In this document: piece by piece, positions 1 to 64,000 of the stretch | Position numbering within the stretch: the stretch's first letter is position 1 | Layout: the number at the start of each line of letters is the position of its first letter | Source of the DNA: Candidatus Omnitrophota bacterium | GTDB lineage: Bacteria; Omnitrophota; Gorgyraeia; JAFGHF01 | DNA: 64,000 bases | Assembly: GCA_020341815.1 (NCBI GenBank) | Contig: CP070837.1 | Location: forward strand, 1,368,195 to 1,432,194 | Direction of reading: 5' to 3' | Program-made: the position numbers and the translations under genes | The notes under the pieces: generated by a model | The model's input: only the letters and a program-made list of their open reading frames with translations | Databases searched by the model: none | What the model was told of the DNA's origin: nothing

Positions 1-746
1 TTACCGCTATCTTAATTGCCTCTTTAGTCTGTTTTATAGTCAGCACCGTATGTGTATCTACGGGCGGGGCCTCACTAATAGTGGTTCCCGTGCTTATCTG
101 GCTGGGGATGGTTTCCAAGGAGGCTGTGGCAACAAATATGTTTGCCTTGATATTCTTAAGCGCAAGCGGTGCTTTCGGCTTCAGAAAACAGGTAAAATTA
201 AATCATTATAAAATGATAGCCATTTTTTCCATCCTGACAGTCTGCGCTTCCCTTATAGGGGCAAATCTTGTCTTATTCATCGATGCAGAAATCTTAAAAA
301 AGGTAATAGCAGTTATGATTTTCCTTATTGCCGGCTCATTCCTTTTAAAAAAGGACTTAGGTATCCATGAAAATAACGATAAGATATCAAAAATGAGGTT
401 TTTTATCGGCGCCCTGTTAATCTTTATTTTGGGTATCTATGGGGGGTTCTTCAGCGGGGGATATGTTACTCTGTTAAGTTATGTTCTTATAGCAACTTTT
501 GGCTTGAATTTCCTGCAAACGGCATTTATTACAAAGGTATTTAATATATTCTCTTCTCTGGCGGCCTGTGTAATTTTCTATCATCACGGGCTTATTGATT
601 TTTCGGTGGGCCTGCCACTGGCCTTTTCCAGTGTCCTGGGTGCCTTTATGGGGACAAAATTAGCCATTACTAAAGGTAATGTCTGGGTCAGGAACCTGTT
701 TATTATCTTTGTAATAGCCTTAGGGATTAAATTGATAGCTTTTTGA
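1..746 (+). CDS. TauE/SafE (DUF81) family permease-like membrane protein, 5' end cut by the window edge (frame enters at nt 3)
   Basis: ORF 81..746 stays open back to nt 3. Internally duplicated hydrophobic protein with Gly-rich motifs (GGASLIVVPVLIWLG and GGFFSGGYVTL), typical of TauE/SafE. Confidence 0.6.
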   Translation, partial: TAILIASLVCFIVSTVCVSTGGASLIVVPVLIWLGMVSKEAVATNMFALIFLSASGAFGFRKQVKLNHYKMIAIFSILTVCASLIGANLVLFIDAEILKKVIAVMIFLIAGSFLLKKDLGIHENNDKISKMRFFIGALLIFILGIYGGFFSGGYVTLLSYVLIATFGLNFLQTAFITKVFNIFSSLAACVIFYHHGLIDFSVGLPLAFSSVLGAFMGTKLAITKGNVWVRNLFIIFVIALGIKLIAF

Positions 747-763
747 GAAAGAGGGAAGGTAAA

Positions 764-1168
764 ATGAAGGTGCTTAAAATTAAGTGGCAGCGGCTTGTGT
801 CTCATGAGGATATGACCTGCCAGAGGTGCAGGGCAACCGGCAGTGAAGTTCATAAGGCCGTAGAGAAGCTCAGAAGGTCTCTTGGGCCCCTGGGGGTTAA
901 GGTCGTTTTGGAGGAGAAGGTCTTAACTCCGGACGCCTGCAGTAAGGATATCTCTCAATCGAATCGAATCTGGATTGCCGGTAAGCCCCTTGAGGAGTGG
1001 TTCGGCGCAAAGGTAGGAAAAAGCCCCTGTTCAACCTGTTGCGGGGAGCTTAAAAAAGACGTTGAATGCCGCACTGTTGAGATCGGCGGGAAGGTATATG
1101 AGACAATACCGGAGGTTTTTATAATACAAGCCGGGCTCCTGGCCGCTATAGAGATTATAAAATCCTAA
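764..1168 (+). CDS. small Cys-rich protein, DUF2703-like
   Basis: ORF-track start 743 is TTG. In-frame ATG at 764 is preceded by AAGAGGGAAGG (RBS). Paired CxxC motifs (CQRC, CSTCC) and the KVLKIKWQRL N-terminus resemble DUF2703. Confidence 0.4.
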   Translation: MKVLKIKWQRLVSHEDMTCQRCRATGSEVHKAVEKLRRSLGPLGVKVVLEEKVLTPDACSKDISQSNRIWIAGKPLEEWFGAKVGKSPCSTCCGELKKDVECRTVEIGGKVYETIPEVFIIQAGLLAAIEIIKS

Positions 1169-1376
1169 GTATATGCCAGTTAAGCAGTAATTTCCAAATC
1201 CACTTTACCGCCCATACTATTCCATACCCTACCATGACTATCACCCATAAGACCATACCCACTACAAAATGAGACCAATATCTACGGACAAAATAAGGCT
1301 CCATACCCTAATCTATCTCCTTGCTTGATATTCCATTTTGGAACATCAAAAAAACCTTCCATATTGCTCCGCTATA

Positions 1377-1385
1377 TGTTATAAT
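1377..1385 (+). promoter_or_regulatory. extended -10 promoter element TGTTATAAT upstream of the HTH gene
   Basis: TGnTATAAT match 33 nt upstream of the ATG at 1418. It sits in a 250-nt non-coding spacer where GC content drops. Confidence 0.3.
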
Positions 1386-1417
1386 ATGTGCTAAAATGTA
1401 ATAGGTAATTATGAAAT

Positions 1418-1615
1418 ATGAAGAAATTTATTGAGTCGTACACTGTAGAAGAATTAGCTGAGGCAGTTAAGCTTCATCCTTATACTATCAGACGTCTTTG
1501 TCGAGAAGGCAAGATTCCTTGCTTTAAGTTTGGGGGGCAATGGCGATTTGATATCGGGGAAATAGAAGAATGGCGAAGAAATCAAAACAAATCACAGCTT
1601 GCGCCAAATCGATAA
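1418..1615 (+). CDS. excisionase-family helix-turn-helix DNA-binding protein
   Basis: 65 aa. The YTVEELAEAVKLHPYTIRRLCREGKIP-F-FGGQWRF pattern matches MerR-superfamily excisionase/HTH_17 domains. Confidence 0.55.
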   Translation: MKKFIESYTVEELAEAVKLHPYTIRRLCREGKIPCFKFGGQWRFDIGEIEEWRRNQNKSQLAPNR

Positions 1616-2286
1616 AAAATTGGCCTGAAGATGATAGGCCGAGAGAAAAGCTTTTTAAATCCGGCGAACATACTTTAAGTAATACTGAGCTTTTAGCTAT
1701 ACTTTTACGCAGCGGTGTAAAGGGGCAAAGCGCGATTGACTTATCCAGAAAGATACTCTCTAAGTTTAAGACTCTCCGCAATATGAGCCACACGGACATA
1801 AGAGACTGGAAAGAATTCAAAGGATTGGGGCAAGCTAAGATTGCTCAGATTAGAGCAGCTATGGAACTTGGTAGAAGATTTTCAACAGAGAACACGCAAC
1901 CCAAAGGAAAAGTTAAAAGTTCTAAGGACATTGCCGATTTATTTATGGGGCGCATGCGAGATCTTAAAAAAGAGGTATTTAAGATTTTGCTTCTTGATAA
2001 CCGAAATCAAATTATCGAGACTATTGAATTAGCAGAAGGAACAGTAAATCAGGCAAATCCCATAGTAAGGGAGATTATGTCAAAGGCATTGCAAAATTTT
2101 GCATCTGCTTTGGCTTGTGTCCATAATCATCCAACGGGGGATTGCACTCCTAGCAAAGAAGATAGAGAATTTACTAGAGGGTTATGCCAAGCGAGCAATA
2201 TTATGCAGATGAAGGTTGTCGACCACATTATCATTGGCGACAATACATATTTTAGTTTTGTCGACAGAGGTCAGTTGCCTATTTAA
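1570..2286 (+). CDS. radC: RadC-like JAB/MPN domain protein (UPF0758)
   Basis: Contains the ELLAILLRSG helix-hairpin-helix-like N-terminus and the JAMM motif HNHPTGD with downstream PS..D. Overlaps the HTH ORF by 46 nt in another frame. Confidence 0.75.
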   Translation: MAKKSKQITACAKSIKNWPEDDRPREKLFKSGEHTLSNTELLAILLRSGVKGQSAIDLSRKILSKFKTLRNMSHTDIRDWKEFKGLGQAKIAQIRAAMELGRRFSTENTQPKGKVKSSKDIADLFMGRMRDLKKEVFKILLLDNRNQIIETIELAEGTVNQANPIVREIMSKALQNFASALACVHNHPTGDCTPSKEDREFTRGLCQASNIMQMKVVDHIIIGDNTYFSFVDRGQLPI

Positions 2287-2298
2287 AGGTTAAAGAGT

Positions 2299-4989
2299 AT
2301 GTCAGAGAGAGATTGGAACGAATATATAACACGTAAGAAATATATCGATAAGCTTCTTATCGAGTCTCAATGGGGACCTGTAGTTCAATATGAAGAGAAT
2401 AAGCGATACAAGCATGCATCAATTGAAGAATACCCCACAGAGACAGGTCCAGCAGATTATGCGCTTTTCCATAATAAAAAGCCTTTTTCCATTGTAGAAG
2501 GCAAGAAAGTTATCGTTGGTGTACAAAATGTTTTACAACAAGCTCAGCGCTATTCCAGAGGCTTCAAAGATAGTCCTTTTGCCTTTCACGAGTTCAAAGT
2601 TCCATTCATATACTCTACCAATGGAAAAATAATCTGGTTTCAAGATTTGCGCCATCCTGTGAATAGGTCACGTGAAGTAAAGAGATTTCATACACCCGAT
2701 GCCTTAGAAGAATTTCTATCACGCAACGAAGATGCAGCAAAAACTTGGCTTAAAAATACACCCATAGACAATCCTTATTTGCGCAATTATCAGAAGGAAG
2801 CCATAGGTAGTATTGAGAGAGCAATCCTTGAGAGAAAACGGAATATGCTTATCGCGATGGCAACTGGTACAGGTAAAACATTTACCATTATAAATTTAAT
2901 TTATCGGCTCATGAAGTCAGGATATGGCAAGCGTATACTATTCCTTGTTGATAGGCGTGCCTTAGCCGCACAAGCAGTAACAGCACTGGCAAGTTTTGAG
3001 GCAGAGCCTGGACTTAAATTTGACAAGATATACGAAGTATATAGCCAGCGTTTTAGACGCGAAGATCTTGATGAAGACATGAAGTTTGACCCAAAAGTTC
3101 TGCCCACGGAATATCTTACTAACCCTCAAGCTAAGCACAGCTTTGTATATGTATCCACAATTCAAAGAATGCGTATAAACCTTTTTGGCAATGCTGGCAT
3201 GTTTGGTCGTGCTACAGGTGATATGGAAGAGGAGGAGGGTGCTGAGAAGCTAGATATACCTATTCATGCCTTTGATGTAATTATTGCCGATGAGTGCCAC
3301 AGGGGTTATACCGCGCAAGAGGAAAGTAAATGGCGTGAGGCTCTAATGCACTTTGATGGCATTAGAGTAGGTTTAACCGCGACACCAGCAGCCCATACAA
3401 CAGCATTTTTCAAAGAAGTGGTTTATCGCTATGATTATGAGCGAGCAGTAAAAGAGGGATTTCTTGTTGATTATGATGCCGTAGCCATAAATTCAGATAT
3501 TACTATAAACGGCGTTTTCCTTAAACAAGGTGAAGAAATAGGACTAAAAGATACATCAACCGGCCAGTTAGTATTTGATATTTTAGAAGATGAAAGAGAG
3601 CTTGAGCCAGCAACCAATGAGAGCGAATGGACTGCTCCCGATAGAAACAAAAAGATAGTAAAAGAAATTAAAAAATATCTGCTTGACCAAGAGGAACAGC
3701 TTGGTCATTTTCCAAAGACTTTAATTTTTGCTAATAATGATATTGAGCATATATCACACTGCGATCAACTGGTGAACATATTGAGAGACGAGTTCAACCG
3801 AGGTGATTCCTTTGTTCAAAAGATAACTGGAAGCTCGACAGTTGACAGGCCGCTACAAAGAATCCGAGAGTTTAGAAACAGGCAAAATCCCGGTATTGTT
3901 GTTACTGTAGATATGCTTTCAACAGGTGTGGATATTCCAAAGGTCGAGAATATTATCTTTTTACGGCCTGTAAAATCAAGAATACTTTTTGAGCAGATGA
4001 TGGGCCGCGGGACACGCCTTTGTGAAGAGATTAACAAAACCCATTTTACTGTTTTTGATTGTTTCCGGGGAACACTTTTAGAATATTTTAGAAAAACCAC
4101 AGCCATTACAGCCGAAGCTCCCATTAAGCCAACCAGGATTATCAAAGAAGTGGTGCAGGCAATTGCTGATAATCAGGATAGAGCTTATAACATAAGTGTA
4201 TTATCCAAGCGCCTTCAGCGCATATCCAAAAACATAACTCAAGAAAGCAGAAGTCAATTTAACTATATCTTAGGTGATGTTGATATTGCAGAATTTGCTA
4301 AGAACCTTGGGGAAAGACTTGATAAGGATTGGGCTGGCACGATGCGTGTTTTACAGAGCGAAGGCTTCTTTAGTATGTGCGACAATTATCAACGACCCTT
4401 AAAGAAGCAAATTGTAGCCGAAGGAGCCGAAGATATCGTTTCTTCTGAGATTGTCTTTCGTGCAACGGATGGAAACAAGCTAAGGCCAGAAGATTATCTT
4501 AAACTCTTTGAGAAATTTGTTCGGGAAAATCCAGAGCATATCCAAGCTTTAGAAATACTAATAAACAAACCAAAAGATTTCCATGTCAGAGAATTAAAAG
4601 AATTACGGCTAAAACTATCAACCAAACCCGATGATTTAGTAGATAAATTTAAAGAACAGAATCTAAGGCGGGCATATAATAAAGAATTAGCTGATATTGT
4701 TTCAATTATAAGGCACGCTGCAAAAGGAGAGGAGCTTATTACAGCAGAATCAAGGATTGACAGAGCATTGGCAAAGGTTAAGGCGAGCCATAACTTTAGT
4801 GAAGCGCAGGAAAAATGGCTTGGCTTGATACGCCGCCATTTAATAGCCAACCTTCTTATAGAGAGAGACGATATAGACTCTTTGCCTATTTTTACACGCG
4901 AAGGATTAAATTATCGAAAATTAAATAAGATATTTAACGGTGAATTGGATGAAATATTACAGGAAATTAACGAGGCGGTATTAATATGA
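2299..4989 (+). CDS. hsdR: Type I restriction enzyme R subunit (endonuclease/helicase)
   Basis: 896 aa. N-terminal PD-(D/E)xK-like region (PADYALF..EGKK). Helicase motif I MATGTGKT and motif II DECHRG. 3' end overlaps hsdM by 4 nt. Confidence 0.85.
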   Translation: MSERDWNEYITRKKYIDKLLIESQWGPVVQYEENKRYKHASIEEYPTETGPADYALFHNKKPFSIVEGKKVIVGVQNVLQQAQRYSRGFKDSPFAFHEFKVPFIYSTNGKIIWFQDLRHPVNRSREVKRFHTPDALEEFLSRNEDAAKTWLKNTPIDNPYLRNYQKEAIGSIERAILERKRNMLIAMATGTGKTFTIINLIYRLMKSGYGKRILFLVDRRALAAQAVTALASFEAEPGLKFDKIYEVYSQRFRREDLDEDMKFDPKVLPTEYLTNPQAKHSFVYVSTIQRMRINLFGNAGMFGRATGDMEEEEGAEKLDIPIHAFDVIIADECHRGYTAQEESKWREALMHFDGIRVGLTATPAAHTTAFFKEVVYRYDYERAVKEGFLVDYDAVAINSDITINGVFLKQGEEIGLKDTSTGQLVFDILEDERELEPATNESEWTAPDRNKKIVKEIKKYLLDQEEQLGHFPKTLIFANNDIEHISHCDQLVNILRDEFNRGDSFVQKITGSSTVDRPLQRIREFRNRQNPGIVVTVDMLSTGVDIPKVENIIFLRPVKSRILFEQMMGRGTRLCEEINKTHFTVFDCFRGTLLEYFRKTTAITAEAPIKPTRIIKEVVQAIADNQDRAYNISVLSKRLQRISKNITQESRSQFNYILGDVDIAEFAKNLGERLDKDWAGTMRVLQSEGFFSMCDNYQRPLKKQIVAEGAEDIVSSEIVFRATDGNKLRPEDYLKLFEKFVRENPEHIQALEILINKPKDFHVRELKELRLKLSTKPDDLVDKFKEQNLRRAYNKELADIVSIIRHAAKGEELITAESRIDRALAKVKASHNFSEAQEKWLGLIRRHLIANLLIERDDIDSLPIFTREGLNYRKLNKIFNGELDEILQEINEAVLI

Positions 4990-6392
4990 GCGATATTGTC
5001 CAAAAATTGTGGGGTTTTTGCCATACCTTAAGGCACGATGGCATTGATTATGGTGACTACATCGAACAACTTACTTATTTACTTTTTCTTAAAATGGCAG
5101 AGGAAAGAGGCGCTGATATACCTAAAGAATATTCTTGGCGCGTGCTTCGTGAAAAATCAGGAACAGAACTGACTGATTTTTATACCGATGTTTTAAGAGG
5201 ACTAGGAAAACAAAAGAATACTTTGGGTCAAATCTATGGGGGTGCTATTTCAAGATTCAGCAATCCTGTTAATCTTAAAAAACTTATAAATCTTATAGAT
5301 GAAACAGAGTGGACCTCTTTGAATGTTGATGTAAAAGCCGCTGCATATGAGGGCCTTTTAGAGAAAAGCGCATCAGAGGGCAAAAAGGGAGCGGGTCAAT
5401 ATTTTACCCCAAGAATTTTAATCCAGTCTATCGTTCGTTGTATGAAACCCGATCCGCGCAAGATAAAAGACTTTACTATACATGACCCCGCGGCAGGCAC
5501 AGGCGGTTTCTTGGTCTGCGCTTATGAATGGCTTATTGAGCATACCAAGGGTGGCTTTGAGAGAGAAGATGCAAAACGGATTATGACAAAAACCTATTCT
5601 GGAACTGAGCTCGTTGCTCGGCCTCGCCGCCTTGCTCTTATGAACTTATATCTACATGGCATACATGGTGATATAGCTTTGGGCGATTCAATATACGAAC
5701 CTCCAAAAAGCACAAGATACTCATGCATACTTACTAATCCTCCCTTTGGCACAAAAGGTGCAAACCAAGCACCGACAAGAGATGATTTTACAGTTTCTAC
5801 CTCAAACAAACAGCTTAATTTTATCCAACATGTAGTAAATATTCTGAAGCCCGGCGGTCGCGCAGCAATGGTCCTACCTGATAACTGTCTTTTTGAAGAT
5901 AAAGCGGGGGAAGTTATCAAAAACTTAATGGAAGATTGTAATCTTCATACTGTATTACGTTTACCAAGAGGAACTTTTACACCATATAGTCAAGGTGTAA
6001 AAGCGAATGTGATATTTTTCCAGAAAGGTATGGCAACAGAAAATGTGTGGATATTTGATGCACGTTCAAATATTCCTTCGGTTACCAAGAAAGACCGCCC
6101 TTTATCTGCCACGCACTTTAAAGAATTCGAGAATTGCTACGGTAAAAATCCCGATGCTAGAGCTAAACGTGAAGATTTAGGGAAATCAGGCCGTTTTCGT
6201 TCTTTTCACATCGAACAAATAAAAGAACGCGGGTATAAACTTGATATTACATGGCTAAAGGATGAATCTCTGGATGATCCTGAAGATTTACCCGAACCGC
6301 AGGATTTGGCATCCGATGCTATTACTGAACTTGAAACGGTCGTGGATAACCTCAAAGAAATCGTAGCGGAGTTAGAGAATAATGGAGAATAA
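4986..6392 (+). CDS. hsdM: Type I restriction-modification N6-adenine DNA methyltransferase subunit
   Basis: AdoMet motif DPAAGTGGFL and catalytic NPPFG motif (ILTNPPFGTKG). HsdM N-terminal domain. Confidence 0.9.
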   Translation: MSDIVQKLWGFCHTLRHDGIDYGDYIEQLTYLLFLKMAEERGADIPKEYSWRVLREKSGTELTDFYTDVLRGLGKQKNTLGQIYGGAISRFSNPVNLKKLINLIDETEWTSLNVDVKAAAYEGLLEKSASEGKKGAGQYFTPRILIQSIVRCMKPDPRKIKDFTIHDPAAGTGGFLVCAYEWLIEHTKGGFEREDAKRIMTKTYSGTELVARPRRLALMNLYLHGIHGDIALGDSIYEPPKSTRYSCILTNPPFGTKGANQAPTRDDFTVSTSNKQLNFIQHVVNILKPGGRAAMVLPDNCLFEDKAGEVIKNLMEDCNLHTVLRLPRGTFTPYSQGVKANVIFFQKGMATENVWIFDARSNIPSVTKKDRPLSATHFKEFENCYGKNPDARAKREDLGKSGRFRSFHIEQIKERGYKLDITWLKDESLDDPEDLPEPQDLASDAITELETVVDNLKEIVAELENNGE

Positions 6393-7677
6393 GTTAAAGC
6401 AAGGATGGGTTAATAAAAGAATTGAGGAAATTTGTCGAATTATCAAGGATAAAGGGGCATCTGGAGAGGTCCCTTATTTAGAAATTGGAAATATAGATAT
6501 ATCCAAAAAGACCTATATCTTTACAAACAAACCCTCAGTCAAAGGATGTAAATGTGCTAAAAAAAATGATATTTTAATATCGCGGGTAAGACCTACAAGA
6601 GGAGCAATTGTAATTGTGAATGAAGATGAGCTTGCTGTTTCGTCTGCCTTTACTATTTTGCGTAATAATAGAAATAGTTTAACAGATAAATATTTATGGT
6701 TTTATTTGGCATGGAACCATAATTTTCTTAATTATTTAGGTGATAATTGCACTGGTACGATGTATCCAACAGTAGGAGAGAAAACGATTATAAATTATTT
6801 GATACCGCTTGCGCCCTTGAATGGACAAAAGCGCATTGTTAATAAATTGGATATGCTGTTAGCAAAACTCAAAGAGTGCCGGATTCGCCTTGAAAAAATC
6901 CCATTGTCCATAAAACGCTTTCGTCAATCAGTCCTAGCAGCAACTTACTCTGGCCGTCTTACTGCTGAGTGGCGAACGAATAAGCCCAGTACACCTACAG
7001 TTCTTGGTGGTAAGCAGAATGCAGTTCCAGTTAAAGACCTTATAGATATACCAAACACATGGCGATGGATAAAATTGTCGAATGTAGGCGAAATGAGTCG
7101 TGGTAAATCGAGGCACCGTCCACGGAATGCTTCTTTTCTCTTTGGTGGACCGTATCCTTTTATTCAAACAGGAGACATTGCTCAATCGGGAGGACGCATT
7201 TTAAAACACAAGCAGACTTATAGTGAAGACGGACTTGCCCAGAGTCGGCTTTGGCCAGCACAAACTGTATGTATAACAATTGCAGCCAATATTGCAGAAT
7301 CAGCAGTTTTGACCTATCCCGCATGTTTTCCTGATAGCGTTGTAGGTATTATTACTGATCGCTCTAAATGTTTACCAGAATACCTCGAGTATTTTATTAG
7401 AATAACTAAATCTGATCTCGCAACTTTCGCTCCTGCGACTGCTCAAAAGAATATAAATATAAAGATTTTAAGCGATGTCTATGTCCCTTTACCTCCGGTA
7501 GAGGAGCAAAAAGAGATTATTAATCGGGTTCAGTGTATGTTTAAAATAGCAGACCGAATCCTTACTCGTTATGCGAAGGCTAAAAGCCATATTGGTAACC
7601 TGTCCCAATCAATTCTCGCCAAAGCTTTCAGAGGCGAATTGGTTGAGCAGGATCCAAATGATGAGCCAGCAAATTAA
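6382..7677 (+). CDS. hsdS: Type I restriction-modification specificity subunit
   Basis: Two target-recognition-domain halves separated by a conserved central helix (LDMLLAKLKE) and a C-terminal conserved helix (SILAKAFRGELV). Overlaps hsdM by 11 nt. Confidence 0.8.
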   Translation: MENKLKQGWVNKRIEEICRIIKDKGASGEVPYLEIGNIDISKKTYIFTNKPSVKGCKCAKKNDILISRVRPTRGAIVIVNEDELAVSSAFTILRNNRNSLTDKYLWFYLAWNHNFLNYLGDNCTGTMYPTVGEKTIINYLIPLAPLNGQKRIVNKLDMLLAKLKECRIRLEKIPLSIKRFRQSVLAATYSGRLTAEWRTNKPSTPTVLGGKQNAVPVKDLIDIPNTWRWIKLSNVGEMSRGKSRHRPRNASFLFGGPYPFIQTGDIAQSGGRILKHKQTYSEDGLAQSRLWPAQTVCITIAANIAESAVLTYPACFPDSVVGIITDRSKCLPEYLEYFIRITKSDLATFAPATAQKNINIKILSDVYVPLPPVEEQKEIINRVQCMFKIADRILTRYAKAKSHIGNLSQSILAKAFRGELVEQDPNDEPAN

Positions 7678-7761
7678 TCCCGGGGACAGCTCACTTAATT
7701 CTCGATAGATTAGTTGTTTCAGGAATATACCCTACTTACACCTACACCGCGTAGGTGTAAG
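7676..7761 (+). repeat. family-A intergenic repeat copy 1 (AATCCCGGGGACAGCTCACTTAATTCTCGATAGATTAGTTGTTTCAGG) plus an 11-bp-stem hairpin (CTTACACCTAC / GTAGGTGTAAG) at 7735..7761
   Basis: Starts inside the hsdS stop codon. The same about 48-nt core recurs at 11213, 12571/12656, 15402 and 17343. The hairpin is followed by T-runs, so it is probably the terminator of the RM operon. Confidence 0.6.
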
Positions 7762-7883
7762 TAAAACACTTAATTTTCGACTTTTCGGATAAATAAGTAT
7801 TGTGTCCCTAGATTTTTGGAGTTATTGTGGGTGGGGAGTGGAGATGGTAGGTTAAATATACGTACTAGGCCTCAAAATTTATC

Positions 7884-7912
7884 TTGAGATTGTTTGTTTT
7901 TAGAGGTATAAT
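7884..7912 (+). promoter_or_regulatory. sigma70-like promoter TTGAGA-N17-TATAAT with no ORF behind it
   Basis: Near-identical sequence (TTGAGn-N17-...TTTTAGAGGTATAAT) recurs at 14711..14739 in front of a real gene. Here it is followed by a structured non-coding region of about 140 nt and then the tRNA-like element. Confidence 0.35.
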
Positions 7913-8059
7913 GAGAGAGGCACTTTTCGGTTTAAAAAGGGGTATTTCTTTTGGTGCGTGAAGTGTTGCACCTATTTAGTTTTGCCCGCCAAGGGACCAG
8001 TAAAGTAGGTCCTTTATATATATCCTTCTCCATGAGGAAAATATGTGGGGTGGGATCAT

Positions 8060-8132
8060 GGGCGTGTAGCTCAAGTGGATAGAGCGGCGTCCTGCTAAGA
8101 CGCTAGTTGGGGGTTCGAATCCCCCCACGAAA
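8060..8132 (+). tRNA. tRNA-like element or tRNA pseudogene: class I cloverleaf with GCU (Ser-type) anticodon loop, acceptor stem only 4 of 7 bp
   Basis: D-arm TAGCTCAAGTGGATAGAGC, anticodon stem-loop GCGTC-CUGCUAA-GACGC and T-arm GGGGGTTCGAATCCCCC are all canonical. The 5' acceptor GGGCGTG faces 3' CACGAAA, so positions 1-3 are unpaired. There is a 5-nt variable loop even though the anticodon is Ser-like. Confidence 0.4.
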
Positions 8133-8318
8133 TTAATACCCTTGTAGGGGTATATAAAATAGATGAGATAAATGATAAAGATATGATAGCAGTTTCTACT
8201 TTGAAAATAGGACACTTTCCCGAACAATTTGAGAAATGGTATATATCTTTAAAATTTGTCTAAGGATAACAAGAAAGTTAACATTCTCAGTAAATGGTGA
8301 TATTGTGGAGGCAAATAT

Positions 8319-8963
8319 ATGGAAAAACATAAGGATTTTTGGAACTTGATATTAGTTGGAAAATGGAATAAATATATTCTTTCTCCACAATGGGCAGCAA
8401 AAAATATTTTTGAAGAGCCAGAATTGCAAGTCGAATTTCCTTTGAATTTAGACTTTCCTCTAAGATATACCTCTTTAGAAAAAAATATAAGACTGCTTCC
8501 CGCAGAAGACAAAGTAATTTTTGTCCCATTGAAGCTAGATGATGAATGTCTTTCAGAAGTTGGAAAGCTCACAAATAAATTGTTCGAAATGTTACCACAT
8601 ACTCCGATGAGGGCATTTGGTATAAATTTTGGGTTTTCTGAAAAAGACAACACAGAGTTATACAAAGTGTTTAATGTAATAGACAATGCTAAGTTGGGAG
8701 AATTTAACTGCGAACTCAAGCAAACATGTATTATAAGGCGTACTGTTTATGATGAAAATAATTTAAATTTAAGATTAACATTAAAAGGTAATGAGGTATT
8801 ATTTGATTTTAATTTTCACTATGATGTAAAAAATGCTGTGGAAGCAAAAGAAAAATTAAAAGATAATATAGTCAAAAACAAAAATGCTGCAGAGAAACTC
8901 TTGCAGGAGGTATACGGTCTTAGCTACGATGATATAGAGCAAAAGAAAAGGGGGGTAGTATGA
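8319..8963 (+). CDS. hypothetical protein, first gene of an AT-rich four-gene operon
   Basis: Strong RBS GGAGG 9 nt upstream. About 30% GC. No recognisable motif. Stop overlaps the next start (ATGA). Confidence 0.55.
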   Translation: MEKHKDFWNLILVGKWNKYILSPQWAAKNIFEEPELQVEFPLNLDFPLRYTSLEKNIRLLPAEDKVIFVPLKLDDECLSEVGKLTNKLFEMLPHTPMRAFGINFGFSEKDNTELYKVFNVIDNAKLGEFNCELKQTCIIRRTVYDENNLNLRLTLKGNEVLFDFNFHYDVKNAVEAKEKLKDNIVKNKNAAEKLLQEVYGLSYDDIEQKKRGVV

Positions 8964-9262
8964 ATATGGTAGGAACTTCAAATCTATATCTATATTCAAG
9001 TTCTTTTCCAATTCAAGCAAGCATAGGGGATGTTGAAGAATATACAGTAAAATCTTTGACAGAAGAAAAAAAAGATATACAAACTAGTAATGATTTAAGT
9101 ATAACACGATTTGATGCTATAGAATTTCGGACTGCCTATTGGACAAAAGACACCCCGCTTAGTATTAATCTTGAACTTAATTTTGATAATATAGAAAAGC
9201 GCAGATTACTATATGATTTGAATACTGAAGAAAAAGATATAAATGCCACATTTCACATATAA
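8960..9262 (+). CDS. hypothetical small protein (100 aa)
   Basis: Translationally coupled to the flanking genes. AT-rich. No motif recognised. Confidence 0.45.
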   Translation: MNMVGTSNLYLYSSSFPIQASIGDVEEYTVKSLTEEKKDIQTSNDLSITRFDAIEFRTAYWTKDTPLSINLELNFDNIEKRRLLYDLNTEEKDINATFHI

Positions 9263-10121
9263 AAGACCTACCACACAATTATCCCAAGGTGACATACTCG
9301 CAAAGACAGAAGACATAAAAAGAGTTCTGGAAAAAGTCCACCCTCATTATCTCAAAGAAGATTACCTCTATTTTATTGTATTAACGCAATCCTGCGATTT
9401 AGTTCGTAGAAAAGGCGATCGTTGCATTGCTCAATACATTACACTGGCTGCTATTCGTCCTCTAGAGCTTTTAATTGCAAGACAAATAAGAAAATACCAA
9501 AAAGATATTATTGAAATAAAAGGAAAATTTGTTGCCCGTTCAAAACAAAACCTGTTAAATAATTTTATTACTCGGTTATTAAATAACAATGAACCAGACT
9601 ATTTTTATCTACACGAAGATGCAACTATGGGCTTTCCTGAATCTTGTGTAGCTTTTTTGAGATTGTCAATCGCACTTAAAGCAAGCCTACATTATGAAAA
9701 TTGTCTAAAAGCCAAAAAGCTGGAGCTCGATGATAATTTTAAGGCCAAACTGGGATGGCTTGTTGGAAATATATATTCGAGGGTAGGTACTGATGATTGG
9801 GTTCCGGACTACAGGGATGAAGGTCAATTTAATAAAATGATACAAGAGATTTTAAATGCAAACTGCCTTTGGATAGATAATATAAAAGAATTTTTGAGAC
9901 AGGTTCGTTCAAAATATACTTCTGAGCAAATTGAAAGAATGAGAGAAACGGAATTGCAAAAATTGGTACAGACTATTAGAATCCCTACTAAAAAAGAACA
10001 GATTTTAAATCGATTACAAGAGTTGCTACACCAAGATACAACTATAACAGACAAGAGTGTTGTTGGTAAAGTTATTAAAAGGATCAAAAACGACACAACG
10101 ATATCTGGCTTGTTAAAATAA
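9243..10121 (+). CDS. hypothetical protein (292 aa)
   Basis: Overlaps the upstream gene by 20 nt. Has a conserved-looking LSQGDIL...YFIVLTQSCDL segment. No family assigned. Confidence 0.5.
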   Translation: MPHFTYKRPTTQLSQGDILAKTEDIKRVLEKVHPHYLKEDYLYFIVLTQSCDLVRRKGDRCIAQYITLAAIRPLELLIARQIRKYQKDIIEIKGKFVARSKQNLLNNFITRLLNNNEPDYFYLHEDATMGFPESCVAFLRLSIALKASLHYENCLKAKKLELDDNFKAKLGWLVGNIYSRVGTDDWVPDYRDEGQFNKMIQEILNANCLWIDNIKEFLRQVRSKYTSEQIERMRETELQKLVQTIRIPTKKEQILNRLQELLHQDTTITDKSVVGKVIKRIKNDTTISGLLK

Positions 10122-10183
10122 GCATTCTAACTAATTTATATAAAAATAAAAGCTAAAAAACTTTGAGAAATGGAGATAGCACT

Positions 10184-11161
10184 ATGTCATTAGCAATAAA
10201 TACAACAACGCCAGAAGGAATTGTTTTAGCAACTGATAGTAGACAATCTTATCGTAATCGTAAAGGAATGGCCCGAATAGGAAGTGATAATGCTTCTAAG
10301 CTTTTTCAGCTAAACAAAAGAGTTGGAGTTGCCGTAACTGGGTTAGCATTTTTGCCTGAAAATGGAGTACCTAAAAATATAAGTAAGTTTATTGAAGAAT
10401 TTAAACGGGAAACTGAAGTAGAAAAATTAGATGTCAAAGATATAGCTGAAAAATTACATTTTCTTTTTAACGAAAAATATAGATGGGAAGAACAATTAGA
10501 TAAAATACCAGAAAAGATTAAGGGTGATCTTCAAAAACAAGGCTGCGAAGTCCTAGAAATTAAAAAAGAACAATATAGAGTTAAATTCCGTTTCAAAGAT
10601 CCTCAAGGTAATGTAAAAGATGGTGTAGGTGGAGTAGATATGATAATTCTTTTAGTTGCAGGATATAATAAAAATGGTTCTCACGAGGTCCATATTTGTT
10701 ATATTCCAGGAGAAATTCAAAAGAAAAGAGATAGCAGAGAAAGAGGCAAAGAATATGGTGCTTCTTGGATTGGGCAAAGCGATGTAGTGATACGGATTAT
10801 TTTGGGTTGTGATAGTAGGGTAAGAAATATTAAGTTTGTTAATGAAGCAATTCAAAAATATAATATAGAAGAGATAAATAAACAACTAAGAAACTTACAA
10901 TATAACATTCAATGGGGCACAATGGCTCTTCAGGATGCTGTTGATTTCTGTGTTCTGATGATTCAGACTACTTCAGCTATTCAACGGTTCTCGGATGGCA
11001 TTCTAGCCGACCTTGGAGCCATGCCAGGTGTTGGTGGTTCTGTTGATGTTGCAGTAATAACACCTGATAAAGGATTTGTTTGGCTAAGTAAAAAGACGTT
11101 AAAAGCTGGAAAGGCTGAGATAGATTTAGATAAAGAATCCTATTCAGATAAGCTAGAATAG
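10184..11161 (+). CDS. proteasome beta-subunit / HslV-like Ntn-hydrolase domain protein with a C-terminal extension of unknown function
   Basis: The N-terminus reads ...AIN-TTTPEGIVLATDSRQSY...ASKLFQLNKRVGVAVTGLA. This matches the proteasome beta/HslV signature: N-terminal Thr nucleophile after a short propeptide, then (V)(L)A(A/T)DSR, then the ...GVA.(T/S)G strand. RBS GGAGAT lies before the ATG at 10184; the ORF track starts at 10163. Confidence 0.5.
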   Translation: MSLAINTTTPEGIVLATDSRQSYRNRKGMARIGSDNASKLFQLNKRVGVAVTGLAFLPENGVPKNISKFIEEFKRETEVEKLDVKDIAEKLHFLFNEKYRWEEQLDKIPEKIKGDLQKQGCEVLEIKKEQYRVKFRFKDPQGNVKDGVGGVDMIILLVAGYNKNGSHEVHICYIPGEIQKKRDSRERGKEYGASWIGQSDVVIRIILGCDSRVRNIKFVNEAIQKYNIEEINKQLRNLQYNIQWGTMALQDAVDFCVLMIQTTSAIQRFSDGILADLGAMPGVGGSVDVAVITPDKGFVWLSKKTLKAGKAEIDLDKESYSDKLE

Positions 11162-11191
11162 TTGTTTTAATAGAACTTCCAACTTTCCACC

Positions 11192-11310
11192 CAATCCCTA
11201 AGAATCCCTAAGAATTCCGGGCATAATTCGCGGGAATTCCAGGGACAGCTCACTTAATTCCCGATAGATTAGTTGTTTCAGGGATTATGCTTTACTTACA
11301 CCTACGAGGT
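11192..11310 (+). repeat. family-A intergenic repeat copy 2, with a CCCTAAGAAT tandem duplication and AATTCCnGGG direct sub-repeats
   Basis: AATTCCGGGCATAATTCGCGGGAATTCCAGGGACAGCTCACTTAATTCCCGATAGATTAGTTGTTTCAGGGATTATGCTTTACTTACACCTAC. It is colinear with copy 1 through the CTTACACCTAC half-site. Confidence 0.6.
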
Positions 11311-11333
11311 GGTAATTGAAAACAGGAGGTATA

Positions 11334-12593
11334 ATGTTACAATCACCACAGCAGACGAACATTTCATTTGACGGTCTGGGCATCGCTCCCAGGATACTTG
11401 AAATATTGGACCGGATGCGGTTTACTCATCCTACGACCATTCAACACAAGGCTATTCCTATCGGAATAGAAGGAAAGGATGTTATCGGTATCGCTCAGAC
11501 CGGAACCGGTAAAACGCTTGCTTTTGCTATCCCCATTATCCAGCGCCTTTCCCAGAGAAAAAAAGGACGCGCTTTAATTCTTGCGCCTACCAGGGAGCTT
11601 GCTGTCCAGATTAACGAGACGTTTGAAAAAATAGCCCCGTCATTCGGCATAAAGACGGTTGTTATTATAGGGGGAGCGTCTATGCATATGCAGCTGGCGG
11701 CATTGAGAAAGAACCCCCGCGTTATAATAGCGACACCCGGACGGCTTGTCGATCACATAGGCCGGCGCACAGTCTTTTTAGCGGACACAAATGTTTTAGT
11801 GCTTGATGAGGCCGATCGTATGTTTGACATGGGGTTTATGCCGCAGATAGAACGCATCCTCAAGGTTGTTCCGAAAAATAAACAGACGATGCTCTTTTCG
11901 GCGACAATCTCCGGGGAAGTTGTGAAAATAGCAGCCGCCTATATGAAGCTTCCTGTTCATGTCGAAGTCGCGCCATCCGGAACTGCCGCCGAAGGCGTAA
12001 TTCAGGAATTATTTATTGTTAAAAAGAACGCAAAGAAACGGCTCTTATTGAAATTGCTCCAGGGGTATCACGGAGCGGTGCTTGTCTTTTCCCGGACGAA
12101 GATGGGCGCTGGAAGGATTGCCAGATTTATCAGAGAGGCAGGCCATAGTGCCGCTGAGATACATTCCAATCGCTCGCTTAACCAGCGCAAACAAGCGCTT
12201 GAGGGTTTTAAGTCCGGCAGATATAGAGTGCTTGTTGCTACCGATATAGCGGCCAGGGGTATAGATGTTATCGGTATAGAGCTTGTTCTTAACTATGATA
12301 TCCCCGATGATACAGAAAATTACGTGCATCGCATCGGGCGCACAGGACGCGCCGGCCACAAAGGGCGGGCCATCTCTTTCGCCACGCCTGAGCAAGGCGG
12401 CGATGTCCGCAATATAGAAAGACTTATCAAAACCGCTTTGCCTATAGCCGAGCACCCCGAGTTTCCCCGGGAAAGATTTACTCAGCATTCTTCAAAGGGC
12501 TCGCAGTCTCGTCAGTTTCACGGCAGGAGAAGACATAAGCAAAGAAGACGAAAGAGGCCCCGTCGCTCCGAATCCCGGGGACACAACACTTAA
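11334..12593 (+). CDS. DEAD-box ATP-dependent RNA helicase (RhlE/DeaD-like)
   Basis: Q-motif region followed by motifs AQTGTGKT, PTRELA, DEAD (VLDEADRM), SAT and HRIGRTGRAG, plus a basic C-terminal tail. RBS AGGAGG lies before the ATG at 11334. The stop sits inside family-A repeat copy 3. Confidence 0.85.
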   Translation: MLQSPQQTNISFDGLGIAPRILEILDRMRFTHPTTIQHKAIPIGIEGKDVIGIAQTGTGKTLAFAIPIIQRLSQRKKGRALILAPTRELAVQINETFEKIAPSFGIKTVVIIGGASMHMQLAALRKNPRVIIATPGRLVDHIGRRTVFLADTNVLVLDEADRMFDMGFMPQIERILKVVPKNKQTMLFSATISGEVVKIAAAYMKLPVHVEVAPSGTAAEGVIQELFIVKKNAKKRLLLKLLQGYHGAVLVFSRTKMGAGRIARFIREAGHSAAEIHSNRSLNQRKQALEGFKSGRYRVLVATDIAARGIDVIGIELVLNYDIPDDTENYVHRIGRTGRAGHKGRAISFATPEQGGDVRNIERLIKTALPIAEHPEFPRERFTQHSSKGSQSRQFHGRRRHKQRRRKRPRRSESRGHNT

Positions 12594-12683
12594 TTCCCGA
12601 TTTCATACATAAAAGGGCCATTATTTGCCAAAGCTAAGATACGAAGTAGATCCGCATAATAGATTAGTTGTTTCAGGAACCGA
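12571..12683 (+). repeat. family-A repeat copy 3, split into two parts (12571..12601 and 12656..12683) by a 54-nt insertion
   Basis: The left part overlaps the helicase stop. The right part (ATAATAGATTAGTTGTTTCAGGA) encodes residues HNRLVVSG of the next ORF. The insertion carries that ORF's TTG start. Confidence 0.55.
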
Positions 12684-13632
12684 TAAAAAACTGCCTCTGG
12701 GGCGGTTTCGCAGGGTTTTTGATGGAAGATTTAAGATTGGGCCGGGTAATACCTTAATATATCATATCAAAGGCCCGATGTATGGCCTTGGGCCAGAAGA
12801 AAAAACGCCTCATCAGGTAAAGTTAAGGGGTAAATGGGCCTTGACCAAGAATCATGATTTGGTGCTCACACTTGATAAATGGCGCAGGCAGAGGATAGGA
12901 GATGAGCTTACCCTGCAGGGTGAAGTAATAGCTGCAGAGGCAAGCTCATTACTTTTTGCCGTTACAACAAGGTCAGAAAAGGATCTTGCCTCAACATATC
13001 TTTTGAAACTGCAGGGCATCTGGCAGGCAGATGAGCACAATAGGCTTATATTCAGGGTTAAGAGGGGCCAGGGAAGGCACGATACCTTAATTTTTGAGGG
13101 TATCTGGGAGATTAATAAGCATCATAGGATAATATACCACTATAAAAAAGCCCAACTCACACGAAAAAAGACATTAGATAAGACTATAACCTTTAAAGGC
13201 TATTGGGATATAGTTAGACGAAACAGGCTATCTTATAACTTAAGCCTGGATAATAAGTCAGGATTTGATTTTAAGACAGGCTTAGGCCGCCTGGATAAAG
13301 GTTATATAAAATATGAGATAGGTATAGGGGTAACTCCTGTTAGGCGCATCGTAATCCTATTTGGTAAATGGAAGATAAAGAAAAATACCGGCCTGTTATT
13401 TGAAATAGAGTATGAGAAAGGAAAGCCTCAAGCCATAATCTTTGGGGCTGAGGCCAGATTAACAAAACAGGATAAGATTGAATTTAAGCTTAAGAATATA
13501 TTCCATAAAGACTTAGGGATGGAGCTTAAGCTATCCAGAAGGCTTATTAAAGGCGATGGTGAAGCCTTCCTTAAGCTGCTTAGGGATAAAGAAGAAGTTA
13601 GTGTGTATGTGGGTGGGGCATGGAGATGGTAG
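12625..13632 (+). CDS. hypothetical internally repetitive protein (about 40-aa repeats with an N/H-R-L/I-I/V-F/Y ... G-W pattern)
   Basis: 335 aa. TTG start, so the start is uncertain. Recurring segments: DPHNRLVVSG, DEHNRLIFRVKRG, NKHHRIIYHYKK, VRRNRLSYNLSLD. Confidence 0.45.
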   Translation: MPKLRYEVDPHNRLVVSGTDKKLPLGRFRRVFDGRFKIGPGNTLIYHIKGPMYGLGPEEKTPHQVKLRGKWALTKNHDLVLTLDKWRRQRIGDELTLQGEVIAAEASSLLFAVTTRSEKDLASTYLLKLQGIWQADEHNRLIFRVKRGQGRHDTLIFEGIWEINKHHRIIYHYKKAQLTRKKTLDKTITFKGYWDIVRRNRLSYNLSLDNKSGFDFKTGLGRLDKGYIKYEIGIGVTPVRRIVILFGKWKIKKNTGLLFEIEYEKGKPQAIIFGAEARLTKQDKIEFKLKNIFHKDLGMELKLSRRLIKGDGEAFLKLLRDKEEVSVYVGGAWRW

Positions 13633-13655
13633 ATTAGGAAAGGAGGGAATTCCCG

Positions 13656-14675
13656 ATGAAGCGATTAGCGGTATTTTGCGATGGGACTTGGCAGGACTTA
13701 AAAACAGATTACCCCACTAATGTTGTTAAATTAATGCAAGCCATGAAAAATAAAGACCGCGATGGCGTTGCCCAAATTGCGTTTTATGACGCGGGCATTG
13801 GCACAGCCGGATGGTATGATAAGCTCGCTGGCGGGGCGTTGGGGAAAGGTATCGATACGAATATTCTTGATTGTTACCGGTTTCTAATCTTGAATTATGA
13901 GCCCGGTGACGAGGTGTATCTTTTTGGCTTCAGCCGCGGCGCCTATACAGTCCGCTCGCTTGCCGGCCTTATTTACTGTTCCGGCTTACCTCAGCGCCAA
14001 CATATTCGCAGGATACACGAGGCATATCAGTTGTATCGTGATCCCGCCGTAAAACCAAGCAGTGAGAAGGCGCGGAATTTTAGGCTGGCCTATGGCGAGA
14101 ATATTGCTATCACTCTTTTAGGATGTTGGGATACTGTCGGAGCTTTGGGTATTCCAAGCCACTTGCTTTTTAGCAGACGCATCAATAAAAAATACCAATT
14201 CCACGATACAAATCTTAATCGCAAGATCAGTCATGCATTACACGCTGTATCGATTGATGAACCGCGTAACGCATTTAACGTTACGCCTATGCATAGAAGC
14301 GAGGGTGCCGTCGAACAGGATATTGAAGAGGTTTGGTTTCCCGGCGACCATGGCGCAGTAGGCGGAAACAAGGATAAAGCCGGTCTTTCCGATATAACTT
14401 TACAATGGATGATTGAGCAGATAAAGATTTGCAATCTCGGACTTTCCTTTGACGCCGGATACGTCCAGCCGCCGCTTAATCCCAATCACGCCATACCGTT
14501 TAAGATAACAATGTCGCCGTTTGACCGAATAGTCTGCGGACGGATTGTGCGCACAATTACTGCAGAGTTTAAGGATATTCACGAAAGCGCCAAAAAACGC
14601 TGGCACGATTGTCTGGATTATCGCCCCAATAATTTAGTGGATAAATTTAAGGAAGAACTTGACAGGTGGATATAG
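13656..14675 (+). CDS. DUF2235 alpha/beta-hydrolase, T6SS Tle1-type phospholipase family
   Basis: VFCDGTWQD N-terminus and GxSxG nucleophile motif LFGFSRGAYTVRSLAG, which are characteristic of DUF2235/Tle1. Confidence 0.6.
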   Translation: MKRLAVFCDGTWQDLKTDYPTNVVKLMQAMKNKDRDGVAQIAFYDAGIGTAGWYDKLAGGALGKGIDTNILDCYRFLILNYEPGDEVYLFGFSRGAYTVRSLAGLIYCSGLPQRQHIRRIHEAYQLYRDPAVKPSSEKARNFRLAYGENIAITLLGCWDTVGALGIPSHLLFSRRINKKYQFHDTNLNRKISHALHAVSIDEPRNAFNVTPMHRSEGAVEQDIEEVWFPGDHGAVGGNKDKAGLSDITLQWMIEQIKICNLGLSFDAGYVQPPLNPNHAIPFKITMSPFDRIVCGRIVRTITAEFKDIHESAKKRWHDCLDYRPNNLVDKFKEELDRWI

Positions 14676-14694
14676 GCACAGCAACCGTTTGTCC

Positions 14695-14728
14695 GGCCTC
14701 AAGATAACACTTGAGGCCGTTTTGTTTT
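14695..14728 (+). terminator. rho-independent terminator (CGGCCTCAAG / CTTGAGGCCG, followed by GTTTTGTTTT)
   Basis: 10-bp perfect stem, 6-nt loop, T-rich tail. The 3' arm doubles as the -35 box of the next promoter. Confidence 0.6.
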
Positions 14729-14739
14729 AGAGGTATAAT
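14711..14739 (+). promoter_or_regulatory. sigma70-like promoter TTGAGG-N17-TATAAT; the ATG at 14746 is only 6 nt past the -10 box (leaderless or near-leaderless transcript)
   Basis: Duplicate of the promoter at 7884..7912. There is no room for an RBS before 14746. Confidence 0.4.
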
Positions 14740-14745
14740 TGAAAT

Positions 14746-15420
14746 ATGAATCCCTCCGAATTAAAGAAAAAGACATTGATATGGACTGTCGTGTCGTTTT
14801 TGATGATGGGGCTGCTTTTGTTTTTGCCTGCGGGAACCGTGTTTTATTGGCAGGCCTGGGTGTATATGGCGATTCTATTTGTGCCTATGCTATTTGCCAT
14901 CGGGTATTTACTTAAATATGATCCTGTGTTATTGGAGCGCAGGTTGAGATTGAAGGAAAAGCTGGTGCTTCAGGATAGGCTCATCAAATGGGCCTATTTG
15001 ATCTTTGGGTTGTTTCTTGTGATTCCGGGCCTGGATCAGCGTTATCATTGGTCGAAGGTGGCGCCGGCAGTGGTGGTGCCGGCAGAAATATTGGTTTTAG
15101 CCGGATATATATTATGTTTATGGGTGTTTAAAGAGAATCCCTATGCCTCGCGCATTGTTGAGGTAATGCCGGAGCAGAAGGTGGTTACTACCGGCCTGTA
15201 TGCGCTGGTGCGCCATCCTATGTATCTGGGGGCATTAGTCATGTATGTTTTTACGCCGCTTGCTCTGGGCTCTTACTGGGCGCTGTTACTTATTCCTTTC
15301 TTGACAATTTTTCTGGTGCTCCGAATCCTCGATGAGGAAAAATTATTATTGCGCCAGTTGAGAGGTTATTGGGAATATACCCAAAAGACCAGGTATCGTT
15401 TAATCCCGGGCATCTGGTAA
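14746..15420 (+). CDS. isoprenylcysteine carboxyl methyltransferase (ICMT) / phospholipid methyltransferase family membrane protein
   Basis: Multi-TM protein with VTTGLYALVRHPMYLGALVMY and a C-terminal EE..L motif, typical of ICMT/PEMT families. The stop sits inside family-A repeat copy 4. Confidence 0.6.
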   Translation: MNPSELKKKTLIWTVVSFLMMGLLLFLPAGTVFYWQAWVYMAILFVPMLFAIGYLLKYDPVLLERRLRLKEKLVLQDRLIKWAYLIFGLFLVIPGLDQRYHWSKVAPAVVVPAEILVLAGYILCLWVFKENPYASRIVEVMPEQKVVTTGLYALVRHPMYLGALVMYVFTPLALGSYWALLLIPFLTIFLVLRILDEEKLLLRQLRGYWEYTQKTRYRLIPGIW

Positions 15421-15440
15421 TAATTCCAGGGACACAATTC
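15402..15440 (+). repeat. family-A repeat copy 4 (AATCCCGGGCATCTGGTAATAATTCCAGGGACACAATTC)
   Basis: Same AAT(C/T)CCGGGCAT...AATTCCAGGGACA architecture as copy 2. Overlaps the stop of the ICMT gene. Confidence 0.5.
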
Positions 15441-15468
15441 TGTATCTAGTATAAAAGGCAAGGAGGAA

Positions 15469-15759
15469 ATGACCGAGTTCATTGTAAATGAAATTGTTGA
15501 CGGCGACACTTTTAAGGTTAAAAATGGCTGGAAATGGAACGAAAAAAGAGGTGATATTATTCGCCCTACGGGGTATAATACCCCTGAGAGAGAGGAGCCG
15601 GGATACGAGCAGGCGAAGCAAAAGCTAAAGAATCTTATCTTAGGGAAAACGATAGATATGAAAAGCGCTAAAGTTATTGATGAATGGGGAAGGTTAGTAG
15701 CGGATATTTATTACAACGGCAAAAATATCGCTGACTATTTCCCCGAGTATAAAGATTAA
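15469..15759 (+). CDS. staphylococcal-nuclease (SNase/thermonuclease)-like small protein
   Basis: V-DGDTFKV ... R..GYNTPE ... GK-hydrophobic ... D-WGR-VADIY matches the SNase core. Strong RBS AAGGAGG. Confidence 0.55.
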   Translation: MTEFIVNEIVDGDTFKVKNGWKWNEKRGDIIRPTGYNTPEREEPGYEQAKQKLKNLILGKTIDMKSAKVIDEWGRLVADIYYNGKNIADYFPEYKD

Positions 15760-15787
15760 GAACCGGAACCCGGGAAAGGAAGTGACT

Positions 15788-17329
15788 ATGGAAAATAAGC
15801 CTTGGTATATGAGAGTGTTATTAGCTATACAGAGTTTCTTTACGGACATCATAGGTACTATTTTTAAGAAGATCTTTCGCATAAATGTCGGCGCGAGTGA
15901 TAACGGCAACGGTGGCACAAACGCTGATGACACTGACACTGACACTGACACTGACACTGACACCGATACTGATACCGATACTGATACTATGATTCAGTGG
16001 CTGAAGACCAATGTTTTTGCAGATGGTATGCCCCGCAGTTTTGAAGTCCCGAAAGATTGGAGTGCAATTGGCGAGCCTGATACGGTGGAAGGGGTTATCG
16101 AAAGGATTATTATTAATAATAGCATCAGTACTTACGATGGCGCTACCTGGCAGATAGCTTTAGCTGTGGAAGGCGGAAAAGATAATTTAGCTGCCGCCGA
16201 TAAGTTTACCGAGGTTCTTAACAGTGGCAGCTGGTCTGAGCTGGAAATCATACGCGGCTACAAAGAATTTATCTATAGGGGTAAAAGATTGCCTGAGCAA
16301 AATGCCTATTTCTTCAGGCTTATTTCCCCTAACTGGCAGCAGCCTGACCCGTTAGATGGTAAGACCCATATTAAGGGATATCCCGGGCCAGATTATGATC
16401 GTGACCTTATTGTTTGGGCCGACTGGAAGCCGATTACAGGGGAAAATGCCTGGGTTATTATAGGTGCATTACAAACTGCCTATAAGAAATATAATGGAGA
16501 GGTTCCCTTAGACAAAGACGAGTTCAAATTGGCAGAAAGCATTATTCCGGCAATGGAGGCTCTGCAGATAGATATGGGAGCTATTTTGCATGCGCCGGAA
16601 GGTACTGACGGCAAGGACCCCGATGAGATCTCTACCGAAAATGACCTTTCGGCCTATGCCGCCTTGAAGATGATGCATAAAGTTACTAATGACTCTAGAT
16701 ATGATAGAATGATGCAGGGCCTGAGGAGCTATTTCATAGAATATGCTTTTGACAAAAGTAATAATATCTTCTATCAAGGGGGAAAATTCAAAAATAATAA
16801 CTTTAGCCCTAACCTAACCTTTGCGGTTGATTGTCAAACATGGGGTATTATGGTATTGACCCCTAAGACAATAGATGAATGGTTTAATGAAGAAGGCTTG
16901 GCCTATAAAATATGGAAGAATACCAAGAGACGTGCCGGCTATTATGATGTAAACGGTGTTTTAAGAGGGGTAGGTTATAGCGATGAAAAAGATATCTTAA
17001 GTGTAGAGTGGACGGCAGGCGCCATTTTTGCTGCTCATGCCTTAGCCGATTATTACAAGGATAGTCGGGGGGAGGAAGCTGCCAGGGATGCTCGTACTAT
17101 GAGGGAGGGTATCGATGAACTGAAATTGAAAATTAACAGCAAAGAGACCGCCTACTATTATGCTAATAAACGGTATTATATACCCTTTGGTTGGTGGGCT
17201 AACCCTATACTCAGCACCACTTCTACGGCTTGGGTATACTTTGTAGATAAAGGCTTTGATCCTTTCTTGCTTGGAGGAAGAAAGGATATTTCTATTTCAA
17301 TTCCCAATTTTTCGAATTCCTTAAAATAA
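15788..17329 (+). CDS. hypothetical protein with an N-terminal (Thr-Asp)10 low-complexity tract
   Basis: ORF-track start 15782 is GTG. ATG at 15788 has RBS GGAAAGGAAG. No catalytic motif identified. Glycosidase-like alpha-toroid is possible but unsupported. Confidence 0.5.
   Translation: MENKPWYMRVLLAIQSFFTDIIGTIFKKIFRINVGASDNGNGGTNADDTDTDTDTDTDTDTDTDTDTMIQWLKTNVFADGMPRSFEVPKDWSAIGEPDTVEGVIERIIINNSISTYDGATWQIALAVEGGKDNLAAADKFTEVLNSGSWSELEIIRGYKEFIYRGKRLPEQNAYFFRLISPNWQQPDPLDGKTHIKGYPGPDYDRDLIVWADWKPITGENAWVIIGALQTAYKKYNGEVPLDKDEFKLAESIIPAMEALQIDMGAILHAPEGTDGKDPDEISTENDLSAYAALKMMHKVTNDSRYDRMMQGLRSYFIEYAFDKSNNIFYQGGKFKNNNFSPNLTFAVDCQTWGIMVLTPKTIDEWFNEEGLAYKIWKNTKRRAGYYDVNGVLRGVGYSDEKDILSVEWTAGAIFAAHALADYYKDSRGEEAARDARTMREGIDELKLKINSKETAYYYANKRYYIPFGWWANPILSTTSTAWVYFVDKGFDPFLLGGRKDISISIPNFSNSLK
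15926..15988 (+). repeat. hexanucleotide microsatellite (GACACT/GATACY)x10 encoding (TD)n
   Basis: Read directly from the sequence. The unit is in-frame (6 nt), so expansion or contraction changes linker length without shifting the frame. Confidence 0.8.
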
Positions 17330-17372
17330 TAAGGACGGGAAAAATTCCGGGGATAGCTTACTTAATTCCCGG
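17323..17372 (+). repeat. family-A repeat copy 5 (AATTCCGGGGATAGCTTACTTAATTCCCGG), preceded by the 16-mer AAAATAATAAGGACGG
   Basis: The 16-mer also occurs at 21610 and 23593 inside terminator hairpins. The repeat overlaps the stop of the 15788..17329 gene. Confidence 0.5.
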
Positions 17373-17391
17373 ATAAATACCGCTTCAAAAC

Positions 17392-17760
17392 ATGAAAAAT
17401 ATTATAATCGAAAGCGCAGGCGGAAAGATTGAGTTAAAAGTAGAGCCCCTTGATAACCCCACCTCCAGGAAAATCTCATCATCCTTACCTATAGAATCAA
17501 GAGCCGAAACCTGGGGAGACGAAATATATTTTGATACGGGTATTGCGGCCTCTGCTTCCGGCGGGACTCTGGATGTCGATGTAGGGGATATCGCATATTG
17601 GCCGGAAGGAAAATGCCTGTGTATATTTTTCGGCAGGACCCCTGCCAGCAGTGGTGAAAAGCCTGCTCCGGCAAGTGAAGTCGTTATTGTGGGAAAGGCG
17701 CGACTTAATCCCGAATCGTTGCGCAGGGTAAAGCCGGGTTCCAAAATAAGGGTCAGCTAA
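17392..17760 (+). CDS. cyclophilin-like fold protein (PF04126/TM1367-like)
   Basis: 122 aa. GDIAYWPEG..LCIFFG resembles the Cyclophil_like family. Confidence 0.45.
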   Translation: MKNIIIESAGGKIELKVEPLDNPTSRKISSSLPIESRAETWGDEIYFDTGIAASASGGTLDVDVGDIAYWPEGKCLCIFFGRTPASSGEKPAPASEVVIVGKARLNPESLRRVKPGSKIRVS

Positions 17761-17766
17761 AGAAAA

Positions 17767-18141
17767 ATGCCTATGGCAGTCGATAAGATATTGAAGCGCC
17801 TGGCCAAATCAAGGTTCAGGTCGAGCTTTAAATTAAACGATAAGGATATCGAATACATAAATAAAAAGGGCTTGGGGGAAATAAAGTCTCATGCCAGAGA
17901 GTTTATTATAGAGAGGCTCGCCCCTAAGAATCCCAAAAATGACGGGCGGCAGACGCCGCTTAGAAAACACCCTGTATTTAAGGCTCAACATGCTACAGCT
18001 ACCTGTTGCAGAGGCTGCCTTAAGGAGTGGCATAAAATACCCAGTGGGCGCAAGCTGAATGGGGATAATATAGATTTTATTGTATCGCTTATAATGAGCT
18101 GGATTAGCGCGCAAGCAGATGCAAAGGATAAAGTTAGTTAA
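17767..18141 (+). CDS. DUF4186 family protein
   Basis: FKL..KD..YI ... RLAP.NP.NDGRQTP..KHPVFKAQHATATCCRGC...WH.IP matches the DUF4186 signature. Confidence 0.55.
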   Translation: MPMAVDKILKRLAKSRFRSSFKLNDKDIEYINKKGLGEIKSHAREFIIERLAPKNPKNDGRQTPLRKHPVFKAQHATATCCRGCLKEWHKIPSGRKLNGDNIDFIVSLIMSWISAQADAKDKVS

Positions 18142-18625
18142 AGGTGATATTACCGGGCTTTCGGTGGATGCTATTGTAAATGCCGCTAATGCGTATTTAC
18201 AGATGGGCGGCGGTGTGGCCGGGGCCATCTTGCGCAAAGGGGGCCGCTCCATACAGGATGAATGCGATAAAATCGGCTTTACCCCTGTGGGTGAGGCGGC
18301 TATAACCGGCGGGGGAAAATTAAAAGCAAAATATGTTATCCATGCCGTAGGGCCGAGGATGGGGGAGGGCGAAGAAGATAATAAACTTTTAAACGCTACG
18401 TTGAACAGCCTGAAGATAGCGCAAAAGAGGCGCTTGAAATCAATAGCATTCCCGGCTATATCTACGGGCATCTTTGGTTATCCCCTGGACAGATGCGCCC
18501 GGATTATGCTTAAAACTACCGATGAGTTCTTAAGTAAGAGCGACCTTCCTCAGGAAGTGATATTTTGCCTTTATGATGATAAAGCCTACCGGATGTTTGA
18601 GAAGACCCTTGAAGATTTCAGTTAA
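18119..18625 (+). CDS. macro domain (ADP-ribose-binding / O-acetyl-ADP-ribose deacetylase-like) protein
   Basis: VKGDITGLSVDAIVNAANAYLQMGGGVAGAI ... AITGGGKLKAKYVIHAVGP are canonical macro-domain motifs. Confidence 0.8.
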   Translation: MQRIKLVKGDITGLSVDAIVNAANAYLQMGGGVAGAILRKGGRSIQDECDKIGFTPVGEAAITGGGKLKAKYVIHAVGPRMGEGEEDNKLLNATLNSLKIAQKRRLKSIAFPAISTGIFGYPLDRCARIMLKTTDEFLSKSDLPQEVIFCLYDDKAYRMFEKTLEDFS

Positions 18626-18830
18626 AGTTAAACCTCAGGCAAAGCAGGATATGGTCCGGAAGATCGGCCCTGGCGATTATACGGTTTGGGTAAAGGCCAA
18701 GGCCTTAGAGGGCAAAGCCAATCAGGCGGTGGTAGAGGTATTAGCCGAATATTTCGGCGTGGCTAAATCCAAAATAGCCCTTCTTAAGGGCAAAAAGACA
18801 AGAAATAAAGTCTTTATGGTTGAGAGATGA
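18573..18830 (+). CDS. DUF167 (YggU) family protein
   Basis: ISVKVKPQAK..M.......YTVWVKAKALEGKANQAVVEVLAEYFGVAKS matches DUF167. The true start may be TTG at 18609, which would remove most of the overlap with the macro gene. Confidence 0.5.
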   Translation: MMIKPTGCLRRPLKISVKVKPQAKQDMVRKIGPGDYTVWVKAKALEGKANQAVVEVLAEYFGVAKSKIALLKGKKTRNKVFMVER

Positions 18831-19807
18831 AGACATTAATTCTGGATAGAAAGACTATAGAGAAGCTGGTGCGGATAAAGGAATGCATCAAGGCGGTGGA
18901 ATATGCCTTCAGGGAGTATGGCTTAGGGAAAGTCCAGATGCCGCCCAAGATTTATCTTCATCTGGATAAATACCAGGGGGATTTTCGGGCTATGCCGGCT
19001 TATATAGAGAGATTGGACAGGTGTGCGCTGAAATGGGTTAACGTTCATCCGCGCAATAAAATCTTTGGCCTGCCTGCTGTTATGGCCGTGATTATCTTAA
19101 GCAACCCCAAAAATGCGCTTCCTTTGTGTGTTATGGACGGCACATACGCCACCAATCTGCGCACAGGCGCTGCCGGGGCCGTGGCTGCCAGGTATCTGGC
19201 CAGGAAGGACTCAAAAATAATAGGATTAGTAGGCTGCGGCGCGCAGGCAAAGATGCAGCTTGAAGCCCTGCAGGGGCTTTTTGATATAAAAGAGGTCAGG
19301 GTCTGGGGGCATAAGGAAGTATTCGTTAAGGACTTTATCAGAGACACGCGCCATCTGAACCTTGAATTATTGCCAATGGAAAGCGTTAAGGATTGTGTCC
19401 GGGGGAGTGATATTATTATCACTACCACGCCTTCAAAGAAGCCTCTTGTAAAATTAAAATGGCTTAAAAAAGGCGCGCATATAAACGCCATTGGCGCAGA
19501 CGCCAAAGGAAAACAGGAGCTTGAGCCGTCTATTTTAAAAAAGGCAAAAGTTGTTGTGGATTCCTGGGAGCAGGCCTCGCACAGCGGAGAGATAAATGTG
19601 CCTCTTAAGAAAAGGTTGATATCCAGAAAGGATATCTATGCCGATATCGGAGAGATCATCAGCAAAAGGAAAAAGGGAAGAGAGGATAGGGGCGAAATCA
19701 CGGTTTTTGATTCTACCGGTTTAGCCATTCAGGATGTAGCCGTTGCCAACCTGATTTATGAGACTGCCTTAAAGAAGAAAAAGGGCAAGTGGATTAAGAT
19801 TATCTAG
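18827..19807 (+). CDS. ornithine cyclodeaminase / mu-crystallin family NAD-binding protein
   Basis: Rossmann signature LVGCGAQAKMQLEAL and overall OCD-family layout. Confidence 0.75.
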   Translation: MKTLILDRKTIEKLVRIKECIKAVEYAFREYGLGKVQMPPKIYLHLDKYQGDFRAMPAYIERLDRCALKWVNVHPRNKIFGLPAVMAVIILSNPKNALPLCVMDGTYATNLRTGAAGAVAARYLARKDSKIIGLVGCGAQAKMQLEALQGLFDIKEVRVWGHKEVFVKDFIRDTRHLNLELLPMESVKDCVRGSDIIITTTPSKKPLVKLKWLKKGAHINAIGADAKGKQELEPSILKKAKVVVDSWEQASHSGEINVPLKKRLISRKDIYADIGEIISKRKKGREDRGEITVFDSTGLAIQDVAVANLIYETALKKKKGKWIKII

Positions 19808-19838
19808 GAGTTATTTTTAAAAGTATTTCTTGTATCTC

Positions 19839-19866
19839 TTGACAATTGCGGTCAAATAATTATAAT
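19839..19866 (+). promoter_or_regulatory. consensus sigma70 promoter TTGACA-N16-TATAAT
   Basis: Perfect hexamers. Drives the gene whose real start is GTG 19907 (RBS AAGGAGGG). Confidence 0.55.
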
Positions 19867-19906
19867 GTTTTTAGTAATTAATCGATTAAAGAGAAAGGAG
19901 GGATAT

Positions 19907-20950
19907 GTGAAGTTCTTGACCGTTGTTTTAGTCTTTGCAGGGCTTTTGTGCGTTTCGGTTGATGCGAATGCGGCGATGTATGCGGATAATTTTGATGATG
20001 AGGTGATGGATGCGTCTTTATGGAGCCTTATCTCGGAAGGGGGAGATCTCACAAATTTATATGAAAGCTCCGGAGTCTTAAATCTTACCTCAACAGGCGC
20101 CTATGAAAACAGCTCGAAGGATTATATATCGAAATGGGCATATAATTTAAACAAGAATTTCCGTATCAGCGCGAAGTTTAACTATAATTATACAGGCGGG
20201 GGAGACAGCGCAGTTTCGATGGGGATAGTCGGCATTGACCCGGACGGCAGCATTGGCTTGCATGCAGGAATCAGGGCAACCAGGTGCGACTATCCAAACT
20301 ATAACGGCGACTATTTTAAAATCGCAATCGAGGATGCTTCCGGCCAGGATGTGGTGCCGGATCAGTGGTATCCCAGAGGCATTACTGCCGGATACTTCAG
20401 CATTGAGTATGACGCGAAGAGAGATAGTATTACTTTCGCTGTTTTCAACAATAAGAAATTTACCCGCAAGCACCAGGTAATCAGTTATACATACGATAAT
20501 TTCAGCTTGTTGAATCTGGGCGCCTTCCGCATTTATATAGGGGGGTATGCCGACGGCGGGGCCTTGCTTGTCGAAGGAGAGGCAAATTTAGATAATTTCA
20601 AGGCAAAGGGTGATACTAAATCTACAGACCTCACAGGAACCTGGACCGTAAAAATGAATAATGTTTCGATGGAAGGTTACACTACAGAAGAAGTTACGAT
20701 GTATATTACCGATCAGCAGGGGAATCTGTTCAGAGGCTATGTGACGCCGGAAGATTATCCCTATACGAATTTCTACGGAGCATTGGTCGGAAAGGACATA
20801 TATATAACTTTCTGGGACAGCACCGCTTCCGGAAAGATGGAAAAAGGAGGAGAAAAGTTCAGCTTTGTTAGTCAGAATCAAAAATATAATCCTCCCAATA
20901 GCCCGGCAACCGCTATAGGAATAGCTGTTAAGAACAAGGAAGGTTTTTAG
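19907..20950 (+). CDS. secreted hypothetical protein (signal peptide VKFLTVVLVFAGLLCVSVDANA)
   Basis: GTG start after RBS AAGGAGGG. The ORF-track ATG at 19865 lies inside the -10 box. N-terminal signal peptide. No family assigned. Confidence 0.5.
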   Translation: MKFLTVVLVFAGLLCVSVDANAAMYADNFDDEVMDASLWSLISEGGDLTNLYESSGVLNLTSTGAYENSSKDYISKWAYNLNKNFRISAKFNYNYTGGGDSAVSMGIVGIDPDGSIGLHAGIRATRCDYPNYNGDYFKIAIEDASGQDVVPDQWYPRGITAGYFSIEYDAKRDSITFAVFNNKKFTRKHQVISYTYDNFSLLNLGAFRIYIGGYADGGALLVEGEANLDNFKAKGDTKSTDLTGTWTVKMNNVSMEGYTTEEVTMYITDQQGNLFRGYVTPEDYPYTNFYGALVGKDIYITFWDSTASGKMEKGGEKFSFVSQNQKYNPPNSPATAIGIAVKNKEGF

Positions 20951-21035
20951 GACAATATCGGGGACGCAATGCTAATTTCGAAGAAGAAATAGCTGTTGCG
21001 TCTCCGGATTTTTCCGAGTAAAAAAGAGAGGTAAG

Positions 21036-21602
21036 ATGAAATTACAAAGAGGCGAAAAGGTGATTCATGAGCTGCGGCCCGATTCGAAGATTTTGGTAAT
21101 CTGGTTTTTTACTAAGTGCCTGGGCGCTGCTTTTTTAGGGGCATTTCTAGTATTTTGGTGTTTTGGGTTTTTTGGCGGCATCGTTTTTGCAGTGACAAGA
21201 TCATCAGGGTCAGCCTGGCCGCTTGCGGTGGGTGGTATTATGGCGCTTATTGTTGCCCTGGTCTTTTTAATCATAGGGATTATTTATTGCCGCTTTCTAA
21301 GAAAGACTTATGTTTACTATATTACAAATCAGCGCTGCGTTTTTCATGGCGGAATAATCCGCAGGATTGAGCGCTCTGTGCCGTATCACAAAATTACGGA
21401 TGTCGAGGCAAGCCAGAACATTGTTGAAAGAGTGCTTGGCATTTCCAGTGTTAATATTTTCACTCCCGGCACGGCAAGCATGATGGCTCCGGCATTCGGA
21501 GGACAGCGCGCAGAGATCTCATTCGTAGGACTTAAGGACAATGAGACGCCGGCTGAAACAATAAATAAAATATTGCGAAAATACCGCTCGACAGGAGAGT
21601 AG
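21036..21602 (+). CDS. bacterial PH-domain (bPH_2/YdbS-like) membrane protein
   Basis: Two TM helices followed by YYITNQRCVFHGGIIRRIERSVPYHKITDVEASQNIVERVLGISSVNIFTPG, which matches the bPH_2 motif. Confidence 0.55.
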   Translation: MKLQRGEKVIHELRPDSKILVIWFFTKCLGAAFLGAFLVFWCFGFFGGIVFAVTRSSGSAWPLAVGGIMALIVALVFLIIGIIYCRFLRKTYVYYITNQRCVFHGGIIRRIERSVPYHKITDVEASQNIVERVLGISSVNIFTPGTASMMAPAFGGQRAEISFVGLKDNETPAETINKILRKYRSTGE

Positions 21603-21609
21603 TGTCGGT

Positions 21610-21644
21610 AAAATAATAAGGACGGCATACCCGCCGTCCTTATT
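21610..21644. terminator. bidirectional rho-independent terminator between convergent genes (AATAAGGACGGC-ATACCC-GCCGTCCTTATT)
   Basis: 12-bp perfect stem with A/T-rich flanks on both sides. It contains the 16-mer AAAATAATAAGGACGG. Confidence 0.6.
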
Positions 21645-21672
21645 GTATAATCCTTTCCTCGGATCTTATTAT

Positions 21673-23163
21673 TTACTGATTTTCTCTTGCTTCCCTCTGT
21701 TCACGCAGAAGATCTATTCTGTCCTGCGCCTGCTGCTCCAGAAGATCTATTCTGTCCTGCGCCTGTTGATCCAGAAGGGCTTGCCTATCTTCTCCCTCTT
21801 GCGCCAGAAGGTCTATTCTATCTTCTCCCTCTTGCGCCAGAAGGTCTATTCTATCCTGCTCCTCTTGCTGCAGAAGCTCTACTCTGGCTTGAGCCTCTTG
21901 GTCCAGAAGATCTTGTCTATCCTGCGCATTCTGCTCCAGAAGTTCAACTCTGGCTTCAGCCTCTTGACGCATAATCTCTGTTTGGTCTATCCTGTCCTGC
22001 GTTTGCTTGTACATAAGGTCTATTCTATCCTGCGTCTGTTTGCTCAAGAGTTCTACTCTGGCCTGTGCCTCTTGGTTCAGGAGGTCTAGCCTATCCTGCG
22101 CCTCTTTACTCAGAAGATCTACTCTATCTTGCGCATACTGGTCCAGAAGAGCTACCCTGTCCTGCGCCTGCTGCTCCAGAAATTCAACTCTGGCTTCAGC
22201 CTGTTCACGCAGAAACTCTATCCTATCCTGCGCATACTGATCTAGAAGGTCTACTCTATCCTGCGCATATTGCGCCAGGAGATCTACTCTATCCTGACCC
22301 TCTTTCTTCAGGAGATCTACTCTATCCTGTGCCTGTTGCTCCAGAAGATCTATCCTGTCCTGCGCATACTGGTCCAGAAGAGCCAATCTGTCCTGGGCCT
22401 GTTGATCTAGAAGTGCTGCTCTTGCTATAGCATCCTGCTCTACCTTGTCACGCAGAAACTCTATCCTATCCTGCGTATTTTGCTCTATGAGATCTGCTCT
22501 GTCCTGGGCCTGCTGCTCCAGAAGTTCAACTCTTGCCGCGGCCTGTTCACTGAGAAGGTCAACTCTGTCCTGCGCATACTGATCCAGAAGGGCTACCCTG
22601 GCCTGCGCCTCTTGTTCCAGGACCTCTGCTCTGGTCTTCGCAGCTTTTCGCCTCTCTATCGCAGCTTTGCGAAGGCCCTTCTTTCTGTCACGGACATTTT
22701 CACGCAGAGCCTTTTCTCGGGTCTTCGCGCTCTTCTTCAAGACCTTCGTCCTGTCTTTGGCCTGTTTACTCAGGAGTTTTTCCCGGTCTTTGGCCTGTTT
22801 ACTCAGGACCTTTGCCCTTGTCTTCGCACCCTTTTTTCTGTCTATCGCAGCCTTGTGAAGGCCCTGCTTTCTGTCCTGGGCCTGTTTACTCAGGACCTTT
22901 GCCCTTGTCTTCGCATTCTTTTCCAGGAGCCTTTGCCTCTCCCGTGCCTGTTTACGCAGAACCTTTGTCCTGTCCTGTGCGTTTTTGCGCAGAAGCCTTT
23001 GCCTGTCCCGCGCCTGTTTACGCAGAAGCCTTGCCCGTGCCTGGGCCTCTTTGGTTTGACCTACCGCAGCTTCCTGAAGGGCCTGCGTAACTGTTGGCAT
23101 AGCAAGGTTTAGGAAGAGGACTACTAATACTAGCCTTAATACTACCTCAATATGCCGTTTCAT
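21673..23163 (-). CDS. secreted repetitive protein with about 40 tandem 11-residue repeats (AQDRVDLLxQx), apolipoprotein/LEA-like amphipathic-helix architecture
   Basis: Signal-peptide-like N-terminus MKRHIEVVLRLVLVVLFLNLAMPTVTQA. Strong RBS AAGGGAGGAG on the minus strand. The DNA-level 33-nt periodicity creates multiple shadow ORFs on the + strand. Confidence 0.6.
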   Translation of the reverse strand: MKRHIEVVLRLVLVVLFLNLAMPTVTQALQEAAVGQTKEAQARARLLRKQARDRQRLLRKNAQDRTKVLRKQARERQRLLEKNAKTRAKVLSKQAQDRKQGLHKAAIDRKKGAKTRAKVLSKQAKDREKLLSKQAKDRTKVLKKSAKTREKALRENVRDRKKGLRKAAIERRKAAKTRAEVLEQEAQARVALLDQYAQDRVDLLSEQAAARVELLEQQAQDRADLIEQNTQDRIEFLRDKVEQDAIARAALLDQQAQDRLALLDQYAQDRIDLLEQQAQDRVDLLKKEGQDRVDLLAQYAQDRVDLLDQYAQDRIEFLREQAEARVEFLEQQAQDRVALLDQYAQDRVDLLSKEAQDRLDLLNQEAQARVELLSKQTQDRIDLMYKQTQDRIDQTEIMRQEAEARVELLEQNAQDRQDLLDQEAQARVELLQQEEQDRIDLLAQEGEDRIDLLAQEGEDRQALLDQQAQDRIDLLEQQAQDRIDLLREQREARENQ

Positions 23164-23591
23164 GGTGTTCTCATCTCCTCCCTTATGATGTATATTATGA
23201 TAAATATATTAATAATATTGTTATTTTTTAGGCTTAAAAGTGCTTGGTTTGACTAATTACTTGCTTGGCAGGGGGGATTTACACCTCCTATCCCATACCA
23301 TTAAAGTGTATCACATAAAAAGGGCTTTTTCAATAGGGGGGAGGTAGCTGATTTAGGGATAGAATGGGGTATATTTTGAAGAAATCTATTAGAATATGGC
23401 GATAAGGTATATGTTATGGGCAAGATTGTTCAAAAATCCTCAAAAACAGGGATTTTTTGGCTAAAATGGCGGGCTAAATTGGCCAAAAAGCCCATGCCTT
23501 GGGGGGTAGCCAGGGGGTGAAATACCGGCTTCAAGGAAAGATAACTATTGTGTCACCTAACTTTTACCCAGGATTTGCTTCCGGATACCCT

Positions 23592-23633
23592 TAAAATAAT
23601 AAAGACGGCAGATTTGCCGTCCTTATTATATTA
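23592..23633 (-). terminator. rho-independent terminator of the minus-strand gene (GACGGCA-GATT-TGCCGTC) inside an AAAATAATAAAGACGGC motif
   Basis: 7-bp stem. On the minus strand it is followed by a T-rich run (TTTATTATTTTAAGGG). Confidence 0.5.
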
Positions 23634-23648
23634 TTATATTTTATTATA

Positions 23649-24152
23649 TTATTTTCCTAGCGCTTTTTGCCTTGCTTCCCTTTCTTCGTTCAGAAGGTTT
23701 TGCCTTGCTTCCCTCTCTTCGCTCAGGAGGTTTTGCCTTGCTTCCTTCTCTTCGCTCAGGAGGTCTTGCCTGGCCTCTTTGTTGCTCTTCAGGAGGTCCT
23801 GCGTGGCCTGTTTGTTGCTCTTCAGGAGGTCCTGCGTGGCCTGTTTGTTGCTCTTCAGGAGGTCCTGCCTGTTCTGGTTGTTGGTATTCTTGAGCTCTTG
23901 CCTGGCCTGTTCCTCTTCGATCCTCTTCTTTTGCCGGGCCTCCTCGCGTTGACGCAGAAGCTCCCGCCTGGCTTCGTTCCGTTGACGCAGAAGCTCCCGC
24001 CTGGCTTCGTTCCGTTGACGCAGAAGCTCTTGCCTGGCCTGTGCAGCTTCTTGGCTGTCTGCTTCGGCTTTCTGTGCAACTGTTGCCACAGCTAGATTGA
24101 ACAAAAGAGCTATTACCACTAATCTTAAAACCAGCTTAATTCTCCGTCTCAT
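23649..24152 (-). CDS. secreted 11-residue-repeat protein, paralog of 21673..23163 (EARRELLRQRN repeats)
   Basis: N-terminus MRRRIKLVLRLVVIALLFNLAVATVAQKA is homologous to the larger paralog. RBS GGAGGAG. The RBS-containing 24-mer is tandemly duplicated at 24149..24215. Confidence 0.55.
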   Translation of the reverse strand: MRRRIKLVLRLVVIALLFNLAVATVAQKAEADSQEAAQARQELLRQRNEARRELLRQRNEARRELLRQREEARQKKRIEEEQARQELKNTNNQNRQDLLKSNKQATQDLLKSNKQATQDLLKSNKEARQDLLSEEKEARQNLLSEEREARQNLLNEEREARQKALGK

Positions 24153-24405
24153 AATGCTCTCCTCCTTTCTTAAAAGTTGGTGTATTTAATGCTCACCTCC
24201 TTTCTTAAAAGTCAGGGCATTTATAGTAGATATAATATAACACATAATAAAGACTTTTACAATAAGTATTTTAAGTATTTTTTTAAGAAACAGGATAGAA
24301 AATCGCTCAAAAAAAGGCCTCAAAAATAGGGCTTTTTTTGGTAATTTCCATAGTTGCTTTTTGGCTCATTTTTTGGTATATTGATATTCCAGGTGGGGAG
24401 TAAAA

Positions 24406-25311
24406 ATGAAAATAAAGAAGATACCCCTTTTCATAACGCTGATTCTCCTTTTTGCCTTTGGAGGATATTTTGGCCAGTGGCAATTTCAAAAAGCCAGAAA
24501 AGAGCAAATTGCATATGAGGCATGGGAAGAATTACAGCAAAGTGTCAAAACCGAAATAAGCCGGTTTAACGGCAAAGCAGGAATAGTTATTAAGGATTTA
24601 GAGACGGGGCGGGAATTGGCATTTGAGAAAAGTGAGTTATTTCCTTCGGCAAGCCTGGCTAAAATCCCCCTTATGGCAGCATGTTTTCTGGCGGCCGAGC
24701 AAGGACGGATCAGGCTTGACGATAACATAGCTTTAAAGTCATCGGATAAGCTTACCGGCTCAGGCCTCTTGAAAGATATGCCTGAGGGTACTGTCTTTAG
24801 CGTTGAGAAGCTCATCGGCCTTATGATTTATGACAGCGATAATACGGCTGCGAATATACTAACCGACTTAACAGGCCTCGATTACTTAAATAGCACCTTT
24901 GGGGACTTTGGCTTGGAGAATACAGACCTCACTCGAAAGATTGCCGATTATCAATCCCGGGATAGAGGCATTGAAAATTACACAACGGCCCAGGATATGT
25001 CCTTATTGCTGGATAAGCTATATTTAAGAAAGCTTGGGAGTGAGGATATTTCCGATGAATGTATCTCCATGCTGAAGCTGACCCGTATGAATGACCGTAT
25101 CCCCAGGTATTTGCCGCCCGAAATAAGCATTGCGCATAAGACCGGGCTTGAAAACAGCGTTTGCCATGATGCGGGTATAGTCTTTACTCCCAAAGGCGAT
25201 TTTATCATTGTCGTATTGACTAAGCATGCTAATGCCACCAGCGCCCCTTCCAAGGAATTCATCGCAAAGGTATCTTTGCATACCTATAAATATTTCAACC
25301 AGCTGCAGTAG
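24406..25311 (+). CDS. class A beta-lactamase-family serine hydrolase with N-terminal membrane anchor
   Basis: S-x-x-K (SLAK), SDN (YDSDNTAAN) and KTG (AHKTGLE) motifs in canonical order. Confidence 0.65.
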   Translation: MKIKKIPLFITLILLFAFGGYFGQWQFQKARKEQIAYEAWEELQQSVKTEISRFNGKAGIVIKDLETGRELAFEKSELFPSASLAKIPLMAACFLAAEQGRIRLDDNIALKSSDKLTGSGLLKDMPEGTVFSVEKLIGLMIYDSDNTAANILTDLTGLDYLNSTFGDFGLENTDLTRKIADYQSRDRGIENYTTAQDMSLLLDKLYLRKLGSEDISDECISMLKLTRMNDRIPRYLPPEISIAHKTGLENSVCHDAGIVFTPKGDFIIVVLTKHANATSAPSKEFIAKVSLHTYKYFNQLQ

Positions 25312-25487
25312 AATTGCGAAACCCCTGATTTTCACAAAGAGTTCTTGATATTGGCTATATTTTGTGATAATCTTTGAAACTAAAGAAAGAATTTATAGAT
25401 TCCAGGGTAGTCCATTGTGTCCAACATTTCAGTTTTGAGGGCAAGATTTCTTCAAATAACCGATGATTACAGCAGAAAGGCTTAATC

Positions 25488-26288
25488 ATGAAAATCGTAG
25501 TCTATACTTTTGGGTGCTTACCCACTATTTATATGGTAAATAAATTAACGAAAGAATTAAAAATAGACGCGTTAATATTACAGAATTCCCTTACTTTTAG
25601 GGATAGGGTTGGATTTCTGAAACACAGGCTTAAAAAATATGGAATGCTCAGGTTATGCGATGAACTGATGTTCCAGTTTTATTATCGAATTTTCTTAAAA
25701 AAGTGGGATGCGGAGCTGGCAAAGAAATATTTTCCCCAAGAATATCTTGAAGGTGCGATAGACATAGATAAAAGCATTCCCGTTTTTAAAGTCGATACAA
25801 TAAATTGCGCAAGGGCAAAGTCTTTACTGCAAAAATTAGGTCCGGACATTGTTTTCATGCAGAGCAGGGAGATGATAGATGAGGATATTTTAAATGTTGC
25901 TAAGATGGGTTTTATAGGGTGCCATCCGGGCATTCTCCCCGATTATAGAGGGACCTACGCTCCTTTTTGGACGGCTTTAAACCTGGAACTAAATAAATTG
26001 GGTTTCACTATATACATTGCAGATAAAGGGATTGATACCGGAAAAATAATTTTTCAAAAAAATATAGAACTTGATGCAACAAAAGGTACCTTTAAACTGC
26101 ATTCAGAATATATTATGTATAGAAGTATCCCTTTTATAATCTCAACTCTTAAGAAGATTTCAGAAGAAGGAATTTCATTTTTGGAAAGACCAATTTCGAA
26201 AAGTAGACTTTTTTCTCATGTCGGCCTTTTAGATTATATTTGTGCTAAAAAGAAACTAAAAAAGCTTGTTATGCATGAAAAAAGATGA
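25488..26288 (+). CDS. formyltransferase-family protein (Fmt/PurN-like catalytic domain)
   Basis: IGCHPGILPDYRGTYAPFWTALN matches the HxSLLPxxRG formyltransferase motif. Confidence 0.55.
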   Translation: MKIVVYTFGCLPTIYMVNKLTKELKIDALILQNSLTFRDRVGFLKHRLKKYGMLRLCDELMFQFYYRIFLKKWDAELAKKYFPQEYLEGAIDIDKSIPVFKVDTINCARAKSLLQKLGPDIVFMQSREMIDEDILNVAKMGFIGCHPGILPDYRGTYAPFWTALNLELNKLGFTIYIADKGIDTGKIIFQKNIELDATKGTFKLHSEYIMYRSIPFIISTLKKISEEGISFLERPISKSRLFSHVGLLDYICAKKKLKKLVMHEKR

Positions 26289-27114
26289 GATGACATCAGG
26301 AAATCATACATTTACTATACTGTTGTATCATGGCGTTGATGCGGGAGAGAAATTTTATGAACAGAGGAGCAATAAAGAACGCGAGTATATTATCACAAAA
26401 GCACAATTTAATAATCATTTAGAGCTGTTTAAGCGTTTAGGAATGCAGACGCCTCCGTTAGAACAATGTCTGAGGCAGATTCAAAATAATAAATTTGCTT
26501 CCCGGACTTTAATTTTGAGCTTTGATGATGGCGAGGAATCCGGCTATACAACAATTGCGCCTCTGTTGGAAAAATATGGGTTTAGAGGTAGCTACTTTAT
26601 AGTTGCAGGCTGGATAAATAAACCCGGATATATGACAGAAGATCAGATTCGCCAGCTACATAAAAGAGGTCATGGCATTTATTCCCATTCCATGACACAC
26701 CCATTTTTTACTAGAATTTCCGAAGCAGAGATCATGTCCGAATTAAGAGAATCAAAGGAATGCTTAGAAAAAATTTTGGGTCAAGAGGTTAAATGTTTTT
26801 CTTTACCGACAGGAGAATATGATGAGAGGTTTAAAGAATTGATTGCGCATTCGGGTTATTCATATATTTGTACTTCTCGGGAAGGATATAACAGAGTGAT
26901 GCAGAAGAGGCAATACCCATTTTTGTTGCATAGATTTGCTATTAGAAATTATACAAAGTTGCGGGATTTGAAATTCATAATCAATGCAAGAAAAATTACT
27001 AATTTGTTGTTGGCCCTCAAAGCAATAACGTTTTTTATTCTAAAAAACATTATAGGCAAAGACCGGTATGAGCGAATAAGGTCTGGCATTATCAATAATT
27101 TTTATAAAGACTAA
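26275..27114 (+). CDS. polysaccharide deacetylase (NodB homology domain)
   Basis: LSFDDGEESGY (metal-binding TFDDG-like motif) and H-S-MTHP. ORF-track start 26266 is TTG; ATG at 26275. Confidence 0.65.
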   Translation: MKKDEMTSGNHTFTILLYHGVDAGEKFYEQRSNKEREYIITKAQFNNHLELFKRLGMQTPPLEQCLRQIQNNKFASRTLILSFDDGEESGYTTIAPLLEKYGFRGSYFIVAGWINKPGYMTEDQIRQLHKRGHGIYSHSMTHPFFTRISEAEIMSELRESKECLEKILGQEVKCFSLPTGEYDERFKELIAHSGYSYICTSREGYNRVMQKRQYPFLLHRFAIRNYTKLRDLKFIINARKITNLLLALKAITFFILKNIIGKDRYERIRSGIINNFYKD

Positions 27115-27322
27115 GAGGGAATTTCAGGGACAGAAAAAGGCACAAATAGATCTCTATGTAAATACTGCCATCTAACCTATTTTGTTTCGCTAATTTTTCC
27201 TATCAAAAAATCAAAGATCAAATTGCCAAACTCGAAAGATAGATAATAGATTTATTGTACTTATATAGATATTTAATGGCTATTAATTTTCCAGAGACGG
27301 TAGTTCAATATTATGAAAAGGC

Positions 27323-28981
27323 ATGGGAGTTCTTAATGTGCCTTGGAGATTTCTATTAATGCGCAACATACGAATTATACCTCGTCTTGATGTAAAAGGA
27401 CCGAATTTGGTAAAAGGTATTCATCTCGAAGGATTAAGGGTTCTTGGTTCCCCAGAGTATTTTGCTAAGAGATATTACGAACAAGGGGCAGACGAACTTA
27501 TTTATATGGATATTGTCGCAACTCTATATGGTAGAAATAACTTAAAAGAAATAGTCGAGCGTACTGCCAAAGATGTGTTTATTCCGATAACTGTAGGCGG
27601 CGGAATTAGGAGTATCGAGGATATCCGCATCCTTTTGCGTGCAGGGGCTGATAAGATAGCGATTAATACAGCGGCCATACAGAATCCCGATCTTATTAGG
27701 GAAGGCGCTGAAACATTCGGCTCACAGTGTATTGTGCTCTATATCGAGGCAAAGGAAAAACTCGAGGGAAATTATGAAGCATTTACCGACAATGCCAGAG
27801 AAGAGACAGGAGTGGATGTTTTCGAGTGGGCATATCGTGCATATCAACTGGGAGCCGGTGAAATTTTAGTGACTTCTATTGACCGTGACGGAACCGGAGA
27901 GGGTTACGATGTAGAACTAATATCAAAGATTTCAAATACGGTCCCTATTCCAGTTGTCGCCTCCGGCGGGGCTGGTAAATTAGACGATATAATAAAGATT
28001 ATCGAAAGCACCAATGTAAGCGCCGTTGCCGCCGCTTCACTTTTCCACTACAGTCAAATCGATAAAGGATTGGCCAGATGTAAATACGAAGAGGGAAACA
28101 CAGAGTTCTTAAAAACATATGCCCAAATAGATAATTATCGTCCTAGCAGGATAAAGCCTATATCCATCTTTGACTTGAAATCGCACATGAAGAAGGCTGG
28201 GATAATTGATACACGGGTGGCCGAATTACACAGTTGTGCCGGCCTAAAAGAAGAGGAATCCAAGAATATTTTTATAAGATCCTTTAAAAATAGGCCGTCT
28301 GTAGCGGTGATAGATTATGACTGCGGCAATTTATTCAACATCACCTCTGCCTTAAAAAATATAGATGCGGATTTTCAAGTTACAGACAATGCTAAGATAG
28401 TGGCTGCATCCGACAAACTCATACTTCCAGGAGTAGGCTCTTTTGAATCTGGAATAAATAATCTAGAGAGAAGAGGGTTAATCACCCCGATTAAAGAACA
28501 CGCCAAAAAGGGTAAACCCATTTTCGGTATTTGTCTCGGAATGCAGCTTCTAATGACAGAGGGAGAAGAGTACGGTTCATATAAGGGTCTGGATTTAATC
28601 AAAGGGAGAGTGACAAGAATACCGATAGATAAAGAAAAACTTTTAACTTTTAAAATTCCGCATATCGGTTGGAATAAGATAAAATTGCCCCAACAGAAAG
28701 CCGAGGTTTCTAAGAAAGCCGAAAAAGGCCTTTGGCACAATAGTATATTGAAAAATGTATTACCCGGGAGTTTAATGTATTTTGTTCACTCTTACATTGT
28801 AATATCAGATAGTCCGGAGTGGGTACTTGCCGAGACCGAATATGGCGGGAGAAGCTTCTGTTCTGCAATCCAAAAGGATAACGTTTATGGTTGCCAATTT
28901 CATCCGGAAAGAAGTAGAGAGGTGGGACTCGATATTTATAGGCAATTTGTATTTGTGGGCATAGGGGGTAAGCATGAATGA
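27323..28981 (+). CDS. fused imidazole-glycerol-phosphate-synthase-like protein: HisF-type cyclase domain (N) + HisH-type glutamine amidotransferase domain (C), LPS/sugar-modification paralog (WbuZ-WbuY-like)
   Basis: N-terminal IIPRLDVKG...VGGGIRS (HisF barrel). C-terminal class I GATase with Cys nucleophile in GICLGMQLL and the H..E pair (FHPERS). Likely true start is ATG 27359 (MRNIRIIPRLDV). Confidence 0.75.
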   Translation: MGVLNVPWRFLLMRNIRIIPRLDVKGPNLVKGIHLEGLRVLGSPEYFAKRYYEQGADELIYMDIVATLYGRNNLKEIVERTAKDVFIPITVGGGIRSIEDIRILLRAGADKIAINTAAIQNPDLIREGAETFGSQCIVLYIEAKEKLEGNYEAFTDNAREETGVDVFEWAYRAYQLGAGEILVTSIDRDGTGEGYDVELISKISNTVPIPVVASGGAGKLDDIIKIIESTNVSAVAAASLFHYSQIDKGLARCKYEEGNTEFLKTYAQIDNYRPSRIKPISIFDLKSHMKKAGIIDTRVAELHSCAGLKEEESKNIFIRSFKNRPSVAVIDYDCGNLFNITSALKNIDADFQVTDNAKIVAASDKLILPGVGSFESGINNLERRGLITPIKEHAKKGKPIFGICLGMQLLMTEGEEYGSYKGLDLIKGRVTRIPIDKEKLLTFKIPHIGWNKIKLPQQKAEVSKKAEKGLWHNSILKNVLPGSLMYFVHSYIVISDSPEWVLAETEYGGRSFCSAIQKDNVYGCQFHPERSREVGLDIYRQFVFVGIGGKHE

Positions 28982-30275
28982 TATTGCAAGCAGCAAAATT
29001 AGAAAAGGTGTTGATACGGGATATAAGGAAAAATATAACTATTTTTTACCTAAAATTACTGCTAAAAAAATACCCTACGCTGAACATGCAGCAAATGCCT
29101 TTGATGCGCAGTTACCTCTTCGCCCTGAAGAGATAGTTTTTTGCAAGAGATGTGTCATGTCCAATCAGAGGCCGAGGATAATAATAGACGAAAAGGGTGT
29201 GTGCAGCGCATGCAATTATTTTGAATATAAAAGAAGGCATATAGACTGGGACAAACGCAGAAAACAGTTTGAAGAGTTGCTCGATCAACATCGCCGCAAG
29301 GACGGAAGATATGATGTCGTTGTCCCCTGCAGCGGCGGGAAAGATTCGGGGTTACTTGCGCATAAGCTGAAATATGAGTACGGAATGCATCCTCTTTGCG
29401 TGACATGGTCGCCATTGTTATATTCAAACATTGGTTTTCAAAATTTCCAAAATATGATCTTAGCCGGATTAAACAGCGTTTTATGTTCACCTAACCGGAT
29501 ACTACAAAGAAAACTTGCGAAACTTTGTTTTGTAATGCAGGGAGACCACTTTGAGGCATTTAGCAGGGGGCAGATATATTATCCGTTCCATGTCGCATTG
29601 GATGAAGGTGTAGATTTGGTTATGTTGGGTGAAAACCAGGAGCTCGAATATGTCGGTGACACAAAGAATGTGGACATACCCTATAATCCTATTGAGGATT
29701 GGGAGGGATATTATCACAAGGATACCAGTTTCAAAAAATTGTTAGAATTCGGTTGCGAACACGGCTATCTAGACGAAGAGGATATAAATGACCCCAGCCT
29801 TAAGTGGTATGCACCTCCGCCACGAGAAAAATTTGCGAAAGCTGGAATAAAATTTCGTTGGTACGGTTGGTACTTTAACTGGGTTCCTCAGGAAAATTAT
29901 TATTATGTAGCTGAGCATTACAATTTTCAAGCAATGCCGCGAAGGTCAGAGATGACATATTCTAAATACGCCAGTTTAGATGACTTAACCGACCCGTTTC
30001 ATTTCTATATGATGTTGATAAAATTTGGTATTGGTAGGGCTACTTCGGATGCAGCACACGAGGTCCGTGACGGACATTTGCTGAGGGATGAGGCTGTTGC
30101 GCTTGTCCGCCGTTATGACAGTGAGTTCCCGGAAAAATATTTCAAGGAATTCCTGCGGTATCTTGACATGGCTGAAGAGGAATTCTGGAGCGTGGTCAAT
30201 ACATATCGCTCTATGGCACCACACGTGTGGGAAAAAGTAAACCAAAAGTGGAAACTTAAATGCCAGGTCTCTTAA
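28974..30275 (+). CDS. N-acetyl-sugar amidotransferase (WbuX/PseA/WbpG family, PP-loop ATP pyrophosphatase)
   Basis: CxxC zinc ribbon (CKRC...CSAC) followed by PP-loop VVPCSGGKDSG. Confidence 0.75.
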   Translation: MNDIASSKIRKGVDTGYKEKYNYFLPKITAKKIPYAEHAANAFDAQLPLRPEEIVFCKRCVMSNQRPRIIIDEKGVCSACNYFEYKRRHIDWDKRRKQFEELLDQHRRKDGRYDVVVPCSGGKDSGLLAHKLKYEYGMHPLCVTWSPLLYSNIGFQNFQNMILAGLNSVLCSPNRILQRKLAKLCFVMQGDHFEAFSRGQIYYPFHVALDEGVDLVMLGENQELEYVGDTKNVDIPYNPIEDWEGYYHKDTSFKKLLEFGCEHGYLDEEDINDPSLKWYAPPPREKFAKAGIKFRWYGWYFNWVPQENYYYVAEHYNFQAMPRRSEMTYSKYASLDDLTDPFHFYMMLIKFGIGRATSDAAHEVRDGHLLRDEAVALVRRYDSEFPEKYFKEFLRYLDMAEEEFWSVVNTYRSMAPHVWEKVNQKWKLKCQVS

Positions 30276-30361
30276 AACCCATGCTTACGCATGAGAAAAA
30301 AGACGTTACTAAGAATACGCAGACAAAAGGTGCTACATGCGTAAGCAGGAGAAAGAACCCC

Positions 30362-31795
30362 ATGCTTCCTCATGGGGAATGGCTGTCCCGGACGACGATA
30401 CCACACACGGAATTGTGTGGTTATGTACCACCCAAATGTTCCAGAGTATACATAAAGACTTTCGGCTGTCAAATGAACGTCCGCGATAGTGAGATTATCC
30501 TGGGGATGCTGCAGGGGAAGGGGTATGCATGCGTTGAGGATCCTGATAAGGCCGATATAGTTCTCTTTAACACCTGTTCTGTACGCCGCCATGCAGAGCA
30601 GAGGGTATGGTCGGCCCTGGGTAAGTTTAGGGAGTTCACAGTTCATAGTTCAGAGTTCATAGACAAAAAAGACAATTCTGAAAAGAAAATAATTGGAGTG
30701 ATTGGTTGTATGGCCCAAGCCTATCAAAATGAGATTTTGCGACGTTTTCCCCATGTGGATTTTGTCTGCGGACCGGCGAATATTTATGATATCCCCGATT
30801 TACTGGATAGGGTGAAAAAAGACGGAGGGCAGATTTTAGCAGTTAACAGGAAGCAAAGGCCTCTGATTTGCGATGAGGCTTTTAGGAAGGATGCTTCCCG
30901 TGCCTTTGTCTCTATTATGTATGGCTGCGATAATTTCTGCTCCTATTGCCTTGTGCCTTATGTCCGCGGCCGGGAGAAAAGCCGTCCCCTTAAACATATC
31001 CTTGATGAAGTGAAGGGATTAGCCTTGCGGGGTTGCAAGGAAGTTACCCTTTTGGGGCAAAACGTCAATTCTTATGGCAAGGACTTAAGGGGTAAAACCG
31101 GTTTTGCAGGATTATTGGAGAAGTTAAATGCGATAAAGGGAATTGAGCGCATCCGTTTCGTTACCAGCCATCCCAAGGATGCCTCGCTTAGTTTATTCCG
31201 GGCGATGCGTGATTTACCCAAGGTCTGTGAGCATCTGCATCTTCCTCTTCAGGCGGGCTCGGATAAAATACTGGCTAAAATGAACAGGAAATACACCTTG
31301 AAGGATTATTCGAAGCTGGTGGATAACCTGCGCCGTTTAATTCCTGATTGCAGCCTAACCACAGATATTATTGTGGGCTTTCCCGGGGAAAGCGAAAAGG
31401 ATTTCCTGCGGACTTATCAGGCCATGGAAAAAATCCGCTTCGATGAGGCCTTTATCTTTAAGTATTCACCCAGGCCTAAGACAGCTGCTGCTAAGTTGCG
31501 GGATGATGTTTCACTTTCCATTAAGCAGAAGAGGAATCAGGCACTTCTTAAACTGCAGGATGAGATATCTCTTTCTAAAAATAGGGAGCTGGTGGATACT
31601 GTTAATGAGGTCTTGGTCGAGGGAAAAGGAAGATGTTTTGGCAGTAATGAGGATATGCTGCGGGGGAGAAATCGCGGCAATAAAATAACTTTATTTTCCG
31701 CTAAAAAAGACTTGATTTTTCAGGCGGTAAATGTAAAAATAGGCAGAGCGACAACACATACATTAATTGGTGAGATTTATGATGAAAAAAATTAG
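30362..31795 (+). CDS. miaB: tRNA-2-methylthio-N6-dimethylallyladenosine synthase (radical SAM methylthiotransferase)
   Basis: MTTase N-terminal domain (YIKTFGCQMN), radical SAM CxxxCxxC (CDNFCSYC), TRAM domain. The ORF is open from 30260. RBS AGGAGA favours ATG 30362. Confidence 0.85.
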   Translation: MLPHGEWLSRTTIPHTELCGYVPPKCSRVYIKTFGCQMNVRDSEIILGMLQGKGYACVEDPDKADIVLFNTCSVRRHAEQRVWSALGKFREFTVHSSEFIDKKDNSEKKIIGVIGCMAQAYQNEILRRFPHVDFVCGPANIYDIPDLLDRVKKDGGQILAVNRKQRPLICDEAFRKDASRAFVSIMYGCDNFCSYCLVPYVRGREKSRPLKHILDEVKGLALRGCKEVTLLGQNVNSYGKDLRGKTGFAGLLEKLNAIKGIERIRFVTSHPKDASLSLFRAMRDLPKVCEHLHLPLQAGSDKILAKMNRKYTLKDYSKLVDNLRRLIPDCSLTTDIIVGFPGESEKDFLRTYQAMEKIRFDEAFIFKYSPRPKTAAAKLRDDVSLSIKQKRNQALLKLQDEISLSKNRELVDTVNEVLVEGKGRCFGSNEDMLRGRNRGNKITLFSAKKDLIFQAVNVKIGRATTHTLIGEIYDEKN

Positions 31796-32441
31796 TATTA
31801 TTCTGTTATTTTTTATTTTAGTGAGCGGGAATGTCTTTGCCCAGGTATCAAGGATTAAGAATGTAGAGGCCTTGATATTGGAGGGTGCCTATCAGCAGGC
31901 GGCGAGCGAATGCGAGAGAATCTTGGGCGGCCGGCCCACCTCTGCTGTAGCGGTCAGGGCCCATTATCTGCGGGGGATTTGTCTGCTTAAGGGAGGAAAA
32001 TATAGCCAGGCCAGAGAAGATTTTGATCTAGTTTTGCGGCGCTTCCGGCGCAGCGGGTTTTGCGATGATGCCACATTGAGTATCGCCGATAGTTACTTTT
32101 TAGAGGGGAATTACGAACAGGCCAATGCCGGATATAGAGACTTTCTCTGTAACTTTGCCCGCAGTGAGCTGGTAAATATTGCCTTCACCCAGCAGAGGCT
32201 GTGCCTGCAGGAGGCCAACAATCCCTATTTTTCGGTGCAGGTGGGCTGCTTCAGTAAAAAGGATAACGCCGATAAGCTGCGCGATAAATTAATCGATAAA
32301 GGGTTCCAAGCCTATGTGCACCAGAAATCCGCCAGCGATCTTTTTCGTGTGCGGGTAGGCAAGTTTAACGGCAGCGCCCAGGCAGAGAGATTGGAAAAAA
32401 AGCTTCAGGCCGCAGGTTATCCTACGAAGGTTTGTCAGTGA
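31779..32441 (+). CDS. TPR-repeat + SPOR-domain (peptidoglycan-binding) lipoprotein/periplasmic protein
   Basis: Signal peptide MMKKISIILLFFILVSGNVFA. C-terminal SPOR fold (YFSVQVGCFSKKDNADKLRDKL...FRVRVGKFNGSAQAERL). Confidence 0.6.
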   Translation: MMKKISIILLFFILVSGNVFAQVSRIKNVEALILEGAYQQAASECERILGGRPTSAVAVRAHYLRGICLLKGGKYSQAREDFDLVLRRFRRSGFCDDATLSIADSYFLEGNYEQANAGYRDFLCNFARSELVNIAFTQQRLCLQEANNPYFSVQVGCFSKKDNADKLRDKLIDKGFQAYVHQKSASDLFRVRVGKFNGSAQAERLEKKLQAAGYPTKVCQ

Positions 32442-33358
32442 AGAAAAGGGTCATCTGTTTAATCGGGCCTACGGCCAGCGGAAAAACAGAGATAGCTTTA
32501 AAATTAGCCAAAAGAATCGGCGCCGAGATTATCTCCTGTGATTCTATGCAGATATACAAGGGGATAGATATCGCCACTTCCAAACCCACTAAGGCAGAAA
32601 CAAGAAGAATTCCCCATCACCTCATCGATGTCTTAAGCCCCTCGCAGGAGTATAATGTTGCGCTTTTTAAGAAGTCTGCCTTAGAAAAAATCAATCACAT
32701 TCACAAAAAAGGAAAAGTCCCTTTAATCGTCGGCGGAAGCGGCCTTTATCTGCGCGCGCTCATAGACGGACTCTTTGAGGGCCCGGGCAGAGACAGCGCC
32801 CTGCGTAATAAGTTATCACAACAAGCCAAAAAATACGGCAAGGCCTATCTTTACAGAAAACTTAAAAAACAAGACCCCGAGGCCGCTTGCAAAATCCACC
32901 CCCATGATTTACGCCGGATTATCCGTGCGCTGGAAGTATATAAGCTTGCCCGCGAGCCCATCTCCGCAAGACAGAAGAAGACCTTCGGCATCAGGGATAA
33001 GTATGATCTGCGCATATTCGGCCTGAGGCGAAAAAGGGATGAGCTCTATAGGCGCATAGAGAGAAGAGTGGATAAGATGTTTAGAAAGGGGCTTGCCTCG
33101 GAGATAAAGAGGGTTATGAAGCACAAGATATCGCGCACCGCCGAGGGCCTTTTGGGTTACCGCGAAATTGCCGGATACTTAAAGGGCGAATATTCTAAGG
33201 ACAGGGCCAGTGAGCTCCTCAAAAGAAATACCCGCCATTACGCCAAGCGCCAGATAAGCTGGTTTAAAAACGAAAAGGGAGTTAACTGGATAGAATTGAG
33301 TGATGAGGATAAGTCGCAGATAATAGCCGATAAAATAGGTTTAAGTTTAAGCCGATGA
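32432..33358 (+). CDS. miaA: tRNA dimethylallyltransferase
   Basis: P-loop GPTASGKT followed by SCDSMQIYKGIDIATSKP. TTG/GTG start overlapping the upstream stop. Confidence 0.85.
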   Translation: MSVKKRVICLIGPTASGKTEIALKLAKRIGAEIISCDSMQIYKGIDIATSKPTKAETRRIPHHLIDVLSPSQEYNVALFKKSALEKINHIHKKGKVPLIVGGSGLYLRALIDGLFEGPGRDSALRNKLSQQAKKYGKAYLYRKLKKQDPEAACKIHPHDLRRIIRALEVYKLAREPISARQKKTFGIRDKYDLRIFGLRRKRDELYRRIERRVDKMFRKGLASEIKRVMKHKISRTAEGLLGYREIAGYLKGEYSKDRASELLKRNTRHYAKRQISWFKNEKGVNWIELSDEDKSQIIADKIGLSLSR

Positions 33359-34632
33359 AGATGTGGGATACGGGCAGGGATAAAAAAGAAAAGGCCATTT
33401 TGGTGGCCGTAGACATAGAGGGCGAAAACAGCTGGAAGATAGAGGATTCGGTAAGAGAGCTAAGGGAACTGACCCTTTCCAGCGGGGCAGGTGTAATTAA
33501 AGACATTGCCTGTCACCGGGTAAAACCCACGGCCTCATTTTTTATCGGAAAGGGTAAGGCCGAGGAGATTTCCAATTTAGCCCAGGAGCTTGAGGCTGAC
33601 ACGGTTATCTTTAGCGAGGATTTAAGCAGCACTCAGCAGAGAAATTTAGAAGAGATAATCACAGCCAAGACCATCGACCGCACCCAGCTCATCCTGGATA
33701 TATTCGCCCAAAGGGCCAGGAGCATGGAAGGAAAGATTCAGGTGGAGCTGGCCCAGCTGGAATATCTCCTGCCGCGCTTAACCGGAAAAGGGATATTTTT
33801 ATCACGCCTGGGCGGCGGTATCGGAACAAGAGGGCCCGGTGAGAAAAAATTAGAAGTAGACAGAAGAAGAATCAAGACGCGCATCAGCCGGTTGAAAAAA
33901 GAGCTGAACACCTTAAGCCGGCGCCGCTGGTCCCTGCGCCGCCACAGAAAGGAAGGCGCCTTTGCCACGGTTGCTATCGTAGGATACACCAATGCCGGAA
34001 AGTCCACCCTGATTAACCGCTTGACCGGCGCCCATCAGGATGTCAGGCACACCTTATTCAGCACCCTGGATTCGGTGGCCCGTAAGTTTACCCTGCCCCA
34101 TAAGCAGAAGGTCTTATTCTCCGATACGGTCGGATTTTTACATCGGCTGCCCCATCACCTTATCGAGGCCTTTAAGGCCACTCTGGAAGAGGTAAAAGAG
34201 GCGGATATATTACTGCATGTTCTGGATGCGAGCTCTGCCTGCGTCTATGAGCAGAACGAGGCGGTGCATGAGGTATTGCGGGAATTGGAGGCCGACCGCA
34301 AGCCGATGCTGGTGGCCCTGAATAAAATAGATTTGATTAAGGACGATTTCTCCATTAAGCGTTACCTCAAGGACTTTAAAAACAGCGTGCCTATCTCCGC
34401 CTTGAAAGGGACGAATGTTGAGCTCCTCCTTGAGCAATTAAGCGTGCGCCTGGATGACCTGATGGCCGAGGCGGAGCTGGTTATTCCGCAGGATAAGATG
34501 CACCTGGTGGACCTGGTTTACCGGGAGGGCCAGGTCTTTAAGAGTGAGTACAGGGGGGATAAGGTTTACTTACAGGTGCGCCTGCCCCACCGAATCAAGG
34601 CCATGCTGGAAAACCTTTTGCAAAAAAAGTAA
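33355..34632 (+). CDS. hflX: GTPase HflX
   Basis: HflX N-terminal domain. G1 GYTNAGKST, G3 DTVGF, G4 NKID. Confidence 0.85.
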   Translation: MKMWDTGRDKKEKAILVAVDIEGENSWKIEDSVRELRELTLSSGAGVIKDIACHRVKPTASFFIGKGKAEEISNLAQELEADTVIFSEDLSSTQQRNLEEIITAKTIDRTQLILDIFAQRARSMEGKIQVELAQLEYLLPRLTGKGIFLSRLGGGIGTRGPGEKKLEVDRRRIKTRISRLKKELNTLSRRRWSLRRHRKEGAFATVAIVGYTNAGKSTLINRLTGAHQDVRHTLFSTLDSVARKFTLPHKQKVLFSDTVGFLHRLPHHLIEAFKATLEEVKEADILLHVLDASSACVYEQNEAVHEVLRELEADRKPMLVALNKIDLIKDDFSIKRYLKDFKNSVPISALKGTNVELLLEQLSVRLDDLMAEAELVIPQDKMHLVDLVYREGQVFKSEYRGDKVYLQVRLPHRIKAMLENLLQKK

Positions 34633-34705
34633 CACTGAGGAGACTGAAATAAGTAACACTGAGAACACTGAAGAAAGCTTCGGTGGGTTCAGTGTAAAAA
34701 AGTAT

Positions 34706-34766
34706 TTGACAAAGAATAATATTATGTTAGAATAGGGCCTTAGCACTCTTAGTGTGTGAGTGCTAA
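34706..34766 (+). promoter_or_regulatory. sigma70 promoter (TTGACA-N16-TAGAAT) followed by a perfect CIRCE operator TTAGCACTC-N9-GAGTGCTAA
   Basis: CIRCE occupies 34740..34766 and is an exact match to the HrcA operator consensus. It lies immediately upstream of hrcA-grpE-dnaK. Confidence 0.85.
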
Positions 34767-34780
34767 ATATGGAGAGAAAA

Positions 34781-35527
34781 ATGAACGTAACTCCTTTAAA
34801 CACAAGAAGAAAGGAAATCCTGCAAAGCATCGTCGAGCTCTACATTGAGAGCGCCATACCGGTAAGCTCACAGGCCGTTGCCCGGCGCCTTGAGTGGCGG
34901 ATAAGTGCGGCCACCGTGCGCAATGTAATGGCGGAGCTGGTTGATCTGGGCCTTCTCTGGCAGCCGCATACCTCAGCCGGAAGGGTACCTACGGATAGCG
35001 GATACCGCTATTATATTAATTCTCTCCTGGAGATAGAGGAACTCACCCGGAGCGAGCAGGAGTTAATCGAGAGCGGATATCCCTCCAACCCTGAGGCCTT
35101 TGATGAGCTTCTGACGGGGGTGTTGCAGCTTTTATCTAATGTTAGCAGGTATACCGCCTTTGCCTTTTCTGCCCTGGGTAAGGAAAGACTCTATATTACA
35201 GGTACAAGCTATATCCTGGAGCAGCCGGAATTTCAGGATGCCCGGAAATTACAGGGTATCTTAAGGACCTTTGAGAGACAGGAGCCTTTACTGGAAATCA
35301 TAAAAGAGGATTTAGCCCGGGAAGGCGTGAAGGTGCACATCGGCGGGGAAAACCCTTATGAAGATATTCGGGAGTGCAGTTTAGTAATTTCCAATTACAA
35401 GATTAAAGATACCGATACCGGCGCCTTAGGGATTATCGGGCCGCGGAGGATGTCCTATGCAAAGGCCATTTCCACCGTCGATTATATCGCCCGGACCTTC
35501 AGCGCAGGTTTTTCCGACATCGAGTAA
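34781..35527 (+). CDS. hrcA: heat-inducible transcription repressor HrcA
   Basis: N-terminal winged helix (RRKEILQSIVELYIESAIPVSSQAVARRL). Start taken as the ATG downstream of CIRCE. The ORF-track start 34760 overlaps the operator. Confidence 0.75.
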   Translation: MNVTPLNTRRKEILQSIVELYIESAIPVSSQAVARRLEWRISAATVRNVMAELVDLGLLWQPHTSAGRVPTDSGYRYYINSLLEIEELTRSEQELIESGYPSNPEAFDELLTGVLQLLSNVSRYTAFAFSALGKERLYITGTSYILEQPEFQDARKLQGILRTFERQEPLLEIIKEDLAREGVKVHIGGENPYEDIRECSLVISNYKIKDTDTGALGIIGPRRMSYAKAISTVDYIARTFSAGFSDIE

Positions 35528-35538
35528 GAGAGGAAAAT

Positions 35539-36036
35539 ATGGAAGCAGAGGTAACCATTACTGCCAGGGAATATCAGCAGCTTAGCGAGTGCTCCAAGGA
35601 GAAGCAGGAATATCTGGATAAGTTGCTCCGCCTGCATGCGGAGTTTGAAAATTTCAAAAAACGCGCCCTTAAAGAAAAGGCGCAATTTCTGAAATTGGCT
35701 AATGAAGAGCTTATCTCGCGTCTCATCGATATCCTGGATAATTTTGAGCGCGCCTTCGAGCACGCCAATAATATGAGCGATTTCAAATCCCTGCACCAGG
35801 GCGTAGAGATGATTCTAAAGCAGATTCATCAGCTCCTGGAAAAAGAGGGAGTGAAAAAAATAGATTGTGTGGGTAAGCCCTTTGATGCTTCCTGTCAGGA
35901 GGCCATTGCCCATATCGAGACGGATAAATACGCCGAGAACACAGTCGTGGAAGAGGCCCAGAAGGGTTATTACCTGGGCGAGCGGCTTATTCGTCCGGCA
36001 GTAGTAAAAGTATCCACAAAACCCAAGAAAAAATAA
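35539..36036 (+). CDS. grpE: nucleotide exchange factor GrpE
   Basis: Coiled-coil followed by a GrpE beta-domain. Operon context with dnaK. Confidence 0.85.
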
Positions 36037-36056
36037 ATTATCAGGAGGTTAACAAA

Positions 36057-37958
36057 ATGGCAAAGGTAATCGGAATCGATTTAGGTACGTCTAACTCCGC
36101 AGCCGCAGTTATGGAAGGCGGAAGAGCAAGCATTATCCCCAGCGCAGAAGGAACGACCGTGGGAGGAGGAAAGGCTTTTCCCTCTTATGTGGCCTTTACC
36201 AAGGACGGACAGCGCCTGGTGGGTGAGCCCGCCCGGCGTCAGGCAGCCATCAATCCTGGCGGGACCATTACCGCGGCAAAGCGAAAGATGGGTGAGGACT
36301 TTAAGTTCGAAGTTCACGGCAAGCAGTTTACGCCCCAGCAGATATCCGCTTTTATCCTGCAGAAGATAAAAGAGGACGCCCAGGCCTATCTGGGTGATGA
36401 AGTAAAAGAGGCGGTAATTACCTGCCCGGCATACTTTGACGATAATCAGCGCACAGCCACAAAGGACGCCGGAGAAATAGCGGGACTAAAGGTATTGCGT
36501 ATCATCAATGAGCCCACGGCGGCGTGTCTGGCCTACGGGCTGGATAAGGCCGGCAAAGAGCAGAAGATACTGGTCTTTGATTTCGGGGGCGGGACGCTGG
36601 ACGTAACCATTATGGAGATGTGGCATGATAAAGAAGGCGGAGCCGGTTTTGAGGTTATGGCCACCAATGGGGACACACACTTAGGCGGCACGGATATGGA
36701 TGGCGTCCTGCTTGATTATATCGCCGGTGAGTTCAAAAAGGAATCAGGTCTGGATTTAAAGAATGATAAGATGGCCATGCAGCGCCTAAGAGAGGCCGCC
36801 GAAAAAGCCAAGATTGAATTATCCAGCACCTTAACTACAGATATCAATTTACCATTTATTACTGCCGACTCTTCCGGCCCGAAACATCTGACGATGTCTA
36901 TTACGCGGGCAAAACTGGAAGAGTTGGTCGGTCCTATTGTAGATAAGTGCCGCGGGCCTATGGAGCAGGCTATAAGTGATGCCAAGCTCAGCCCCGCACA
37001 GATTGATAAGATAATCATGGTGGGCGGGCCTACCCGTATGCCTATTGTGCAGAAGTTCCTTGAGGACTATGTGGGCAAAAAGATCGAGCGCGGCGTAGAC
37101 CCTATGGAATGCGTGGCGATGGGCGCGGCAATCCAGTCAGCCATAATCAAGGGCGACATCAAAGAAGTAACCCTTCTGGATGTGACGCCTCTTTCTTTAG
37201 GTATCGAGACCTTAGGCGGAGTATGCACCCGTCTTATTGAGCGAAATACCACTATCCCCAGCAAAAAGAGCCAGATTTTCTCTACCGCCGCCGATAATCA
37301 GACCGCGGTAACCATCAGGGTTTTGCAGGGTGAGCGCTCCCTGGCCAATGATAATGTGGAACTGGGCAGGTTTGACTTAGTGGGTATACCCGCTGCCCCC
37401 AGAGGCGTGCCTCAGATCGAGGTAACATTCGATATCGACCGTAACGGTATCGTCCATGTTCATGCCAAGGATTTAGGCACGGGCAAGGAACAGTCTATCC
37501 GCATTACCGCGCCGAAGAAGCTCTCCAAGGAAGAGATTGAGAAGATGGTCAAGGAAGCGGCAAAGTATGAGACGGAAGATAAAAAGAAAAAGGAAGAGAT
37601 AGAGGTGCGCAATCAGGCCGACACCTTGGCCTACTCGACGGAGAAATCCCTCAAGGAGTTCGGCCAAAAGGTGAGCAAGGACGAAAAAGAAAAAATCGAG
37701 AAGAAGCTCGCCGAATTAAAAGAGGCCCTAAAAGGCACCGATATCAATAAGATTAAAACATCAATGGAAGAGCTGATGAAGGCCTCGCACAAACTGGCTG
37801 AAGAAATCTATAAAGAGGCCCAGGCCAAACAAAAACAAGGCCCCACACCGAAAGAAGAGCCAAAGGCTAAAGAGCCCGGCGAAGGCGGAAAAAAAGGCGA
37901 AGACATCGTCGATGCCGATTACACCGTCGAGGACGAAGACAAAAATAAAAATAAATAA
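36057..37958 (+). CDS. dnaK: chaperone DnaK (Hsp70)
   Basis: [26 protein letters not shown] and other Hsp70 signatures. RBS AGGAGG. Confidence 0.95.
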
Positions 37959-37985
37959 ATTTTTTAACGAAGAAAAGACGAATAA

Positions 37986-38657
37986 ATGCCCAGGAAATTA
38001 GTGATAATTCTGGTGTGTTTGCTTTTGTGTATCGTGCTTGTTTTATGGCTGGCGCCGGAAGTTTATGATTATATTTATGGATATTTTTTGTTCCGAAGGA
38101 TAGGCTCGAACCTGACTGTAAATATCAACAGCGACTTCGACAAAGCAACTATGGTGGCCTTTTGGGTCTTTGAGAACATTAAGCAGCTCGAACGCTACCC
38201 TTATTTACCGGTTATAGACGATAACTTTTTGAACATATACAAAAGAGGTTTTGGCTTCTGTGACCAGGGCGCTCATGTTTATGCCACGATGATGCACTGG
38301 CTTGGCTTTGAGGCCAAACTGCTAATGCTGCGGAAGGAAGACGGCGTCTCTCCCCATACTGTGGCAGTCGTGAAGGTGAAAGAAAAATACATGATAGTGG
38401 ATACGACATACAATTTTATTTTTGCAGAAACCAAGGACGGTAAAAAGATTCCCATCGGAGTCGATGATTTAGGAGACTACCCGGAAGTTTTCGATAAATA
38501 TTTGAAAGTTGTTAAAGACAGGTTGGCGCCTCTTGGAGAAAAGGCCGAGATAAAGTTATCATGGTTTACAAACGGAACTTACTTCGAGACATTCCCATAT
38601 TGCGACAAAAAGTATTTGTTTGAGAAAATAATAAACAAAATAAGAAGGCGCGGATAA
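37986..38657 (+). CDS. membrane-anchored transglutaminase-like (Cys-His-Asp papain-fold) protein inserted between dnaK and dnaJ
   Basis: N-terminal TM helix. GFGFCDQGAHVYATMMHWLGFEAKLL...H..D spacing is consistent with the transglutaminase-like core. Confidence 0.45.
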   Translation: MPRKLVIILVCLLLCIVLVLWLAPEVYDYIYGYFLFRRIGSNLTVNINSDFDKATMVAFWVFENIKQLERYPYLPVIDDNFLNIYKRGFGFCDQGAHVYATMMHWLGFEAKLLMLRKEDGVSPHTVAVVKVKEKYMIVDTTYNFIFAETKDGKKIPIGVDDLGDYPEVFDKYLKVVKDRLAPLGEKAEIKLSWFTNGTYFETFPYCDKKYLFEKIINKIRRRG

Positions 38658-38669
38658 AGAAAGAACTGT

Positions 38670-39824
38670 ATGTCCAAGCGTGACTATTACGAAATATTGG
38701 GTTTGAGTAAGGGAGCTTCGGCCGATGAGATAAAGCGTGCTTACAGGCGGCTTGCCCTTAAGCATCACCCGGATAAAAACCCCGAGAATCATAAAGAGGC
38801 CGAGGAAAAGTTTAAAGAGATATGCGAGGCCTATGAGGTCTTAAGCGACGAGCAAAAAAAGCGCACCTATGACCAGTTCGGGCATGAAGGCCTGCGCGGC
38901 GCATTTAAGGGCGGCGGTTTTGACTGGTCGGACTTTACCCATTACAGTGACTTAGAAGATATCTTCGGCAACTTTAGTGACATCTTCAGCAGTTTCGGCG
39001 TAGACTTAGGCGGTTTCGGCTTTGGCGGAGGCCGCCGGGGCGGTGGCGTGCGCCGGGGCTCGCATTTAGGAGTAGAGCTGGAACTCTCTTTACGTGAGGC
39101 CGCTCAAGGCGTGGAGAAGGTTGTGCGCCTGATGCGCCGGGAAAGCTGTCCAACTTGTAAGGGAGAGGGCGCTAAGCCCGGGACAAAAAGGATTACCTGT
39201 CCCGAGTGCCGGGGGGCCGGCCAGATTCGCACTACAGGCGGCTTTTTCACAATTGCCCGCACCTGCGCCCGCTGCGGCGGAGAGGGTAAGGTTATCCAGA
39301 CGCCCTGTTCCAATTGCCGGGGAAAAGGTTTGGTCAGGGCTGAGCGGAAGATTCATGTCAAGGTGCCTGCCGGGGCCGATACGGGCTTGAGGTTGCGTAT
39401 CAGTGGCGAAGGAGAAGGCGCCCCAAGAGGCGGACGAAGCGGCGACCTTTATGTGGATATCTCGGTTGAGCCTGATGAGATGTTCGAGCGTCATGGCCGC
39501 GACTTAGTTTGTGCGGTGCCTATTACCTTTGCCCAGGCGGCCTTAGGGGCGGAGATCGAAGTGCCCACCTTAAACGGCAAGATAAATATGAAAGTTCCCG
39601 CGGGAACGCAGAGCGGGAAGTTCTTTCGCATCAGAGGCAAGGGCATGCCTGATGTGCACGGAGGCGGCCGGGGGGATGAGCTGGTCAAGGTTGTGGTAGA
39701 GACACCCACCGGGCTCAATGCCAGGCAAAGGGATCTTTTGAAAGAGTTTGCCAAAGAAGGCGGGGAAAAGGTTAATCCGCTTTCCCGTTCGTTTATGGAA
39801 AAAGCCAAACGTTTATTTAAGTAG
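38670..39824 (+). CDS. dnaJ: chaperone DnaJ (Hsp40)
   Basis: J-domain with HPD (KHHPDKN), G/F-rich linker, four CxxCxGxG zinc-finger repeats. Confidence 0.9.
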
Positions 39825-39935
39825 TCGCTAGTATTCAGTATCTTGTATTTAGTAAAATCAAAAACAATAAAAACAGTTATAAATATTTAAAGATTATATA
39901 AAAAAGTTTTTATCTAGATACTAGATACAAGCGAC
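39824..39935. repeat. imperfect inverted repeat of about 26 nt (GTCGCTAGTATTCAGTATCTTGTAT ... ATCTAGATACTAGATACAAGCGAC) flanking a 60-nt AT-rich core
   Basis: About 20 of 26 positions are complementary. It lies between dnaJ and fmdB. MITE-like element or large regulatory hairpin. Confidence 0.35.
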
Positions 39936-39966
39936 GAGCGACTAATAAGGAGCGAAGCGACGAGAA

Positions 39967-40233
39967 ATGCCAACATACGAGTATCAATGCAAGAAGTGCG
40001 CGCATAAGTTTGATGTGTTCCAGCAGATGAGTGATGAACCCCTAAAGAATTGCCCTGCCTGCGGCGGTGAGCTTAAGCGGCTCTTAGGCTCAGGCTCAGG
40101 GATAATCTTTAAGGGCTCGGGGTTTTACGCTACCGACTATCGCAGCAAAGAATATAACGATAGAAAGAAGCAGGAAAGCAAACCTTGTGACGGCGCCTCA
40201 TGCAAAGATTGTCCTGCAAATAAAGATAAATAA
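39967..40233 (+). CDS. FmdB-family zinc-ribbon regulatory protein
   Basis: MPTYEYQCKKCAHKFDVFQQMSD...CPACGG matches the CxxC_CXXC_SSSS family. Confidence 0.6.
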   Translation: MPTYEYQCKKCAHKFDVFQQMSDEPLKNCPACGGELKRLLGSGSGIIFKGSGFYATDYRSKEYNDRKKQESKPCDGASCKDCPANKDK

Positions 40234-40246
40234 TTAAGAAGAGAAG

Positions 40247-41503
40247 ATGTCGCATATCCGTCCCTTTAGAGGTGTGCTTTATAATCCCGAGAAGATAAAG
40301 GATATCGCCGAGGTGGTTACCGAGCCTTACGACGTGATTAATTCCTCGCAGCAGGCGGCCTATTACAAGCTCAGTCCCTATAATATAATCCGCCTTATCC
40401 TGGGAAGGCATTACCCTGACGATAACATTAAAAGCAACGAATATACCAGGGCGCGTGAATATCTCAGGGATTGGTTGAAGCGCGATATCCTGCGGCGCGA
40501 CGGGAAAGAAAGCATCTATATCTATACCCAGACCTTTTCCCACAATAATAAAATGCGAACGCGCACGGGATTTTTTGTTCTCCTGAAGATAGAGGATTTT
40601 GCCAAAAATACCGTGTTGCCCCATGAGAATACCAAGTCCTCAGCAGTCCAGGACAGGATGAAATTATTGGAAGTAACAGGGGCAAACCTAAGTCCGATAT
40701 TTGCCTTATTCTCCGAGCCCGAGGGAAAAATCAGTAAGCTGTTGAATCAGGAGAAAAAGGCCCAGCGGCCTTACATCACTATTAAAAAAGACAATATCAC
40801 CCACCGCATCTGGCGGATAAGCCAGAGAAAAAAGATTGCCGCTATTCAGCGGCAGCTCCTTAAGCGCCAGATATTTATTGCCGATGGGCATCACCGCTAT
40901 GAGGCAGCGCTCAATTACAAACTGAAGATGCAGAAGAAGAAAAGGGCCGGCGTAAGCTCGGCCCCTTTTAATTATGTAATGGCTTATCTTGTATCCGCCA
41001 AGGACCCGGGCCTGACTATCCTTCCCACGCACAGGGTAATAAAGCTCGCCCCCGGATTTAATGTAGATGAGATAATCTCGAAATTAAAAAAGGCCTTTAT
41101 TGTATATAAGTTTTCTTCTCGTGAGGAGCTATTTTCCTATATGGCCAGCGAGGCGCATTCAGCGTGCGTATTCGGCGCCTACTTCGGAAAAAAGAGATTT
41201 TACGGATTGAAATTGAAAGATGCAAAGCTCACCCGCGAACTTGACGTAAATGTGCTGCACAGCGTTATAGTCGAAGAAATTTTAAATATTTCCCCATTTC
41301 AGGGAGATATCTGCTATACTAGAGAGGCCGAGGAGGCCATAGGCCTGGTGGATGCCGATAAAAACCAGGCCGCATTTTTCCTGCGGCCTTTGAGGGTGGC
41401 GCAGGTTAAGAAGACGGCCGCGGCCGGGCGCAAGATGCCGCACAAATCTACTTATTTCTACCCCAAGGCGCTTACGGGACTGGTAATTAATAAGTTAAAA
41501 TAA
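40247..41503 (+). CDS. DUF1015 domain protein
   Basis: N-terminal IRPFRGVLYNP...VTEPYDVI and a central ADGHHRYEAAL are DUF1015 hallmarks. Confidence 0.6.
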   Translation: MSHIRPFRGVLYNPEKIKDIAEVVTEPYDVINSSQQAAYYKLSPYNIIRLILGRHYPDDNIKSNEYTRAREYLRDWLKRDILRRDGKESIYIYTQTFSHNNKMRTRTGFFVLLKIEDFAKNTVLPHENTKSSAVQDRMKLLEVTGANLSPIFALFSEPEGKISKLLNQEKKAQRPYITIKKDNITHRIWRISQRKKIAAIQRQLLKRQIFIADGHHRYEAALNYKLKMQKKKRAGVSSAPFNYVMAYLVSAKDPGLTILPTHRVIKLAPGFNVDEIISKLKKAFIVYKFSSREELFSYMASEAHSACVFGAYFGKKRFYGLKLKDAKLTRELDVNVLHSVIVEEILNISPFQGDICYTREAEEAIGLVDADKNQAAFFLRPLRVAQVKKTAAAGRKMPHKSTYFYPKALTGLVINKLK

Positions 41504-41507
41504 GAAG

Positions 41508-42356
41508 ATGGCATTATTCGGAAAACCCAAATATACCTTTGTTAACCTGGTCAAGAAAAAAGACATACCTCACGGCCTCTGGACACGGTGCCCTGACTGC
41601 GGGGAATTGATTTACAACAAGGCCCTCAAGGAAAAGCTAAAAGTCTGCCATAAATGTAGTTATCATTTTGTCTTGGGCGCCCGGGAGAGGATAGAGCTGC
41701 TTGCGGATAGCTTCAAAGAGCTTCACTCCGGGCTTGTCTCTACGGATGCTCTAAATTTTCAAGGGCCCAAGAATTACAAGGATAAGTTGGCCGAGGAGAA
41801 AAAGAAGACCGGGCTTCCGGAGGCATGTATAGTGGGTGAGGCCCTGATTAACGAGAAGAAGTTCATCCTGGGGGTAACCGACTCCCGCTTTATGATGGGC
41901 TCGATGGGTTCGGTTGTGGGTGAGAAATTAACCCGGGCTATCGAGCAGGCCACAGAGTTGCATTTGCCGGTGGTGATTGTCTCCGGCTCAGGCGGCGGCG
42001 CCCGCATGCAGGAAGGGATGCTTTCCCTGATGCAGATGGCCAAGACCTCAGCGGCTCTTGCCCGGCATGCCCAGCATAAGCTTTTATTTATATCCATCCT
42101 GACCAACCCCACTATGGCCGGGATAATGGCCAGCTTTGCTTCCCTGGGGGATGTGATTATCGCCGAGCCCAAGGCTTTAATCGGCTTTACGGGGCCAAGG
42201 GTGATTGAGCAGACTATTCGCCAGAAGCTGCCTCAAGGTTTTCAGAGTTCTGAGTTTTTGCTTAAGCACGGCTTGATCGATATGATTGTAGCGCGCAAGA
42301 ATTTAAAAGATACCTTGTCGCTGCTTCTAGACTATTTGACGGAAGCCCAGACTTAA
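41508..42356 (+). CDS. accD: acetyl-CoA carboxylase carboxyltransferase subunit beta
   Basis: N-terminal C4 zinc finger (CPDCGEL...CHKCSYH) followed by a carboxyltransferase domain. Confidence 0.85.
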   Translation: MALFGKPKYTFVNLVKKKDIPHGLWTRCPDCGELIYNKALKEKLKVCHKCSYHFVLGARERIELLADSFKELHSGLVSTDALNFQGPKNYKDKLAEEKKKTGLPEACIVGEALINEKKFILGVTDSRFMMGSMGSVVGEKLTRAIEQATELHLPVVIVSGSGGGARMQEGMLSLMQMAKTSAALARHAQHKLLFISILTNPTMAGIMASFASLGDVIIAEPKALIGFTGPRVIEQTIRQKLPQGFQSSEFLLKHGLIDMIVARKNLKDTLSLLLDYLTEAQT

Positions 42357-42467
42357 GTAGTACCCGCCAAATAAAATTTGGCGAGGTCCAATTCACACAA
42401 GTTAAACTAGAAAAGCATAAGAAGATTGACCCCGAATCTTCGGGGGCAAGTGTTCATTGGAGGTGAA

Positions 42468-43577
42468 ATGGCGCAGGTAAGTTTGAGGAGTGTAAGTAAA
42501 ATTTTTCCCCCGGATGTGGTCGCGGCCAAAGACATAAATCTGGGGGCGGAGAATAAAGAGTTTTTGGTACTGGTAGGCCCTTCCGGTTGCGGCAAGTCCA
42601 CCATCTTAAGGATGATAGCCGGCCTGGAGAAGGCGACGGAGGGTGAGATTTACATCGGCGACAGAAAGGTCAACGATGTCCCGGCAAAGGACAGGAATAT
42701 CGCTATGGTCTTTCAGAATTATGCCCTTTATCCCCATATGACGGTATATGAGAATATGGCCTTTGGGCTTAAGCTGCGCAAATACCCCAAGGCGGAAATC
42801 GAAAAAAGGGTTCTTGAGGCCGCCCAGATTTTGGGCATCGAGAAGCTCTTAGAGCGCAGGCCGCGCAAGCTCTCCGGCGGACAAAGACAGAGGGTGGCCG
42901 TAGGCCGGGCTATCGTGCGCAAGCCCCTGGCCTTTTTGTTTGATGAGCCTTTGAGTAATCTGGATGCGAAGTTTCGCACGCAGATGAGGACGGAGATAAG
43001 CAAGCTGCATATAAGGCTGCAGGCCACGATGATTTACGTAACCCATGACCAGATAGAGGCGATGACCATGGGTAACCGCATTGTAGTAATGAAAGACGGC
43101 ATAGTCCAGCAGATAGATGAGCCCACCGCCATTTACGATAAGCCCGCCAATAAATTCGTTGCCGGCTTTATCGGTTCGCCGCCGATGAACTTCATGGAAG
43201 GCGTAATCAGAAATATCGATGGGAAATTGTTCTTTGACGAAGGAGGCTTTCGGGTGAAGCTGGTGGATGAGATGCACGCGGCCATGAAGCCTTATGAGAA
43301 TAAAGAGGTTATCTTCGGCATCCGCCCGGAGGATATTTACGATAAGCTCTTCGTCCGGGAAGCGCCTCCGGAAAACTGTATTGTGGCTACCTGCGAGATC
43401 CTTGAGCCCCTGGGTTCGGAGGTATATCTTCATCTTTTGAGCCGCAGCCGCAAGCACAGCTTTATCGCCAAGGTGGGCGGGCACAATAAGCCCGGAATAA
43501 ATCAGGACTTGAACCTGGTCTTGGATATGAGTAAAATTCACTTCTTCGACAAAAATAGCGAGAAAAAGATTATTTGA
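42468..43577 (+). CDS. ABC transporter ATP-binding protein, MalK/UgpC-type with C-terminal regulatory (TOBE) domain
   Basis: Walker A GPSGCGKST, signature LSGGQRQRVAVGRA, Walker B LFDEPLSNLD. RBS GGAGG lies before the ATG at 42468; the ORF track starts at TTG 42426. Confidence 0.85.
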   Translation: MAQVSLRSVSKIFPPDVVAAKDINLGAENKEFLVLVGPSGCGKSTILRMIAGLEKATEGEIYIGDRKVNDVPAKDRNIAMVFQNYALYPHMTVYENMAFGLKLRKYPKAEIEKRVLEAAQILGIEKLLERRPRKLSGGQRQRVAVGRAIVRKPLAFLFDEPLSNLDAKFRTQMRTEISKLHIRLQATMIYVTHDQIEAMTMGNRIVVMKDGIVQQIDEPTAIYDKPANKFVAGFIGSPPMNFMEGVIRNIDGKLFFDEGGFRVKLVDEMHAAMKPYENKEVIFGIRPEDIYDKLFVREAPPENCIVATCEILEPLGSEVYLHLLSRSRKHSFIAKVGGHNKPGINQDLNLVLDMSKIHFFDKNSEKKII

Positions 43578-44983
43578 TCTTGAAAAGACAACTTCTGCAC
43601 TTAGTTACCGTAGTTCTGTTTGCACTTAGCGCCTTTGTCCTCATTTACCCTTTTGAGTGGTCCCCACCCTTAATTACCGGTCTTTTTCTATTTTTGAACT
43701 TTATTATTGTTTTAAGCGCCGTCTATTTCTCGGAGACGGCGATATTAATTTTTGGCGCTTTGGGTTTTCTGACAATCCTCATAGCGCCTTTTCCTTCATT
43801 TAAAGTAAGGCTTGCCTCATCATTTTTATTGGTGGCTACCACCTCGATATTGTATTTTTATTGCGCAAAGATAACGAATTTCATCCGGCACAACAATGTG
43901 GCGCTGGAGAATGCCGAGGGTGAGAAAAATATTCTCTCTGCGAAATTGATGCATCTGCGCACAGAGCAAAATGCCCTGGAGCAGAAATTACAGCGCTATT
44001 CGGCCTTAAAAGGCCTGACGGAAGATTTGTCTTCCGTTTTATCTCTGGATGCGGCCACATCTTTGATTGCGCAGGAGACCAGCAGGATTATAGGCAAGAA
44101 CTCCGTCTGCCTGCTTTATCTGGTGGACCGACAAGAGCAGGAGCTTTACTTGGCAGCCAGCGAAACCGGCACCGGCCAAAATGAGATAAAGGCCAAAAAG
44201 GGGGATGTCTTTGACGACTGGGTATTTAAGCAGCGCACCCGCTTGATGATAAAAGACGCGAATAAGGACTTTAGATTTGACGCCTACGATATTAAAAAAG
44301 ACGGAGCCCGTGATATTATTTCCCTGATTTCGGCTCCCTTGATCAGCGAGAATAAGCTTCTGGGTATCCTGCGCATGGACAGCCCCTCCCGCGAGGCCTA
44401 CGCCGCGGATGAGCTGCGCCTTCTGGATATCATCGCTGACTTGTCCGCGGTGGCAATCGAAAACACCATACTTTATCAGAAGACGGAGCACCTGGCCATA
44501 ACCGACGGGTTAACGGGCGTGTTTGTATACAGGCATTTTCAGGAGCGCTTTGACCAGGAGCTTGCCCGCGCGCTCTGGTCGGATTCGGAGTTCAGCTTCC
44601 TGATGCTGGATATAGATAATTTCAAGGCCTATAACGATAAATACGGGCATACAGCCGGCGATATCGTTCTGAAGCAAATCGCCCGCCTGATTAAGGAAAG
44701 CTGTAATCCCGGTGACATAGTCGCCAGATACGGCGGGGAGGAGTTCGGCGTTCTTCTGGTGGAAACCGGCAGGGAAGAGGCCCTTAAGACCGCCGAGAGA
44801 ATCAGAAAGAGAATAGCCGATGAGAAATTCGTTCTGCGCCGTGAGCGAAGCAGTGTGACGGTCTCGGGGGGCATTTCCTTTTTCCCCGGGGAGGGGAAAG
44901 AAAAAGAAGATTTAATCAGAAAGGCCGACAGCGCTCTCTATAAGGCCAAGGACCGGGGAAGGAACAGAATATGCACATCTTGA
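43574..44983 (+). CDS. membrane GAF-GGDEF diguanylate cyclase
   Basis: N-terminal TM helices, central GAF-like region, C-terminal GGDEF (RYGGEEFGVLL). Confidence 0.75.
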   Translation: MILKRQLLHLVTVVLFALSAFVLIYPFEWSPPLITGLFLFLNFIIVLSAVYFSETAILIFGALGFLTILIAPFPSFKVRLASSFLLVATTSILYFYCAKITNFIRHNNVALENAEGEKNILSAKLMHLRTEQNALEQKLQRYSALKGLTEDLSSVLSLDAATSLIAQETSRIIGKNSVCLLYLVDRQEQELYLAASETGTGQNEIKAKKGDVFDDWVFKQRTRLMIKDANKDFRFDAYDIKKDGARDIISLISAPLISENKLLGILRMDSPSREAYAADELRLLDIIADLSAVAIENTILYQKTEHLAITDGLTGVFVYRHFQERFDQELARALWSDSEFSFLMLDIDNFKAYNDKYGHTAGDIVLKQIARLIKESCNPGDIVARYGGEEFGVLLVETGREEALKTAERIRKRIADEKFVLRRERSSVTVSGGISFFPGEGKEKEDLIRKADSALYKAKDRGRNRICTS

Positions 44984-46215
44984 ACTTTCTGATTATTCCT
45001 ATTATAGTGGTGAGCCTTTTTTGCGGCATTAAATTTGCCTATATAGTTTCTATGGTTTGCAGTGTATTTGCGGCCTTTTTTATTTACGCCCATCAGAGCC
45101 TGGCGAATATATTACTTACTATCGCTATTTTTAATCTTACGCCTTTAATCTGCCGGCAGTTTGATCTCACCTGGCGCAGAAAGCGCGCTTCGTTGGGAGA
45201 CAGGCTGCAGCGGGCGAGGCTTGTTTGCGAAAATATGCAGAAGGAGGCCGACGCCATCAGGCAGTCCAATTTCCGCCTGAACGAAGAGGCTTTTCATACC
45301 GCCGAGCTTTATAAAATCACCCGGGATATGTCGGCGGTTCCTGAGGCGGGGGATGCTTTCAGCATTTTTACCAGGAAGCTGATGGAGGTCTTCCGCTTTA
45401 AGGGCTGCCGCCTGATTTTAACGGATGAAGATACGGAAGGCTTTGAGGTGGAGAAGGTATTCGAGTTAAAATATCCCTTGCATCAGGCAAACTCTATCGG
45501 TACGGAGGCCTCCGATGCGCAGATTTTAAAAGAAGGTTTTAAGCTGCAAAAAATCCGTTACTCGCAGGATTCGACCCTGGTTCCCTTGACAGCGGAAAAC
45601 AGATTTTTGGGCGCTTTGAGGCTTGAGGGTCTGCCTCAGGATAAACAGGAGACATTTTGCACCCTGGCCAATCAATTTTCTCTGGCGATGAAGCGGGTGA
45701 AGCTGTATGAGAAGATGCAAAAATTGGCCATCAACGACGGACTCACCGGACTTTTTGTGCGCAGGTATATTCTTCAGCGGCTGGCCGAGGAAATAGAAAG
45801 AGGCACGCGCCACCACCTGCATCTTGCCTTTTTGATGATAGACATAGATTACTTTAAGCGATGCAACGACCGGTTCGGACATCTGACGGGGGATGCGGTA
45901 TTGAAGGAAATGGCCCAGGTAATCAAATCCAGCGTGCGCGAGATAGATCTGGTGGCCAGGTTCGGGGGAGAAGAGTTTTCGGTGCTCCTGCCCGATACGG
46001 ATAAGGCCTCTGCCGCCAGGGTTGCCGAGAGAATCCGCTCAAGCGTAGAGAGGCATCTTTTCCGCGCCTATAATGAGACCGTCAAGATTACCGTAAGTAT
46101 CGGGGTGGCCGCTTTTCCGGAGGATTCGCACCTCTTGCAGCAGCTGGTAGATAAATCCGACCAGGCCCTTTATCGGGCCAAGCTGGAAGGAAGAAATAGA
46201 GTTGAAATTTTTTAG
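44971..46215 (+). CDS. membrane GAF-GGDEF diguanylate cyclase (second, paralogous)
   Basis: Same architecture. GGDEF motif RFGGEEFSVLL. Confidence 0.75.
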   Translation: MHILNFLIIPIIVVSLFCGIKFAYIVSMVCSVFAAFFIYAHQSLANILLTIAIFNLTPLICRQFDLTWRRKRASLGDRLQRARLVCENMQKEADAIRQSNFRLNEEAFHTAELYKITRDMSAVPEAGDAFSIFTRKLMEVFRFKGCRLILTDEDTEGFEVEKVFELKYPLHQANSIGTEASDAQILKEGFKLQKIRYSQDSTLVPLTAENRFLGALRLEGLPQDKQETFCTLANQFSLAMKRVKLYEKMQKLAINDGLTGLFVRRYILQRLAEEIERGTRHHLHLAFLMIDIDYFKRCNDRFGHLTGDAVLKEMAQVIKSSVREIDLVARFGGEEFSVLLPDTDKASAARVAERIRSSVERHLFRAYNETVKITVSIGVAAFPEDSHLLQQLVDKSDQALYRAKLEGRNRVEIF

Positions 46216-46263
46216 ATTTTAGGTTAGAATATATATTCTGTAATTATATGGATATAAGGCATA

Positions 46264-46285
46264 TCCCGATAGACAGCTATCGGGA
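46264..46285 (+). terminator. hairpin TCCCGATAG-ACAG-CTATCGGGA downstream of the GGDEF pair
   Basis: 9-bp perfect stem with a 4-nt loop. It shares the CCCGATAG octamer with the family-A repeats. Confidence 0.4.
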
Positions 46286-46340
46286 TCAATTCGCATAAAT
46301 TGACAAAGAAAAATTAAGTGCTCATTGAGGAGATTTATAA

Positions 46341-47000
46341 ATGAAAATATTTCTGGATACCGCCAATATCGAGCAGATAAAGGAAGCAGCGGAGTTAGGG
46401 GTGATTGACGGGGTGACCACCAACCCCACGCTGATCGCCCGCGAGAAAAGAAATTTTGTGGATCTGGTCAGGGAAATTTATGAAATTGTAGACGGCCCGA
46501 TAAGCGCGGAGGTTGTTTCACTTGAAGCCTCAGGCATGATTGATGAGGCCCAGAGATTAGCGAAGCTGGGTAAGAATATCGCCATCAAGATTCCCATGAC
46601 CGAAGAGGGTCTGAAGGCGGTTAAGGCATTGAGTTTCGAGGGGATTATGACCAATGTGACGCTTTGTTTTTCACCGGCGCAGGGGCTCCTGGCTGCCAAG
46701 GCCGGGGCTACTTTCTTAAGCCCTTTTATCGGGCGGCTGGACGATGTAAGCCATGAGGGAATGAATCTGGTGCGCACCATAAAACAGATTTACGCCAATT
46801 ACGGATATAAGACACAGATTATAGTTGCCAGCATCCGCCATCCCCTGCATGTTCTGGAGGCAGCCACTGCAGGCGCAGACATCGCTACCGTTCCTTTCGA
46901 TGTTTTGAAGAAGCTCTTAAAACACCCCTTGACGGATATCGGTATAGACAGATTTTTACAGGACTGGCAAAAACTAACGGATAAGGAAAAGGCCTTTTGA
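46341..47000 (+). CDS. transaldolase / fructose-6-phosphate aldolase (short Tal/FsaA type)
   Basis: [33 protein letters not shown] and the Schiff-base Lys region (IKIP). Confidence 0.8.
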
Positions 47001-49165
47001 TGAGGCAGTTTTACCTGCCCAAAAATACGTTAGTCTTTATATTAATCTTTTTATTTTCCTCTTCGGGAGCCTGGGCCAAAGAGAAGGAATCTCCCATTAT
47101 CTGTAACGGAGATAAGGTGGAATTTCTGGAGGCGAAACAGGAATTGAGCGCCGAAGGAAATGTGCGGGTATTCTTTGAAGACGTCAGGATAACCTGCGAT
47201 AAGATTAAGATTTCCATGGCTACAAAGGAAGGAATAGCCGAGGGAAATGTCGTGTTATATCAGAAGGATTCCGTTTTGACGGGTAATAAGTGCGAATATA
47301 ATTTTGCTGATGCGACCGGCACGATATACAAAGCCGGCTTTGCCTCGCAACTGATACACGGCAAGGCCCCCAAGGCAGTAAAGGAAGGCCCTAATGAAGT
47401 TACTATGCGCAACAGCTATATGACCACCTGCGACTTTGACCGGCCGCATTATCGCATTCAGGCCAAGACTGCCAGGATATTTCTTGATGATAAGGTAGTG
47501 ATGAAGCACGTAGTTGTCTATTTAGCTAATTCCCCGATATTTTATTTACCATATTATAGTTATGATCTCCATCCGGACCGCCCCAGGGTAACTATCCTTC
47601 CCGGTAAAGACAAGGACTGGGGATATTATCTTTTGACTGCCTGGCGTTACGAGTTTAACCGCTACATCAAAGGCCTCTTGCATTTAGATTACCGCGAGAG
47701 AAAGGATTTTGCCAGCGGCTTCGATAACTATTATACGACTAAAGGTTATGGCGATGGTTTTGTGAAGACCTATTATATGAATGAGAGAACCCTGGAGAAG
47801 AAACACCACTGGAAGCAGCCGCGTATCAGCCATGAGCGGGAAAGATATATGATTCATAGTCGCCACAGCTGGGATATCGACGAAGATACAGATTTCAGGC
47901 TTGAATACTGGAACGTGAGCGATACGGATTTATTAAAAGATTATTTCTATCGAAATGACTACGAAAGAAACCCGGACCCGGAATCTTACTTTTCTCTGGT
48001 CAGGACCAGGGATAATTATGCGGCAAGCCTGGTGGGTAAAAGAAGGTTCAATAAGATTTTTAGGCGCGTAGAATATCAGCCGGAATTAAGATTTGACGTG
48101 CTGGACTTAAGGATAGGCCCAAAGGATTCGAAATATTATTGGAAATCGGAAAACTCTTTTGCCAATTTAAGCCTGAAAGAGGCCCACCCCAGCCATATAG
48201 ATGAAGATACCGTTAGAATCGACAGCTACAATCGGATATCCCGCGTTTCCAAGCTGGGCTTTTTGCATATCACCCCCTATGTGGGCGGGAGAGAGACTTA
48301 TTATACCAAGGATAGATACGGAGAGGGGGATTGGTTCCGCGGGGCCTTTTACACGGGCGTGGATGTAGAAACCAAGCTTTATAGAATATTCAATGTAAGT
48401 ACAGATATCTGGGGCCTGGATATAAATAACCTAAGGCACGTGATTACTCCCAGGGTAGGCTACGACTATGTCCATAGACCTACGCTGGCCTCGGCTAAGC
48501 TGGTACAGTTTGACGGCTTAGATAGTATTAGCACACTTAATCGCAGCACGCTTTCTTTAGAGAATAAATTGCAGACCAAAAGAAAAGGCAAGACTGAGGA
48601 TGGCGAAGAGATCTTTGAAGCTATGGATCTGGCGCGCTTTCTGGTTACTACACACTATGATTATCGTCTGGCCTCGGGAAGCAAGTTTTCCGATATCAAT
48701 TTTGATTTTGAGTTTACGCCTTTTAACTGGCTGGGCCTGGAGTTCGATACCAGCTACGACCATCTGGATGACAGATTCAAAACCTTCAATCTGGATATTT
48801 ATGCCGAGAAAAACGATAAATTGAAATGCGGCCTGGGCTATCGCTATGCGCATGAGAGCCACAGCGAAGGCACTTTTGAGATTTCCTTTAAGCCCACGCC
48901 GTTGTGGAAGCTGGGGATATATGAGCGCTTTATGTTCAAGGGTTATCCCTACACCCTGAAACAGATTAACAGGCTCAGGGAGCAGCAATACCGCATAGCG
49001 CGCGATTTGCATTGCTGGACTTCGGAAATTCTTTATACGATCTCGCGCGGTGAGGGCGAGAGCGTATATTTAGTCTTTCGCCTGAAGGCATTCCCGGAGA
49101 TGCCGGTGGAATTCGGCAAAAGTTATCACCGGCCTAAGGCATATTCTCAAGATCCGATAAGATAG
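46997..49165 (+). CDS. lptD: LPS-assembly protein LptD (OstA family) outer-membrane protein
   Basis: Signal peptide. N-terminal OstA-like beta-jellyroll (GDKVEF...AEGNVRV...AEGNVVLYQ). Large C-terminal barrel region. Confidence 0.7.
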
Positions 49166-49175
49166 GAGAAAAGGG

Positions 49176-50468
49176 ATGGATATTTGCATCGTAGGAGCGG
49201 GCCATGTGGGTTTAGTTACCGGGGCTTGCTTTGCCGAGCTGGGAAATCAGGTCGTCTGCGTGGATAACGACAGCGCCAAGATTGCGGGCCTGAAGAAATC
49301 CATTATGCCCTTTTATGAGCCGGGATTGAAAGAGATGGTAGTGAAGAACGCCAAAGAAAAACGCCTTAGCTTTACTACCAGCCTGAAGGGGGCGGTCAAG
49401 AAATCCCTTATCATCTTTATCGCCGTGGGCACCCCGCCCAAAGAAAACGGCGAGGCCGATCTTACCGATATCGAGCGGGTAGCGCAGAATATCGCCCGTT
49501 TTATACCTTCTTACCGCCTGATAGTGGAGAAAAGCACCGTGCCTGTTGAGACCGGCAGGTGGGTTGAACATACTATCCGGGTTAATATTCGCGGCAGGAA
49601 AAAGTTTGATGTGGCCTCCAACCCCGAATTCTTAAGAGAAGGCGCGGGGATAGAAGACTTTATGCGTCCGGATAGAATCGTCCTGGGCGTAAAGAGCAAA
49701 CGGGCAAGGGATATCCTCACAGAGCTTTATAAACCTTTGCAGGCCCCGATAATAATAACCGATATCAAGAGCGCCGAGCTCATCAAGCACGCCTCCAATT
49801 CATTCCTGGCCACCAAAATATCTTTTATCAATGCCATTGCCAATATCTGCGAGAGCGTAGGGGCGGATGTAGCCAAGGTGGCCGAGGGGCTGGGCACGGA
49901 CCGGCGCATCGGCAATAAGTTTTTGAACGCCGGCTGCGGCTACGGCGGATTTTGCTTCCCTAAGGACATCGAGGCCTTTATCCGCATCGCCGAGAAAAAG
50001 GGTTATGATTTTCAGCTGCTTAAGGCCGTAAAAGAGATAAACGAAAGCCAGAAGAGCTTAATGCTCAAGAAGATAGAGGACGCCCTCTGGAATCTTAAAG
50101 ACAAGACTATAGGTGTCTTGGGCCTTTCTTTTAAACCGGGCACAGACGATTTACGCTTTGCCCCTTCCATCGATATTATCAGAAAGCTGCAATTGGAGGG
50201 AGCTAACATTTGCGCTTTTGACCCCCAGGCGATGAAGGGGGCGCGCAGTATTTTTAAAGACATCAAATTTTGCAATGACGTCTATGAGGCTGCCAGGGGT
50301 GCGGATTGTCTCCTCGTCCTTACCGAATGGAATGAGTTTAAGGAAATAGATTTTAAGAAAATCAAGAAGCTGCTTAAGCAGCCGGTGATTATCGACGGGC
50401 GTAACATATATGACCCCGAGAAGATGAAGAAGATGAGATTCAGGTATTTTGCGGTGGGGCGCAGTTGA
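49176..50468 (+). CDS. UDP-glucose/GDP-mannose 6-dehydrogenase family nucleotide-sugar dehydrogenase
   Basis: ICIVGAGHVGLVTGACFAELG Rossmann fold. Catalytic Cys region GYGGFCFPKD. Confidence 0.85.
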   Translation: MDICIVGAGHVGLVTGACFAELGNQVVCVDNDSAKIAGLKKSIMPFYEPGLKEMVVKNAKEKRLSFTTSLKGAVKKSLIIFIAVGTPPKENGEADLTDIERVAQNIARFIPSYRLIVEKSTVPVETGRWVEHTIRVNIRGRKKFDVASNPEFLREGAGIEDFMRPDRIVLGVKSKRARDILTELYKPLQAPIIITDIKSAELIKHASNSFLATKISFINAIANICESVGADVAKVAEGLGTDRRIGNKFLNAGCGYGGFCFPKDIEAFIRIAEKKGYDFQLLKAVKEINESQKSLMLKKIEDALWNLKDKTIGVLGLSFKPGTDDLRFAPSIDIIRKLQLEGANICAFDPQAMKGARSIFKDIKFCNDVYEAARGADCLLVLTEWNEFKEIDFKKIKKLLKQPVIIDGRNIYDPEKMKKMRFRYFAVGRS

Positions 50469-50470
50469 CG

Positions 50471-50926
50471 ATGATCGAGGGAGTCGAGCTTAAAAAATTA
50501 AAAGTCATTCCCGATGAGCGCGGCAGGCTGATGGAAATCCTAAGGGTCTCCCAGACCAAAATAGCCCCTCAGCAGGTCTATTTGACCACGGCATATGAAG
50601 GCGTGGTAAAGGATAAAGATAATTTTCATATGCATAAGAGCCAGACCGACTTTTTCTGCTGCGTCAAGGGTAAAATCAAGCTTGTCCTGGTCGATGCCAG
50701 AGACAGCAGTAAAACAAAAAATGAAGTTAACGAGTTTGAGATCGGCGAGGAGAATTTTTCTCTTGTGACTATACCTAAGGGAGTGCTGCACGCATTCAAA
50801 AGTTTAAAGGGCGAGGCCTTTATAATAAACTCTATCGACCATGAATATAATCATAAAGAGCCGGATGAGTTCCGGATTGAAAATAGATACTATGACTGGG
50901 ATACACTGAGGCCACTGAACAAATGA
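50471..50926 (+). CDS. cupin-fold sugar-nucleotide isomerase/epimerase-like protein (FdtA/WxcM C-terminal-domain-like)
   Basis: LKVIPDERGRLMEI ... HMHK ... IPKGVLHAF pattern. The track start is TTG; ATG at 50471. Confidence 0.45.
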   Translation: MIEGVELKKLKVIPDERGRLMEILRVSQTKIAPQQVYLTTAYEGVVKDKDNFHMHKSQTDFFCCVKGKIKLVLVDARDSSKTKNEVNEFEIGEENFSLVTIPKGVLHAFKSLKGEAFIINSIDHEYNHKEPDEFRIENRYYDWDTLRPLNK

Positions 50927-51006
50927 CACTGAGACCGTTGAATAAAAACTCAGTGACTTCAGTGGTTACTTTTCAGCGATTTCAGTGACAAGAAAGAGGC
51001 AGTAAA

Positions 51007-51738
51007 ATGAAAGGCATTGTCTTAGCCGGCGGCCTGGGCAAAAGATTAGGGCCGCTTACCAAAATCACTAACAAACATCTGCTTCCCATTTTTCACCAGC
51101 CGATGGTCTATTATCCTATTCAGACACTGGTGGAGGCGGGTATTCGTGATATCCTGGTGGTTACGGGAGGCAATCACGCCGGTGAGTTCTTAAGACTCTT
51201 AGGCAACGGAGAGCAGTTTGGCCTCAAGCACATCAATTACACCTATCAGGAAGGCGAAGGCGGCATTGCCGCAGCCCTGGGCCTCGCCGAGCATTTTGCC
51301 GAAGGACAAAAAATAGCGGTGATTTTGGGAGACAATATTATTGAGAAGTCCATCAAGTCTCACGTGGATAAGTTCAAGAACCAAAAAGAAGGCGCCAGAA
51401 TTATCATCAAAGAGGTGAAAGATCCGCATCGTTTCGGCGTGGTGGAATTGGAGGATGATAAAATCCTCTCCATAGAAGAAAAACCCAAAAAGCCAAAGAC
51501 AAATTACATCGTTACCGGAATCTATATGTATGACGCGCAGGTCTTCGATATCATCAAGACCTTAGAGCCTTCGGCCAGGAATGAGCTTGAGATTACCGAC
51601 GTAAACAACGCCTACCTGGGGCGCAACCAACTCCATTATGATATTCTTGATGGCTGGTGGACAGACGCCGGAGCGCATGAGTCGCTCCTGCGGGCAAACA
51701 ATCTGGTGGCGGAGAAGCTTCGTCGGGAAAAGAAATGA
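51007..51738 (+). CDS. sugar-phosphate nucleotidyltransferase (RmlA-like short form)
   Basis: MKGIVLAGGLGKRLGPLTKITNKHLLPI matches the G-x-G-T-R-L signature. Confidence 0.75.
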   Translation: MKGIVLAGGLGKRLGPLTKITNKHLLPIFHQPMVYYPIQTLVEAGIRDILVVTGGNHAGEFLRLLGNGEQFGLKHINYTYQEGEGGIAAALGLAEHFAEGQKIAVILGDNIIEKSIKSHVDKFKNQKEGARIIIKEVKDPHRFGVVELEDDKILSIEEKPKKPKTNYIVTGIYMYDAQVFDIIKTLEPSARNELEITDVNNAYLGRNQLHYDILDGWWTDAGAHESLLRANNLVAEKLRREKK

Positions 51739-51953
51739 ACCCCGCCCTTCCAAAGATTATGTCTTGCATAAGAGATATAGATGAAGTTGATAAAAAGAAG
51801 GACAAGGGTAAAGATTTAACATTGGGATAAGATGAAAGGAAGAGCGGGGTGAAAAAGATACTGGTTACAGGCGGGGCCGGGTTTACCCCGCCCCTCTTTA
51901 AATTGTGGCTTTGGTTAATTAAATATAGGTTGGTTGTTTAGGATAGCGATACA
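51736..51953 (+). repeat. polysaccharide-locus palindromic repeat copy 1 (CCCCGCCCTTCC...GGAAGAGCGGGG) plus a 5' gene remnant (GTGAAAAAGATACTGGTTACAGGCGGGGCCGGGTTT = VKKILVTGGAGF)
   Basis: Begins on the stop codon of the upstream gene. The core is about 85% identical to the copies at 55072 and 63880. It is followed by a truncated SDR N-terminus and then the intact rmlB-like gene. Confidence 0.6.
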
Positions 51954-52898
51954 ATGAGAAAGAAGCAGATATTAGTCACAGGAGGGGCGGGGTTTATCGG
52001 CTCCAATTTTATCCGATATATGCTGAATAAATACAGCAATTACCAGATTACCAATCTGGATAAGCTGACCTATGCCGGGCGCCGGGAGAACTTAAAGGAT
52101 ATAGAAGACAATCCCCGTTATAAATTTATTAAGGCTGATATCTGTGACGAGAAAGCGGTAAGAGCGGCCCTTAAGGGGTGCGACACAGTAATCAATTTTG
52201 CCGCCGAAAGCCACGTGGACCGCTCGATTAAAAATGCGCCCGTATTTATAAAGACCAATGTCTTCGGCACCCAGGTCCTTCTTGAGGCAGCAAGAGAGCA
52301 TGAGGTTTCGCTTTTCTGTCAAATTTCGACAGATGAGGTTTATGGCAGCGTCTCCGCAGGCGCCTTTAAGGAGACGGATGCGCTCAGGCCCTCAAGCCCG
52401 TATTCCGCAAGCAAGGCCGCAGCAGACGGCCTGGTGCATTCTTATTATGTTACATATAATTTACCCGTTATAATCGTTCGCTCCACTAATAACTTCGGCC
52501 AGTATCAATTTCCCGAGAAGATAATCCCGCTTTTTATTACCAATGCCTTGAAAGGAAAGACGCTTCCTGTTTACGGCGACGGGCGCAACGTGCGGGACTG
52601 GATATATGTATTGGATAATTGCGCGGCGATCGACTTTATCATACACAAGGGAAAAGCGGGTGAGATTTACAATGTGGCGGGGAATAACGAAGTGAAGAAT
52701 ATAGACTTGACCCGTCTGATTTTGAGGATTATGGGTAAGCCCGAGGACTTAATTGAGTTTGTCCAGGACCGCCCCGGCCATGACCGCCGCTATGCCCTGG
52801 ATACCACCAAGATAGAGAAGCTGGGTTTTAAACCTGAGCATAATTTTGAACAGGCGCTTACAACAACAATAGAATGGTACCGCGATAATCAACGATGA
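51954..52898 (+). CDS. rmlB: dTDP-glucose 4,6-dehydratase
   Basis: [14 protein letters not shown], catalytic YSASKAA. 3' end coupled to the rmlD-like gene. Confidence 0.8.
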   Translation: MRKKQILVTGGAGFIGSNFIRYMLNKYSNYQITNLDKLTYAGRRENLKDIEDNPRYKFIKADICDEKAVRAALKGCDTVINFAAESHVDRSIKNAPVFIKTNVFGTQVLLEAAREHEVSLFCQISTDEVYGSVSAGAFKETDALRPSSPYSASKAAADGLVHSYYVTYNLPVIIVRSTNNFGQYQFPEKIIPLFITNALKGKTLPVYGDGRNVRDWIYVLDNCAAIDFIIHKGKAGEIYNVAGNNEVKNIDLTRLILRIMGKPEDLIEFVQDRPGHDRRYALDTTKIEKLGFKPEHNFEQALTTTIEWYRDNQR

Positions 52899-53773
52899 AA
52901 ATACTTATTACAGGTTCAAGCGGAATGCTGGCAGCGGCACTTATCCGGCAGCTATCCGATAAATATGAAGTTGCGGGTTTGGATATTTCCAAAGTTCAAA
53001 ATACAAACTATAAACTTCAGAAATTTATTGAATGTGATATTACCGACGGCAAAAAGACGCTTGGAGCCATCAGTTCCTGCGGGGTGGATATAGTTATCCA
53101 TACTGCCGCCTATACGGATGTTGACGGTTGCGAAAAAAATCCTCAAGAAGCAGAGAAAGTAAACGCATTAGGCACAAAAAATGTTGCCCGGGCCGCTAAA
53201 GATTGCAATTGCCTGTTGATTTATATCAGCACAGACTTCGTATTTGACGGAGAAAAGAAGACGCCGTATACAGAAGAAGATAAGCCCCATCCGATTAATG
53301 CTTACGGCAAAGCAAAATTAGACGGAGAAAGGCTTGTCCAATCTATCTTGAAAGATTTTATTATCGTAAGGAGCAGCTGGTTGTTTGGCGCAGGCGGAAG
53401 GAATTTTGTAGATACTATTTTAAATAAGGCAAAAAGCGAAAAAAGAATAAAAGTTGTTAATGACCAATTCGGTTCTCCGACTTATGCTTTTGACTTAGCC
53501 ATGGCAATTAAGGCTTTGCTTCCGGCTTTTAAGCCATCAGGCGATATTTACCATATCACTAATTCCGGCAGTTGCTCCTGGTATGAGTTTGCCCGGGCAA
53601 TTAAAGAGATAGCCGGGCTTGATACAAACATACTTCCGGTCTCTGCAAGTGAATATAATTCTCCCGCCGCCCGCCCCAGGATGTCTATACTGGAGAATGG
53701 ACGCTATCGGGATAGAACCGGCGGGAATTTAAGGCCCTGGAGAGAGGCCTTGGGAGAGTATCTAAAGGGATGA
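52895..53773 (+). CDS. rmlD: dTDP-4-dehydrorhamnose reductase
   Basis: MKILITGSSGMLA ... YGKAK. RmlD-length SDR. Confidence 0.75.
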   Translation: MKILITGSSGMLAAALIRQLSDKYEVAGLDISKVQNTNYKLQKFIECDITDGKKTLGAISSCGVDIVIHTAAYTDVDGCEKNPQEAEKVNALGTKNVARAAKDCNCLLIYISTDFVFDGEKKTPYTEEDKPHPINAYGKAKLDGERLVQSILKDFIIVRSSWLFGAGGRNFVDTILNKAKSEKRIKVVNDQFGSPTYAFDLAMAIKALLPAFKPSGDIYHITNSGSCSWYEFARAIKEIAGLDTNILPVSASEYNSPAARPRMSILENGRYRDRTGGNLRPWREALGEYLKG

Positions 53774-55074
53774 TTGCAAAAAAATTGAAAGAAAAGATTG
53801 CGAATAGAAAGGCCAAAGTGGGAATAATCGGCCTGGGATATGTGGGCTTGCCTCTGGCGGTTTTGTTTGCCCAGAAAGGCTTTCCCGTATTCGGCATCGA
53901 TATAAATAAAAACAGAATAAAACGAATAAAGAAAGGATGCTCTTACATCCTGGATGTGCCTAATGAGGAGCTGAAACAGGCAATTTCCGATAAGAGGCTA
54001 AAGGTGAGCGAAGATTTTAGCGTAATCAGGAAATTGGATGCAGTTATTATTTGTGTGCCTACCCCTTTAAAGGATAAAAAAGAACCGGATATTTCTTATA
54101 TTGTCTCGGCGGTGGAAAATATTAAAAAGTTTATGAAGAAGGGTCAGATTATAGTCCTGGAGAGCACGACCTATCCCGGGACAACCGAGGAGGTTATTTT
54201 ACCAAGACTGGAGTCTGCGGGCTTCCGGGAAGGCAGGGATTTTTATCTGGCTTTTTCGCCGGAGAGGATTGACCCGGCCAACCCCAAATATAAGACAGAA
54301 AACACACCCAAGGTTATCGGGGGTATGTCGCCAAGATCTTCTCGAATAGCCAGGGAGTTGTATTCCCAGATAATCAATAAAGTTGTTTCCGCCTCCTCCT
54401 GCAAGGCGGCGGAGATGGCCAAGCTCCTGGAGAACACTTTTCGCATTGTCAATATCGGCCTGGTAAATGAAATTACGCTGATGTGCGATAAGATGGGCAT
54501 CGATATCTGGGAAGTTATTGACATTGCCAAGACCAAGCCTTACGGGTATATGCCTTTTTATCCCGGGCCCGGAGTGGGCGGGCACTGTATAGCGGTGGAT
54601 CCGATTTATCTTTCCTGGAAGGCGCGCGGCTTCGGTTTTGAGGCCCAATTTATCGAGCTGGCTTCGCACATCAATTCCCAGATGCCTCATTATGTGGTCG
54701 AGAGAATAACCCGCGCCCTTAACGAATATAAGAAGCCTGTTAAGGGAAGCAGGATTCTGATTGTCGGGGTGGCCTATAAAAAAGACGTCAAGGATTTAAG
54801 GGAATCTCCGGCCCTGGAGATTATTAACATATTGCAGAATGAGAAGGCCGTGGTATCGTATTATGACCCCCACCTGCCATATCTGAACATAGACGGCATA
54901 GACCTAAAAAGCGTGAAATTCACCGCTAAAAGTTTTAACGATAAGGATTGCGTGGTTATTGCAACGGATCACTCCGATGTGGATTACGATTTCGTTCTGA
55001 GGGAATCTCATCTGATAGTGGATACGCGCAATGTCTTTAAGAAGAGCGAAGCAAAAAAGGTGATAAAATTATGA
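53770..55074 (+). CDS. UDP-N-acetyl-D-hexosamine 6-dehydrogenase (WecC/WbpA family)
   Basis: VGIIGLGYVGLPLA and catalytic GGHCIAVDP. Confidence 0.8.
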   Translation: MIAKKLKEKIANRKAKVGIIGLGYVGLPLAVLFAQKGFPVFGIDINKNRIKRIKKGCSYILDVPNEELKQAISDKRLKVSEDFSVIRKLDAVIICVPTPLKDKKEPDISYIVSAVENIKKFMKKGQIIVLESTTYPGTTEEVILPRLESAGFREGRDFYLAFSPERIDPANPKYKTENTPKVIGGMSPRSSRIARELYSQIINKVVSASSCKAAEMAKLLENTFRIVNIGLVNEITLMCDKMGIDIWEVIDIAKTKPYGYMPFYPGPGVGGHCIAVDPIYLSWKARGFGFEAQFIELASHINSQMPHYVVERITRALNEYKKPVKGSRILIVGVAYKKDVKDLRESPALEIINILQNEKAVVSYYDPHLPYLNIDGIDLKSVKFTAKSFNDKDCVVIATDHSDVDYDFVLRESHLIVDTRNVFKKSEAKKVIKL

Positions 55075-55189
55075 GCCCCGCCCTTCTAAACACTATGTTT
55101 TGCATAGGAGATATGGGCGGGGTTAATTTAACCAAATTGAAATCTAGATTTAAACTTGACATTGCGAAGAAAGGAAGGGCGGGGTGAGC
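55072..55189 (+). repeat. polysaccharide-locus palindromic repeat copy 2
   Basis: TGAGCCCCGCCCTTCTAAACACTATGTTTTGCATAGGAGATATGGGCGGGG...GAAAGGAAGGGCGGGGTGAGCATG. Spans exactly from the upstream stop to the downstream start. Confidence 0.65.
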
Positions 55190-56137
55190 ATGTATCTTGT
55201 TACAGGCGGAGCCGGATTTATCGGCTCCAATATTGTTGAGGCCCTGCTGGAAAAAGGCGAACGGGTCAGAGTTATTGATAATTTCTTCTCGGGGAAGAGA
55301 AGGAACGTGGCTTCCTTCTTAGACAAAATAGAGCTGATTGAAGGGGATATCCGGGATTTGCCTCTTTTGAAAAAAGCGACAGAAGGCGTAGATTATATAT
55401 TACATCAAGCGGCCCTGCGCTCTGTCCCCAAGTCGCTGGGCGATCCCCTGGTGTATAACGAGGTAAATGTCGCCGGAACCTTAAATGTGCTCCTGGCTGC
55501 CAAAGAGGCCGGGGTAAAACGGGTGGTTTTCGCCTCTTCCAGTTCAATATATGGAGATGTAGAGGTTTTTCCGGAAAATGAAATGCAGTTTCCTTTTCCC
55601 ATTTCGCCTTATGCGGCCTCCAAACTGGGGGGAGAGCTCTATTGCGGCGTTTTTAGCAAGGTCTATAACCTGGAAACAGTTGTGCTGCGTTATTTTAATG
55701 TATTCGGGCCCAGGCAGGACCTGGAGAGCAAATATGCGGTGGTGGTGCCCAGGTTTATCATCAGCATGCTCAAAAACGAAGCTCCGCCTGTGCATGGCGA
55801 CGGAGAGCAGTCGCGCGATTTTACCTATGTCGATAATGTAGTTGAGGCAAATATTCTGGCCTCGCGTGCGCCCGGTGTAAGCGGTGAGATCTTCAACGTT
55901 GCCTGCGGAAGGGATTATGCGGTGCTGGATGTAGTTAAACACCTGAATAAAATAATGGGCACGGATTTAGAAGCAAAATTTATGCCTCCCAGGGCCGCAG
56001 ATATACGGCGGACTCTGGCCGATATTTCCAAGGCGCAAAAATTATTGAAATTTGAGGTGAAAGTCAATTTTGCAGAAGGGTTGAAAAAATCAGTAGATTG
56101 GTTTAAGGGGCATAAAGATGAATATACCGATACTTGA
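55190..56137 (+). CDS. NAD-dependent nucleotide-sugar epimerase (WbpP/CapD-like UDP-GlcNAc 4-epimerase family)
   Basis: [18 protein letters not shown] catalytic dyad. Confidence 0.75.
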   Translation: MYLVTGGAGFIGSNIVEALLEKGERVRVIDNFFSGKRRNVASFLDKIELIEGDIRDLPLLKKATEGVDYILHQAALRSVPKSLGDPLVYNEVNVAGTLNVLLAAKEAGVKRVVFASSSSIYGDVEVFPENEMQFPFPISPYAASKLGGELYCGVFSKVYNLETVVLRYFNVFGPRQDLESKYAVVVPRFIISMLKNEAPPVHGDGEQSRDFTYVDNVVEANILASRAPGVSGEIFNVACGRDYAVLDVVKHLNKIMGTDLEAKFMPPRAADIRRTLADISKAQKLLKFEVKVNFAEGLKKSVDWFKGHKDEYTDT

Positions 56138-57239
56138 TTTAAAAAGACAATTTCGCCAGATCAAGAGCGAAGTCGATAAAAATGTAAGAGAGGTTTTGGC
56201 CAGCGGCTCCTATATTTTGGGCAAAAATGTTTCTGCTTTTGAAGAAGAGTTTGCCGAATACTGCCGTGGTAAATACGCCATCGGGGTCGCCTCCGGCACC
56301 GATGCCTTAAAGATTGCCCTGCGCGCCTGCGGCATAGGAAAAGAGGACGAGGTAATTACGACACCCTTTACCTTTGTGGCCACCACCGAAGCCATTCACA
56401 GCGTCGGGGCTAGAATAGTCTTTGCCGATATCGATATGGATTCCTATACTATAGACCCCCAGGAGATAGAGAAAAAGATTACCAAGAAGACCAAGGCCAT
56501 AATCTGCGTCCATCTTTACGGCCAACCCTGCGATATGCGCACCCTGAGAGGCTTAAGCCGCAAATATAACCTGAAATTGATTGAAGACTGCGCCCAGGCC
56601 GCAGGCGCAGAGTATAAAGGTAAAAGAGTGGCTGTCTTCGGAGATGTTGGTTGTTTCAGTTTTTTCCCCAGCAAGAACCTGGGGGCTTTTGGCGACGGAG
56701 GGATAATAGTAACCAATAATAAACAAATCGCCGAGAATGCCCGGGTGTTCCGGGTTTACGGAAGCCGGAATAAATATGAGCATATTGTCCATGGCCTTAA
56801 CAGCCGCCTTGATGAACTGCAGGCAGCCATTCTGCGAGTAAAGCTTAGGTATCTGGATCAATGGAACGAGGCCCGCCGGAAGAATACCGCCTGTTATAAC
56901 AAGAAATTCTGCGCTCTGGAAGAAAGAGGGCTTGTTATTACCCCCAAAGAACAGAAAGGCACAAAGCACGTCTATCATCTTTATGTGCTTAGGGCAAAAC
57001 AGCGGGATGCCTTGATGGATTTTCTAAAAACACGGGGTGTGGGCACAGCTTACCATTATCCTATACCGCTGCATCTGCAGGAGGTTTATAAATGCATGGA
57101 ACATCAAGAAGGTGACTTTCCCAAGAGCGAACTTGCCGCCGGAGAAATCCTCAGCCTGCCTCTTTTTCCGGAATTAAAGAAAAAAGAGATAGATTATATC
57201 GCAGACTGCGTATATCAATTTTATAGAAATAGAAAATAG
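56118..57239 (+). CDS. DegT/DnrJ/EryC1/StrS family PLP-dependent sugar aminotransferase
   Basis: Family-typical N-terminus and Lys region ([16 protein letters not shown]). Confidence 0.8.
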
Positions 57240-57250
57240 AGAGAACGGCA

Positions 57251-58195
57251 ATGGAGATGAAGAGTGTCCTTATAACCGGAGGGGCGGGTTTTATCGGCTC
57301 TCATCTTTGTGAGAGATGGCTTGCGGGAGGCAATCAGGTTATCTGTATAGATAACCTGATTACCGGGAAAAAGGAGAACATCTCTCACCTTCTGGATAAT
57401 CCCGACTTTAAATTTATCCAGCAGGATGTCTCAAAATATATAGACATAGAAGGCCCTCTTGACTATATCCTTCATTTTGCCTCTCCCGCCAGCCCGATAG
57501 ACTACCGGCTTTACCCCATCCAGACCTTAAAAGTAGGTTCGCTCGGCACCCACAATACCCTGGGTTTAGCCAAGGCAAAAAAGGCAAGATATTTATTGGC
57601 CTCGACCTCCGAGGTTTACGGCGACCCTCTGGTCAACCCGCAGACAGAGGATTATTACGGCAACGTCAACTGCGTTGGCCCGCGCGGCGTTTACGACGAG
57701 GCTAAGCGTTTTGCCGAGGCCATTACCCTGGCTTATTACCGAACCCATAAATTAGATACCAAGATTGCCCGCATTTTCAATACCTTCGGCAAGAGGATGC
57801 GCAAAGATGACGGCCGGGCCGTGCCCAATTTTATTACCCAGGCCTTAGCGGGTAAGCCCTTGAGCGTCTATGGCGATGGCTCTCAGACGCGCAGTTTCTG
57901 CTACATCGATGACTTGGTTGAGGGCATTTATAAACTGATGCTTTCTCGCCTTAATGAGCCGGTCAATCTGGGTAATCCGGGTGAAATAACTATCCTTGCG
58001 CTGGCCGAGAAAATAATCAAGCTCACCCAAAGCAAAAGTAAAATTATTCACAACACCCTTCCCAAAGACGACCCCAAGCTAAGATGTCCGAATATTACCA
58101 AGGCAAAGCAATATCTTAACTGGGCCCCTCAAATAAATCTGGAAGAAGGTTTAATGAAAACAATAGAGTGGTTCAGGAGCAATTTTAAGCTATGA
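57251..58195 (+). CDS. UDP-glucuronate decarboxylase (UXS-type SDR)
   Basis: [20 protein letters not shown] catalytic pair. Length and motifs match the UXS subfamily. Confidence 0.75.
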
Positions 58196-58210
58196 ACCCC
58201 CGGAATTGAG

Positions 58211-64000: not shown

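Follow-up and report, generated by a model that had tools for sequence, protein, structure and literature searches.

Repeat copies in the accessory region

We identified six copies of a short repeat with a core of 26-29 nt (AATTCCGGGGACA-NNNN-ACTTAATTC) between 7.6 and 17.4 kb of the window, the 64-kb stretch of Omnitrophota DNA analysed here. The core was absent from the remaining 54 kb when all 64 kb were searched with a profile built on 145 instances from outside the window. Matches in the window to a 34-mer, a 19-mer and two sub-motifs were far above every shuffle, indicating a non-random family, and repeat detection recovered these same copies (family D7). On the + strand, profile-significant copies are located at 7680-7703, 11234-11262, 12575-12598, 15422-15438 (partial) and 17343-17370. 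The original prediction had described five copies of a 50-90 nt repeat. The family and its five places were recovered, the common core is only 26-29 nt, and the profile search added a sixth, degenerate copy that had been overlooked, inverted on the - strand at 7794-7808. The five main copies all have the same orientation and lie within the accessory region of the window.

The two AATTCC boxes of the core were seen on direct reading to be direct repeats 21 nt apart, not inverted. A Xer/dif (pdif) site comprises 28 nt, in which a 6-nt spacer parts two 11-nt arms that are imperfect inverted repeats of each other, and a Xer/dif module was rejected on the direct orientation and spacing of the boxes. 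The central tetranucleotide of the window copies is of two types, GCTC/GCTT and CAAC/CAAT. A GGGGWSAS motif is present as GGGGACAG in copies 1 and 2 and as GGGGACAC in copy 3, and copy 5 reads GGGGATAG, one base away from this motif.

Copy 1 (AATCCCGGGGACAGCTCACTTAATTCTCG, 7676..7704, + strand) follows the hsdS gene and opens on the final two bases of that gene's stop codon (7675-7677). Its similarity with copy 2 continues to 7745, and in copy 2 to 11305, giving about 71 nt at 89% identity common to these two copies only. On the - strand, 7794..7812 is occupied by the degenerate copy that pairs with copy 1 in inverted orientation (profile E 0.008; AATCTAGGGACACAATACTTA in reverse complement), and a perfect 13-bp stem without strand assignment (CTTACACCTAC...GTAGGTGTAAG region) is found inside this dimer at 7733..7763. 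Copy 2 (11235..11263, + strand) is the top match to the family profile (E 3e-8). Directly upstream on the same strand, 11193..11234 houses four truncated 5' "stutter" units (AATCCCTAAG, AATCCCTAAG, AATTCCGGGCAT, AATTCGCGGG), so that five consecutive units starting with AAT(T/C)CC begin at 11193, 11203, 11213, 11225 and 11235, with a spacing of 10, 10, 12 and 10 nt. Sub-repeats spaced about 10 nt apart had been proposed for copies 2 and 4; this spacing bears the proposal out for copy 2, whereas in copy 4 the spacing is 20 nt and only the 5' half is retained. Copy 4 (15402..15438, + strand, E 0.003) consists of a truncated unit (AATCCCGGGCAT...) followed by a partial unit, AATTCCAGGGACACAAT, without the ACTTAATTC half. 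Copy 3 (12571..12599, + strand) is separated from a right-hand extension (ATAGATTAGTTGTTTCAGGAA, 12659..12679, + strand) by an insertion at 12602..12658 (+ strand); the split had been recognized, with the insertion put at 54 nt instead of 57 nt. The extension is common to window copies 1-3 only and lies outside the universal core. Copy 5 (AATTCCGGGGATAGCTTACTTAATTCCCG, 17343..17371, + strand) is located 13 nt past the stop codon of a 515-aa ORF.

It had been claimed that every copy begins at or inside an upstream stop codon. We found this for three of the five, those behind hsdS, the DEAD helicase and ICMT; copy 2 begins 31-73 nt beyond the upstream stop and copy 5 stands clear of it as well. 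The last seven codons and the TAA (12591-12593) of the RhlE/CshA-like DEAD-box helicase are encoded by copy 3, and the ICMT stop codon (15418-15420) is overlapped by the truncated unit of copy 4. Family-wide, stop codons are overlapped in 7% of cases versus 6% in the control, so such overlap is not enriched. Some copies overlap or supply stop codons because the spacers are tiny and the core has TAA on both strands. Translation of part of copy 3 as HNRLVVSG within the next ORF holds only if TTG at 12625 serves as the start codon; an ATG does not appear in this frame until 51 codons later.

Duplication, composition and folding around the copies

Two further pieces downstream of copy 1, 7826-7854 and 7868-7912 (together 7826..7912, + strand), are found again, with their order kept, at 13608-13636 and 14695-14739, and in all the regions 7676-7912 and 12571-14739 are linked by four collinear pieces. 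By sequence comparison, 7676-7912 is a collapsed paralogue of 12571-14739 in which two genes are missing. The longer similarity of window copies 1-3 is the result of local segmental duplication, not of a longer mobile unit. It could be argued that duplication accounts for everything: segmental duplications and deletions would have acted on a single ancestral spacer and left the window copies as remnants, with no transposition involved. The collinear pieces and the right-hand extension, which is missing from the universal core, are in keeping with this. However, the extension is also missing from copies 4 and 5 and the inverted copy, the central tetranucleotide is of two types, and the same core occurs in hundreds of unrelated loci, and we regard duplication alone as quite unlikely.

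The copies had also been said to separate blocks of very different GC content. Only one block is strongly deviant in composition (8319-11161, 0.33 GC); elsewhere the values range from 0.39 in the hsd genes through 0.40-0.47 in other blocks to 0.495 in the DEAD helicase, with 0.458 for the bulk of the window. A tRNA-like element with a broken 3' acceptor strand (CACG|aaatt) is present at 8063..8129 on the + strand, and since GC drops to 0.27 immediately after it, this element is taken as the left edge of the low-GC block. No repeat is found at that edge, contrary to the suggestion that repeats border the block. The most conserved gene of the block, a proteasome-like gene, was found elsewhere at 83% DNA identity with no TIR (the repeat unit, as named below) nearby, and no gene order is shared between the window and its closest relatives.

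DNA folding against shuffles gave z-scores of +1.07, -1.59, +1.53, -0.08 and -2.09 for copies 1-5; the consensus unit scored 0.05. Copies 2 and 5 alone fold somewhat better than shuffles, and no conserved hairpin was found in single units among the five copies and the consensus, including the attC-like bulged hairpin that had been suggested. Terminator-like hairpins with a T-run were likewise absent at the copies. The region 7670-7815, comprising copy 1 and its inverted partner, folds into one long hairpin (dG -20.1 kcal/mol, z -3.6, with 0 of 200 shuffles as good), and copy 1 together with 7794..7812 forms a REPIN-like dimer.

Distribution of the core and its link to a Y1 transposase

Outside the window, we found the core in 22 reference genomes of at least eight phyla with unrelated flanks, where by our own estimate about 0.03 are expected by chance, and in at least 120 metagenome contigs. 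Since hundreds of loci in different phyla carry this core amid unrelated sequence, the family taken as a whole is mobile. Among 168 distinct instances the core is sharply bounded and the flanks are random. The same residues recur across phyla at 21 of 26 positions, a constancy to be read in the light of the search pattern, which itself fixed those positions. Most genomes have a single copy or a handful, placed arbitrarily; the count per locus outside the window ranges from 1 to 8, and groups of 6-8 copies packed into 8-12 kb were found in further genomes. A perfect inverted partner lies within 150 nt in 27 of 169 instances. Adjacent copies are inverted in 30 cases and direct in 29, which does not support co-orientation as a trait of the family. 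Across the family, 5' stutter is found upstream in 25 of 165 instances and downstream in 4 of 165; this asymmetry hints at the cutting site or the copying start of an enzyme.

No neighbouring gene is shared among the loci except one for a Y1 transposase. In L051, L045, L077, L046 and L103, an ORF scoring 50.7 bits on Pfam Y1_Tnp (cut-off 23) is flanked by inverted core copies, and its stop codon sits inside the downstream copy. The protein is matched by 25 ORFs in 20 of 143 loci. It is a Y1 HUH protein of about 220 aa with NHVH, WQGRF and RY[VI]ExNP motifs in the alignment, and its best solved relative is the E. coli TnpA-REP (4ER8, E 4.6e-5). Two loci from Omnitrophota, the phylum of the window, carry a gene of the TIRYT type (see below) with the same repeat: in L155, full stuttered copies flank the gene as inverted repeats, and in L152 there is one partial stuttered copy, upstream only. 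The associated transposases are only 47-59% identical to one another while the core is near-identical across phyla, which is unusual for REP-like repeats.

The core could instead be a binding site or 3'-end signal selected by the host, for a transcription factor, a nucleoid protein or as an mRNA-end element, with the transposase link being secondary. The recurrence of positions across phyla, albeit fixed by the search pattern, the phasing of the AATTCC boxes by 10-12 or 21 nt, and the intergenic location of copies 3' of genes would fit such a role. We consider it highly improbable, given that the Y1 transposase is the only common neighbour, that Rfam has no match for the core, that terminator-like hairpins are lacking, and that most genomes harbor so few copies in arbitrary places.

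Within the window, no integrase, recombinase or transposase domain was found in about 60 ORFs, as the original prediction had noted, and the 64 kb, out of a contig of 1,553,238 nt, contain no Y1 transposase ORF. None of the best 120 family matches came from the contig of the window. The cognate enzyme in this genome therefore stays inferred.

The original prediction favored cassette capture at attC-like sites. In such a system an enzyme acting in trans, possibly the Y1 protein itself, would cut two co-oriented copies and move the gene block between them, as at attC or pdif. Five co-oriented copies at gene junctions, among accessory genes of mixed GC, are compatible with this, as is a composite of TIR and 115-nt insert that, in sediment metagenomes, brackets single genes as direct repeats; judging from IS608 chemistry, a one-strand Y1 enzyme could in principle excise DNA between direct copies. 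However, single units have neither an attC-like nor another conserved fold, no integrase is encoded in the window, neighbouring copies family-wide are as often inverted as direct, the low-GC block starts at a tRNA-like element, and the proteasome-like gene occurs elsewhere with no TIR close by. The unrelated contexts across phyla and the inverted repeats flanking Y1 genes elsewhere also speak against attC-like sites. Nothing found here shows the repeat capturing genes, and we judge a cassette system very unlikely.

Relationship to known repeats and interpretation

The closest known system is the TIRtron, in which repeats flank a Y1 gene (TIRYT) and the TIRs share GGGGWSAS (Di Nocera 2013, PMC3733652). 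TIRs of this type occur dispersed as singles, dimers and clusters (PMC3733652, PMC6006769). TIRYT has also been named TnpA-Y1 subclass 2.1 (Quentin 2018, PMC6006769) and RAYT group 1 (Bertels 2017, PMC5581495). [quoted passage not shown] The texts of PMC3733652, PMC6006769 and PMC5581495 do not give the core AATTCCGGGGACA-N4-ACTTAATTC, and neither experimental transposition of a TIRYT-type repeat nor TIRYT biochemistry is on record in the literature searched. In common with TIRtrons, the present family has a Y1 HUH gene whose product measures about 220-240 aa and bears NHVH and Y...NP motifs, inverted non-hairpin repeats with GGGGWSAS on both sides of this gene, moderate numbers of repeats scattered singly, as dimers or in clusters, and a wide, patchy taxonomic spread. 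It differs in the nearly unchanged core in at least eight phyla and at least 120 metagenome contigs, in the marked 5' stutter of truncated units, and in that no cognate gene was found within the 64-kb window.

REP/REPIN-RAYT systems (E. coli TnpA-REP, 4ER8; Pseudomonas REPINs) are similar in that short intergenic repeats go with a Y1 transposase gene that is present once and has an inverted copy on either side, dimers of inverted units fold into long hairpins, and the sites lie just 3' of genes. Unlike these, the present single unit is no palindrome, no 5' GT[AG]G (GTAG or GTGG) stands beside the core in a position matrix built from 168 instances, and the core crosses phyla whereas REP families are lineage-specific. 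A classic REP/REPIN was rejected on the lack of a unit hairpin and of GT[AG]G and on the score of the protein for NCBIfam REP_Tyr_transpos (65 bits, below the cut-off of 80). An ordinary REP family had been named in the original prediction as the case that would speak against cassette capture, and at the family level this is essentially what was found.

In integron attC arrays, too, repeats follow the 3' ends of genes that share an orientation but not an origin, and the enzyme need not be encoded nearby. In attC sites, however, the hairpin is conserved and the sequence variable, whereas here the sequence is conserved and does not fold; the window has no IntI, attI or Pc, orientation is unconstrained family-wide, and reading of the window copies revealed no GTTRRRY / RYYYAAC pair. 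IS200/IS605 elements and their miniature derivatives (PATEs) use a transposase of the same superfamily and, presumably, the same chemistry on single strands. Around their tnpA and/or tnpB genes, the left end and the right end each form a different subterminal hairpin, both on one strand; in the present family, one unstructured sequence serves at either end in inverted orientation, and the gene is as a rule single-copy. IS200/IS605 ends were rejected on these inverted, unstructured ends and on 21 bits for NCBIfam transpos_IS200, below the cut-off of 55.

It is likely that the window repeats are dispersed non-coding copies of a TIRtron TIR, mobilized by TIRYT. A TIRtron consists of a TIRYT gene, encoding a Y1 HUH tyrosine transposase of about 220 aa, between two inverted copies of the 26-29 nt sequence, and the dispersed copies would be incapable of moving alone. 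A TIRYT elsewhere in the Omnitrophota genome, now or formerly, most likely spread them in trans, and, taking IS200/IS605 TnpA and E. coli TnpA-REP as models, we infer a route of single-strand DNA cleavage and rejoining. Copies would insert in short intergenic spacers, where clusters may build up, inverted dimers form and truncated 5' copies accumulate. The original reading of the repeats as mobile-DNA-related sequence with its enzyme outside the window agrees with the TIRtron explanation, attC-like capture does not, and a passing comparison with MITE-punctuated islands came near the mark. The co-orientation of the five main copies and their confinement to the accessory region are not predicted by a simple TIRtron model.

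More speculatively, and improbably in our estimate, the TIRYT core could go beyond selfish DNA and be a cross-phylum, sequence-specific site for cutting and rejoining single-stranded DNA, at which co-oriented copies could excise and re-insert intervening genes. If so, cassettes would be shuffled without hairpin or integrase, and the AATTCC-started 5'-truncated stacks, the composites with the 115-nt insert in sediment metagenomes and the co-oriented cluster in the window would be traces of it.

In conclusion, this class of repeat is already known and little studied, and the conservation of its core across phyla and its 5' stutter copies stand out. For annotation, "TIRYT-type repeat copies" replaces the speculative "cassette array", and a DEAD-box helicase ending in repeat-encoded codons is now explained. 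The family also offers a precisely bounded 26-nt candidate TIRYT substrate, conserved from Alphaproteobacteria to Omnitrophota and Elusimicrobia, for which binding and cleavage tests would be easy to design.

Copies of the repeat and a probable duplication in the window

We identified five copies of the repeat on the + strand of the window, and the recurrence between 7.6 and 17.4 kb described in the original prediction is real, since a 34-nt string, a 19-nt string and two sub-motifs far exceed shuffles of the window. With an nhmmer profile built from 145 distinct outside instances, copy 1 was located at 7680-7703, copy 2 at 11234-11262, copy 3 at 12575-12598, copy 4 (5' half only) at 15422-15438 and copy 5 at 17343-17370, together with a degenerate inverted copy at 7794-7808 on the - strand that had been overlooked previously. 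The same profile gave no significant further copy in the other 54 kb of the window. Repeat finding across the window grouped four copies as one family, D7. The stretch common to all window copies, the core, is 26-29 nt, and approximately 71 nt are in common between copies 1 and 2 only (89% identity). Copy 1 and its inverted partner fold as a single long hairpin (dG -20.1, z -3.6).

Copy 3 is split by an insertion as had been claimed, measuring 57 nt rather than 54 nt. The placement of copies at or in the upstream stop codon was confirmed for three of the five; copy 2 lies 31-73 nt past the stop and copy 5 lies 13 nt past it. As predicted, the window houses no integrase or transposase: the comparison of its roughly 60 ORFs with Pfam returned no recombinase or transposase domains.

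Four collinear short matches connect 7676-7912 with 12571-14739, namely the core, the local extension on its right-hand side, 29 nt that overlap the end of ORF 12625-13632, and a segment with a terminator and a promoter that precedes the ICMT gene. The longer segment carries ORF 12625-13632 and a Tle1-like (DUF2235) gene, and 7676-7912, the spacer downstream of hsdS, looks like a collapsed duplicate without the two genes. Such a duplicate would explain the extra similarity of copies 1-3 with no need for a longer mobile unit.

The window also contains other repeats. Two ORFs of 496 and 167 aa on the - strand (21673-23163 and 23649-24152) consist of 33-nt (11-aa) tandem coding repeats and have no Pfam match; a similar terminator-like hairpin (TAAAATAATAAGGACGG...) follows each of them and is also found at 17319. 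An intergenic repeat of about 120 nt with CCCCGCCC and GGGCGGGG boxes (families D8 and D10) was found at 51734-51852, 55070-55187 and 63878-63998, all three copies lying inside a sugar-nucleotide/sulfate-activation gene cluster.

The accessory region and the gene-cassette reading

The copies had been said to separate blocks of very different GC content, which is true of one block only, 8319-11161 (0.33), and not of the rest (hsd genes 0.39, helicase 0.495, window bulk 0.458). This low-GC block starts directly after a tRNA-like element at 8063-8129 (+) and ends near the truncated repeat units stacked 5' of copy 2. The element was the sole match in an Rfam scan of the window (tRNA, 49 bits; no call by ARAGORN), and scanning copy 2 permissively turned up no meaningful match. 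Its anticodon loop is CUGCUAA (GCU), its variable arm is nonetheless short, and its 3' acceptor strand is broken, being replaced after CACG. Because GC falls from 0.49 to 0.27 directly past it, the block was probably inserted here. A start directly after such an element is classic for an acquired island; no second copy of the element's 3' end was found in the window. To the left, at about 1418-7677 (+), lie a small ORF of the excisionase-like HTH_17 type, RadC and a complete set of type I restriction-modification genes (hsdR, hsdM and hsdS), all with a GC of about 0.39 vs 0.458 for the bulk; together they are probably the left-hand portion of an acquired island. Together with the low-GC block at the tRNA-like element, these genes place the copies in an accessory, patchwork region, and the patchwork has ordinary explanations.

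Within the low-GC block, three overlapping ORFs (214, 100 and 292 aa; GC 0.29-0.34) at 8319-10121 (+) precede a proteasome-beta-like (Ntn) gene of 325 aa (10184-11161, +; GC 0.34). None of the three ORFs is matched in Pfam, NCBIfam, PADLOC or PHROGs, and at other loci they have no counterpart adjoining the proteasome-like gene. The latter gene, which has no family name in these four databases, has more than 1100 homologues, the best 120 of which are 73-93% identical and belong to Omnitrophota, Korarchaeota, Desulfobacterales, Atribacteria and CPR phyla. The predicted fold of its product bears only a loose resemblance to 20S proteasome subunits (pLDDT 72.5; Foldseek E ~1e-7, TM ~0.35-0.4). Its neighbours differ at every locus, and at two outside loci (L158 and L159) the 82.8% DNA identity covers exactly the extent of the ORF, with no homology in the flanks. 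This distribution would be that of a single, very conserved gene moving between domains.

It is very improbable that the repeats work as a gene-cassette system. The proteasome-like gene is the one transferable gene traced, and it occurs elsewhere, at 83% DNA identity, without a terminal inverted repeat (TIR) of this kind nearby. Among homologues of the neighbouring alanine-dehydrogenase-like gene, even the nearest (77-78% protein identity) have neither neighbours nor gene order in common with the window.

Distribution and structure of the core

When one genome per species was scanned for AATYCCNGGGAYANNNNACTTAATTCYCG, 22 loci matched, against a chance expectation that we estimate at about 0.03. 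They come from Elusimicrobia, Anaerolineae, sphingomonads, another alphaproteobacterium, Gammaproteobacteria, Aminicenantes, Omnitrophota, Nitrospirae, a PVC bacterium, and Delta- and Zetaproteobacteria. Neither related flanks nor a common neighbouring host gene links the 22 loci. A scan with a version specified at 21 bases found the core in at least 120 metagenome contigs. Judged by these matches, the repeat is neither species-specific nor tied to any neighbouring host gene. A phage feature was rejected, with only one match among viral contigs. Clusters also occur elsewhere, with eight copies in 8 kb (L005) and six in 11.6 kb (L137).

Over 168 distinct instances, conservation has sharp limits: it covers (G)AATTCC-G-GGGACA-[C/G]NN[T]-ACTTAATTC, with a variable central tetranucleotide, and gives way to random flanks. 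A perfect inverted partner lies within 150 nt in 27 of 169 instances. In 25 of 165 instances, full copies have truncated units stacked on their upstream side, vs 4 of 165 on the downstream side; all these units begin with AATTCC, and their end points vary. The same stutter is seen at window copies 2 and 4 and at an Omnitrophota locus, L155. We know of no mechanism that predicts such 5' stacking; our guess is that cutting or copying starts at a fixed 5' boundary and is repeatedly aborted. A model of a 21-nt mobile unit with an AATTC target site is speculative, as tandem full copies do not abut and have 3-9 extra bases between them.

Other small insertions land in the core itself, namely the 57 nt in copy 3 of the window and, in sediment contigs, a 115-nt element with CTTAATTCC and CTTTAATTCC at its ends. 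In sediment metagenome contigs, the insertion of about 115 nt, which is unstructured, was found in the TIR core at six loci (L034, L055, L072, L128, L063 and L093), and L144 looks like its empty site. The composite of core and insertion, about 150 nt, recurs around single genes in direct orientation in sediment contigs; a 145-nt sediment composite does not fold.

Two proposed rules do not hold across the family. Overlap with stop codons is 7.0% and 6.4% family-wide vs 6.1% at random TAA sites, and a stop is never far from an intergenic insertion when the genome is compact. Neighbouring copies have no preferred orientation (29 same, 30 opposite). Orientation relative to GC skew, where a strand bias is expected if insertion targets the lagging-strand template, was 46 to 29 and not significant (p = 0.064).

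A Y1 transposase gene between the repeats

At L051, L103 and L141, the core lies just upstream of an ORF starting MARIARVVIPN.PHH..QRGNRRQ, and at L051, L045, L077, L046 and L103 this ORF of about 220 aa is located between an upstream core and a downstream reverse complement, its stop codon falling inside the downstream copy (...AAT TAA GT...). The protein scores 50.7 bits against Pfam Y1_Tnp (cut-off 23) and 65 bits against NCBIfam REP_Tyr_transpos, short of the cut-off of 80; its closest solved structure is E. coli TnpA-REP (4ER8), and its motifs are NHVH, WQGRF and RY[VI]ExNP. It is matched by 25 ORFs in 20 of 143 loci and by no ORF of the window. Since the core holds TAA on both strands, it terminates this transposase (TIRYT) gene and, in the window, the DEAD-box helicase. 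In Omnitrophota, L155 has full stuttered copies of the same core upstream of the Y1 gene and inverted copies downstream; at L152 a partial, stuttered copy is present on the upstream side only. Plasmids yielded only Y1 genes of 40-44% identity, with no sign of the subfamily travelling on sequenced plasmids. The core is near-invariant across phyla while the transposases it flanks are only 47-59% identical to the reference, which is odd, although 21 core positions are fixed by the search pattern itself. More distant Y1 genes at L118, L134, L043 and L130 have inverted repeats of their own on either side, similar in build (e.g. GGGGACAGACACC..., GGGGTCAGGTCTTGAATTAT and GGGGTCACATCTTGATTTGTGAATT), a sign that in the wider family the repeat may vary together with the enzyme.

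The repeat copies are most likely non-autonomous and spread in trans by a TIRYT, putatively through single-strand cleavage and joining by analogy with IS608/ISDra2 and E. coli TnpA-REP. That chemistry is established for IS608/ISDra2 and has been demonstrated in vitro for E. coli TnpA-REP (cited in PMC6006769). Classic REP, attC site, IS200/IS605 end and dif-like site were each tested, and the window repeat fails every one; unlike classic REPs, it has neither a hairpin nor GT[AG]G, and fold analysis led us to reject attC-like or REP-like folding of single units.

TnpA-Y1 subclass 2.1, with motifs NHVH, W[EQ] and YIELNP and a median of 238 aa (Quentin et al. 2018, PMC6006769), has been taken as equivalent to what Di Nocera et al. 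2013 call "TIRYT" (PMC6006769). TIRtrons are RAYT-like genes between terminal inverted repeats, not REP hairpins (Di Nocera et al. 2013, PMC3733652); many of their TIRs share GGGGWSAS, and TIR families described as "moderately abundant" are found singly, as dimers or in clusters (PMC3733652). At GGGGWSAS, the window copies read GGGGACAG or GGGGACAC. The core sequence was unmatched in a literature text search, the TIR sequences in the figure of Di Nocera et al. lying outside searchable text. This transposase group corresponds to group 1, which ranges most widely across taxa (Bertels et al. 2017, PMC5581495), has flanking 16-mers found about 12 times per replicon and shows some IS-like behaviour (PMC5581495). 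On every feature examined, the window repeat fits the TIRYT class. The cassette-array interpretation of these family-A repeats should be replaced by one of dispersed TIRYT-type terminal repeats, a known but little-studied kind.

Follow-up and report, generated by a model that had tools for sequence, protein, structure and literature searches.

The stretch of DNA analysed here (64,000 nucleotides of a metagenome-assembled Candidatus Omnitrophota genome, hereafter the window) holds a tRNA-shaped element at positions 8060..8132 on the plus strand, which raises the question of whether it is a tRNA gene, and of which kind, or something else. The shape itself is real and far beyond chance. In an Rfam search of the whole window, RF00005 matched positions 8063-8129 (+) with 49.1 bits (E 1.8e-7; gathering score 29), and tRNA was the sole family to reach its gathering score across the 64 kb. 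On direct reading, all pairs of the D stem (4/4), the anticodon stem (5/5), the T stem (5/5) and positions 4-7/66-69 of the acceptor stem are Watson-Crick, so that the inner pairs are intact (18/18), and the core bases are all present (U8, A14, G18-G19, A21, U33, G53-U54-U55-C56, A58 and A15-U48), with a T loop that follows the GUUCRA core consensus of canonical tRNAs. The variable region has 5 nt (UAGUU) and the anticodon loop is CUGCUAA. A sequence-only reading of this locus had described a cloverleaf with intact D, anticodon and T arms, and the sequence reads as it was given there. The body is flawless except for G34, an observation that fits a very recent inactivation and also selection on the fold.

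The same reading had reported a broken acceptor stem, and this was borne out. All three outer acceptor pairs (1-72 to 3-70) are lost, with GGG facing AAA, and the RF00005 alignment is local, confined to model positions 4-67 of 71 with the outer acceptor pairs left out. After G69 the sequence continues as AAATTAAT, and no CCA is encoded. The real tRNAs of the comparison loci scored 69-70 bits over model positions 1-71 in Rfam, compared to 49.1 bits for the element, which surpasses the gathering score but lacks the seven-pair acceptor stem of a canonical tRNA. ARAGORN, which had been proposed as a check, gave a divided answer: with default thresholds it called zero tRNAs in the 64-kb window, and with the pseudogene threshold (-ps) it returned an odd, forced 78-nt fold (8055-8132) with the anticodon GCT.

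That the element works as a tRNA, with an acceptor stem of unusual form, as the Rfam score above threshold and the fold from ARAGORN -ps might suggest, seems to us next to impossible. Three consecutive pairs (1-72 to 3-70) are G-A oppositions, a CCA is missing and so is a plausible discriminator, and we looked for an alternative 7-bp acceptor pairing between the element and its flanks and found none. Bacterial SerRS requires a long variable arm, and a class I body with a GCU anticodon is no substrate for it. Nor is the cloverleaf the minimum-energy fold: with a 4-bp acceptor stem it reaches -23.7 kcal/mol, and a competing fold, in which the unpaired 5′ GGGC bonds with a D-stem strand, is lower (-26.3). 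When CCC was put back at 70-72, the cloverleaf (-34.1) was essentially the minimum (-35.5). The three lost acceptor pairs cost the element ~10 kcal/mol, and a non-cloverleaf fold becomes the minimum. Since only four acceptor pairs are left and there is no 3′ end, a transcript of the element, if made, would not be expected to be matured or aminoacylated as a tRNA. We infer that the element is inactive, and it is almost certainly no longer a working tRNA.

The place where the pairing ends is also a boundary in composition. G69, the last paired acceptor base, and the first unpaired base form the breakpoint at 8129..8130, which is the left edge of an AT-rich block. The genes upstream are RadC and those of a type I restriction-modification system (hsdR, hsdM and hsdS at 2299-7677), with a GC content of 39.2% (RadC and hsdRMS, 1570-7677), followed by 38.9% at 7746-8059 and 61.4% at 8060-8129. 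Beyond the breakpoint, the GC content is 28.6% at 8130-8318, 32.1% in a three-gene cassette, A-B-C, and 33.6% in gene D, and it is 43.7% at 11164-11234. The fall from ~39% to 29-33% coincides exactly with the end of the acceptor pairing, which confirms the earlier placement of the element at the border between the restriction-modification genes and an AT-rich operon. The block (8130..11163, +), which comprises A-B-C and gene D, has 29-34% GC compared to 44% for the window, and its composition and its homology to two other loci (L162 and L163) suggest that it was acquired. Since all the defects of the element other than G34 lie at 69/70 and the composition boundary lies there as well, a single truncation or junction event is indicated rather than gradual decay, and the earlier description of a "decayed" tRNA had to be given up.

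We then asked which tRNA the body derives from. In viral contigs, ARAGORN called 117 tRNAs whose D arm is exactly TAGCTCAANTGGATAGAGC; of these, 109 are tRNA-Arg, and 90 of the 109 are Arg(TCT), most of them with the anticodon loop CTTCTAA. Among the cellular tRNAs from the comparison loci (n=76), the GGAYA D loop was found in tRNA-Arg only. The element carries a GGAUA D loop with A20, as well as C35, U36, A37 and A38, together with G34. The main identity elements of ArgRS are A20, C35 and U/G36. The anticodon loop of the element is one base apart from that of Arg(UCU), with U34 changed to G; hence, it has the D loop, A20, C35 and U36 of a tRNA-Arg(UCU), but G34 in place of the first base of a UCU or CCU anticodon. 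The likeness to tRNA-Arg(UCU), which is of the argU type and common in phage genomes, extends to the D arm TAGCUCAAGUGGAUAGAGC with A20, C35, U36, A37 and A38, common to both, and the variable loop and T arm of viral Arg(TCT) tRNAs are close to those of the element. The two differ in that tRNA-Arg(UCU) has U34, whereas the element has G34, which gives an anticodon reading AGY (Ser) codons, and is without the acceptor tip and the 3′ end. Judged by its D arm and anticodon loop, the body is a class I scaffold of the tRNA-Arg(UCU) type with G34, and its GCU anticodon is best read as a change of U34 (or C34) to G on an Arg scaffold and not as that of a serine tRNA.

The sequence-only reading had classed the element as Ser-type. 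This holds for the GCU anticodon and for the loop CUGCUAA, which is the same in the class II tRNA-Ser(GCU), but not for the scaffold, since the D arm is Arg-type (109/117 viral and 76 cellular tRNAs). A tRNA-Ser(GCU) has a long variable arm, which the element lacks, and a Ser-type D arm, whereas the D stem of the element has 4 bp and its loop is Arg-type. An origin from a serine tRNA by deletion of the variable arm was ruled out, the D arm being Arg-type. Among 2.9 million contigs, one phage tRNA-Ser(GCU) has exactly the same 17-nt anticodon arm as the element; a single match of this kind is within chance for an arm with a 5-bp stem. The top overall identity was to a tRNA-Ile(GAU) of Saccharibacteria (L005), with which the element has the acceptor GGGCGTG...CACGCCC in common. 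An origin from tRNA-Ile(GAU), via a change of A35 to C, was considered less likely, the GGAUA loop being absent from the L005 tRNA. When the viral contigs were searched for close relatives of the T arm and acceptor of the element, just two unrelated matches were obtained. As a tRNA remnant, the element is of interest chiefly to annotation, in which it should be entered as a tRNA-Arg-derived pseudogene or fragment, not as a tRNA-Ser.

What the element was joined to can be seen from the genes of the block. Gene A (214 aa, 8319..8963, +) is domain-less (no match in Pfam, PADLOC, NCBIfam or PHROGs) and is the conserved partner of gene C, 5′ of which it was found by tblastn in most of 80 loci. Gene B (100 aa, 8960..9262, +) is a small, poorly conserved open reading frame between A and C, and a 93-aa open reading frame occupies the same place in L162. 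Gene C (292 aa, 9243..10121, +) has 1319 homologs, none with a Pfam domain. The AlphaFold2 model of its protein (pLDDT 90.8) had MazF as the top match in a Foldseek search of the PDB (E 4.4e-3, probability 1.0, TM 0.58-0.70, target-length normalised), which suggests that its N-terminal domain (~170 residues) weakly resembles MazF/CcdB toxins. PADLOC, NCBIfam and PHROGs gave nothing significant for genes A-C. Gene D (325 aa, 10184..11161, +) is predicted to encode a proteasome-beta-like Ntn hydrolase, with a weak match to Pfam Proteasome; one PHROGs family, to which no function is assigned, matched it over a 24-residue stretch (E 1.1e-7). A-(B)-C forms a conserved module in 80 metagenome loci, all without D, and gene D was found alone, without A-B-C, in 80/80 of the genome loci retrieved (60-83% amino-acid identity), in bacterial and archaeal hosts such as Saccharibacteria and other Patescibacteria, Atribacterota, Clostridia, Methanobacterium and Heimdallarchaeota. 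The metagenome contig L163 is 91.8% identical to the window in DNA over gene D (10141-11163) and unrelated outside, and the nearest A-B-C relative, L162, has 70.6% DNA identity over 8331-9962, with a serine protease gene preceding the cassette. From these distributions, the genes of the block are two separate units, an A-B-C cassette and an independently mobile single gene D, the latter being a proteasome-like gene that is very widely exchanged.

The A-B-C cassette is found at tRNA genes elsewhere. A tRNA gene lies within 500 bp of A-B-C in 8/80 loci, and around the cassette there are 10 tRNAs in 63 kb of near flank compared to 2 in 200 kb of far flank (0.158 vs 0.010 per kb), a near-flank density ~15 times that of the outer flanks. 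The gene D loci show no such enrichment (0.082 vs 0.095 tRNA per kb). The isotypes beside A-B-C vary (Thr, Phe, Lys, Leu and Ala), and all are ordinary tRNAs. Three loci (L084, L122 and L153) have an intact tRNA on the strand of gene A, at a distance of 150-290 nt 5′ of it, which is the layout of the window, and in two of them (L122 and L153) a hairpin follows the intact tRNA upstream of A. In two others, tRNA-derived repeats bound the island: in L083, a 27-nt copy of the 5′ part of a tRNA-Thr bounds a 2.5-kb island with only A-B-C inside, and in L131, a 44-nt copy of the 3′ half of a tRNA-Ala, 100% identical, bounds a 5.2-kb island, in which a scan detected no integrase domain. Beyond this locus, these results point to an uncharacterised three-gene cassette that prefers tRNA genes, with a weak MazF-like fold in one of its proteins.

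The earlier suggestion of an att site or integrative remnant is favoured by the island border, by the enrichment of A-B-C at tRNAs and by the L083 and L131 repeats, but no att partner was found in the 64 kb, and no integrase in the open reading frames scanned. A strict form of it, in which the element is the attL of a still-definable integrative element whose attR and integrase would be found beyond the window or at another place in the genome, is in our judgement unlikely. The island does adjoin the 3′ end of the element, and tRNA-fragment repeats bound A-B-C in L083 and L131; however, a junction at 69/70 would leave a duplication of no more than ~7 nt, too short to detect. In the 64-kb window, neither the element nor any stretch of it was found a second time (up to 3 mismatches; short-word BLAST; no repeat of at least 10 nt), no tRNA fragment is present at the right edge of the block (11164), 3 kb on, where the GC content is back at host level, and no integrase domain was detected in the open reading frames scanned between 81 and 20950. 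A tRNA gene hit by a classical tRNA-targeted integration is regenerated, and the element is not. These last observations (no regeneration, no displaced fragment in 64 kb and no integrase) are also counterpoints to a remnant left by an insertion.

We also considered whether the element came with foreign DNA. A 70-nt direct repeat is present at 7676..7745 (+) and, in a ~92% identical copy, at 11235..11305 (+), directly 5′ of a DEAD-box RNA helicase gene (11334-12593) that lies 3′ of gene D. The two copies enclose a 3.56-kb segment (7746-11234 inside) consisting of the AT-rich block, the element and 310 nt upstream of it. This segment may be a mobile unit, and the element would then be internal cargo and not a target. 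A decaying foreign tRNA gene, for instance phage-derived, carried as cargo of this segment and with a break of its tip that is unrelated to the insertion of A-B-C and D, has a slim chance of being the right account. The repeats flank the element, relatives have no tRNA at this position, no other tRNAs bear its D arm nearly as often in the viral contigs as those of the Arg(UCU) type, and R34 variants and unpaired acceptor tips are seen inside phage genomes. On the other hand, the 310 nt 5′ of the element have a GC content (38.9%) like that of the restriction-modification genes (39.2%) and unlike that of the AT-rich block, and this account gives no reason why the pairing should end exactly where the GC content changes. 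The repeat, for its part, has further partial copies nearby (12571-12679 and 17343-17371), each right after a gene, and as a dispersed local family it does not need to mark an insertion; it may be no scar of an insertion but a repeat family of the intergenic regions hereabouts.

An intact tRNA at the orthologous locus of related genomes, which had been suggested as a comparison, was not encountered: the relatives with an 84-87% identical DEAD-box helicase (L167-L171) have no tRNA at the matching position, a comparison that is weak, synteny being poor. The neighbourhoods of these helicases differ and carry other inserted blocks, and the position upstream of the helicase is, as far as these neighbourhoods tell, a variable spot. 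Exact-protein look-ups with the helicase and hsdS of the window led only to contigs from the sample itself, which repeat the arrangement of the window (L164 and L349).

A different kind of explanation would be that the element is a functional RNA. It would be an acceptor-less tRNA mimic whose L-shaped core is Arg-type and whose anticodon loop is GCU, expressed at the head of A-B-C or beside the restriction-modification system, which we hold to be very improbable. We are equally doubtful of the role that it could then play as a decoy, an RNA antitoxin or a regulator, directed for instance at the MazF-like C or at an anticodon nuclease, in what would be an undescribed class in mobile DNA. What makes such a mimic worth weighing is the perfect body, with all the bases for tertiary interactions and 18/18 inner pairs, together with a promoter-like site and a structured leader upstream and a hairpin downstream. 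Gene C is weakly MazF/CcdB-like in fold, and MazF-type enzymes cleave RNA. If such a mimic were real, it would be a new kind of small RNA for defence or toxin cassettes.

The signals around the element are putative. A sigma-70-like promoter match (TTGAGA-17-TATAAT, 7884..7912, +) agrees with the consensus at 11/12 positions, which upholds the site, as a consensus match, in the earlier proposal that the element may be transcribed from there, but the path to the element is not clear. A terminator-like hairpin (7953-7972) with a T-rich tail (7953..7982, +) lies between the two, and a second hairpin, AAGGGACC / GGTCCTTT (7991..8015, +), lies 5′ of the element; both appear in the predicted fold of 7918-8059 (z-score -2.35). 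Since these two hairpins (7953-7972 and 7991-8015) intervene, read-through from 7884-7912 to the element is uncertain. Right after the element, the fold of 8030-8160 contains a hairpin, ATACCCTTGTAGGGGTAT (8136..8153, +), with no T run behind it. Weaker promoter-like sites for the A-B-C/D operon lie 3′ of the element. No other Rfam family had a credible match in 7600-8400.

If the mimic belonged to the cassette, it might be expected to accompany it. Beyond ordinary tRNAs, no tRNA-like element was found by ARAGORN and BLAST in the 160 comparison loci (80 with A-B-C and 80 with D), Rfam found only ordinary tRNAs and no comparable element in 20 A-B-C or D loci, and the 570 nt of 7746-8318 had no nucleotide homologs in any fetched locus. 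The element is hence missing from every other A-B-C locus covered (80 with ARAGORN and BLAST, 20 with Rfam), as it is from all the D loci, and the co-occurrence of RNA with protein genes that an RNA component of the type III toxin-antitoxin kind would show was not seen for A-B-C in 80 loci. As a conserved RNA partner of A-B-C or D, the element was rejected, being absent from their other loci. It is a singleton without a homolog; hence, no covariation is available. The breakpoint, which coincides with the composition break, is what is expected of a junction.

The viral contigs provide the closest parallels to such a mimic. About 24 class I tRNA-like sequences combine an Arg-type D arm with the loop CTGCTAA, some with intact acceptors, and they sit inside phage genomes and not beside integrases. 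In a family of 13 phage contigs, an Arg-type GCU tRNA-like element has its acceptor stem wholly missing (Rfam 47.8 bits, model positions 7-64) and is accompanied by a structured upstream region and followed by a clear terminator. Between the two main variants of this family, the core is 90% identical and the flanks are 80% and 68% identical, and the T stems differ by a single compensatory change. These phage elements were, however, picked by the pattern of D arm and anticodon loop, so that the missing acceptor is their only independent evidence. The control loop CTACTAA (anticodon ACU) gave as many matches in the viral contigs, several with acceptor tips unpaired against an A-rich 3′ sequence, a pattern that fits the ordinary decay of tRNA-Arg genes in phages. 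Functional RNAs that mimic an Arg-type tRNA without its acceptor may exist.

Taken together, the evidence makes it likely that the element is what remains, without function, of a class I tRNA gene of the Arg(UCU) type, cut by one rearrangement at an AT-rich junction. This rearrangement would have taken off positions 70-72, the discriminator and any CCA, and would have fused position 69 to a 3-kb, horizontally acquired AT-rich block (A-B-C and D). We infer that the truncation took place through an insertion or a deletion. By the most likely route, a small island would have entered at or beside the 3′ end of the tRNA gene, like A-B-C cassettes elsewhere, and the junction would either never have been regenerated or have been deleted later along with any integrase. 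The tRNA may have been resident in the genome or may have arrived with foreign DNA. For the Candidatus Omnitrophota genome, the remnant reading implies that the element fixes, with single-base precision, where a small acquired block was joined on its left side.

Among known systems, the element can be set beside functional tRNA-like RNAs, namely the tRNA-like domain of YrlA (bacterial, Y-RNA-like), mascRNA and the tRNA-Other of B. cereus, which have a tRNA-shaped core and are non-decoding. These are conserved families with defined partners, whereas the element is without a homolog or a conserved partner. The nearer comparison is with Islander-type tDNA islands (PMC4383910, PMC9897764). In the classical cases, an intact tRNA is regenerated and a displaced partial copy is present, usually with a tyrosine integrase, whereas in the window the sole copy is near-complete (positions 1-69) and not regenerated, and neither a displaced fragment (in 64 kb) nor an integrase (in the open reading frames scanned) was found. 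As in these islands, tRNA-derived sequence edges DNA of foreign composition, and foreign DNA abuts the tRNA gene, as indicated by the GC break and by blocks of homology common to unrelated genomes. Islander-type islands carry small accessory cargo, and the cassette here is found at tRNA genes in other genomes, with the element scoring as tRNAs of low quality or pseudo tRNAs do. Fragments and remnants of tRNA genes that integrating mobile elements leave behind are pervasive in prokaryotes (PMC9897764, PMC4383910), and the element is a fresh instance of this well-known type of feature.

We examined the surroundings of the tRNA-like element (8060-8132) and found that the element, together with the AT-rich block that follows it (8130-11163), is flanked, left and right, by copies of a 70-nt direct repeat (7676-7745 and 11235-11305), which are about 92% identical. 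Partial copies lie at 12571-12679 and 17343-17371; weaker copies of the motif (GGGGACAGCTCACTTAATTCCCGA ... TAGATTAGTTGTTTCAGG) come after three other genes in the vicinity. An independent assembly from the same sample (contig L349) breaks immediately past the left copy. These repeats appear to form a local family, marking cassette boundaries or of the REP-like kind. The sequence across the tRNA breakpoint (8125-8140, CCACGAAATTAATACC) matches that spanning the hsdS end and the first bases of the left repeat (7666-7681, CCAGCAAATTAATCCC) at 13/16 bases; either chance or microhomology at a recombination junction may explain this. Between the left repeat and the element, the region 7884-8015 holds a near-consensus promoter, with a terminator-like hairpin no more than about 40 nt beyond it and a second hairpin after that. 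The fold z-score here (7918-8059) is -2.35, and Rfam gave no match; the region may encode a short RNA of its own or serve as a leader.

In two related Omnitrophota, differing inserted blocks lie upstream of the orthologous DEAD-box helicase gene (L167 2988-9368 and L168 8698-9971); one contains AAA_23, patatin and genes with no assigned function, and the other small ORFs and an HTH gene. Variable accessory genes recur at this position upstream of the helicase.

The first part of the block in the window is an uncharacterised three-gene module, A-B-C (8319-10121; relatives L082-L162), for which searches of Pfam, PADLOC and PHROGs gave no match. C has over 1300 homologs, and its structural model (pLDDT 90.8) has an N-terminal domain that is weakly MazF/CcdB-like. 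The module is about 15-fold enriched beside tRNA genes and, in two loci, has tRNA-fragment direct repeats at both ends (27 nt in L083, 44 nt in L131), with no integrase detected. Since its closest relative (L162) carries a serine protease gene (PF01972, 897-1922) directly upstream of the cassette, and a proteasome-like hydrolase gene (10184-11161) lies directly downstream in the window, A-B-C is paired with different peptidases.

This hydrolase, gene D (proteasome-beta-like, 325 aa, within 10141-11163), shows 60-83% amino-acid identity to its counterparts in Patescibacteria, Atribacterota, Clostridia, Methanobacterium, Heimdallarchaeota and other groups, where it stands alone without exception (L002-L081). 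A metagenome contig (L163) shares 91.8% DNA identity with 10141-11163, stopping exactly at the gene D edges. Gene D is a single-gene unit, remarkably conserved and widely exchanged. In one Saccharibacteria genome (L005 4955-7083), tRNA-Ile(GAU) and tRNA-Ala(UGC), the usual pair of the rRNA operon spacer, lie on either side of it.

Among viral loci, thirteen phage ncRNA-like loci (L293, L295-L298, L300, L301, L305, L314, L315, L317, L318 and L322; for example, L296 4640-4900) consist, in this order, of three upstream hairpins, a tRNA-like core of Arg type that has a GCU loop and lacks the acceptor stem, and a strong terminator. Conservation is 90% in the core versus 80% and 68% in the flanks, the core T-stem shows one compensatory change, and tRNA was the only Rfam family matched. 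About a dozen phage lineages carry class I Arg-scaffold tRNAs with a GCU anticodon, and about a dozen carry ones with ACU (viral loci L292-L348; for example, L299, L302, L308, L312, L316, L328 and L333). Many retain an intact acceptor stem, and some encode CCA. Such tRNAs would read serine AGY codons and, by the usual identity rules, be charged with arginine.

Follow-up and report, generated by a model that had tools for sequence, protein, structure and literature searches.

The locus at positions 8319 to 11161 of the window (the whole 64,000-nucleotide stretch of Candidatus Omnitrophota DNA that we analyzed) consists of two unrelated modules lying side by side: a cassette of three genes, P1, P2, and P3, and a stand-alone gene, P4. 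Their adjacency in this Omnitrophota genome is incidental. The locus as a whole is probably best explained as an independent toxin-antitoxin (TA)-like or abortive-infection cassette and a horizontally acquired stand-alone proteasome homolog that became neighbors by chance. A proteasome-like protease serving as the effector of a multigene defense system, as a first-pass annotation of this DNA had suggested, would have been new; the association is accidental, and this false lead can be set aside.

Layout of the locus and its surroundings

Open reading frame (ORF) calling agreed with the four genes previously marked here, all on the + strand. These genes and the surrounding features are located in the window as follows:

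7676-7745, left copy of a direct repeat of ~70 nt (repeat search), starting at the hsdS stop codon
7734-7762, hairpin after the left direct repeat, with arms ACTTACACCTAC and GTAGGTGTAAGT
8063-8129, + strand, tRNA-like remnant (Rfam RF00005 match)
8319-8963, + strand, P1 ORF, 214 aa
8960-9262, + strand, P2 ORF, 100 aa
9243-10121, + strand, P3 ORF, 292 aa
10142-10183, + strand, P4 leader of ~40 nt with a GGAG ribosome-binding site (bounded by blastn matches)
10184-11161, + strand, P4 ORF, 325 aa
11235-11305, right copy of the ~70-nt direct repeat (repeat search), just 5' of the DEAD-box helicase gene
11316-12593, DEAD-box helicase gene

P1 and P2 overlap by 4 nt and P2 and P3 by 20 nt, which upholds the reported coupling of these genes. 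P4, however, is uncoupled: it begins past a 62-nt gap after P3, with no overlap. What had been described as a four-gene operon shows coupling and joint conservation in P1-P3 only. The block is low in GC, as previously observed, at 0.29 to 0.34 over positions 8250 to 11000 compared with 0.37 to 0.43 in hsdRMS and 0.46 to 0.50 downstream (P1-P3, 0.32; P4, 0.34; whole window, 0.44). We agree with the earlier view that this AT-rich block is foreign DNA within an island shared with a Type I restriction-modification (RM) system. The repeat copies said to bracket the genes were also recovered: the two direct repeats match over 51 nt at 92% and a further 24 nt at 83%, and an exact 41-mer occurs at 7683 and 11242 only (0 expected by chance). 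The broken tRNA reported nearby scored 49.1 bits against the Rfam tRNA model (gathering threshold, 29) over model positions 4 to 67 of 71, and ARAGORN called no tRNA anywhere in the window. The remnant retains complete D, anticodon (loop CUGCUAA), and T arms, with substituted sequence (CACGaaa) on the 3' side of its acceptor stem. A duplicate of the tRNA 3' end was considered as an attachment-site partner, and no second tRNA 3' half was found elsewhere in the window. The segment between the repeats, 7746 to 11234, is probably a mosaic of foreign AT-rich DNA carrying two functionally independent modules.

Independence of P4 from the P1-P2-P3 cassette

Neither module accompanies the other elsewhere. 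tblastn detected no match to P1, P2, or P3 in 54 genomic loci with a P4 homolog, and the P4 HMM had no match in 93 loci bearing the P1-P2-P3 cassette. Given this reciprocal absence, P4 does not act on the upstream genes' behalf as effector or processing enzyme, the role previously proposed for it. A four-gene cassette recurring in other genomes, a check suggested with that proposal, was found in none of the 54 plus 93 loci, so that for the four-gene version the refuting outcome named in the first-pass annotation has occurred. The boundaries of nucleotide similarity lead to the same separation. Similarity of P4 to other genomes extends from ~10142, past the P3 stop codon at 10121, to ~10 nt beyond the P4 stop codon, giving a homology block of 10142 to about 11172. 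Matches by blastn to many unrelated P4 loci start at 10141 to 10144, which puts the left edge of the P4 module 21 nt past the P3 stop. The leader sequence 'aaaaaatattttnaaatggagatgataatATG' travels with P4, being common to the window, loci L149, L001, and L002, and eight Atribacterota loci. Because P4 homology is confined to the stretch from ~10142 to just past its stop, the two modules have separate histories.

The arrangement in this genome could be taken to mean that all four genes form one novel defense system, with P4 as the protease that processes P1-P3 or acts as their effector. The genes lie on the same strand with equally low GC, the island holds a Type I RM system, and elsewhere a close P4 homolog adjoins defense-type genes (AAA_21 and RloB, ResIII). 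Co-transcription of P3 and P4 in the Omnitrophota genome is possible, given the shared strand, the 62-nt gap, and the absence of a terminator-like site between the two genes. As a conserved system, however, this arrangement is already refuted by the co-occurrence counts. In addition, the P4 homology block begins past the P3 stop and includes its own leader, and in Atribacterota and Methanobacteriaceae P4 resides in conserved housekeeping synteny. We therefore regard a single four-gene system as highly improbable.

The P1-P2-P3 cassette

P1-P2-P3 is a conserved, translationally coupled unit carried on integrative elements and prophages. A P1 homolog lies immediately 5' of P3 in 68 of 69 loci, and in 76 of 78 loci a small overlapping ORF of 68 to 114 aa (median, 85.5), with a putative antitoxin role, occupies the P2 slot just 5' of P3. 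Using tblastn, we found P1 at 30 to 35% and P3 at 42 to 45% identity in Desulfosarcina, Binataceae, Auribacter, and other genomes. Cassette neighbors include tyrosine integrase (12 loci), Fic (7 loci), the holin, CHAP lysin, and tail fiber genes of prophage lysis modules, and ParA, SSB, and Rep genes. Five IMG/VR contigs carry the cassette, and tblastn gave no P3 match among PLSDB plasmids and INPHARED phages. Both flanking families are large, P1 with 2,344 representative clusters at 50% identity (E ≤ 1e-3; all about 200 to 215 aa) and P3 with 1,319 hits.

The first-pass annotation could assign no family to P1, P2, or P3, and indeed none of the three matches a Pfam, NCBIfam, PADLOC, or PHROGs family. 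PADLOC-DB 2.0 returned only partial matches to the window proteins, at E ≥ 8.5e-4. No recurrent PADLOC family appeared among 44 P3 or 18 P1 homologs, nor did any recurrent family emerge when members of the P3 and P1 alignments were scanned one by one; 0 of 44 P3 family members had a Pfam match. Sequence-profile searches of the PDB with P3 and P1 gave only spurious matches to designed helical repeats, and a search of the literature turned up no relevant account of a three-gene system with a MazF fold.

P1 is a single-domain protein of a large uncharacterized family, with alignment-invariant positions that include G14, W16, N17, P23, W25, T95, P96, G101, N103, D122, N165, and H167. P2 is acidic (pI 4.5), with sequence similarity detectable to 5 loci only (E, 2e-6 to 2e-4). 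The P2-slot ORFs split into many BLAST clusters; P2 evolves fast and is a candidate antitoxin or adaptor. Against an antitoxin role, the slot products of other loci are frequently basic (median pI, 9.5), whereas classical antitoxins are acidic. P3 is the largest and best conserved protein of the cassette. Its residues about 10 to 175 adopt a MazF/Kid/CcdB/CptN-type toxin fold, an SH3-like barrel with insertions, followed by a variable helical tail at about 191 to 292. Conserved motifs are QGD (15 to 17), H33, TQSCDL (48 to 53), and KLGW..G...SR..T.DW (169 to 186). The catalytic Arg/Thr pair of MazF is not evident. P3 was also considered as a MazF relative at the sequence level and rejected, since hhalign against a MazF/Kid profile gave a probability of 0.1; Pfam PemK (PF02452) did not match P3. 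The toxin assignment of P3 comes from its fold alone, with no sequence link to MazF/Kid. CcdB has a MazF-like fold and is not an enzyme, so the fold does not by itself fix the activity of P3.

P1-P2-P3 is most likely a tripartite toxin-antitoxin-like or abortive-infection module. We infer its toxicity, the roles of P1 and P2, and the trigger as follows: P3 would be a growth-arresting effector restrained by P2, the small fast-evolving protein in the usual antitoxin position; P1 may act as a regulator, chaperone, or sensor; and loss of the element or phage infection would free P3. The cassette could instead maintain or regulate mobile elements, for example as a DNA- or RNA-binding complex for integration, excision, or replication, with the P3 barrel as a binding scaffold only. 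Its proximity to integrase, Rep, ParA, and SSB genes fits such a function, as do the frequently basic P2-slot proteins and the lack in P3 of both recognizable MazF catalytic residues and sequence homology to MazF. We consider this maintenance function unlikely. For the toxin-antitoxin-like or abortive-infection module, thousands of members, carriage on prophages and integrative elements, a toxin fold, and absence from Pfam, NCBIfam, and PADLOC make the cassette a reasonable candidate for a new TA or defense family.

P4 and its place among known systems

Profile searches against Pfam and PADLOC, suggested with the first-pass annotation, and against NCBIfam and PHROGs gave no significant match for P1-P3 and for P4 only a weak one to PF00227 (E = 9e-4; 19.3 bits, below the 22.4 cut-off). 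Most close P4 homologs have a precomputed PF00227 match marked 'faint'. The proteasome-like signature noticed earlier in P4 was borne out by structure comparison of a predicted model, which has the alpha-beta-beta-alpha sandwich of the proteasome beta subunit and so places P4 among the proteasome-like Ntn hydrolases (peptidase family T1 sensu lato); the model is moderately confident (pLDDT 69.7) and poor in residues 21 to 36, 187 to 209, and 274 to 285. Two details of the earlier description were revised. Where a propeptide followed by TTT had been proposed, profile alignment to mature T. acidophilum beta sets Ser2 on Thr1, together with D18 on E17, K39 on K33, and G53 on G47 (oxyanion). Of 53 sequences, 50 have S and 3 have T at position 2, and the D18, K39, and G53 positions are invariant; the TTT at residues 7 to 9 is not. 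Only Met precedes position 1 in the alignment, i.e., there is no propeptide. Judging from the Met-Ser/Thr start of all homologs, removal of the initiator Met would expose a Ser1 nucleophile, aided by Asp18 and Lys39. Likewise, the C terminus does not consist of about 130 unassigned residues: residues 282 to 303 align to beta 168 to 189, the last two core strands lie at 287 to 304, and the extra length is in internal insertions. A short PHROG match to residues 282 to 305 corresponds to the conserved GxGG strand.

The insertions comprise a beta-hairpin (56 to 65), a three-strand beta element after H1/H2 (~122 to 150), and a helical element between H3/H4 (~207 to 244). In the model, the second has strands 122 to 128, 132 to 138, and 144 to 150, between helix 101 to 118 and the canonical S5/S6 segment 'LLVAGYN..G..V..Y.PG' at 154 to 174. 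The third has helices 211 to 215, 217 to 225, and 228 to 244, placed with moderate model confidence between helices 198 to 206 and 249 to 270. The pore-loop and H3/H4 insertions probably block the classical stacked-ring barrel, which would make a specific peptidase or transpeptidase more likely than a bulk protease. Alternatively, P4 might be a subunit of a classical self-compartmentalizing protease, an HslV-, Anbu-, or 20S-like ring served by an unfoldase from another locus, acting in housekeeping quality control of proteins. However, P4 has no conserved AAA+ partner or alpha-type subunit nearby (the flanks of P4 hold no HslU, other unfoldase, or alpha-type gene), the insertions occupy sites argued to clash with ring or double-ring assembly (PMC8665760), and the gene passes freely from one domain of life to another. 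A ring-forming P4 is doubtful on these grounds.

P4 homologs at 75 to 93% identity occur in Korarchaeota, Atribacterota, CPR, and Desulfobacterales, and the family as a whole (1,158 hits) includes Asgard and Korarchaeota bins, CPR, Atribacterota, Omnitrophota, Clostridia, and Actinomycetota. dN/dS is 0.04 to 0.15, and dS to the closest cross-phylum copies is only 0.26 to 1.2; between one copy binned to Heimdallarchaeota and another binned to Desulfobacteraceae, dS is 0.36. Purifying selection on P4 is strong, and the gene has repeatedly crossed between bacterial phyla and archaea; some very short archaea-binned contigs may be mis-binned. tblastn found no P4 match among PLSDB plasmids and INPHARED phages, and IMG/VR holds one relative only, at 28% identity. 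A conserved partner was sought among neighboring genes, where upstream ORFs form clade-specific clusters only and no neighbor family is common across clades.

P4 best fits the PMI proteins ('Proteasome homologs with Multiple Insertions'; Fuchs, Alva and Lupas, Bioinformatics 2021, PMC8665760), its placement with PMI-3/PMI-4 being made by features and not by comparison with the representatives OGZ26396.1 and HDY66466.1. We tentatively offer a broader reading of the locus, in which P1-P2-P3 would be a new widespread three-component abortive-infection/addiction system whose MazF/CcdB-fold effector, with non-MazF chemistry (conserved Gln-x-Cys-Asp and His), is under a fast-evolving partner and a conserved sensor, P1, and the PMI-type P4 would be a separate, promiscuously transferred, self-sufficient enzyme on a universally conserved target. 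Such a target, if true, would account for the 75 to 83% identity across bacteria, CPR, and archaea. This near-identity across domains of life, the predicted Ser1 nucleophile, and the ring-incompatible insertions make P4 a good candidate for biochemistry.

Relative to known TA systems, the cassette differs from MazF/PemK/Kid and CcdB toxins in that P3 has no detectable sequence homology to them, its domain is enlarged by insertions (~165 versus ~110 residues) and fused to a variable helical tail of ~100 residues, and P1, a conserved third gene, invariably accompanies it. In place of the Arg/Thr pair of MazF, P3 conserves QGD, H33, Q49, C51, and D52. The cassette resembles the tripartite systems omega-epsilon-zeta, PaaR-PaaA-ParE, and CmdTAC (toxin-antitoxin-chaperone) in having three co-transcribed genes on mobile elements, with the large toxin last and a small protein of ~90 aa right before it; however, P1-P3 are not homologous to any component of these systems, and P1, at 214 aa, exceeds typical regulators in size. 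The type III TA toxins ToxN/CptN/AbiQ are neutralized by an upstream-encoded tandem-repeat RNA, whereas two protein genes precede P3. An RNA antitoxin of this type was considered and rejected, the only repeat detected by TRF being a 10-nt unit in 2.3 copies at 11193 to 11215, downstream of P4.

The kind of protein that P4 most likely represents is already cataloged. In contrast to 20S beta, Anbu, and HslV, P4 carries ~140 extra residues as internal insertions, has Ser rather than Thr as its predicted nucleophile, and lacks a propeptide, an alpha subunit, and a nearby HslU or other unfoldase. HslV is a compact subunit of ~175 aa encoded with its AAA+ partner HslU, and 20S beta undergoes autocatalytic propeptide removal before Thr1 and has a partner alpha subunit; P4 matches neither. 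PMI-3/-4 proteins have insertions after H1/H2 and between H3/H4, propeptides are absent outside beta and HslV, and PMI homologs have no conserved context, no known function, and a distribution shaped by horizontal transfer (PMC8665760). P4 agrees with PMI-3/-4 in its proteasome-like core, Ser/Thr1-Asp17-Lys33 triad, Gly47, and missing propeptide; in a long insertion after H1/H2 (the pore-loop site) and another between H3/H4; in lacking a conserved genomic context or AAA+ partner; and in a spread over Proteobacteria, 'other bacteria', and Euryarchaeota with signs of horizontal transfer. The collapse of PMI-3 from 28 sequences at nr90 to 11 at nr70 (PMC8665760) agrees with the very high conservation of P4, although the family is now far larger (1,158 hits) than PMI-3/-4 as of 2021. 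Connectase (MJ0548) is, like P4, a proteasome homolog with extra elements, but its H1/H2 loss and two-helix insertion between S3/S4 are not shared by P4. It nevertheless sets a precedent for unexpected activity in this family, in showing that a proteasome homolog may work as a monomer and as a transpeptidase of high specificity (Fuchs et al. PNAS 2021, PMC7980362).

Layout of the AT-rich block

The four open reading frames (ORFs) P1 to P4, which the first-pass annotation had read as one defence operon, lie exactly at the coordinates claimed for them:

8319-8963, + strand: P1, 214-aa ORF
8960-9262, + strand: P2, 100-aa ORF
9243-10121, + strand: P3, 292-aa ORF
10184-11161, + strand: P4, 325-aa ORF
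8063-8129, + strand: tRNA-like remnant (Rfam tRNA model, 49.1 bits)
7676-7745 and 11235-11305: direct repeat of ~70 nt, flanking the remnant and P1-P4
1418-1615 (65 aa), overlapping 1570-2286 (238 aa): upstream ORFs, same strand as the block
2299-4989, 4986-6392 and 6382-7677: large upstream ORFs, same strand

P1 and P2 overlap by 4 nt and P2 and P3 by 20 nt, and a 62-nt gap separates P3 from P4. GC content of the block was 0.29 to 0.34 (P1-P3, 0.32; P4, 0.34), versus 0.37 to 0.43 in the adjacent hsdRMS genes, 0.46 to 0.50 downstream, and 0.44 over the whole window. The upstream ORFs (1418-7677; GC 0.35 to 0.43, below the rest of the window) appear by sequence to be consistent with the excisionase-like HTH, RadC, and Type I hsdR/M/S genes originally proposed. 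The sequence-level observations of that annotation are sound and largely real.

The tRNA remnant covers only positions 4 to 67 of the 71 in the model because its 3′ acceptor strand has been replaced; the D, anticodon, and T arms are intact, with anticodon loop CUGCUAA and a short variable arm. ARAGORN detected no tRNA over the 64-kb window, which holds no intact tRNA, and the remnant may be the relic of an integration site. The 41-nt core of the direct repeat occurs only twice, once per copy (0 expected by chance). The repeat region spans 7676-7768 and 11235-11311, with a perfect 12-bp hairpin (7734-7762) closing the first copy, and may represent either a duplicated attachment site or a dispersed intergenic element. 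A degenerate short form of the core (GGGATAGCTTACTTAATT) recurs at 17350-17367, past the stop of a 515-aa ORF (15782-17329) that carries a low-complexity run of perfect (Asp-Thr)n repeats (DTDTDT...) close to its N-terminus. A short tandem repeat (AATCCCTAAG x 2.3, 11193-11215) follows the P4 stop, ahead of the right direct repeat.

Co-occurrence of the four genes

None of the 1,319 relatives of P3 in the database carries a Pfam domain. In the gene tables of four distant homologs (Desulfosarcina variabilis, a Binataceae MAG, Candidatus Auribacter, and one further contig), a 208- to 215-aa gene and then a 76- to 96-aa gene preceded P3 in every case, and P4 was absent; P1 homology at distant P3 loci was 30 to 35% (tblastn identity). 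Another 85 cassette loci came from viral and metagenome collections, for a total of 93. A P1 HMM match lay directly upstream of P3 on the same strand at 68 of the 69 loci with at least 1 kb of upstream sequence, and an ORF of 68 to 114 aa lay between the two at 76 of 78. An exhaustive HMMER search with the P1 profile returned 2,344 representative clusters, all of ~200 to 215 aa. P2 diverges fast, the window copy being recognisably similar to those of only five other loci. P1-P2-P3 is the real conserved unit.

The P4 family is large (1,158 matches) and highly conserved; its best 120 matches are 75 to 93% identical and include Omnitrophota (the source, UCB56867.1), Korarchaeota, Desulfobacterales, Atribacterota, CPR3, and Doudnabacteria. 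With each GTDB species represented by one genome, a scan gave 54 P4 loci, among them long contigs from Methanobacteriaceae, Clostridia, Actinomycetota, Doudnabacteria, and Peribacteria. With tblastn, P1, P2, or P3 was matched at 0 of these 54 loci, and 0 of the 93 cassette loci contained a P4 homolog. These counts refute a single defence system of four genes in which a proteasome-like protein is the effector: in other genomes the three-gene unit is a conserved cassette, but the four-gene unit with P4 is not.

The P3 fold and cassette function

In structure comparison, P3 scored highest against MazF (4mzm; 8.9, 104 of 115 residues aligned), followed by MazF-mt3 (8.5), MazF-mt1 (8.1), CptN (7.8), Kid (7.6), and CcdB (7.6). 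Against a verified MazF/Kid profile, the hhalign probability was 0.1, the relationship being undetectable at the sequence level. The toxin-fold half is well conserved, whereas the helical tail (191-292) is variable (majority-residue fractions, 0.64 versus 0.37). Since the invariant residues (Q15 G16 D17, H33, Q49, C51 D52, K169...W186) do not include the catalytic pair of MazF, MazF chemistry cannot be assumed. For a type III RNA antitoxin, we found no tandem repeat able to encode one.

Tyrosine integrases neighboured the cassette most often (12 loci), followed by Fic proteins (7 loci). Among the IMG/VR prophages, it sits immediately 3′ of tail fibre, CHAP lysin, and holin genes, a classic accessory-gene position in prophages; no copy occurred in sequenced plasmids or isolated phages. 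The cassette closest to that of the window lies at locus L148 (897-3748; P3 64% and P1 63% identical); a gene for a ClpP-like serine protease of the SDH type (PF01972) precedes it, and its contig ends 150 nt after P3.

The cassette thus comprises three translationally coupled genes on mobile-element carriers, with a toxin-superfamily fold in the largest and best-conserved protein, P3, and a small, rapidly evolving middle protein, P2. We give slightly better than even chances to a toxin-antitoxin or abortive-infection module; a non-toxic function for the mobile element seems improbable. As a toxin-antitoxin or abortive-infection module, P3 would be the growth-arresting effector, P2 its neutraliser, and P1 a regulator, chaperone, or sensor, and the variable P3 tail may set target or trigger specificity. 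In the window, P2 is acidic (pI 4.5) and P3 basic (pI 9.3), with P2-slot proteins elsewhere heterogeneous in charge. What remains of the original proposal is a tripartite cassette, widespread and uncatalogued, that encodes a MazF/CcdB-fold protein and is plausibly a new toxin-antitoxin or defence family.

P4 among proteasome homologs

P4 is a proteasome-family Ntn hydrolase. Its Pfam Proteasome match was sub-threshold (19.3 bits; cut-off, 22.4), and structure comparison gave 15.7 for 20S beta subunits (178 residues, 2.7 Å), 15.1 for Anbu, 10.8 for HslV, 9.8 for BPH, and 8.2 for Connectase. A profile of 48 homologs aligned to the mature Thermoplasma beta subunit at both ends (7-55 to beta 6-49; 282-303 to beta 168-189), placing Ser2, Asp18, Lys39, and Gly53 on beta Thr1, Glu/Asp17, Lys33, and Gly47. 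Across 53 distinct homologs, with identities as low as 41%, 50 had Ser and 3 had Thr at residue 2, and D18, K39, G53, D271, and G272 were invariant. The "TTT" at 7-9, previously taken as the nucleophile behind a propeptide, varies (ATT, TTI, ITT); given this, the conservation of residue 2, and the register of Ser2 with mature Thr1, P4 has no propeptide, and the nucleophile is probably Ser1 once Met is removed. The extra 130 to 140 residues, previously placed at the C-terminus (~130), are instead internal insertions:

56-65: small hairpin
~122-150: three-strand beta insertion, after H1/H2
~207-244: helical insertion, between H3 and H4

Clustering of the flanking ORFs revealed no neighbour family common to several clades, and synteny held within clades only. 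In Atribacterota, a gene for a TPR-like membrane protein precedes P4 and a MurD-like gene follows it; Methanobacteriaceae copies lie near hisF, an aminotransferase, and a PPIase; and other annotated contexts were just as heterogeneous. At L150 (4051-6978) and L151 (450-3377), an 82%-identical homolog directly follows a defence-type AAA_21 ATPase and RloB pair, with a ResIII helicase upstream and a radical-SAM gene after; P4 thus lands in variable, defence-rich regions of another genome too. In Peregrinibacteria-type CPR, a 206- to 220-aa gene directly precedes the homolog (gap of 2 nt in L025, L031, L033, L036, and L044; 13 nt in L010). Its N-terminus resembles, by eye, a LexA-type winged-helix DNA-binding domain, and it may encode a clade-specific partner or substrate. 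P4 itself would be a Ser1 Ntn peptidase or transpeptidase working without a dedicated partner.

Nucleotide similarity between the window and P4 loci starts at ~10142, 21 nt after the P3 stop, and ends ~10 nt past the P4 stop. It takes in a ~35- to 40-nt leader with a GGAG ribosome-binding site (10142-10183) before the ATG, conserved in Omnitrophota, in contigs binned to Heimdallarchaeota and Desulfobacteraceae, and at eight loci from Atribacterota; the transfer unit therefore carries its own translation signals. The low dN/dS (0.04 to 0.15) and a synonymous divergence of only 0.26 to 1.2 to the closest cross-phylum copies indicate that horizontal transfer has been recent and that purifying selection is strong, with some of the archaeal bins concerned being very short contigs.

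The catalogue of Fuchs, Alva and Lupas (2021; PMC8665760) lists 22 new groups of proteasome homologs, including those with multiple insertions (PMI). In both PMI-3 and PMI-4, long insertions follow H1/H2 and a further one separates H3 from H4; only beta subunits and HslV bear propeptides; neither a conserved gene neighbourhood nor an AAA+ partner was detected; and horizontal transfer shaped the bacterial and archaeal spread (PMC8665760). PMI-3, from Proteobacteria, other bacteria, and Euryarchaeota, collapses from 28 sequences at nr90 to 11 at nr70 and so is very conserved (PMC8665760). P4 agrees with PMI-3/PMI-4 on every one of these features (insertions, lack of a propeptide, lack of a fixed context or partner, transfer, and conservation), which suggests this subgroup by match to published features. 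Whichever the subgroup, P4 adds a member to a kind that has been catalogued but is experimentally unstudied, and is an ordinary but striking PMI-type proteasome homolog.

Follow-up and report, generated by a model that had tools for sequence, protein, structure and literature searches.

Two paralogous genes on the minus strand of an Omnitrophota contig, here called A and B, encode proteins in which a signal-like N-terminus is followed by a tandem array of 11-residue units. The arrays have an 11/3 helical periodicity, mature A is divided into two blocks of equal and opposite net charge, and both proteins are orphans in the collections searched. The reading we favor, though only tentatively, is that A and B are exported rods of the hendecad coiled-coil type that associate with themselves electrostatically in the cell envelope. 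We regard this finding as a lead and not as a discovery.

Positions are those of the window, the whole stretch of 64,000 nucleotides that was analyzed. Gene A (21673..23163, minus strand) encodes 496 aa from an ATG start, with 39 of the 11-residue units, and gene B (23649..24152, minus strand) encodes 167 aa, also from an ATG, with 12 uninterrupted units; both intervals, as given in the first-pass annotation, match the ORF list exactly. That annotation had also described the genes as paralogs with homologous N-termini. The signal-like N-terminal segments, promoters, 5' leaders and terminators are indeed all duplicated, and the two N-termini align with 47% identity (E = 2e-10, single comparison). 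Its further claim that these are the only minus-strand genes in 64 kb holds for ORFs of at least 150 aa, every other minus-strand ORF of that size overlapping a plus-strand ORF. When eight overlapping ORFs were compared with Pfam, none of the six on the minus strand was matched, and one tested plus-strand partner has a Macro domain; further plus-strand partners are rSAM, GGDEF and similar genes. No tRNAs were found in the window.

Arrays of 33 nt run through both genes (Tandem Repeats Finder, TRF), and at a lag of 11 A and B have protein self-identities of 0.49 and 0.66, with about 0.06-0.13 at other lags. Segmentation by dynamic programming resolves A into 39 units (residues 38-487), where about 40 copies had been estimated, and B into 12 (residues 35-166). 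Units of A are spaced by 11 residues except for spacings of 18, 18, 15 and 14. The two 18-residue spacings, which are +7 insertions, both lie within one duplicated 62-aa super-repeat (TRF period 186 nt, 22618..22959). Register breaks in A are of +3, +4 and +7 only, and a single apolar stripe stays continuous across them. The units of B, with the consensus EEKEARQELLR, occur mainly as runs of three near-identical copies (TRF arrays 86-96% matched).

The basic block of A (22636..23079, minus strand; residues 29-176) comprises 12 units with the consensus KQAKDRAKVLR, holds the duplicated super-repeat, and has a net charge of +40. The acidic block (21676..22635, minus strand; residues 177-496) comprises 27 units with the consensus QQAQDRVDLLD and a net charge of -40, with register breaks of +4 at 239-242 and +3 at 397-399. 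Across mature A, K+R equals D+E at 95 and the net charge is 0. The sole invariant residue of the A unit is Arg6 (39/39 units), which on an 11/3 wheel of the unit consensus lies at 295 degrees, between Leu10 at 327 and Leu9 at 229. Ala3, Val/Ile7 and Leu10 form the apolar stripe, with the second conserved leucine, Leu9, and Arg6 beside it. Asp at unit positions 5, 8 and 11 gives a continuous acidic stripe, position 2 is Tyr in 5 of the 27 acidic units, and Gln accounts for 15% of mature A. Mature B (141 aa) is basic, lacks the Val7 seam, and has only about 15% strongly apolar residues. Neither protein has a Pro after the signal segment, and Gly amounts to 1.5% in A and 0.7% in B.

The 11/3 periodicity proposed at the outset is borne out: hydrophobicity is coherent at 3.67 residues per turn and collapses at the heptad value of 7/2. 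In-phase blocks of 55-154 residues have hydrophobic moments of 0.20-0.36 at 11/3 (98.2 degrees) versus 0.016-0.14 at 7/2, and in the in-phase block 243-396 of A (154 residues) the moment is 0.249 at 11/3, 0.075 at 3.6 and 0.016 at 7/2. The 3.67 harmonic exceeds those at 3.5 and 3.6, and this coherence, together with discontinuities of 3, 4 or 7 residues only, is the pattern of hendecad coiled coils. The mean 22-residue moment, about 0.25, is modest. AF2 models show both proteins as all-helical, with B predicted as one helix (2-166, pLDDT 94) and A as helices 2-286 and 290-495 (mean pLDDT 74). The single-sequence run for A hints at a fold-back into a long antiparallel hairpin (pTM 0.33) resembling chemoreceptor, SMC and MukB arms, for which Foldseek returned only generic long helical hairpins (TM <= 0.41). 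A single alpha-helix (ER/K SAH) domain, which would need dense i/i+4 (and i/i+3) Glu-Lys/Arg pairs, was considered and rejected, as shuffles of the same composition have just as many opposite-charge pairs at i+3/i+4 as the proteins do (0.09-0.20 per residue). Because A and B are not self-stabilized single helices by this measure, their stability must come from packing or binding.

Both proteins begin with several Arg/Lys, an apolar run of 12-16 residues and then small residues (TQA, TVA), sequence features that agree with the earlier description of these N-termini as signal-peptide-like. They were compared by inspection with the Sec (SPase I) pattern of a positive n-region, an h-region of 7-15 residues and small residues at -3/-1. 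The candidate signal peptide or signal anchor of A (23080..23163, minus strand; residues 1-28) runs from MKRH to R10, through the h-region LVLVVLFLNLAM and Pro23, to PTVTQA/L; that of B (24075..24152, minus strand; residues 1-26) consists of MRRRIKLVLR, LVVIALLFNLAVA and TVA/Q. The charge bias, positive before the apolar segment and acidic after it, points to an N-in, C-out topology. The AF2 helix runs on unbroken through the signal/mature junction, so the segment may be an uncleaved anchor. Neither protein contains Cys, and hence neither has a lipobox, and a lipoprotein was dropped from consideration. Export of A and B through a Sec-type signal peptide or an uncleaved anchor is suggested by these features, and an LptD homolog at 46997 onward in the window indicates that the host is a diderm.

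We infer that the helices of A and B pack as oligomeric coiled coils, that the proteins associate with themselves electrostatically, and that their task in the envelope is a structural one. Each would be sent across the inner membrane by a Sec-type signal peptide at its N-terminus, or perhaps by a signal anchor that stays uncleaved, and past this segment each would be one very long alpha-helix of hendecad repeats. The narrow apolar stripe that would run straight along the helix is the layout of non-supercoiled hendecad-type coiled coils, which pack on at least one partner helix. Mature A is a block polyampholyte, +40 in its N-terminal third and -40 in its C-terminal two thirds, and its rods may pair antiparallel, within one folded-back molecule or from one molecule to the next, held by electrostatic zippering together with the apolar stripe. 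Whether periplasmic or on the cell surface, the resulting long rods or larger assemblies could serve as structural elements, spacers or scaffolds, and B would be a shorter single-helix relative of about 21-25 nm.

Several observations weigh against parts of this reading. A simple hydrophobic core would not normally have an invariant Arg at what would be position d of the hendecad, and a stable coiled coil would be expected to have a larger share of strongly apolar residues than B does. With 148 residues in the basic block and 320 in the acidic one, 1:1 zippering is not obvious. Against a structural role, neither conserved synteny, a functionally linked neighbor nor a homolog was found. The adjacent gene, of the beta-lactamase family, was used as bait for 61 related loci (best 73% identity, Candidatus Omnitrophota MAGs), and none of the 61 had a lag-11 repeat ORF or any other neighbor from the window.

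Neither A nor B retrieved anything, itself included, from 5.8 billion clusters in a word-indexed search, which indicates that this genome is absent from that collection. An exhaustive phmmer search of A against 1.84 billion representative proteins gave 87 matches (best E = 1e-20). We did not accept these as homologs, since all are unrelated tandem-repeat proteins with periods of 11 or 22 residues and in no case does the N-terminus align; among them are low-complexity proteins of eukaryotes, 11-mer arrays that contain Pro, long 22-mer-repeat proteins and N-terminal repeats of toxins. No homolog was found in GTDB genomes scanned with A, in JGI metagenomes scanned with the A repeat-block alignment and the A/B N-terminal alignment, or in viral contigs searched with each of the two proteins. 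Pfam, NCBIfam, PHROGs, PADLOC, PDB sequences and Rfam held nothing significant for either protein. Phage spanins and other phage or defense proteins were likewise set aside, the best PHROG matches (E 0.013-0.17) being to families of unknown function and PADLOC giving nothing meaningful. By sequence comparison, A and B are without detectable relatives in the proteins, genomes, metagenomes and viral contigs searched.

It had been claimed that an 11-residue periodicity is rarely described in bacteria. This is overstated, as the period is equally the signature of hendecad coiled coils, of which prokaryotes offer well-described examples (tetrabrachion, ATP synthase subunit b, autotransporter stalks, FilP/Scy). 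Hendecad families have been surveyed by Martinez-Goikoetxea & Lupas (2023), a survey cited in PMC11676326 and PMC13580157. Like hendecad fibrous proteins such as the tetrabrachion stalk and stalk segments of trimeric autotransporters, A and B have long uninterrupted helices with 3.67 periodicity, break register by 3, 4 or 7 only, are poorly recognized by profile libraries, and would be extracytoplasmic if their N-terminal targeting segments act as such. They differ in having no sequence similarity to anything in the 1.84 billion representatives, in the Arg at the would-be core d position, in the +40/-40 charge blocks, and in the lack of a globular head, anchor or autotransporter domain.

The stalks of rotary ATPases are right-handed hendecad coiled coils, and B is like ATP synthase subunit b in its length (about 160 aa) and in its N-terminal hydrophobic helix followed by one long hendecad helix. 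This identity was rejected, however, because B has no ATP-synt_B match in Pfam (E <= 10) and no match in NCBIfam, its neighbors are unrelated, with no atp genes nearby, and its positive charges precede the hydrophobic segment, a bias that would place the helix outside the cytoplasm, opposite to that of subunit b. The internal units of B are, moreover, recent tandem duplications, unlike those of subunit b. Rotary ATPase stalks are treated in two reviews (PMC6131620, PMC3293630). Also similar in build are metagenomic proteins such as P0086, P0027, P0051 and P0032, all uncharacterized, which are small and combine one hydrophobic anchor segment with helical 11-mers in tandem, in which E, K, R, D, L and I abound; the P0032 unit KKTNERLDLIN resembles KQTQDRIDLMY of A. 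Their matches to A (E 1e-6 to 1e-3) are due only to shared periodicity and composition; the N-termini do not align, the anchors are at different ends, and none has the charge-block layout.

If the hendecad-rod reading is right, nature offers in A an unusually clear case of a hendecad array of great length, with 39 units and only three independent register shifts, and it has two unusual design features, the invariant Arg beside the apolar stripe and the opposite charge blocks in exact balance. A would then be a useful test case for protein design, and for coiled-coil prediction, as both AlphaFold and sequence-based predictors find hendecads hard (PMC11676326). The genes would also add to a sparse picture of envelope proteins in the Omnitrophota, a phylum known almost only from metagenomes.

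An alternative that we consider unlikely is that A and B coat lipid in the manner of apolipoprotein, perilipin or alpha-synuclein, being unfolded in solution and forming flat 11/3 helices on a membrane, the outer-membrane leaflet, a vesicle or a host-cell surface. The first-pass annotation had leaned toward these families and LEA proteins; its 11-residue amphipathic 11/3 repeats stand, but that the periodicity points specifically to lipid binding of these kinds is not supported. Perilipin 4, alpha-synuclein and the exchangeable apolipoproteins do share with A and B tandem 11-mers, an 11/3 helix and an apolar face aligned at length, which in A extends over hundreds of residues; the giant helix of perilipin 4 uses the same geometry, and the blocks of A recall the charge layout of alpha-synuclein, basic toward the N-terminus and acidic toward the C-terminus. 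The perilipin 4 helix is the subject of PMC5889406. The apolar arc L9-(Q/Y2)-R6-L10-A3-V7 is about 165 degrees wide, and the basic block of A exceeds the HeliQuest lipid-binding discriminant (D > 1.34) in 130 windows within residues 32-165. Also on the side of this reading, two unrelated 11-mer proteins among the search matches, P0068 and P0027, resemble the Apolipoprotein model weakly. The discriminant is negative, however, in 272 of the 450 18-residue windows of A, the mean moment is modest, and the net charge of -40 over 320 of the 468 mature residues argues against binding to anionic bacterial membranes.

Sequence models also speak against lipid coating. Neither protein matched Apolipoprotein A1/A4/E (PF01442), even at E <= 10, although this model can detect bacterial 11-mer proteins, as the unrelated P0068 and P0027 weakly match it. 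Perilipin and synuclein (PF03036, PF01387) gave no match either, and the Leu-Leu units of A and B differ from KTKEGV-type units and from a Thr/Gly/Val-rich face; LEA group 3 (PF02987, LEA_4) was rejected in the same way, with the low Gly contents given above. Class A amphipathic helices are Pro-punctuated 11/22-mers with basic residues at the polar/apolar boundary and acidic ones at the center of the polar face. In A and B Pro/Gly punctuation is absent, the invariant Arg lies between two conserved Leu inside the apolar arc and not at its edge, and charges are arranged in sequence blocks and not around the wheel. Core positions rich in Leu are what one expects of a coiled coil more than of a coat helix, whose face is only weakly hydrophobic. 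The acidic part of A is an 11-mer helix, unlike a disordered tail, and A and B are bacterial and apparently exported, unlike the cytosolic perilipin 4/alpha-synuclein type.

It is improbable that A and B are polyion-binding or stress-protective periplasmic proteins. In one form of this idea, polyanions (LPS, extracellular DNA, polyphosphate) would be the partners of the basic block and divalent cations those of the Asp-rich block; in the other, both proteins would be shields of the LEA or chaperone kind (Skp-, Spy- or CpxP-like). The extreme charge blocks and the acidic Asp stripe would suit the first form, and mature B, small, basic and all-helical, the size and location of small periplasmic chaperones. 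Skp/OmpH, CpxP/Spy LTXXQ and LEA_4 models, however, gave no match in Pfam (E <= 10), nor the chaperones in NCBIfam (E <= 1). Hydrophilins have more than 6% Gly, far from the 0.7-1.5% here, A and B are predicted to be rigid helices and not disordered, and no stress-regulon or metal-handling neighbors were found. A magnetosome or biomineralization protein was dropped for lack of mam/mad context.

A bolder and decidedly improbable extension of the rod reading is that A and B form a lineage-specific, self-complementary "charge-zipper" hendecad system whose members join antiparallel or head-to-tail, polymerizing outside the cytoplasm into a filament, a lattice or a helical tube lined with Arg. If true, a repeat without known relatives would here make up an extracellular element akin to a cytoskeleton, and in the envelope of an ultra-small Omnitrophota cell this assembly could set envelope spacing or mediate contact with host or prey. 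Very improbable is a helical barrel, in which the seams A3/V7/L10 and L9/Y2 flank Arg6 and helices lie side by side around a guanidinium-lined lumen. It would resemble the coiled-coil tube that the phiX174 H protein forms, with Arg and amide groups along its lumen, described in PMC7354561 as a cell-wall-spanning decameric tube with an inner surface lined mainly by amide and guanidinium side chains. The position of Arg6 between the two leucines, its invariance and the Gln content would fit, but the proposal is purely geometric, with no homology to H proteins and negative PHROGs and viral contig searches; the second seam is weak, Tyr at position 2 being infrequent, and B is wholly without the Val7 seam.

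That A and B are real protein-coding genes follows from how their repeats vary. Across A the minus frame is open for 496 codons, and all other frames contain 7-41 stops. Codon-usage log-likelihood did not separate the sense frame from the antisense (0.23 vs 0.22), and the coding test relied in its place on stop-codon counts, codon-position entropy and pN/pS. Entropy among units is 1.15 at position 3 and 0.76 and 0.47 at positions 1 and 2, pN/pS is 0.44, 0.52 and 0.71 in the minus frame versus 0.85 in the antisense frame, and Arg6 of A is kept through four codons (AGA, AGG, CGG, CGA); this mostly synonymous variation indicates protein-coding sequence and not mere repeat DNA. A non-functional, fast-evolving 33-bp minisatellite with a chance open frame, or an annotation artifact, could account for the missing homologs, the equal codon-usage scores and the near-identity of some adjacent units (pointing to recent slippage or duplication), but is extremely improbable given the evidence just cited, indels limited to the helix-compatible +3, +4 and +7, and two diverged paralogs that retain promoter, SD, signal-like N-terminus and terminator. 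As had been warned, several plus-strand ORFs carry the same lag-11 periodicity (e.g. 21643..22089 and 22480..23112), with at least 7 stops per plus frame across A; over 21643..24095, ORFs on the plus strand are shadows of the repeats and should be left out of annotation.

A and B are best read as independently transcribed units, judging from conserved putative promoters, SD sequences and terminators. The promoter of A (23305..23336, minus strand) has TTGAAA, a 17-nt spacer with TG, and TACACT, and that of B (24234..24265, minus strand) has TTGTAA, a 17-nt spacer with TG, and TATATT. This 32-nt extended -10 motif is common to A and B only, occurring twice in 64 kb and never in shuffles. The ribosome-binding sites, earlier called strong, are indeed so, with GGGAGGAG for A (23175..23182, minus strand; 11 nt before the ATG) and GGAGGAG for B (24159..24165, minus strand; 6 nt before the ATG). 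Hairpin terminators with a T-run follow A (AAGGACGGCgggtatGCCGTCCTT; 21609..21644, minus strand) and B (GACGGCaaatctGCCGTC; 23598..23633, minus strand) and are paralogous; the one after A is shared with the convergent plus-strand gene 21036..21602. The reported tandem duplication around the B ribosome-binding site was recovered by Tandem Repeats Finder at 24152..24223 (period 35, 2.1 copies, 86% matches). Its upstream unit (24187..24221, minus strand) has GGAGGTG at 24194..24200 without a start codon, and the duplicate and true units together are predicted to fold into a hairpin in the B leader (-21.1 kcal/mol, z = -3.4, RNA fold).

The minus-strand genes A (21673..23163, 496 aa) and B (23649..24152, 167 aa), described in the first-pass annotation as paralogous 11-residue repeat proteins, were both present in the ORF list with ATG starts. 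Tandem Repeats Finder (TRF) placed 33-nt arrays across both genes, and lag-11 protein self-identity was 0.49 for A and 0.66 for B, over a background of ~0.06-0.13. Segmentation by profile and dynamic programming resolved A into 39 units (residues 38-487) and B into 12 (residues 35-166). The spacing of A units is 11 everywhere except for values of 18, 18, 15, and 14, representing insertions of 7, 7, 4, and 3 residues; both +7 insertions belong to a 62-aa super-repeat that has been duplicated (22618..22959 by TRF, period 186), and they are therefore counted as a single event. Indels are absent from the B array, in which near-identical units mostly stand three in a row (86-96% DNA matches by TRF), showing recent unit amplification. 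The unit consensus is QQAQDRVDLLD in the acidic part of A (n=27), KQAKDRAKVLR in its basic part (n=12), and EEKEARQELLR in B, with a common core of [A/D]-R-x-x-L-L.

The N-termini of both proteins contain several Arg/Lys residues, an apolar run of 12-16 residues, and then small residues, reading ..LNLAMPTVTQA/LQ in A and ..FNLAVATVA/QK in B, with acidic sequence downstream of the apolar run. Positive charge before the run and acidic charge after it imply an N-in, C-out orientation. Neither protein contains Cys and thus neither has a lipobox. Judged from these signal-like sequences, A and B are probably exported.

Beyond the N-terminal segment, Pro is absent and Gly makes up 1.5% or less of either protein. 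AF2 in single-sequence mode predicted helices at residues 2-286 and 290-495 of A (pLDDT 74, pTM 0.33), and AF2 predicted a single helix, residues 2-166, for B (pLDDT 94); the only known structures that the A model resembles by Foldseek are long hairpins of antiparallel helices, among them the arms of chemoreceptors and of SMC/MukB. When the unit is plotted on an 11/3 wheel, taking Ala3 as 0 degrees, Val/Ile7 (+33) and Leu10 (-33) join Ala3 in a narrow apolar stripe at hendecad positions a, e, and h. Arg6 (position d), Tyr/Gln2, and Leu9 come next, at -65, -98, and -131, respectively, and Asp5, Asp8, Asp/Glu11, Gln1, and Gln4 occupy the opposite face. In in-phase blocks the hydrophobic moment is coherent at 11/3 alone (0.249 at 11/3, 0.075 at 3.6, and 0.016 at 7/2 for A residues 243-396). 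The collapse at 7/2 rules out a canonical heptad coiled coil, which the first-pass annotation had set against its own 11/3 helix. An ER/K single alpha-helix is likewise ruled out, since i/i+3 and i/i+4 intrahelical salt-bridge pairs are not commoner than in shuffles, and the A and B helices must therefore be stabilised by packing or by a binding surface. In mature A (residues 29-496), K+R and D+E each number 95, arranged as a block of net +40 (residues 29-176) and a block of net -40 (residues 177-496); B is far less polarised, with charge blocks of +6, +1, and -1.

An 11-residue period is equally characteristic of hendecad coiled coils, a class established in prokaryotes that includes the stalks of rotary ATPases. 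The same class is discussed for tetrabrachion (PMC11676326) and mentioned for segments of autotransporter stalks (PMC13580157), and both papers cite surveys of hendecad families. Since the period fits this class and an analogy to lipid-binding helices is weak, we tentatively favor, with somewhat less than even confidence, exported and self-associating rods. A and B would be exported as hendecad-type rods, the rods would self-associate, and in A the opposite charge blocks would cause the rod to fold back antiparallel or to zipper with other molecules.

The first-pass annotation was thus right in its structural description of a probably exported 11/3 amphipathic helix, but its functional analogy to apolipoprotein, perilipin, LEA, and synuclein is weak. 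A helix that coats lipid is unlikely because no profile of these families matches, the moment is modest, Pro/Gly punctuations are absent, A is strongly anionic over two thirds of its length, and the invariant Arg6 lies inside the apolar arc and off its boundary. The best candidate for such a role is the basic block of A, where HeliQuest D exceeds 1.34 in 130 windows. A polyion-binding or protective periplasmic protein is a slightly poorer prospect. The wheel geometry and a likeness to the phiX174 H tube described in PMC7354561 are all that suggest an Arg-lined helical barrel, which we consider improbable.

The minus frame is the sole open frame across A, the other five containing 7-41 stops. 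Codon-usage scores did not separate sense from antisense across A (0.23 vs 0.22), and differences among units were therefore compared instead. In the acidic part of A, the third codon position has the greatest entropy among units (1.15 vs 0.76 and 0.47), and pN/pS (Nei-Gojobori) in the minus frame is 0.44 for acidic A, 0.52 for basic A, and 0.71 for B, as opposed to 0.85 for the same units read antisense. Unit position 6 is Arg in 39/39 A units, encoded by AGA, AGG, CGG, and CGA, and Leu10 of A units is encoded by CTG, CTA, CTC, CTT, and TTG. These signatures of selection make it most improbable that A and B are non-functional repeat DNA. As had been proposed, the plus-strand ORFs over both genes are shadows that inherit the periodicity of the arrays, and the plus frames across A contain stops.

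A and B match no Pfam, NCBIfam, PHROG, or PADLOC model and no PDB sequence; even at E <= 10, neither has a match to the models for Apolipoprotein, LEA_4, Perilipin, Synuclein, ATP-synt_B, OmpH, or LTXXQ. Searches for homologues were negative in protein clusters, 1.84 billion representatives, GTDB genomes, metagenomes, and viral contigs. The 87 phmmer matches to A are analogues with an 11- or 22-residue period in common, none of which has its N-terminus or architecture. A few metagenomic proteins among them (P0086, P0027, P0051, and P0032) are small and combine a membrane anchor with a helical 11-mer array, so the architecture type recurs in metagenomes. The structural class is already known and the family is an orphan; unusual in A are its 39 near-regular hendecads, the invariant core-adjacent Arg, and the +40/-40 block design. 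Nothing in the present results points to a new mechanism yet, and both proteins are well suited to multimer modelling and simple biophysics.

Each gene has a predicted sigma-70-like promoter with an extended -10, and the 32-nt promoter context TTATTG[A/T]AAAAG..TTATGTG.TA.A.T occurs at two sites in 64 kb, those of A and B only (shuffles, 0); start sites are predicted near 23298 and 24227. Their hairpin terminators are paralogous (62 nt, 74% identity), and the claimed homology of the N-termini is borne out over 40 residues (47% identity, E = 2e-10). From these sequence comparisons, A and B are diverged duplicates of a whole monocistronic unit. Both have the strong Shine-Dalgarno (SD) sequences attributed to them, and in both minus-strand leaders (B, 24152..24223; A, 23150..23298) a second SD-like element, AGGAGGTG, lies upstream of the true RBS and has ACTTTTAAG after it. 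The reported tandem duplication of the B RBS region comprises two 35-nt units within 24152..24223, predicted to pair with each other (-21.1 kcal/mol, z = -3.4) in a hairpin where the true SD is partly hidden; such a hairpin could serve to stabilise the mRNA or to control translation. No significant RNA fold was found in the A leader (z = +0.7). A 17-nt A5-GCCC/TCCC-T5-like motif (AAAAAGCCCTTTTTATG and variants) has two copies upstream of A (23314..23330 and 23441..23457) and two upstream of B (24243..24259 and 24321..24337), in each case one in the promoter spacer and the other about 80-130 nt further upstream, and could be an operator for a regulator common to both genes.

The best-matching relatives of the beta-lactamase-family gene adjoining A and B come from Candidatus Omnitrophota MAGs (73% identity), many of which keep the gene at 43-73% identity. 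An 11-mer repeat gene occurs in 0/61 of the related loci fetched through it. The window neighbours (15782..30275) were likewise not found beside it in these loci, so gene order shows essentially no conservation at such divergence; the lone exception is one weak polysaccharide-deacetylase match in locus L048. The immediate neighbours of A and B, on the opposite strand, are a bacterial PH-domain membrane protein, an unknown secreted protein, a formyltransferase, and a polysaccharide deacetylase, with no obvious link to either gene. At a threshold of at least 150 aa, A and B are, as first described, the only minus-strand genes in the window: all other such ORFs overlap plus-strand ORFs, including those of Macro domain, rSAM, and GGDEF proteins, and the six of them that were scanned with Pfam had no match. 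The window also encodes DnaK, HrcA, MiaA, MiaB, HflX, and an LptD homologue, the last implying a diderm cell; no tRNAs were found in it.

Elsewhere on the plus strand, 13656..14675 strongly matches a T6SS Tle1-like phospholipase catalytic domain (E = 3e-82) and adjoins an ICMT/PEMT-family membrane methyltransferase (14746..15420); there were no obvious T6SS genes among the ~40 window ORFs scanned with Pfam or NCBIfam. A 515-aa orphan (15782..17329) begins with a (Thr-Asp)x9 dipeptide run and matches no Pfam or NCBIfam model. A type I restriction-modification system with HsdR and an HsdM-like methyltransferase spans 2299..7677, where the 431-aa ORF at 6382..7677 is, by position, a candidate specificity subunit; the AT-rich stretch that follows (8001..10000, 33% GC), with several ORFs lacking a family match, could be of foreign origin or form a defence island. 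Several of the window's many B12-binding radical SAM genes lie clustered at the right end (58211..62571) or at 30260..31795, consistent with an anaerobic lifestyle. In related Omnitrophota MAGs, FHA/kinase-like proteins of roughly 900 aa (L013, 12174..14924; L016, 8200..10845) contain TPR-like tandem repeats of 34 residues that are very regular, with identity at lag 34 reaching 96%; these repeats are unrelated to A and B and are a further case of recent repeat amplification in the phylum.
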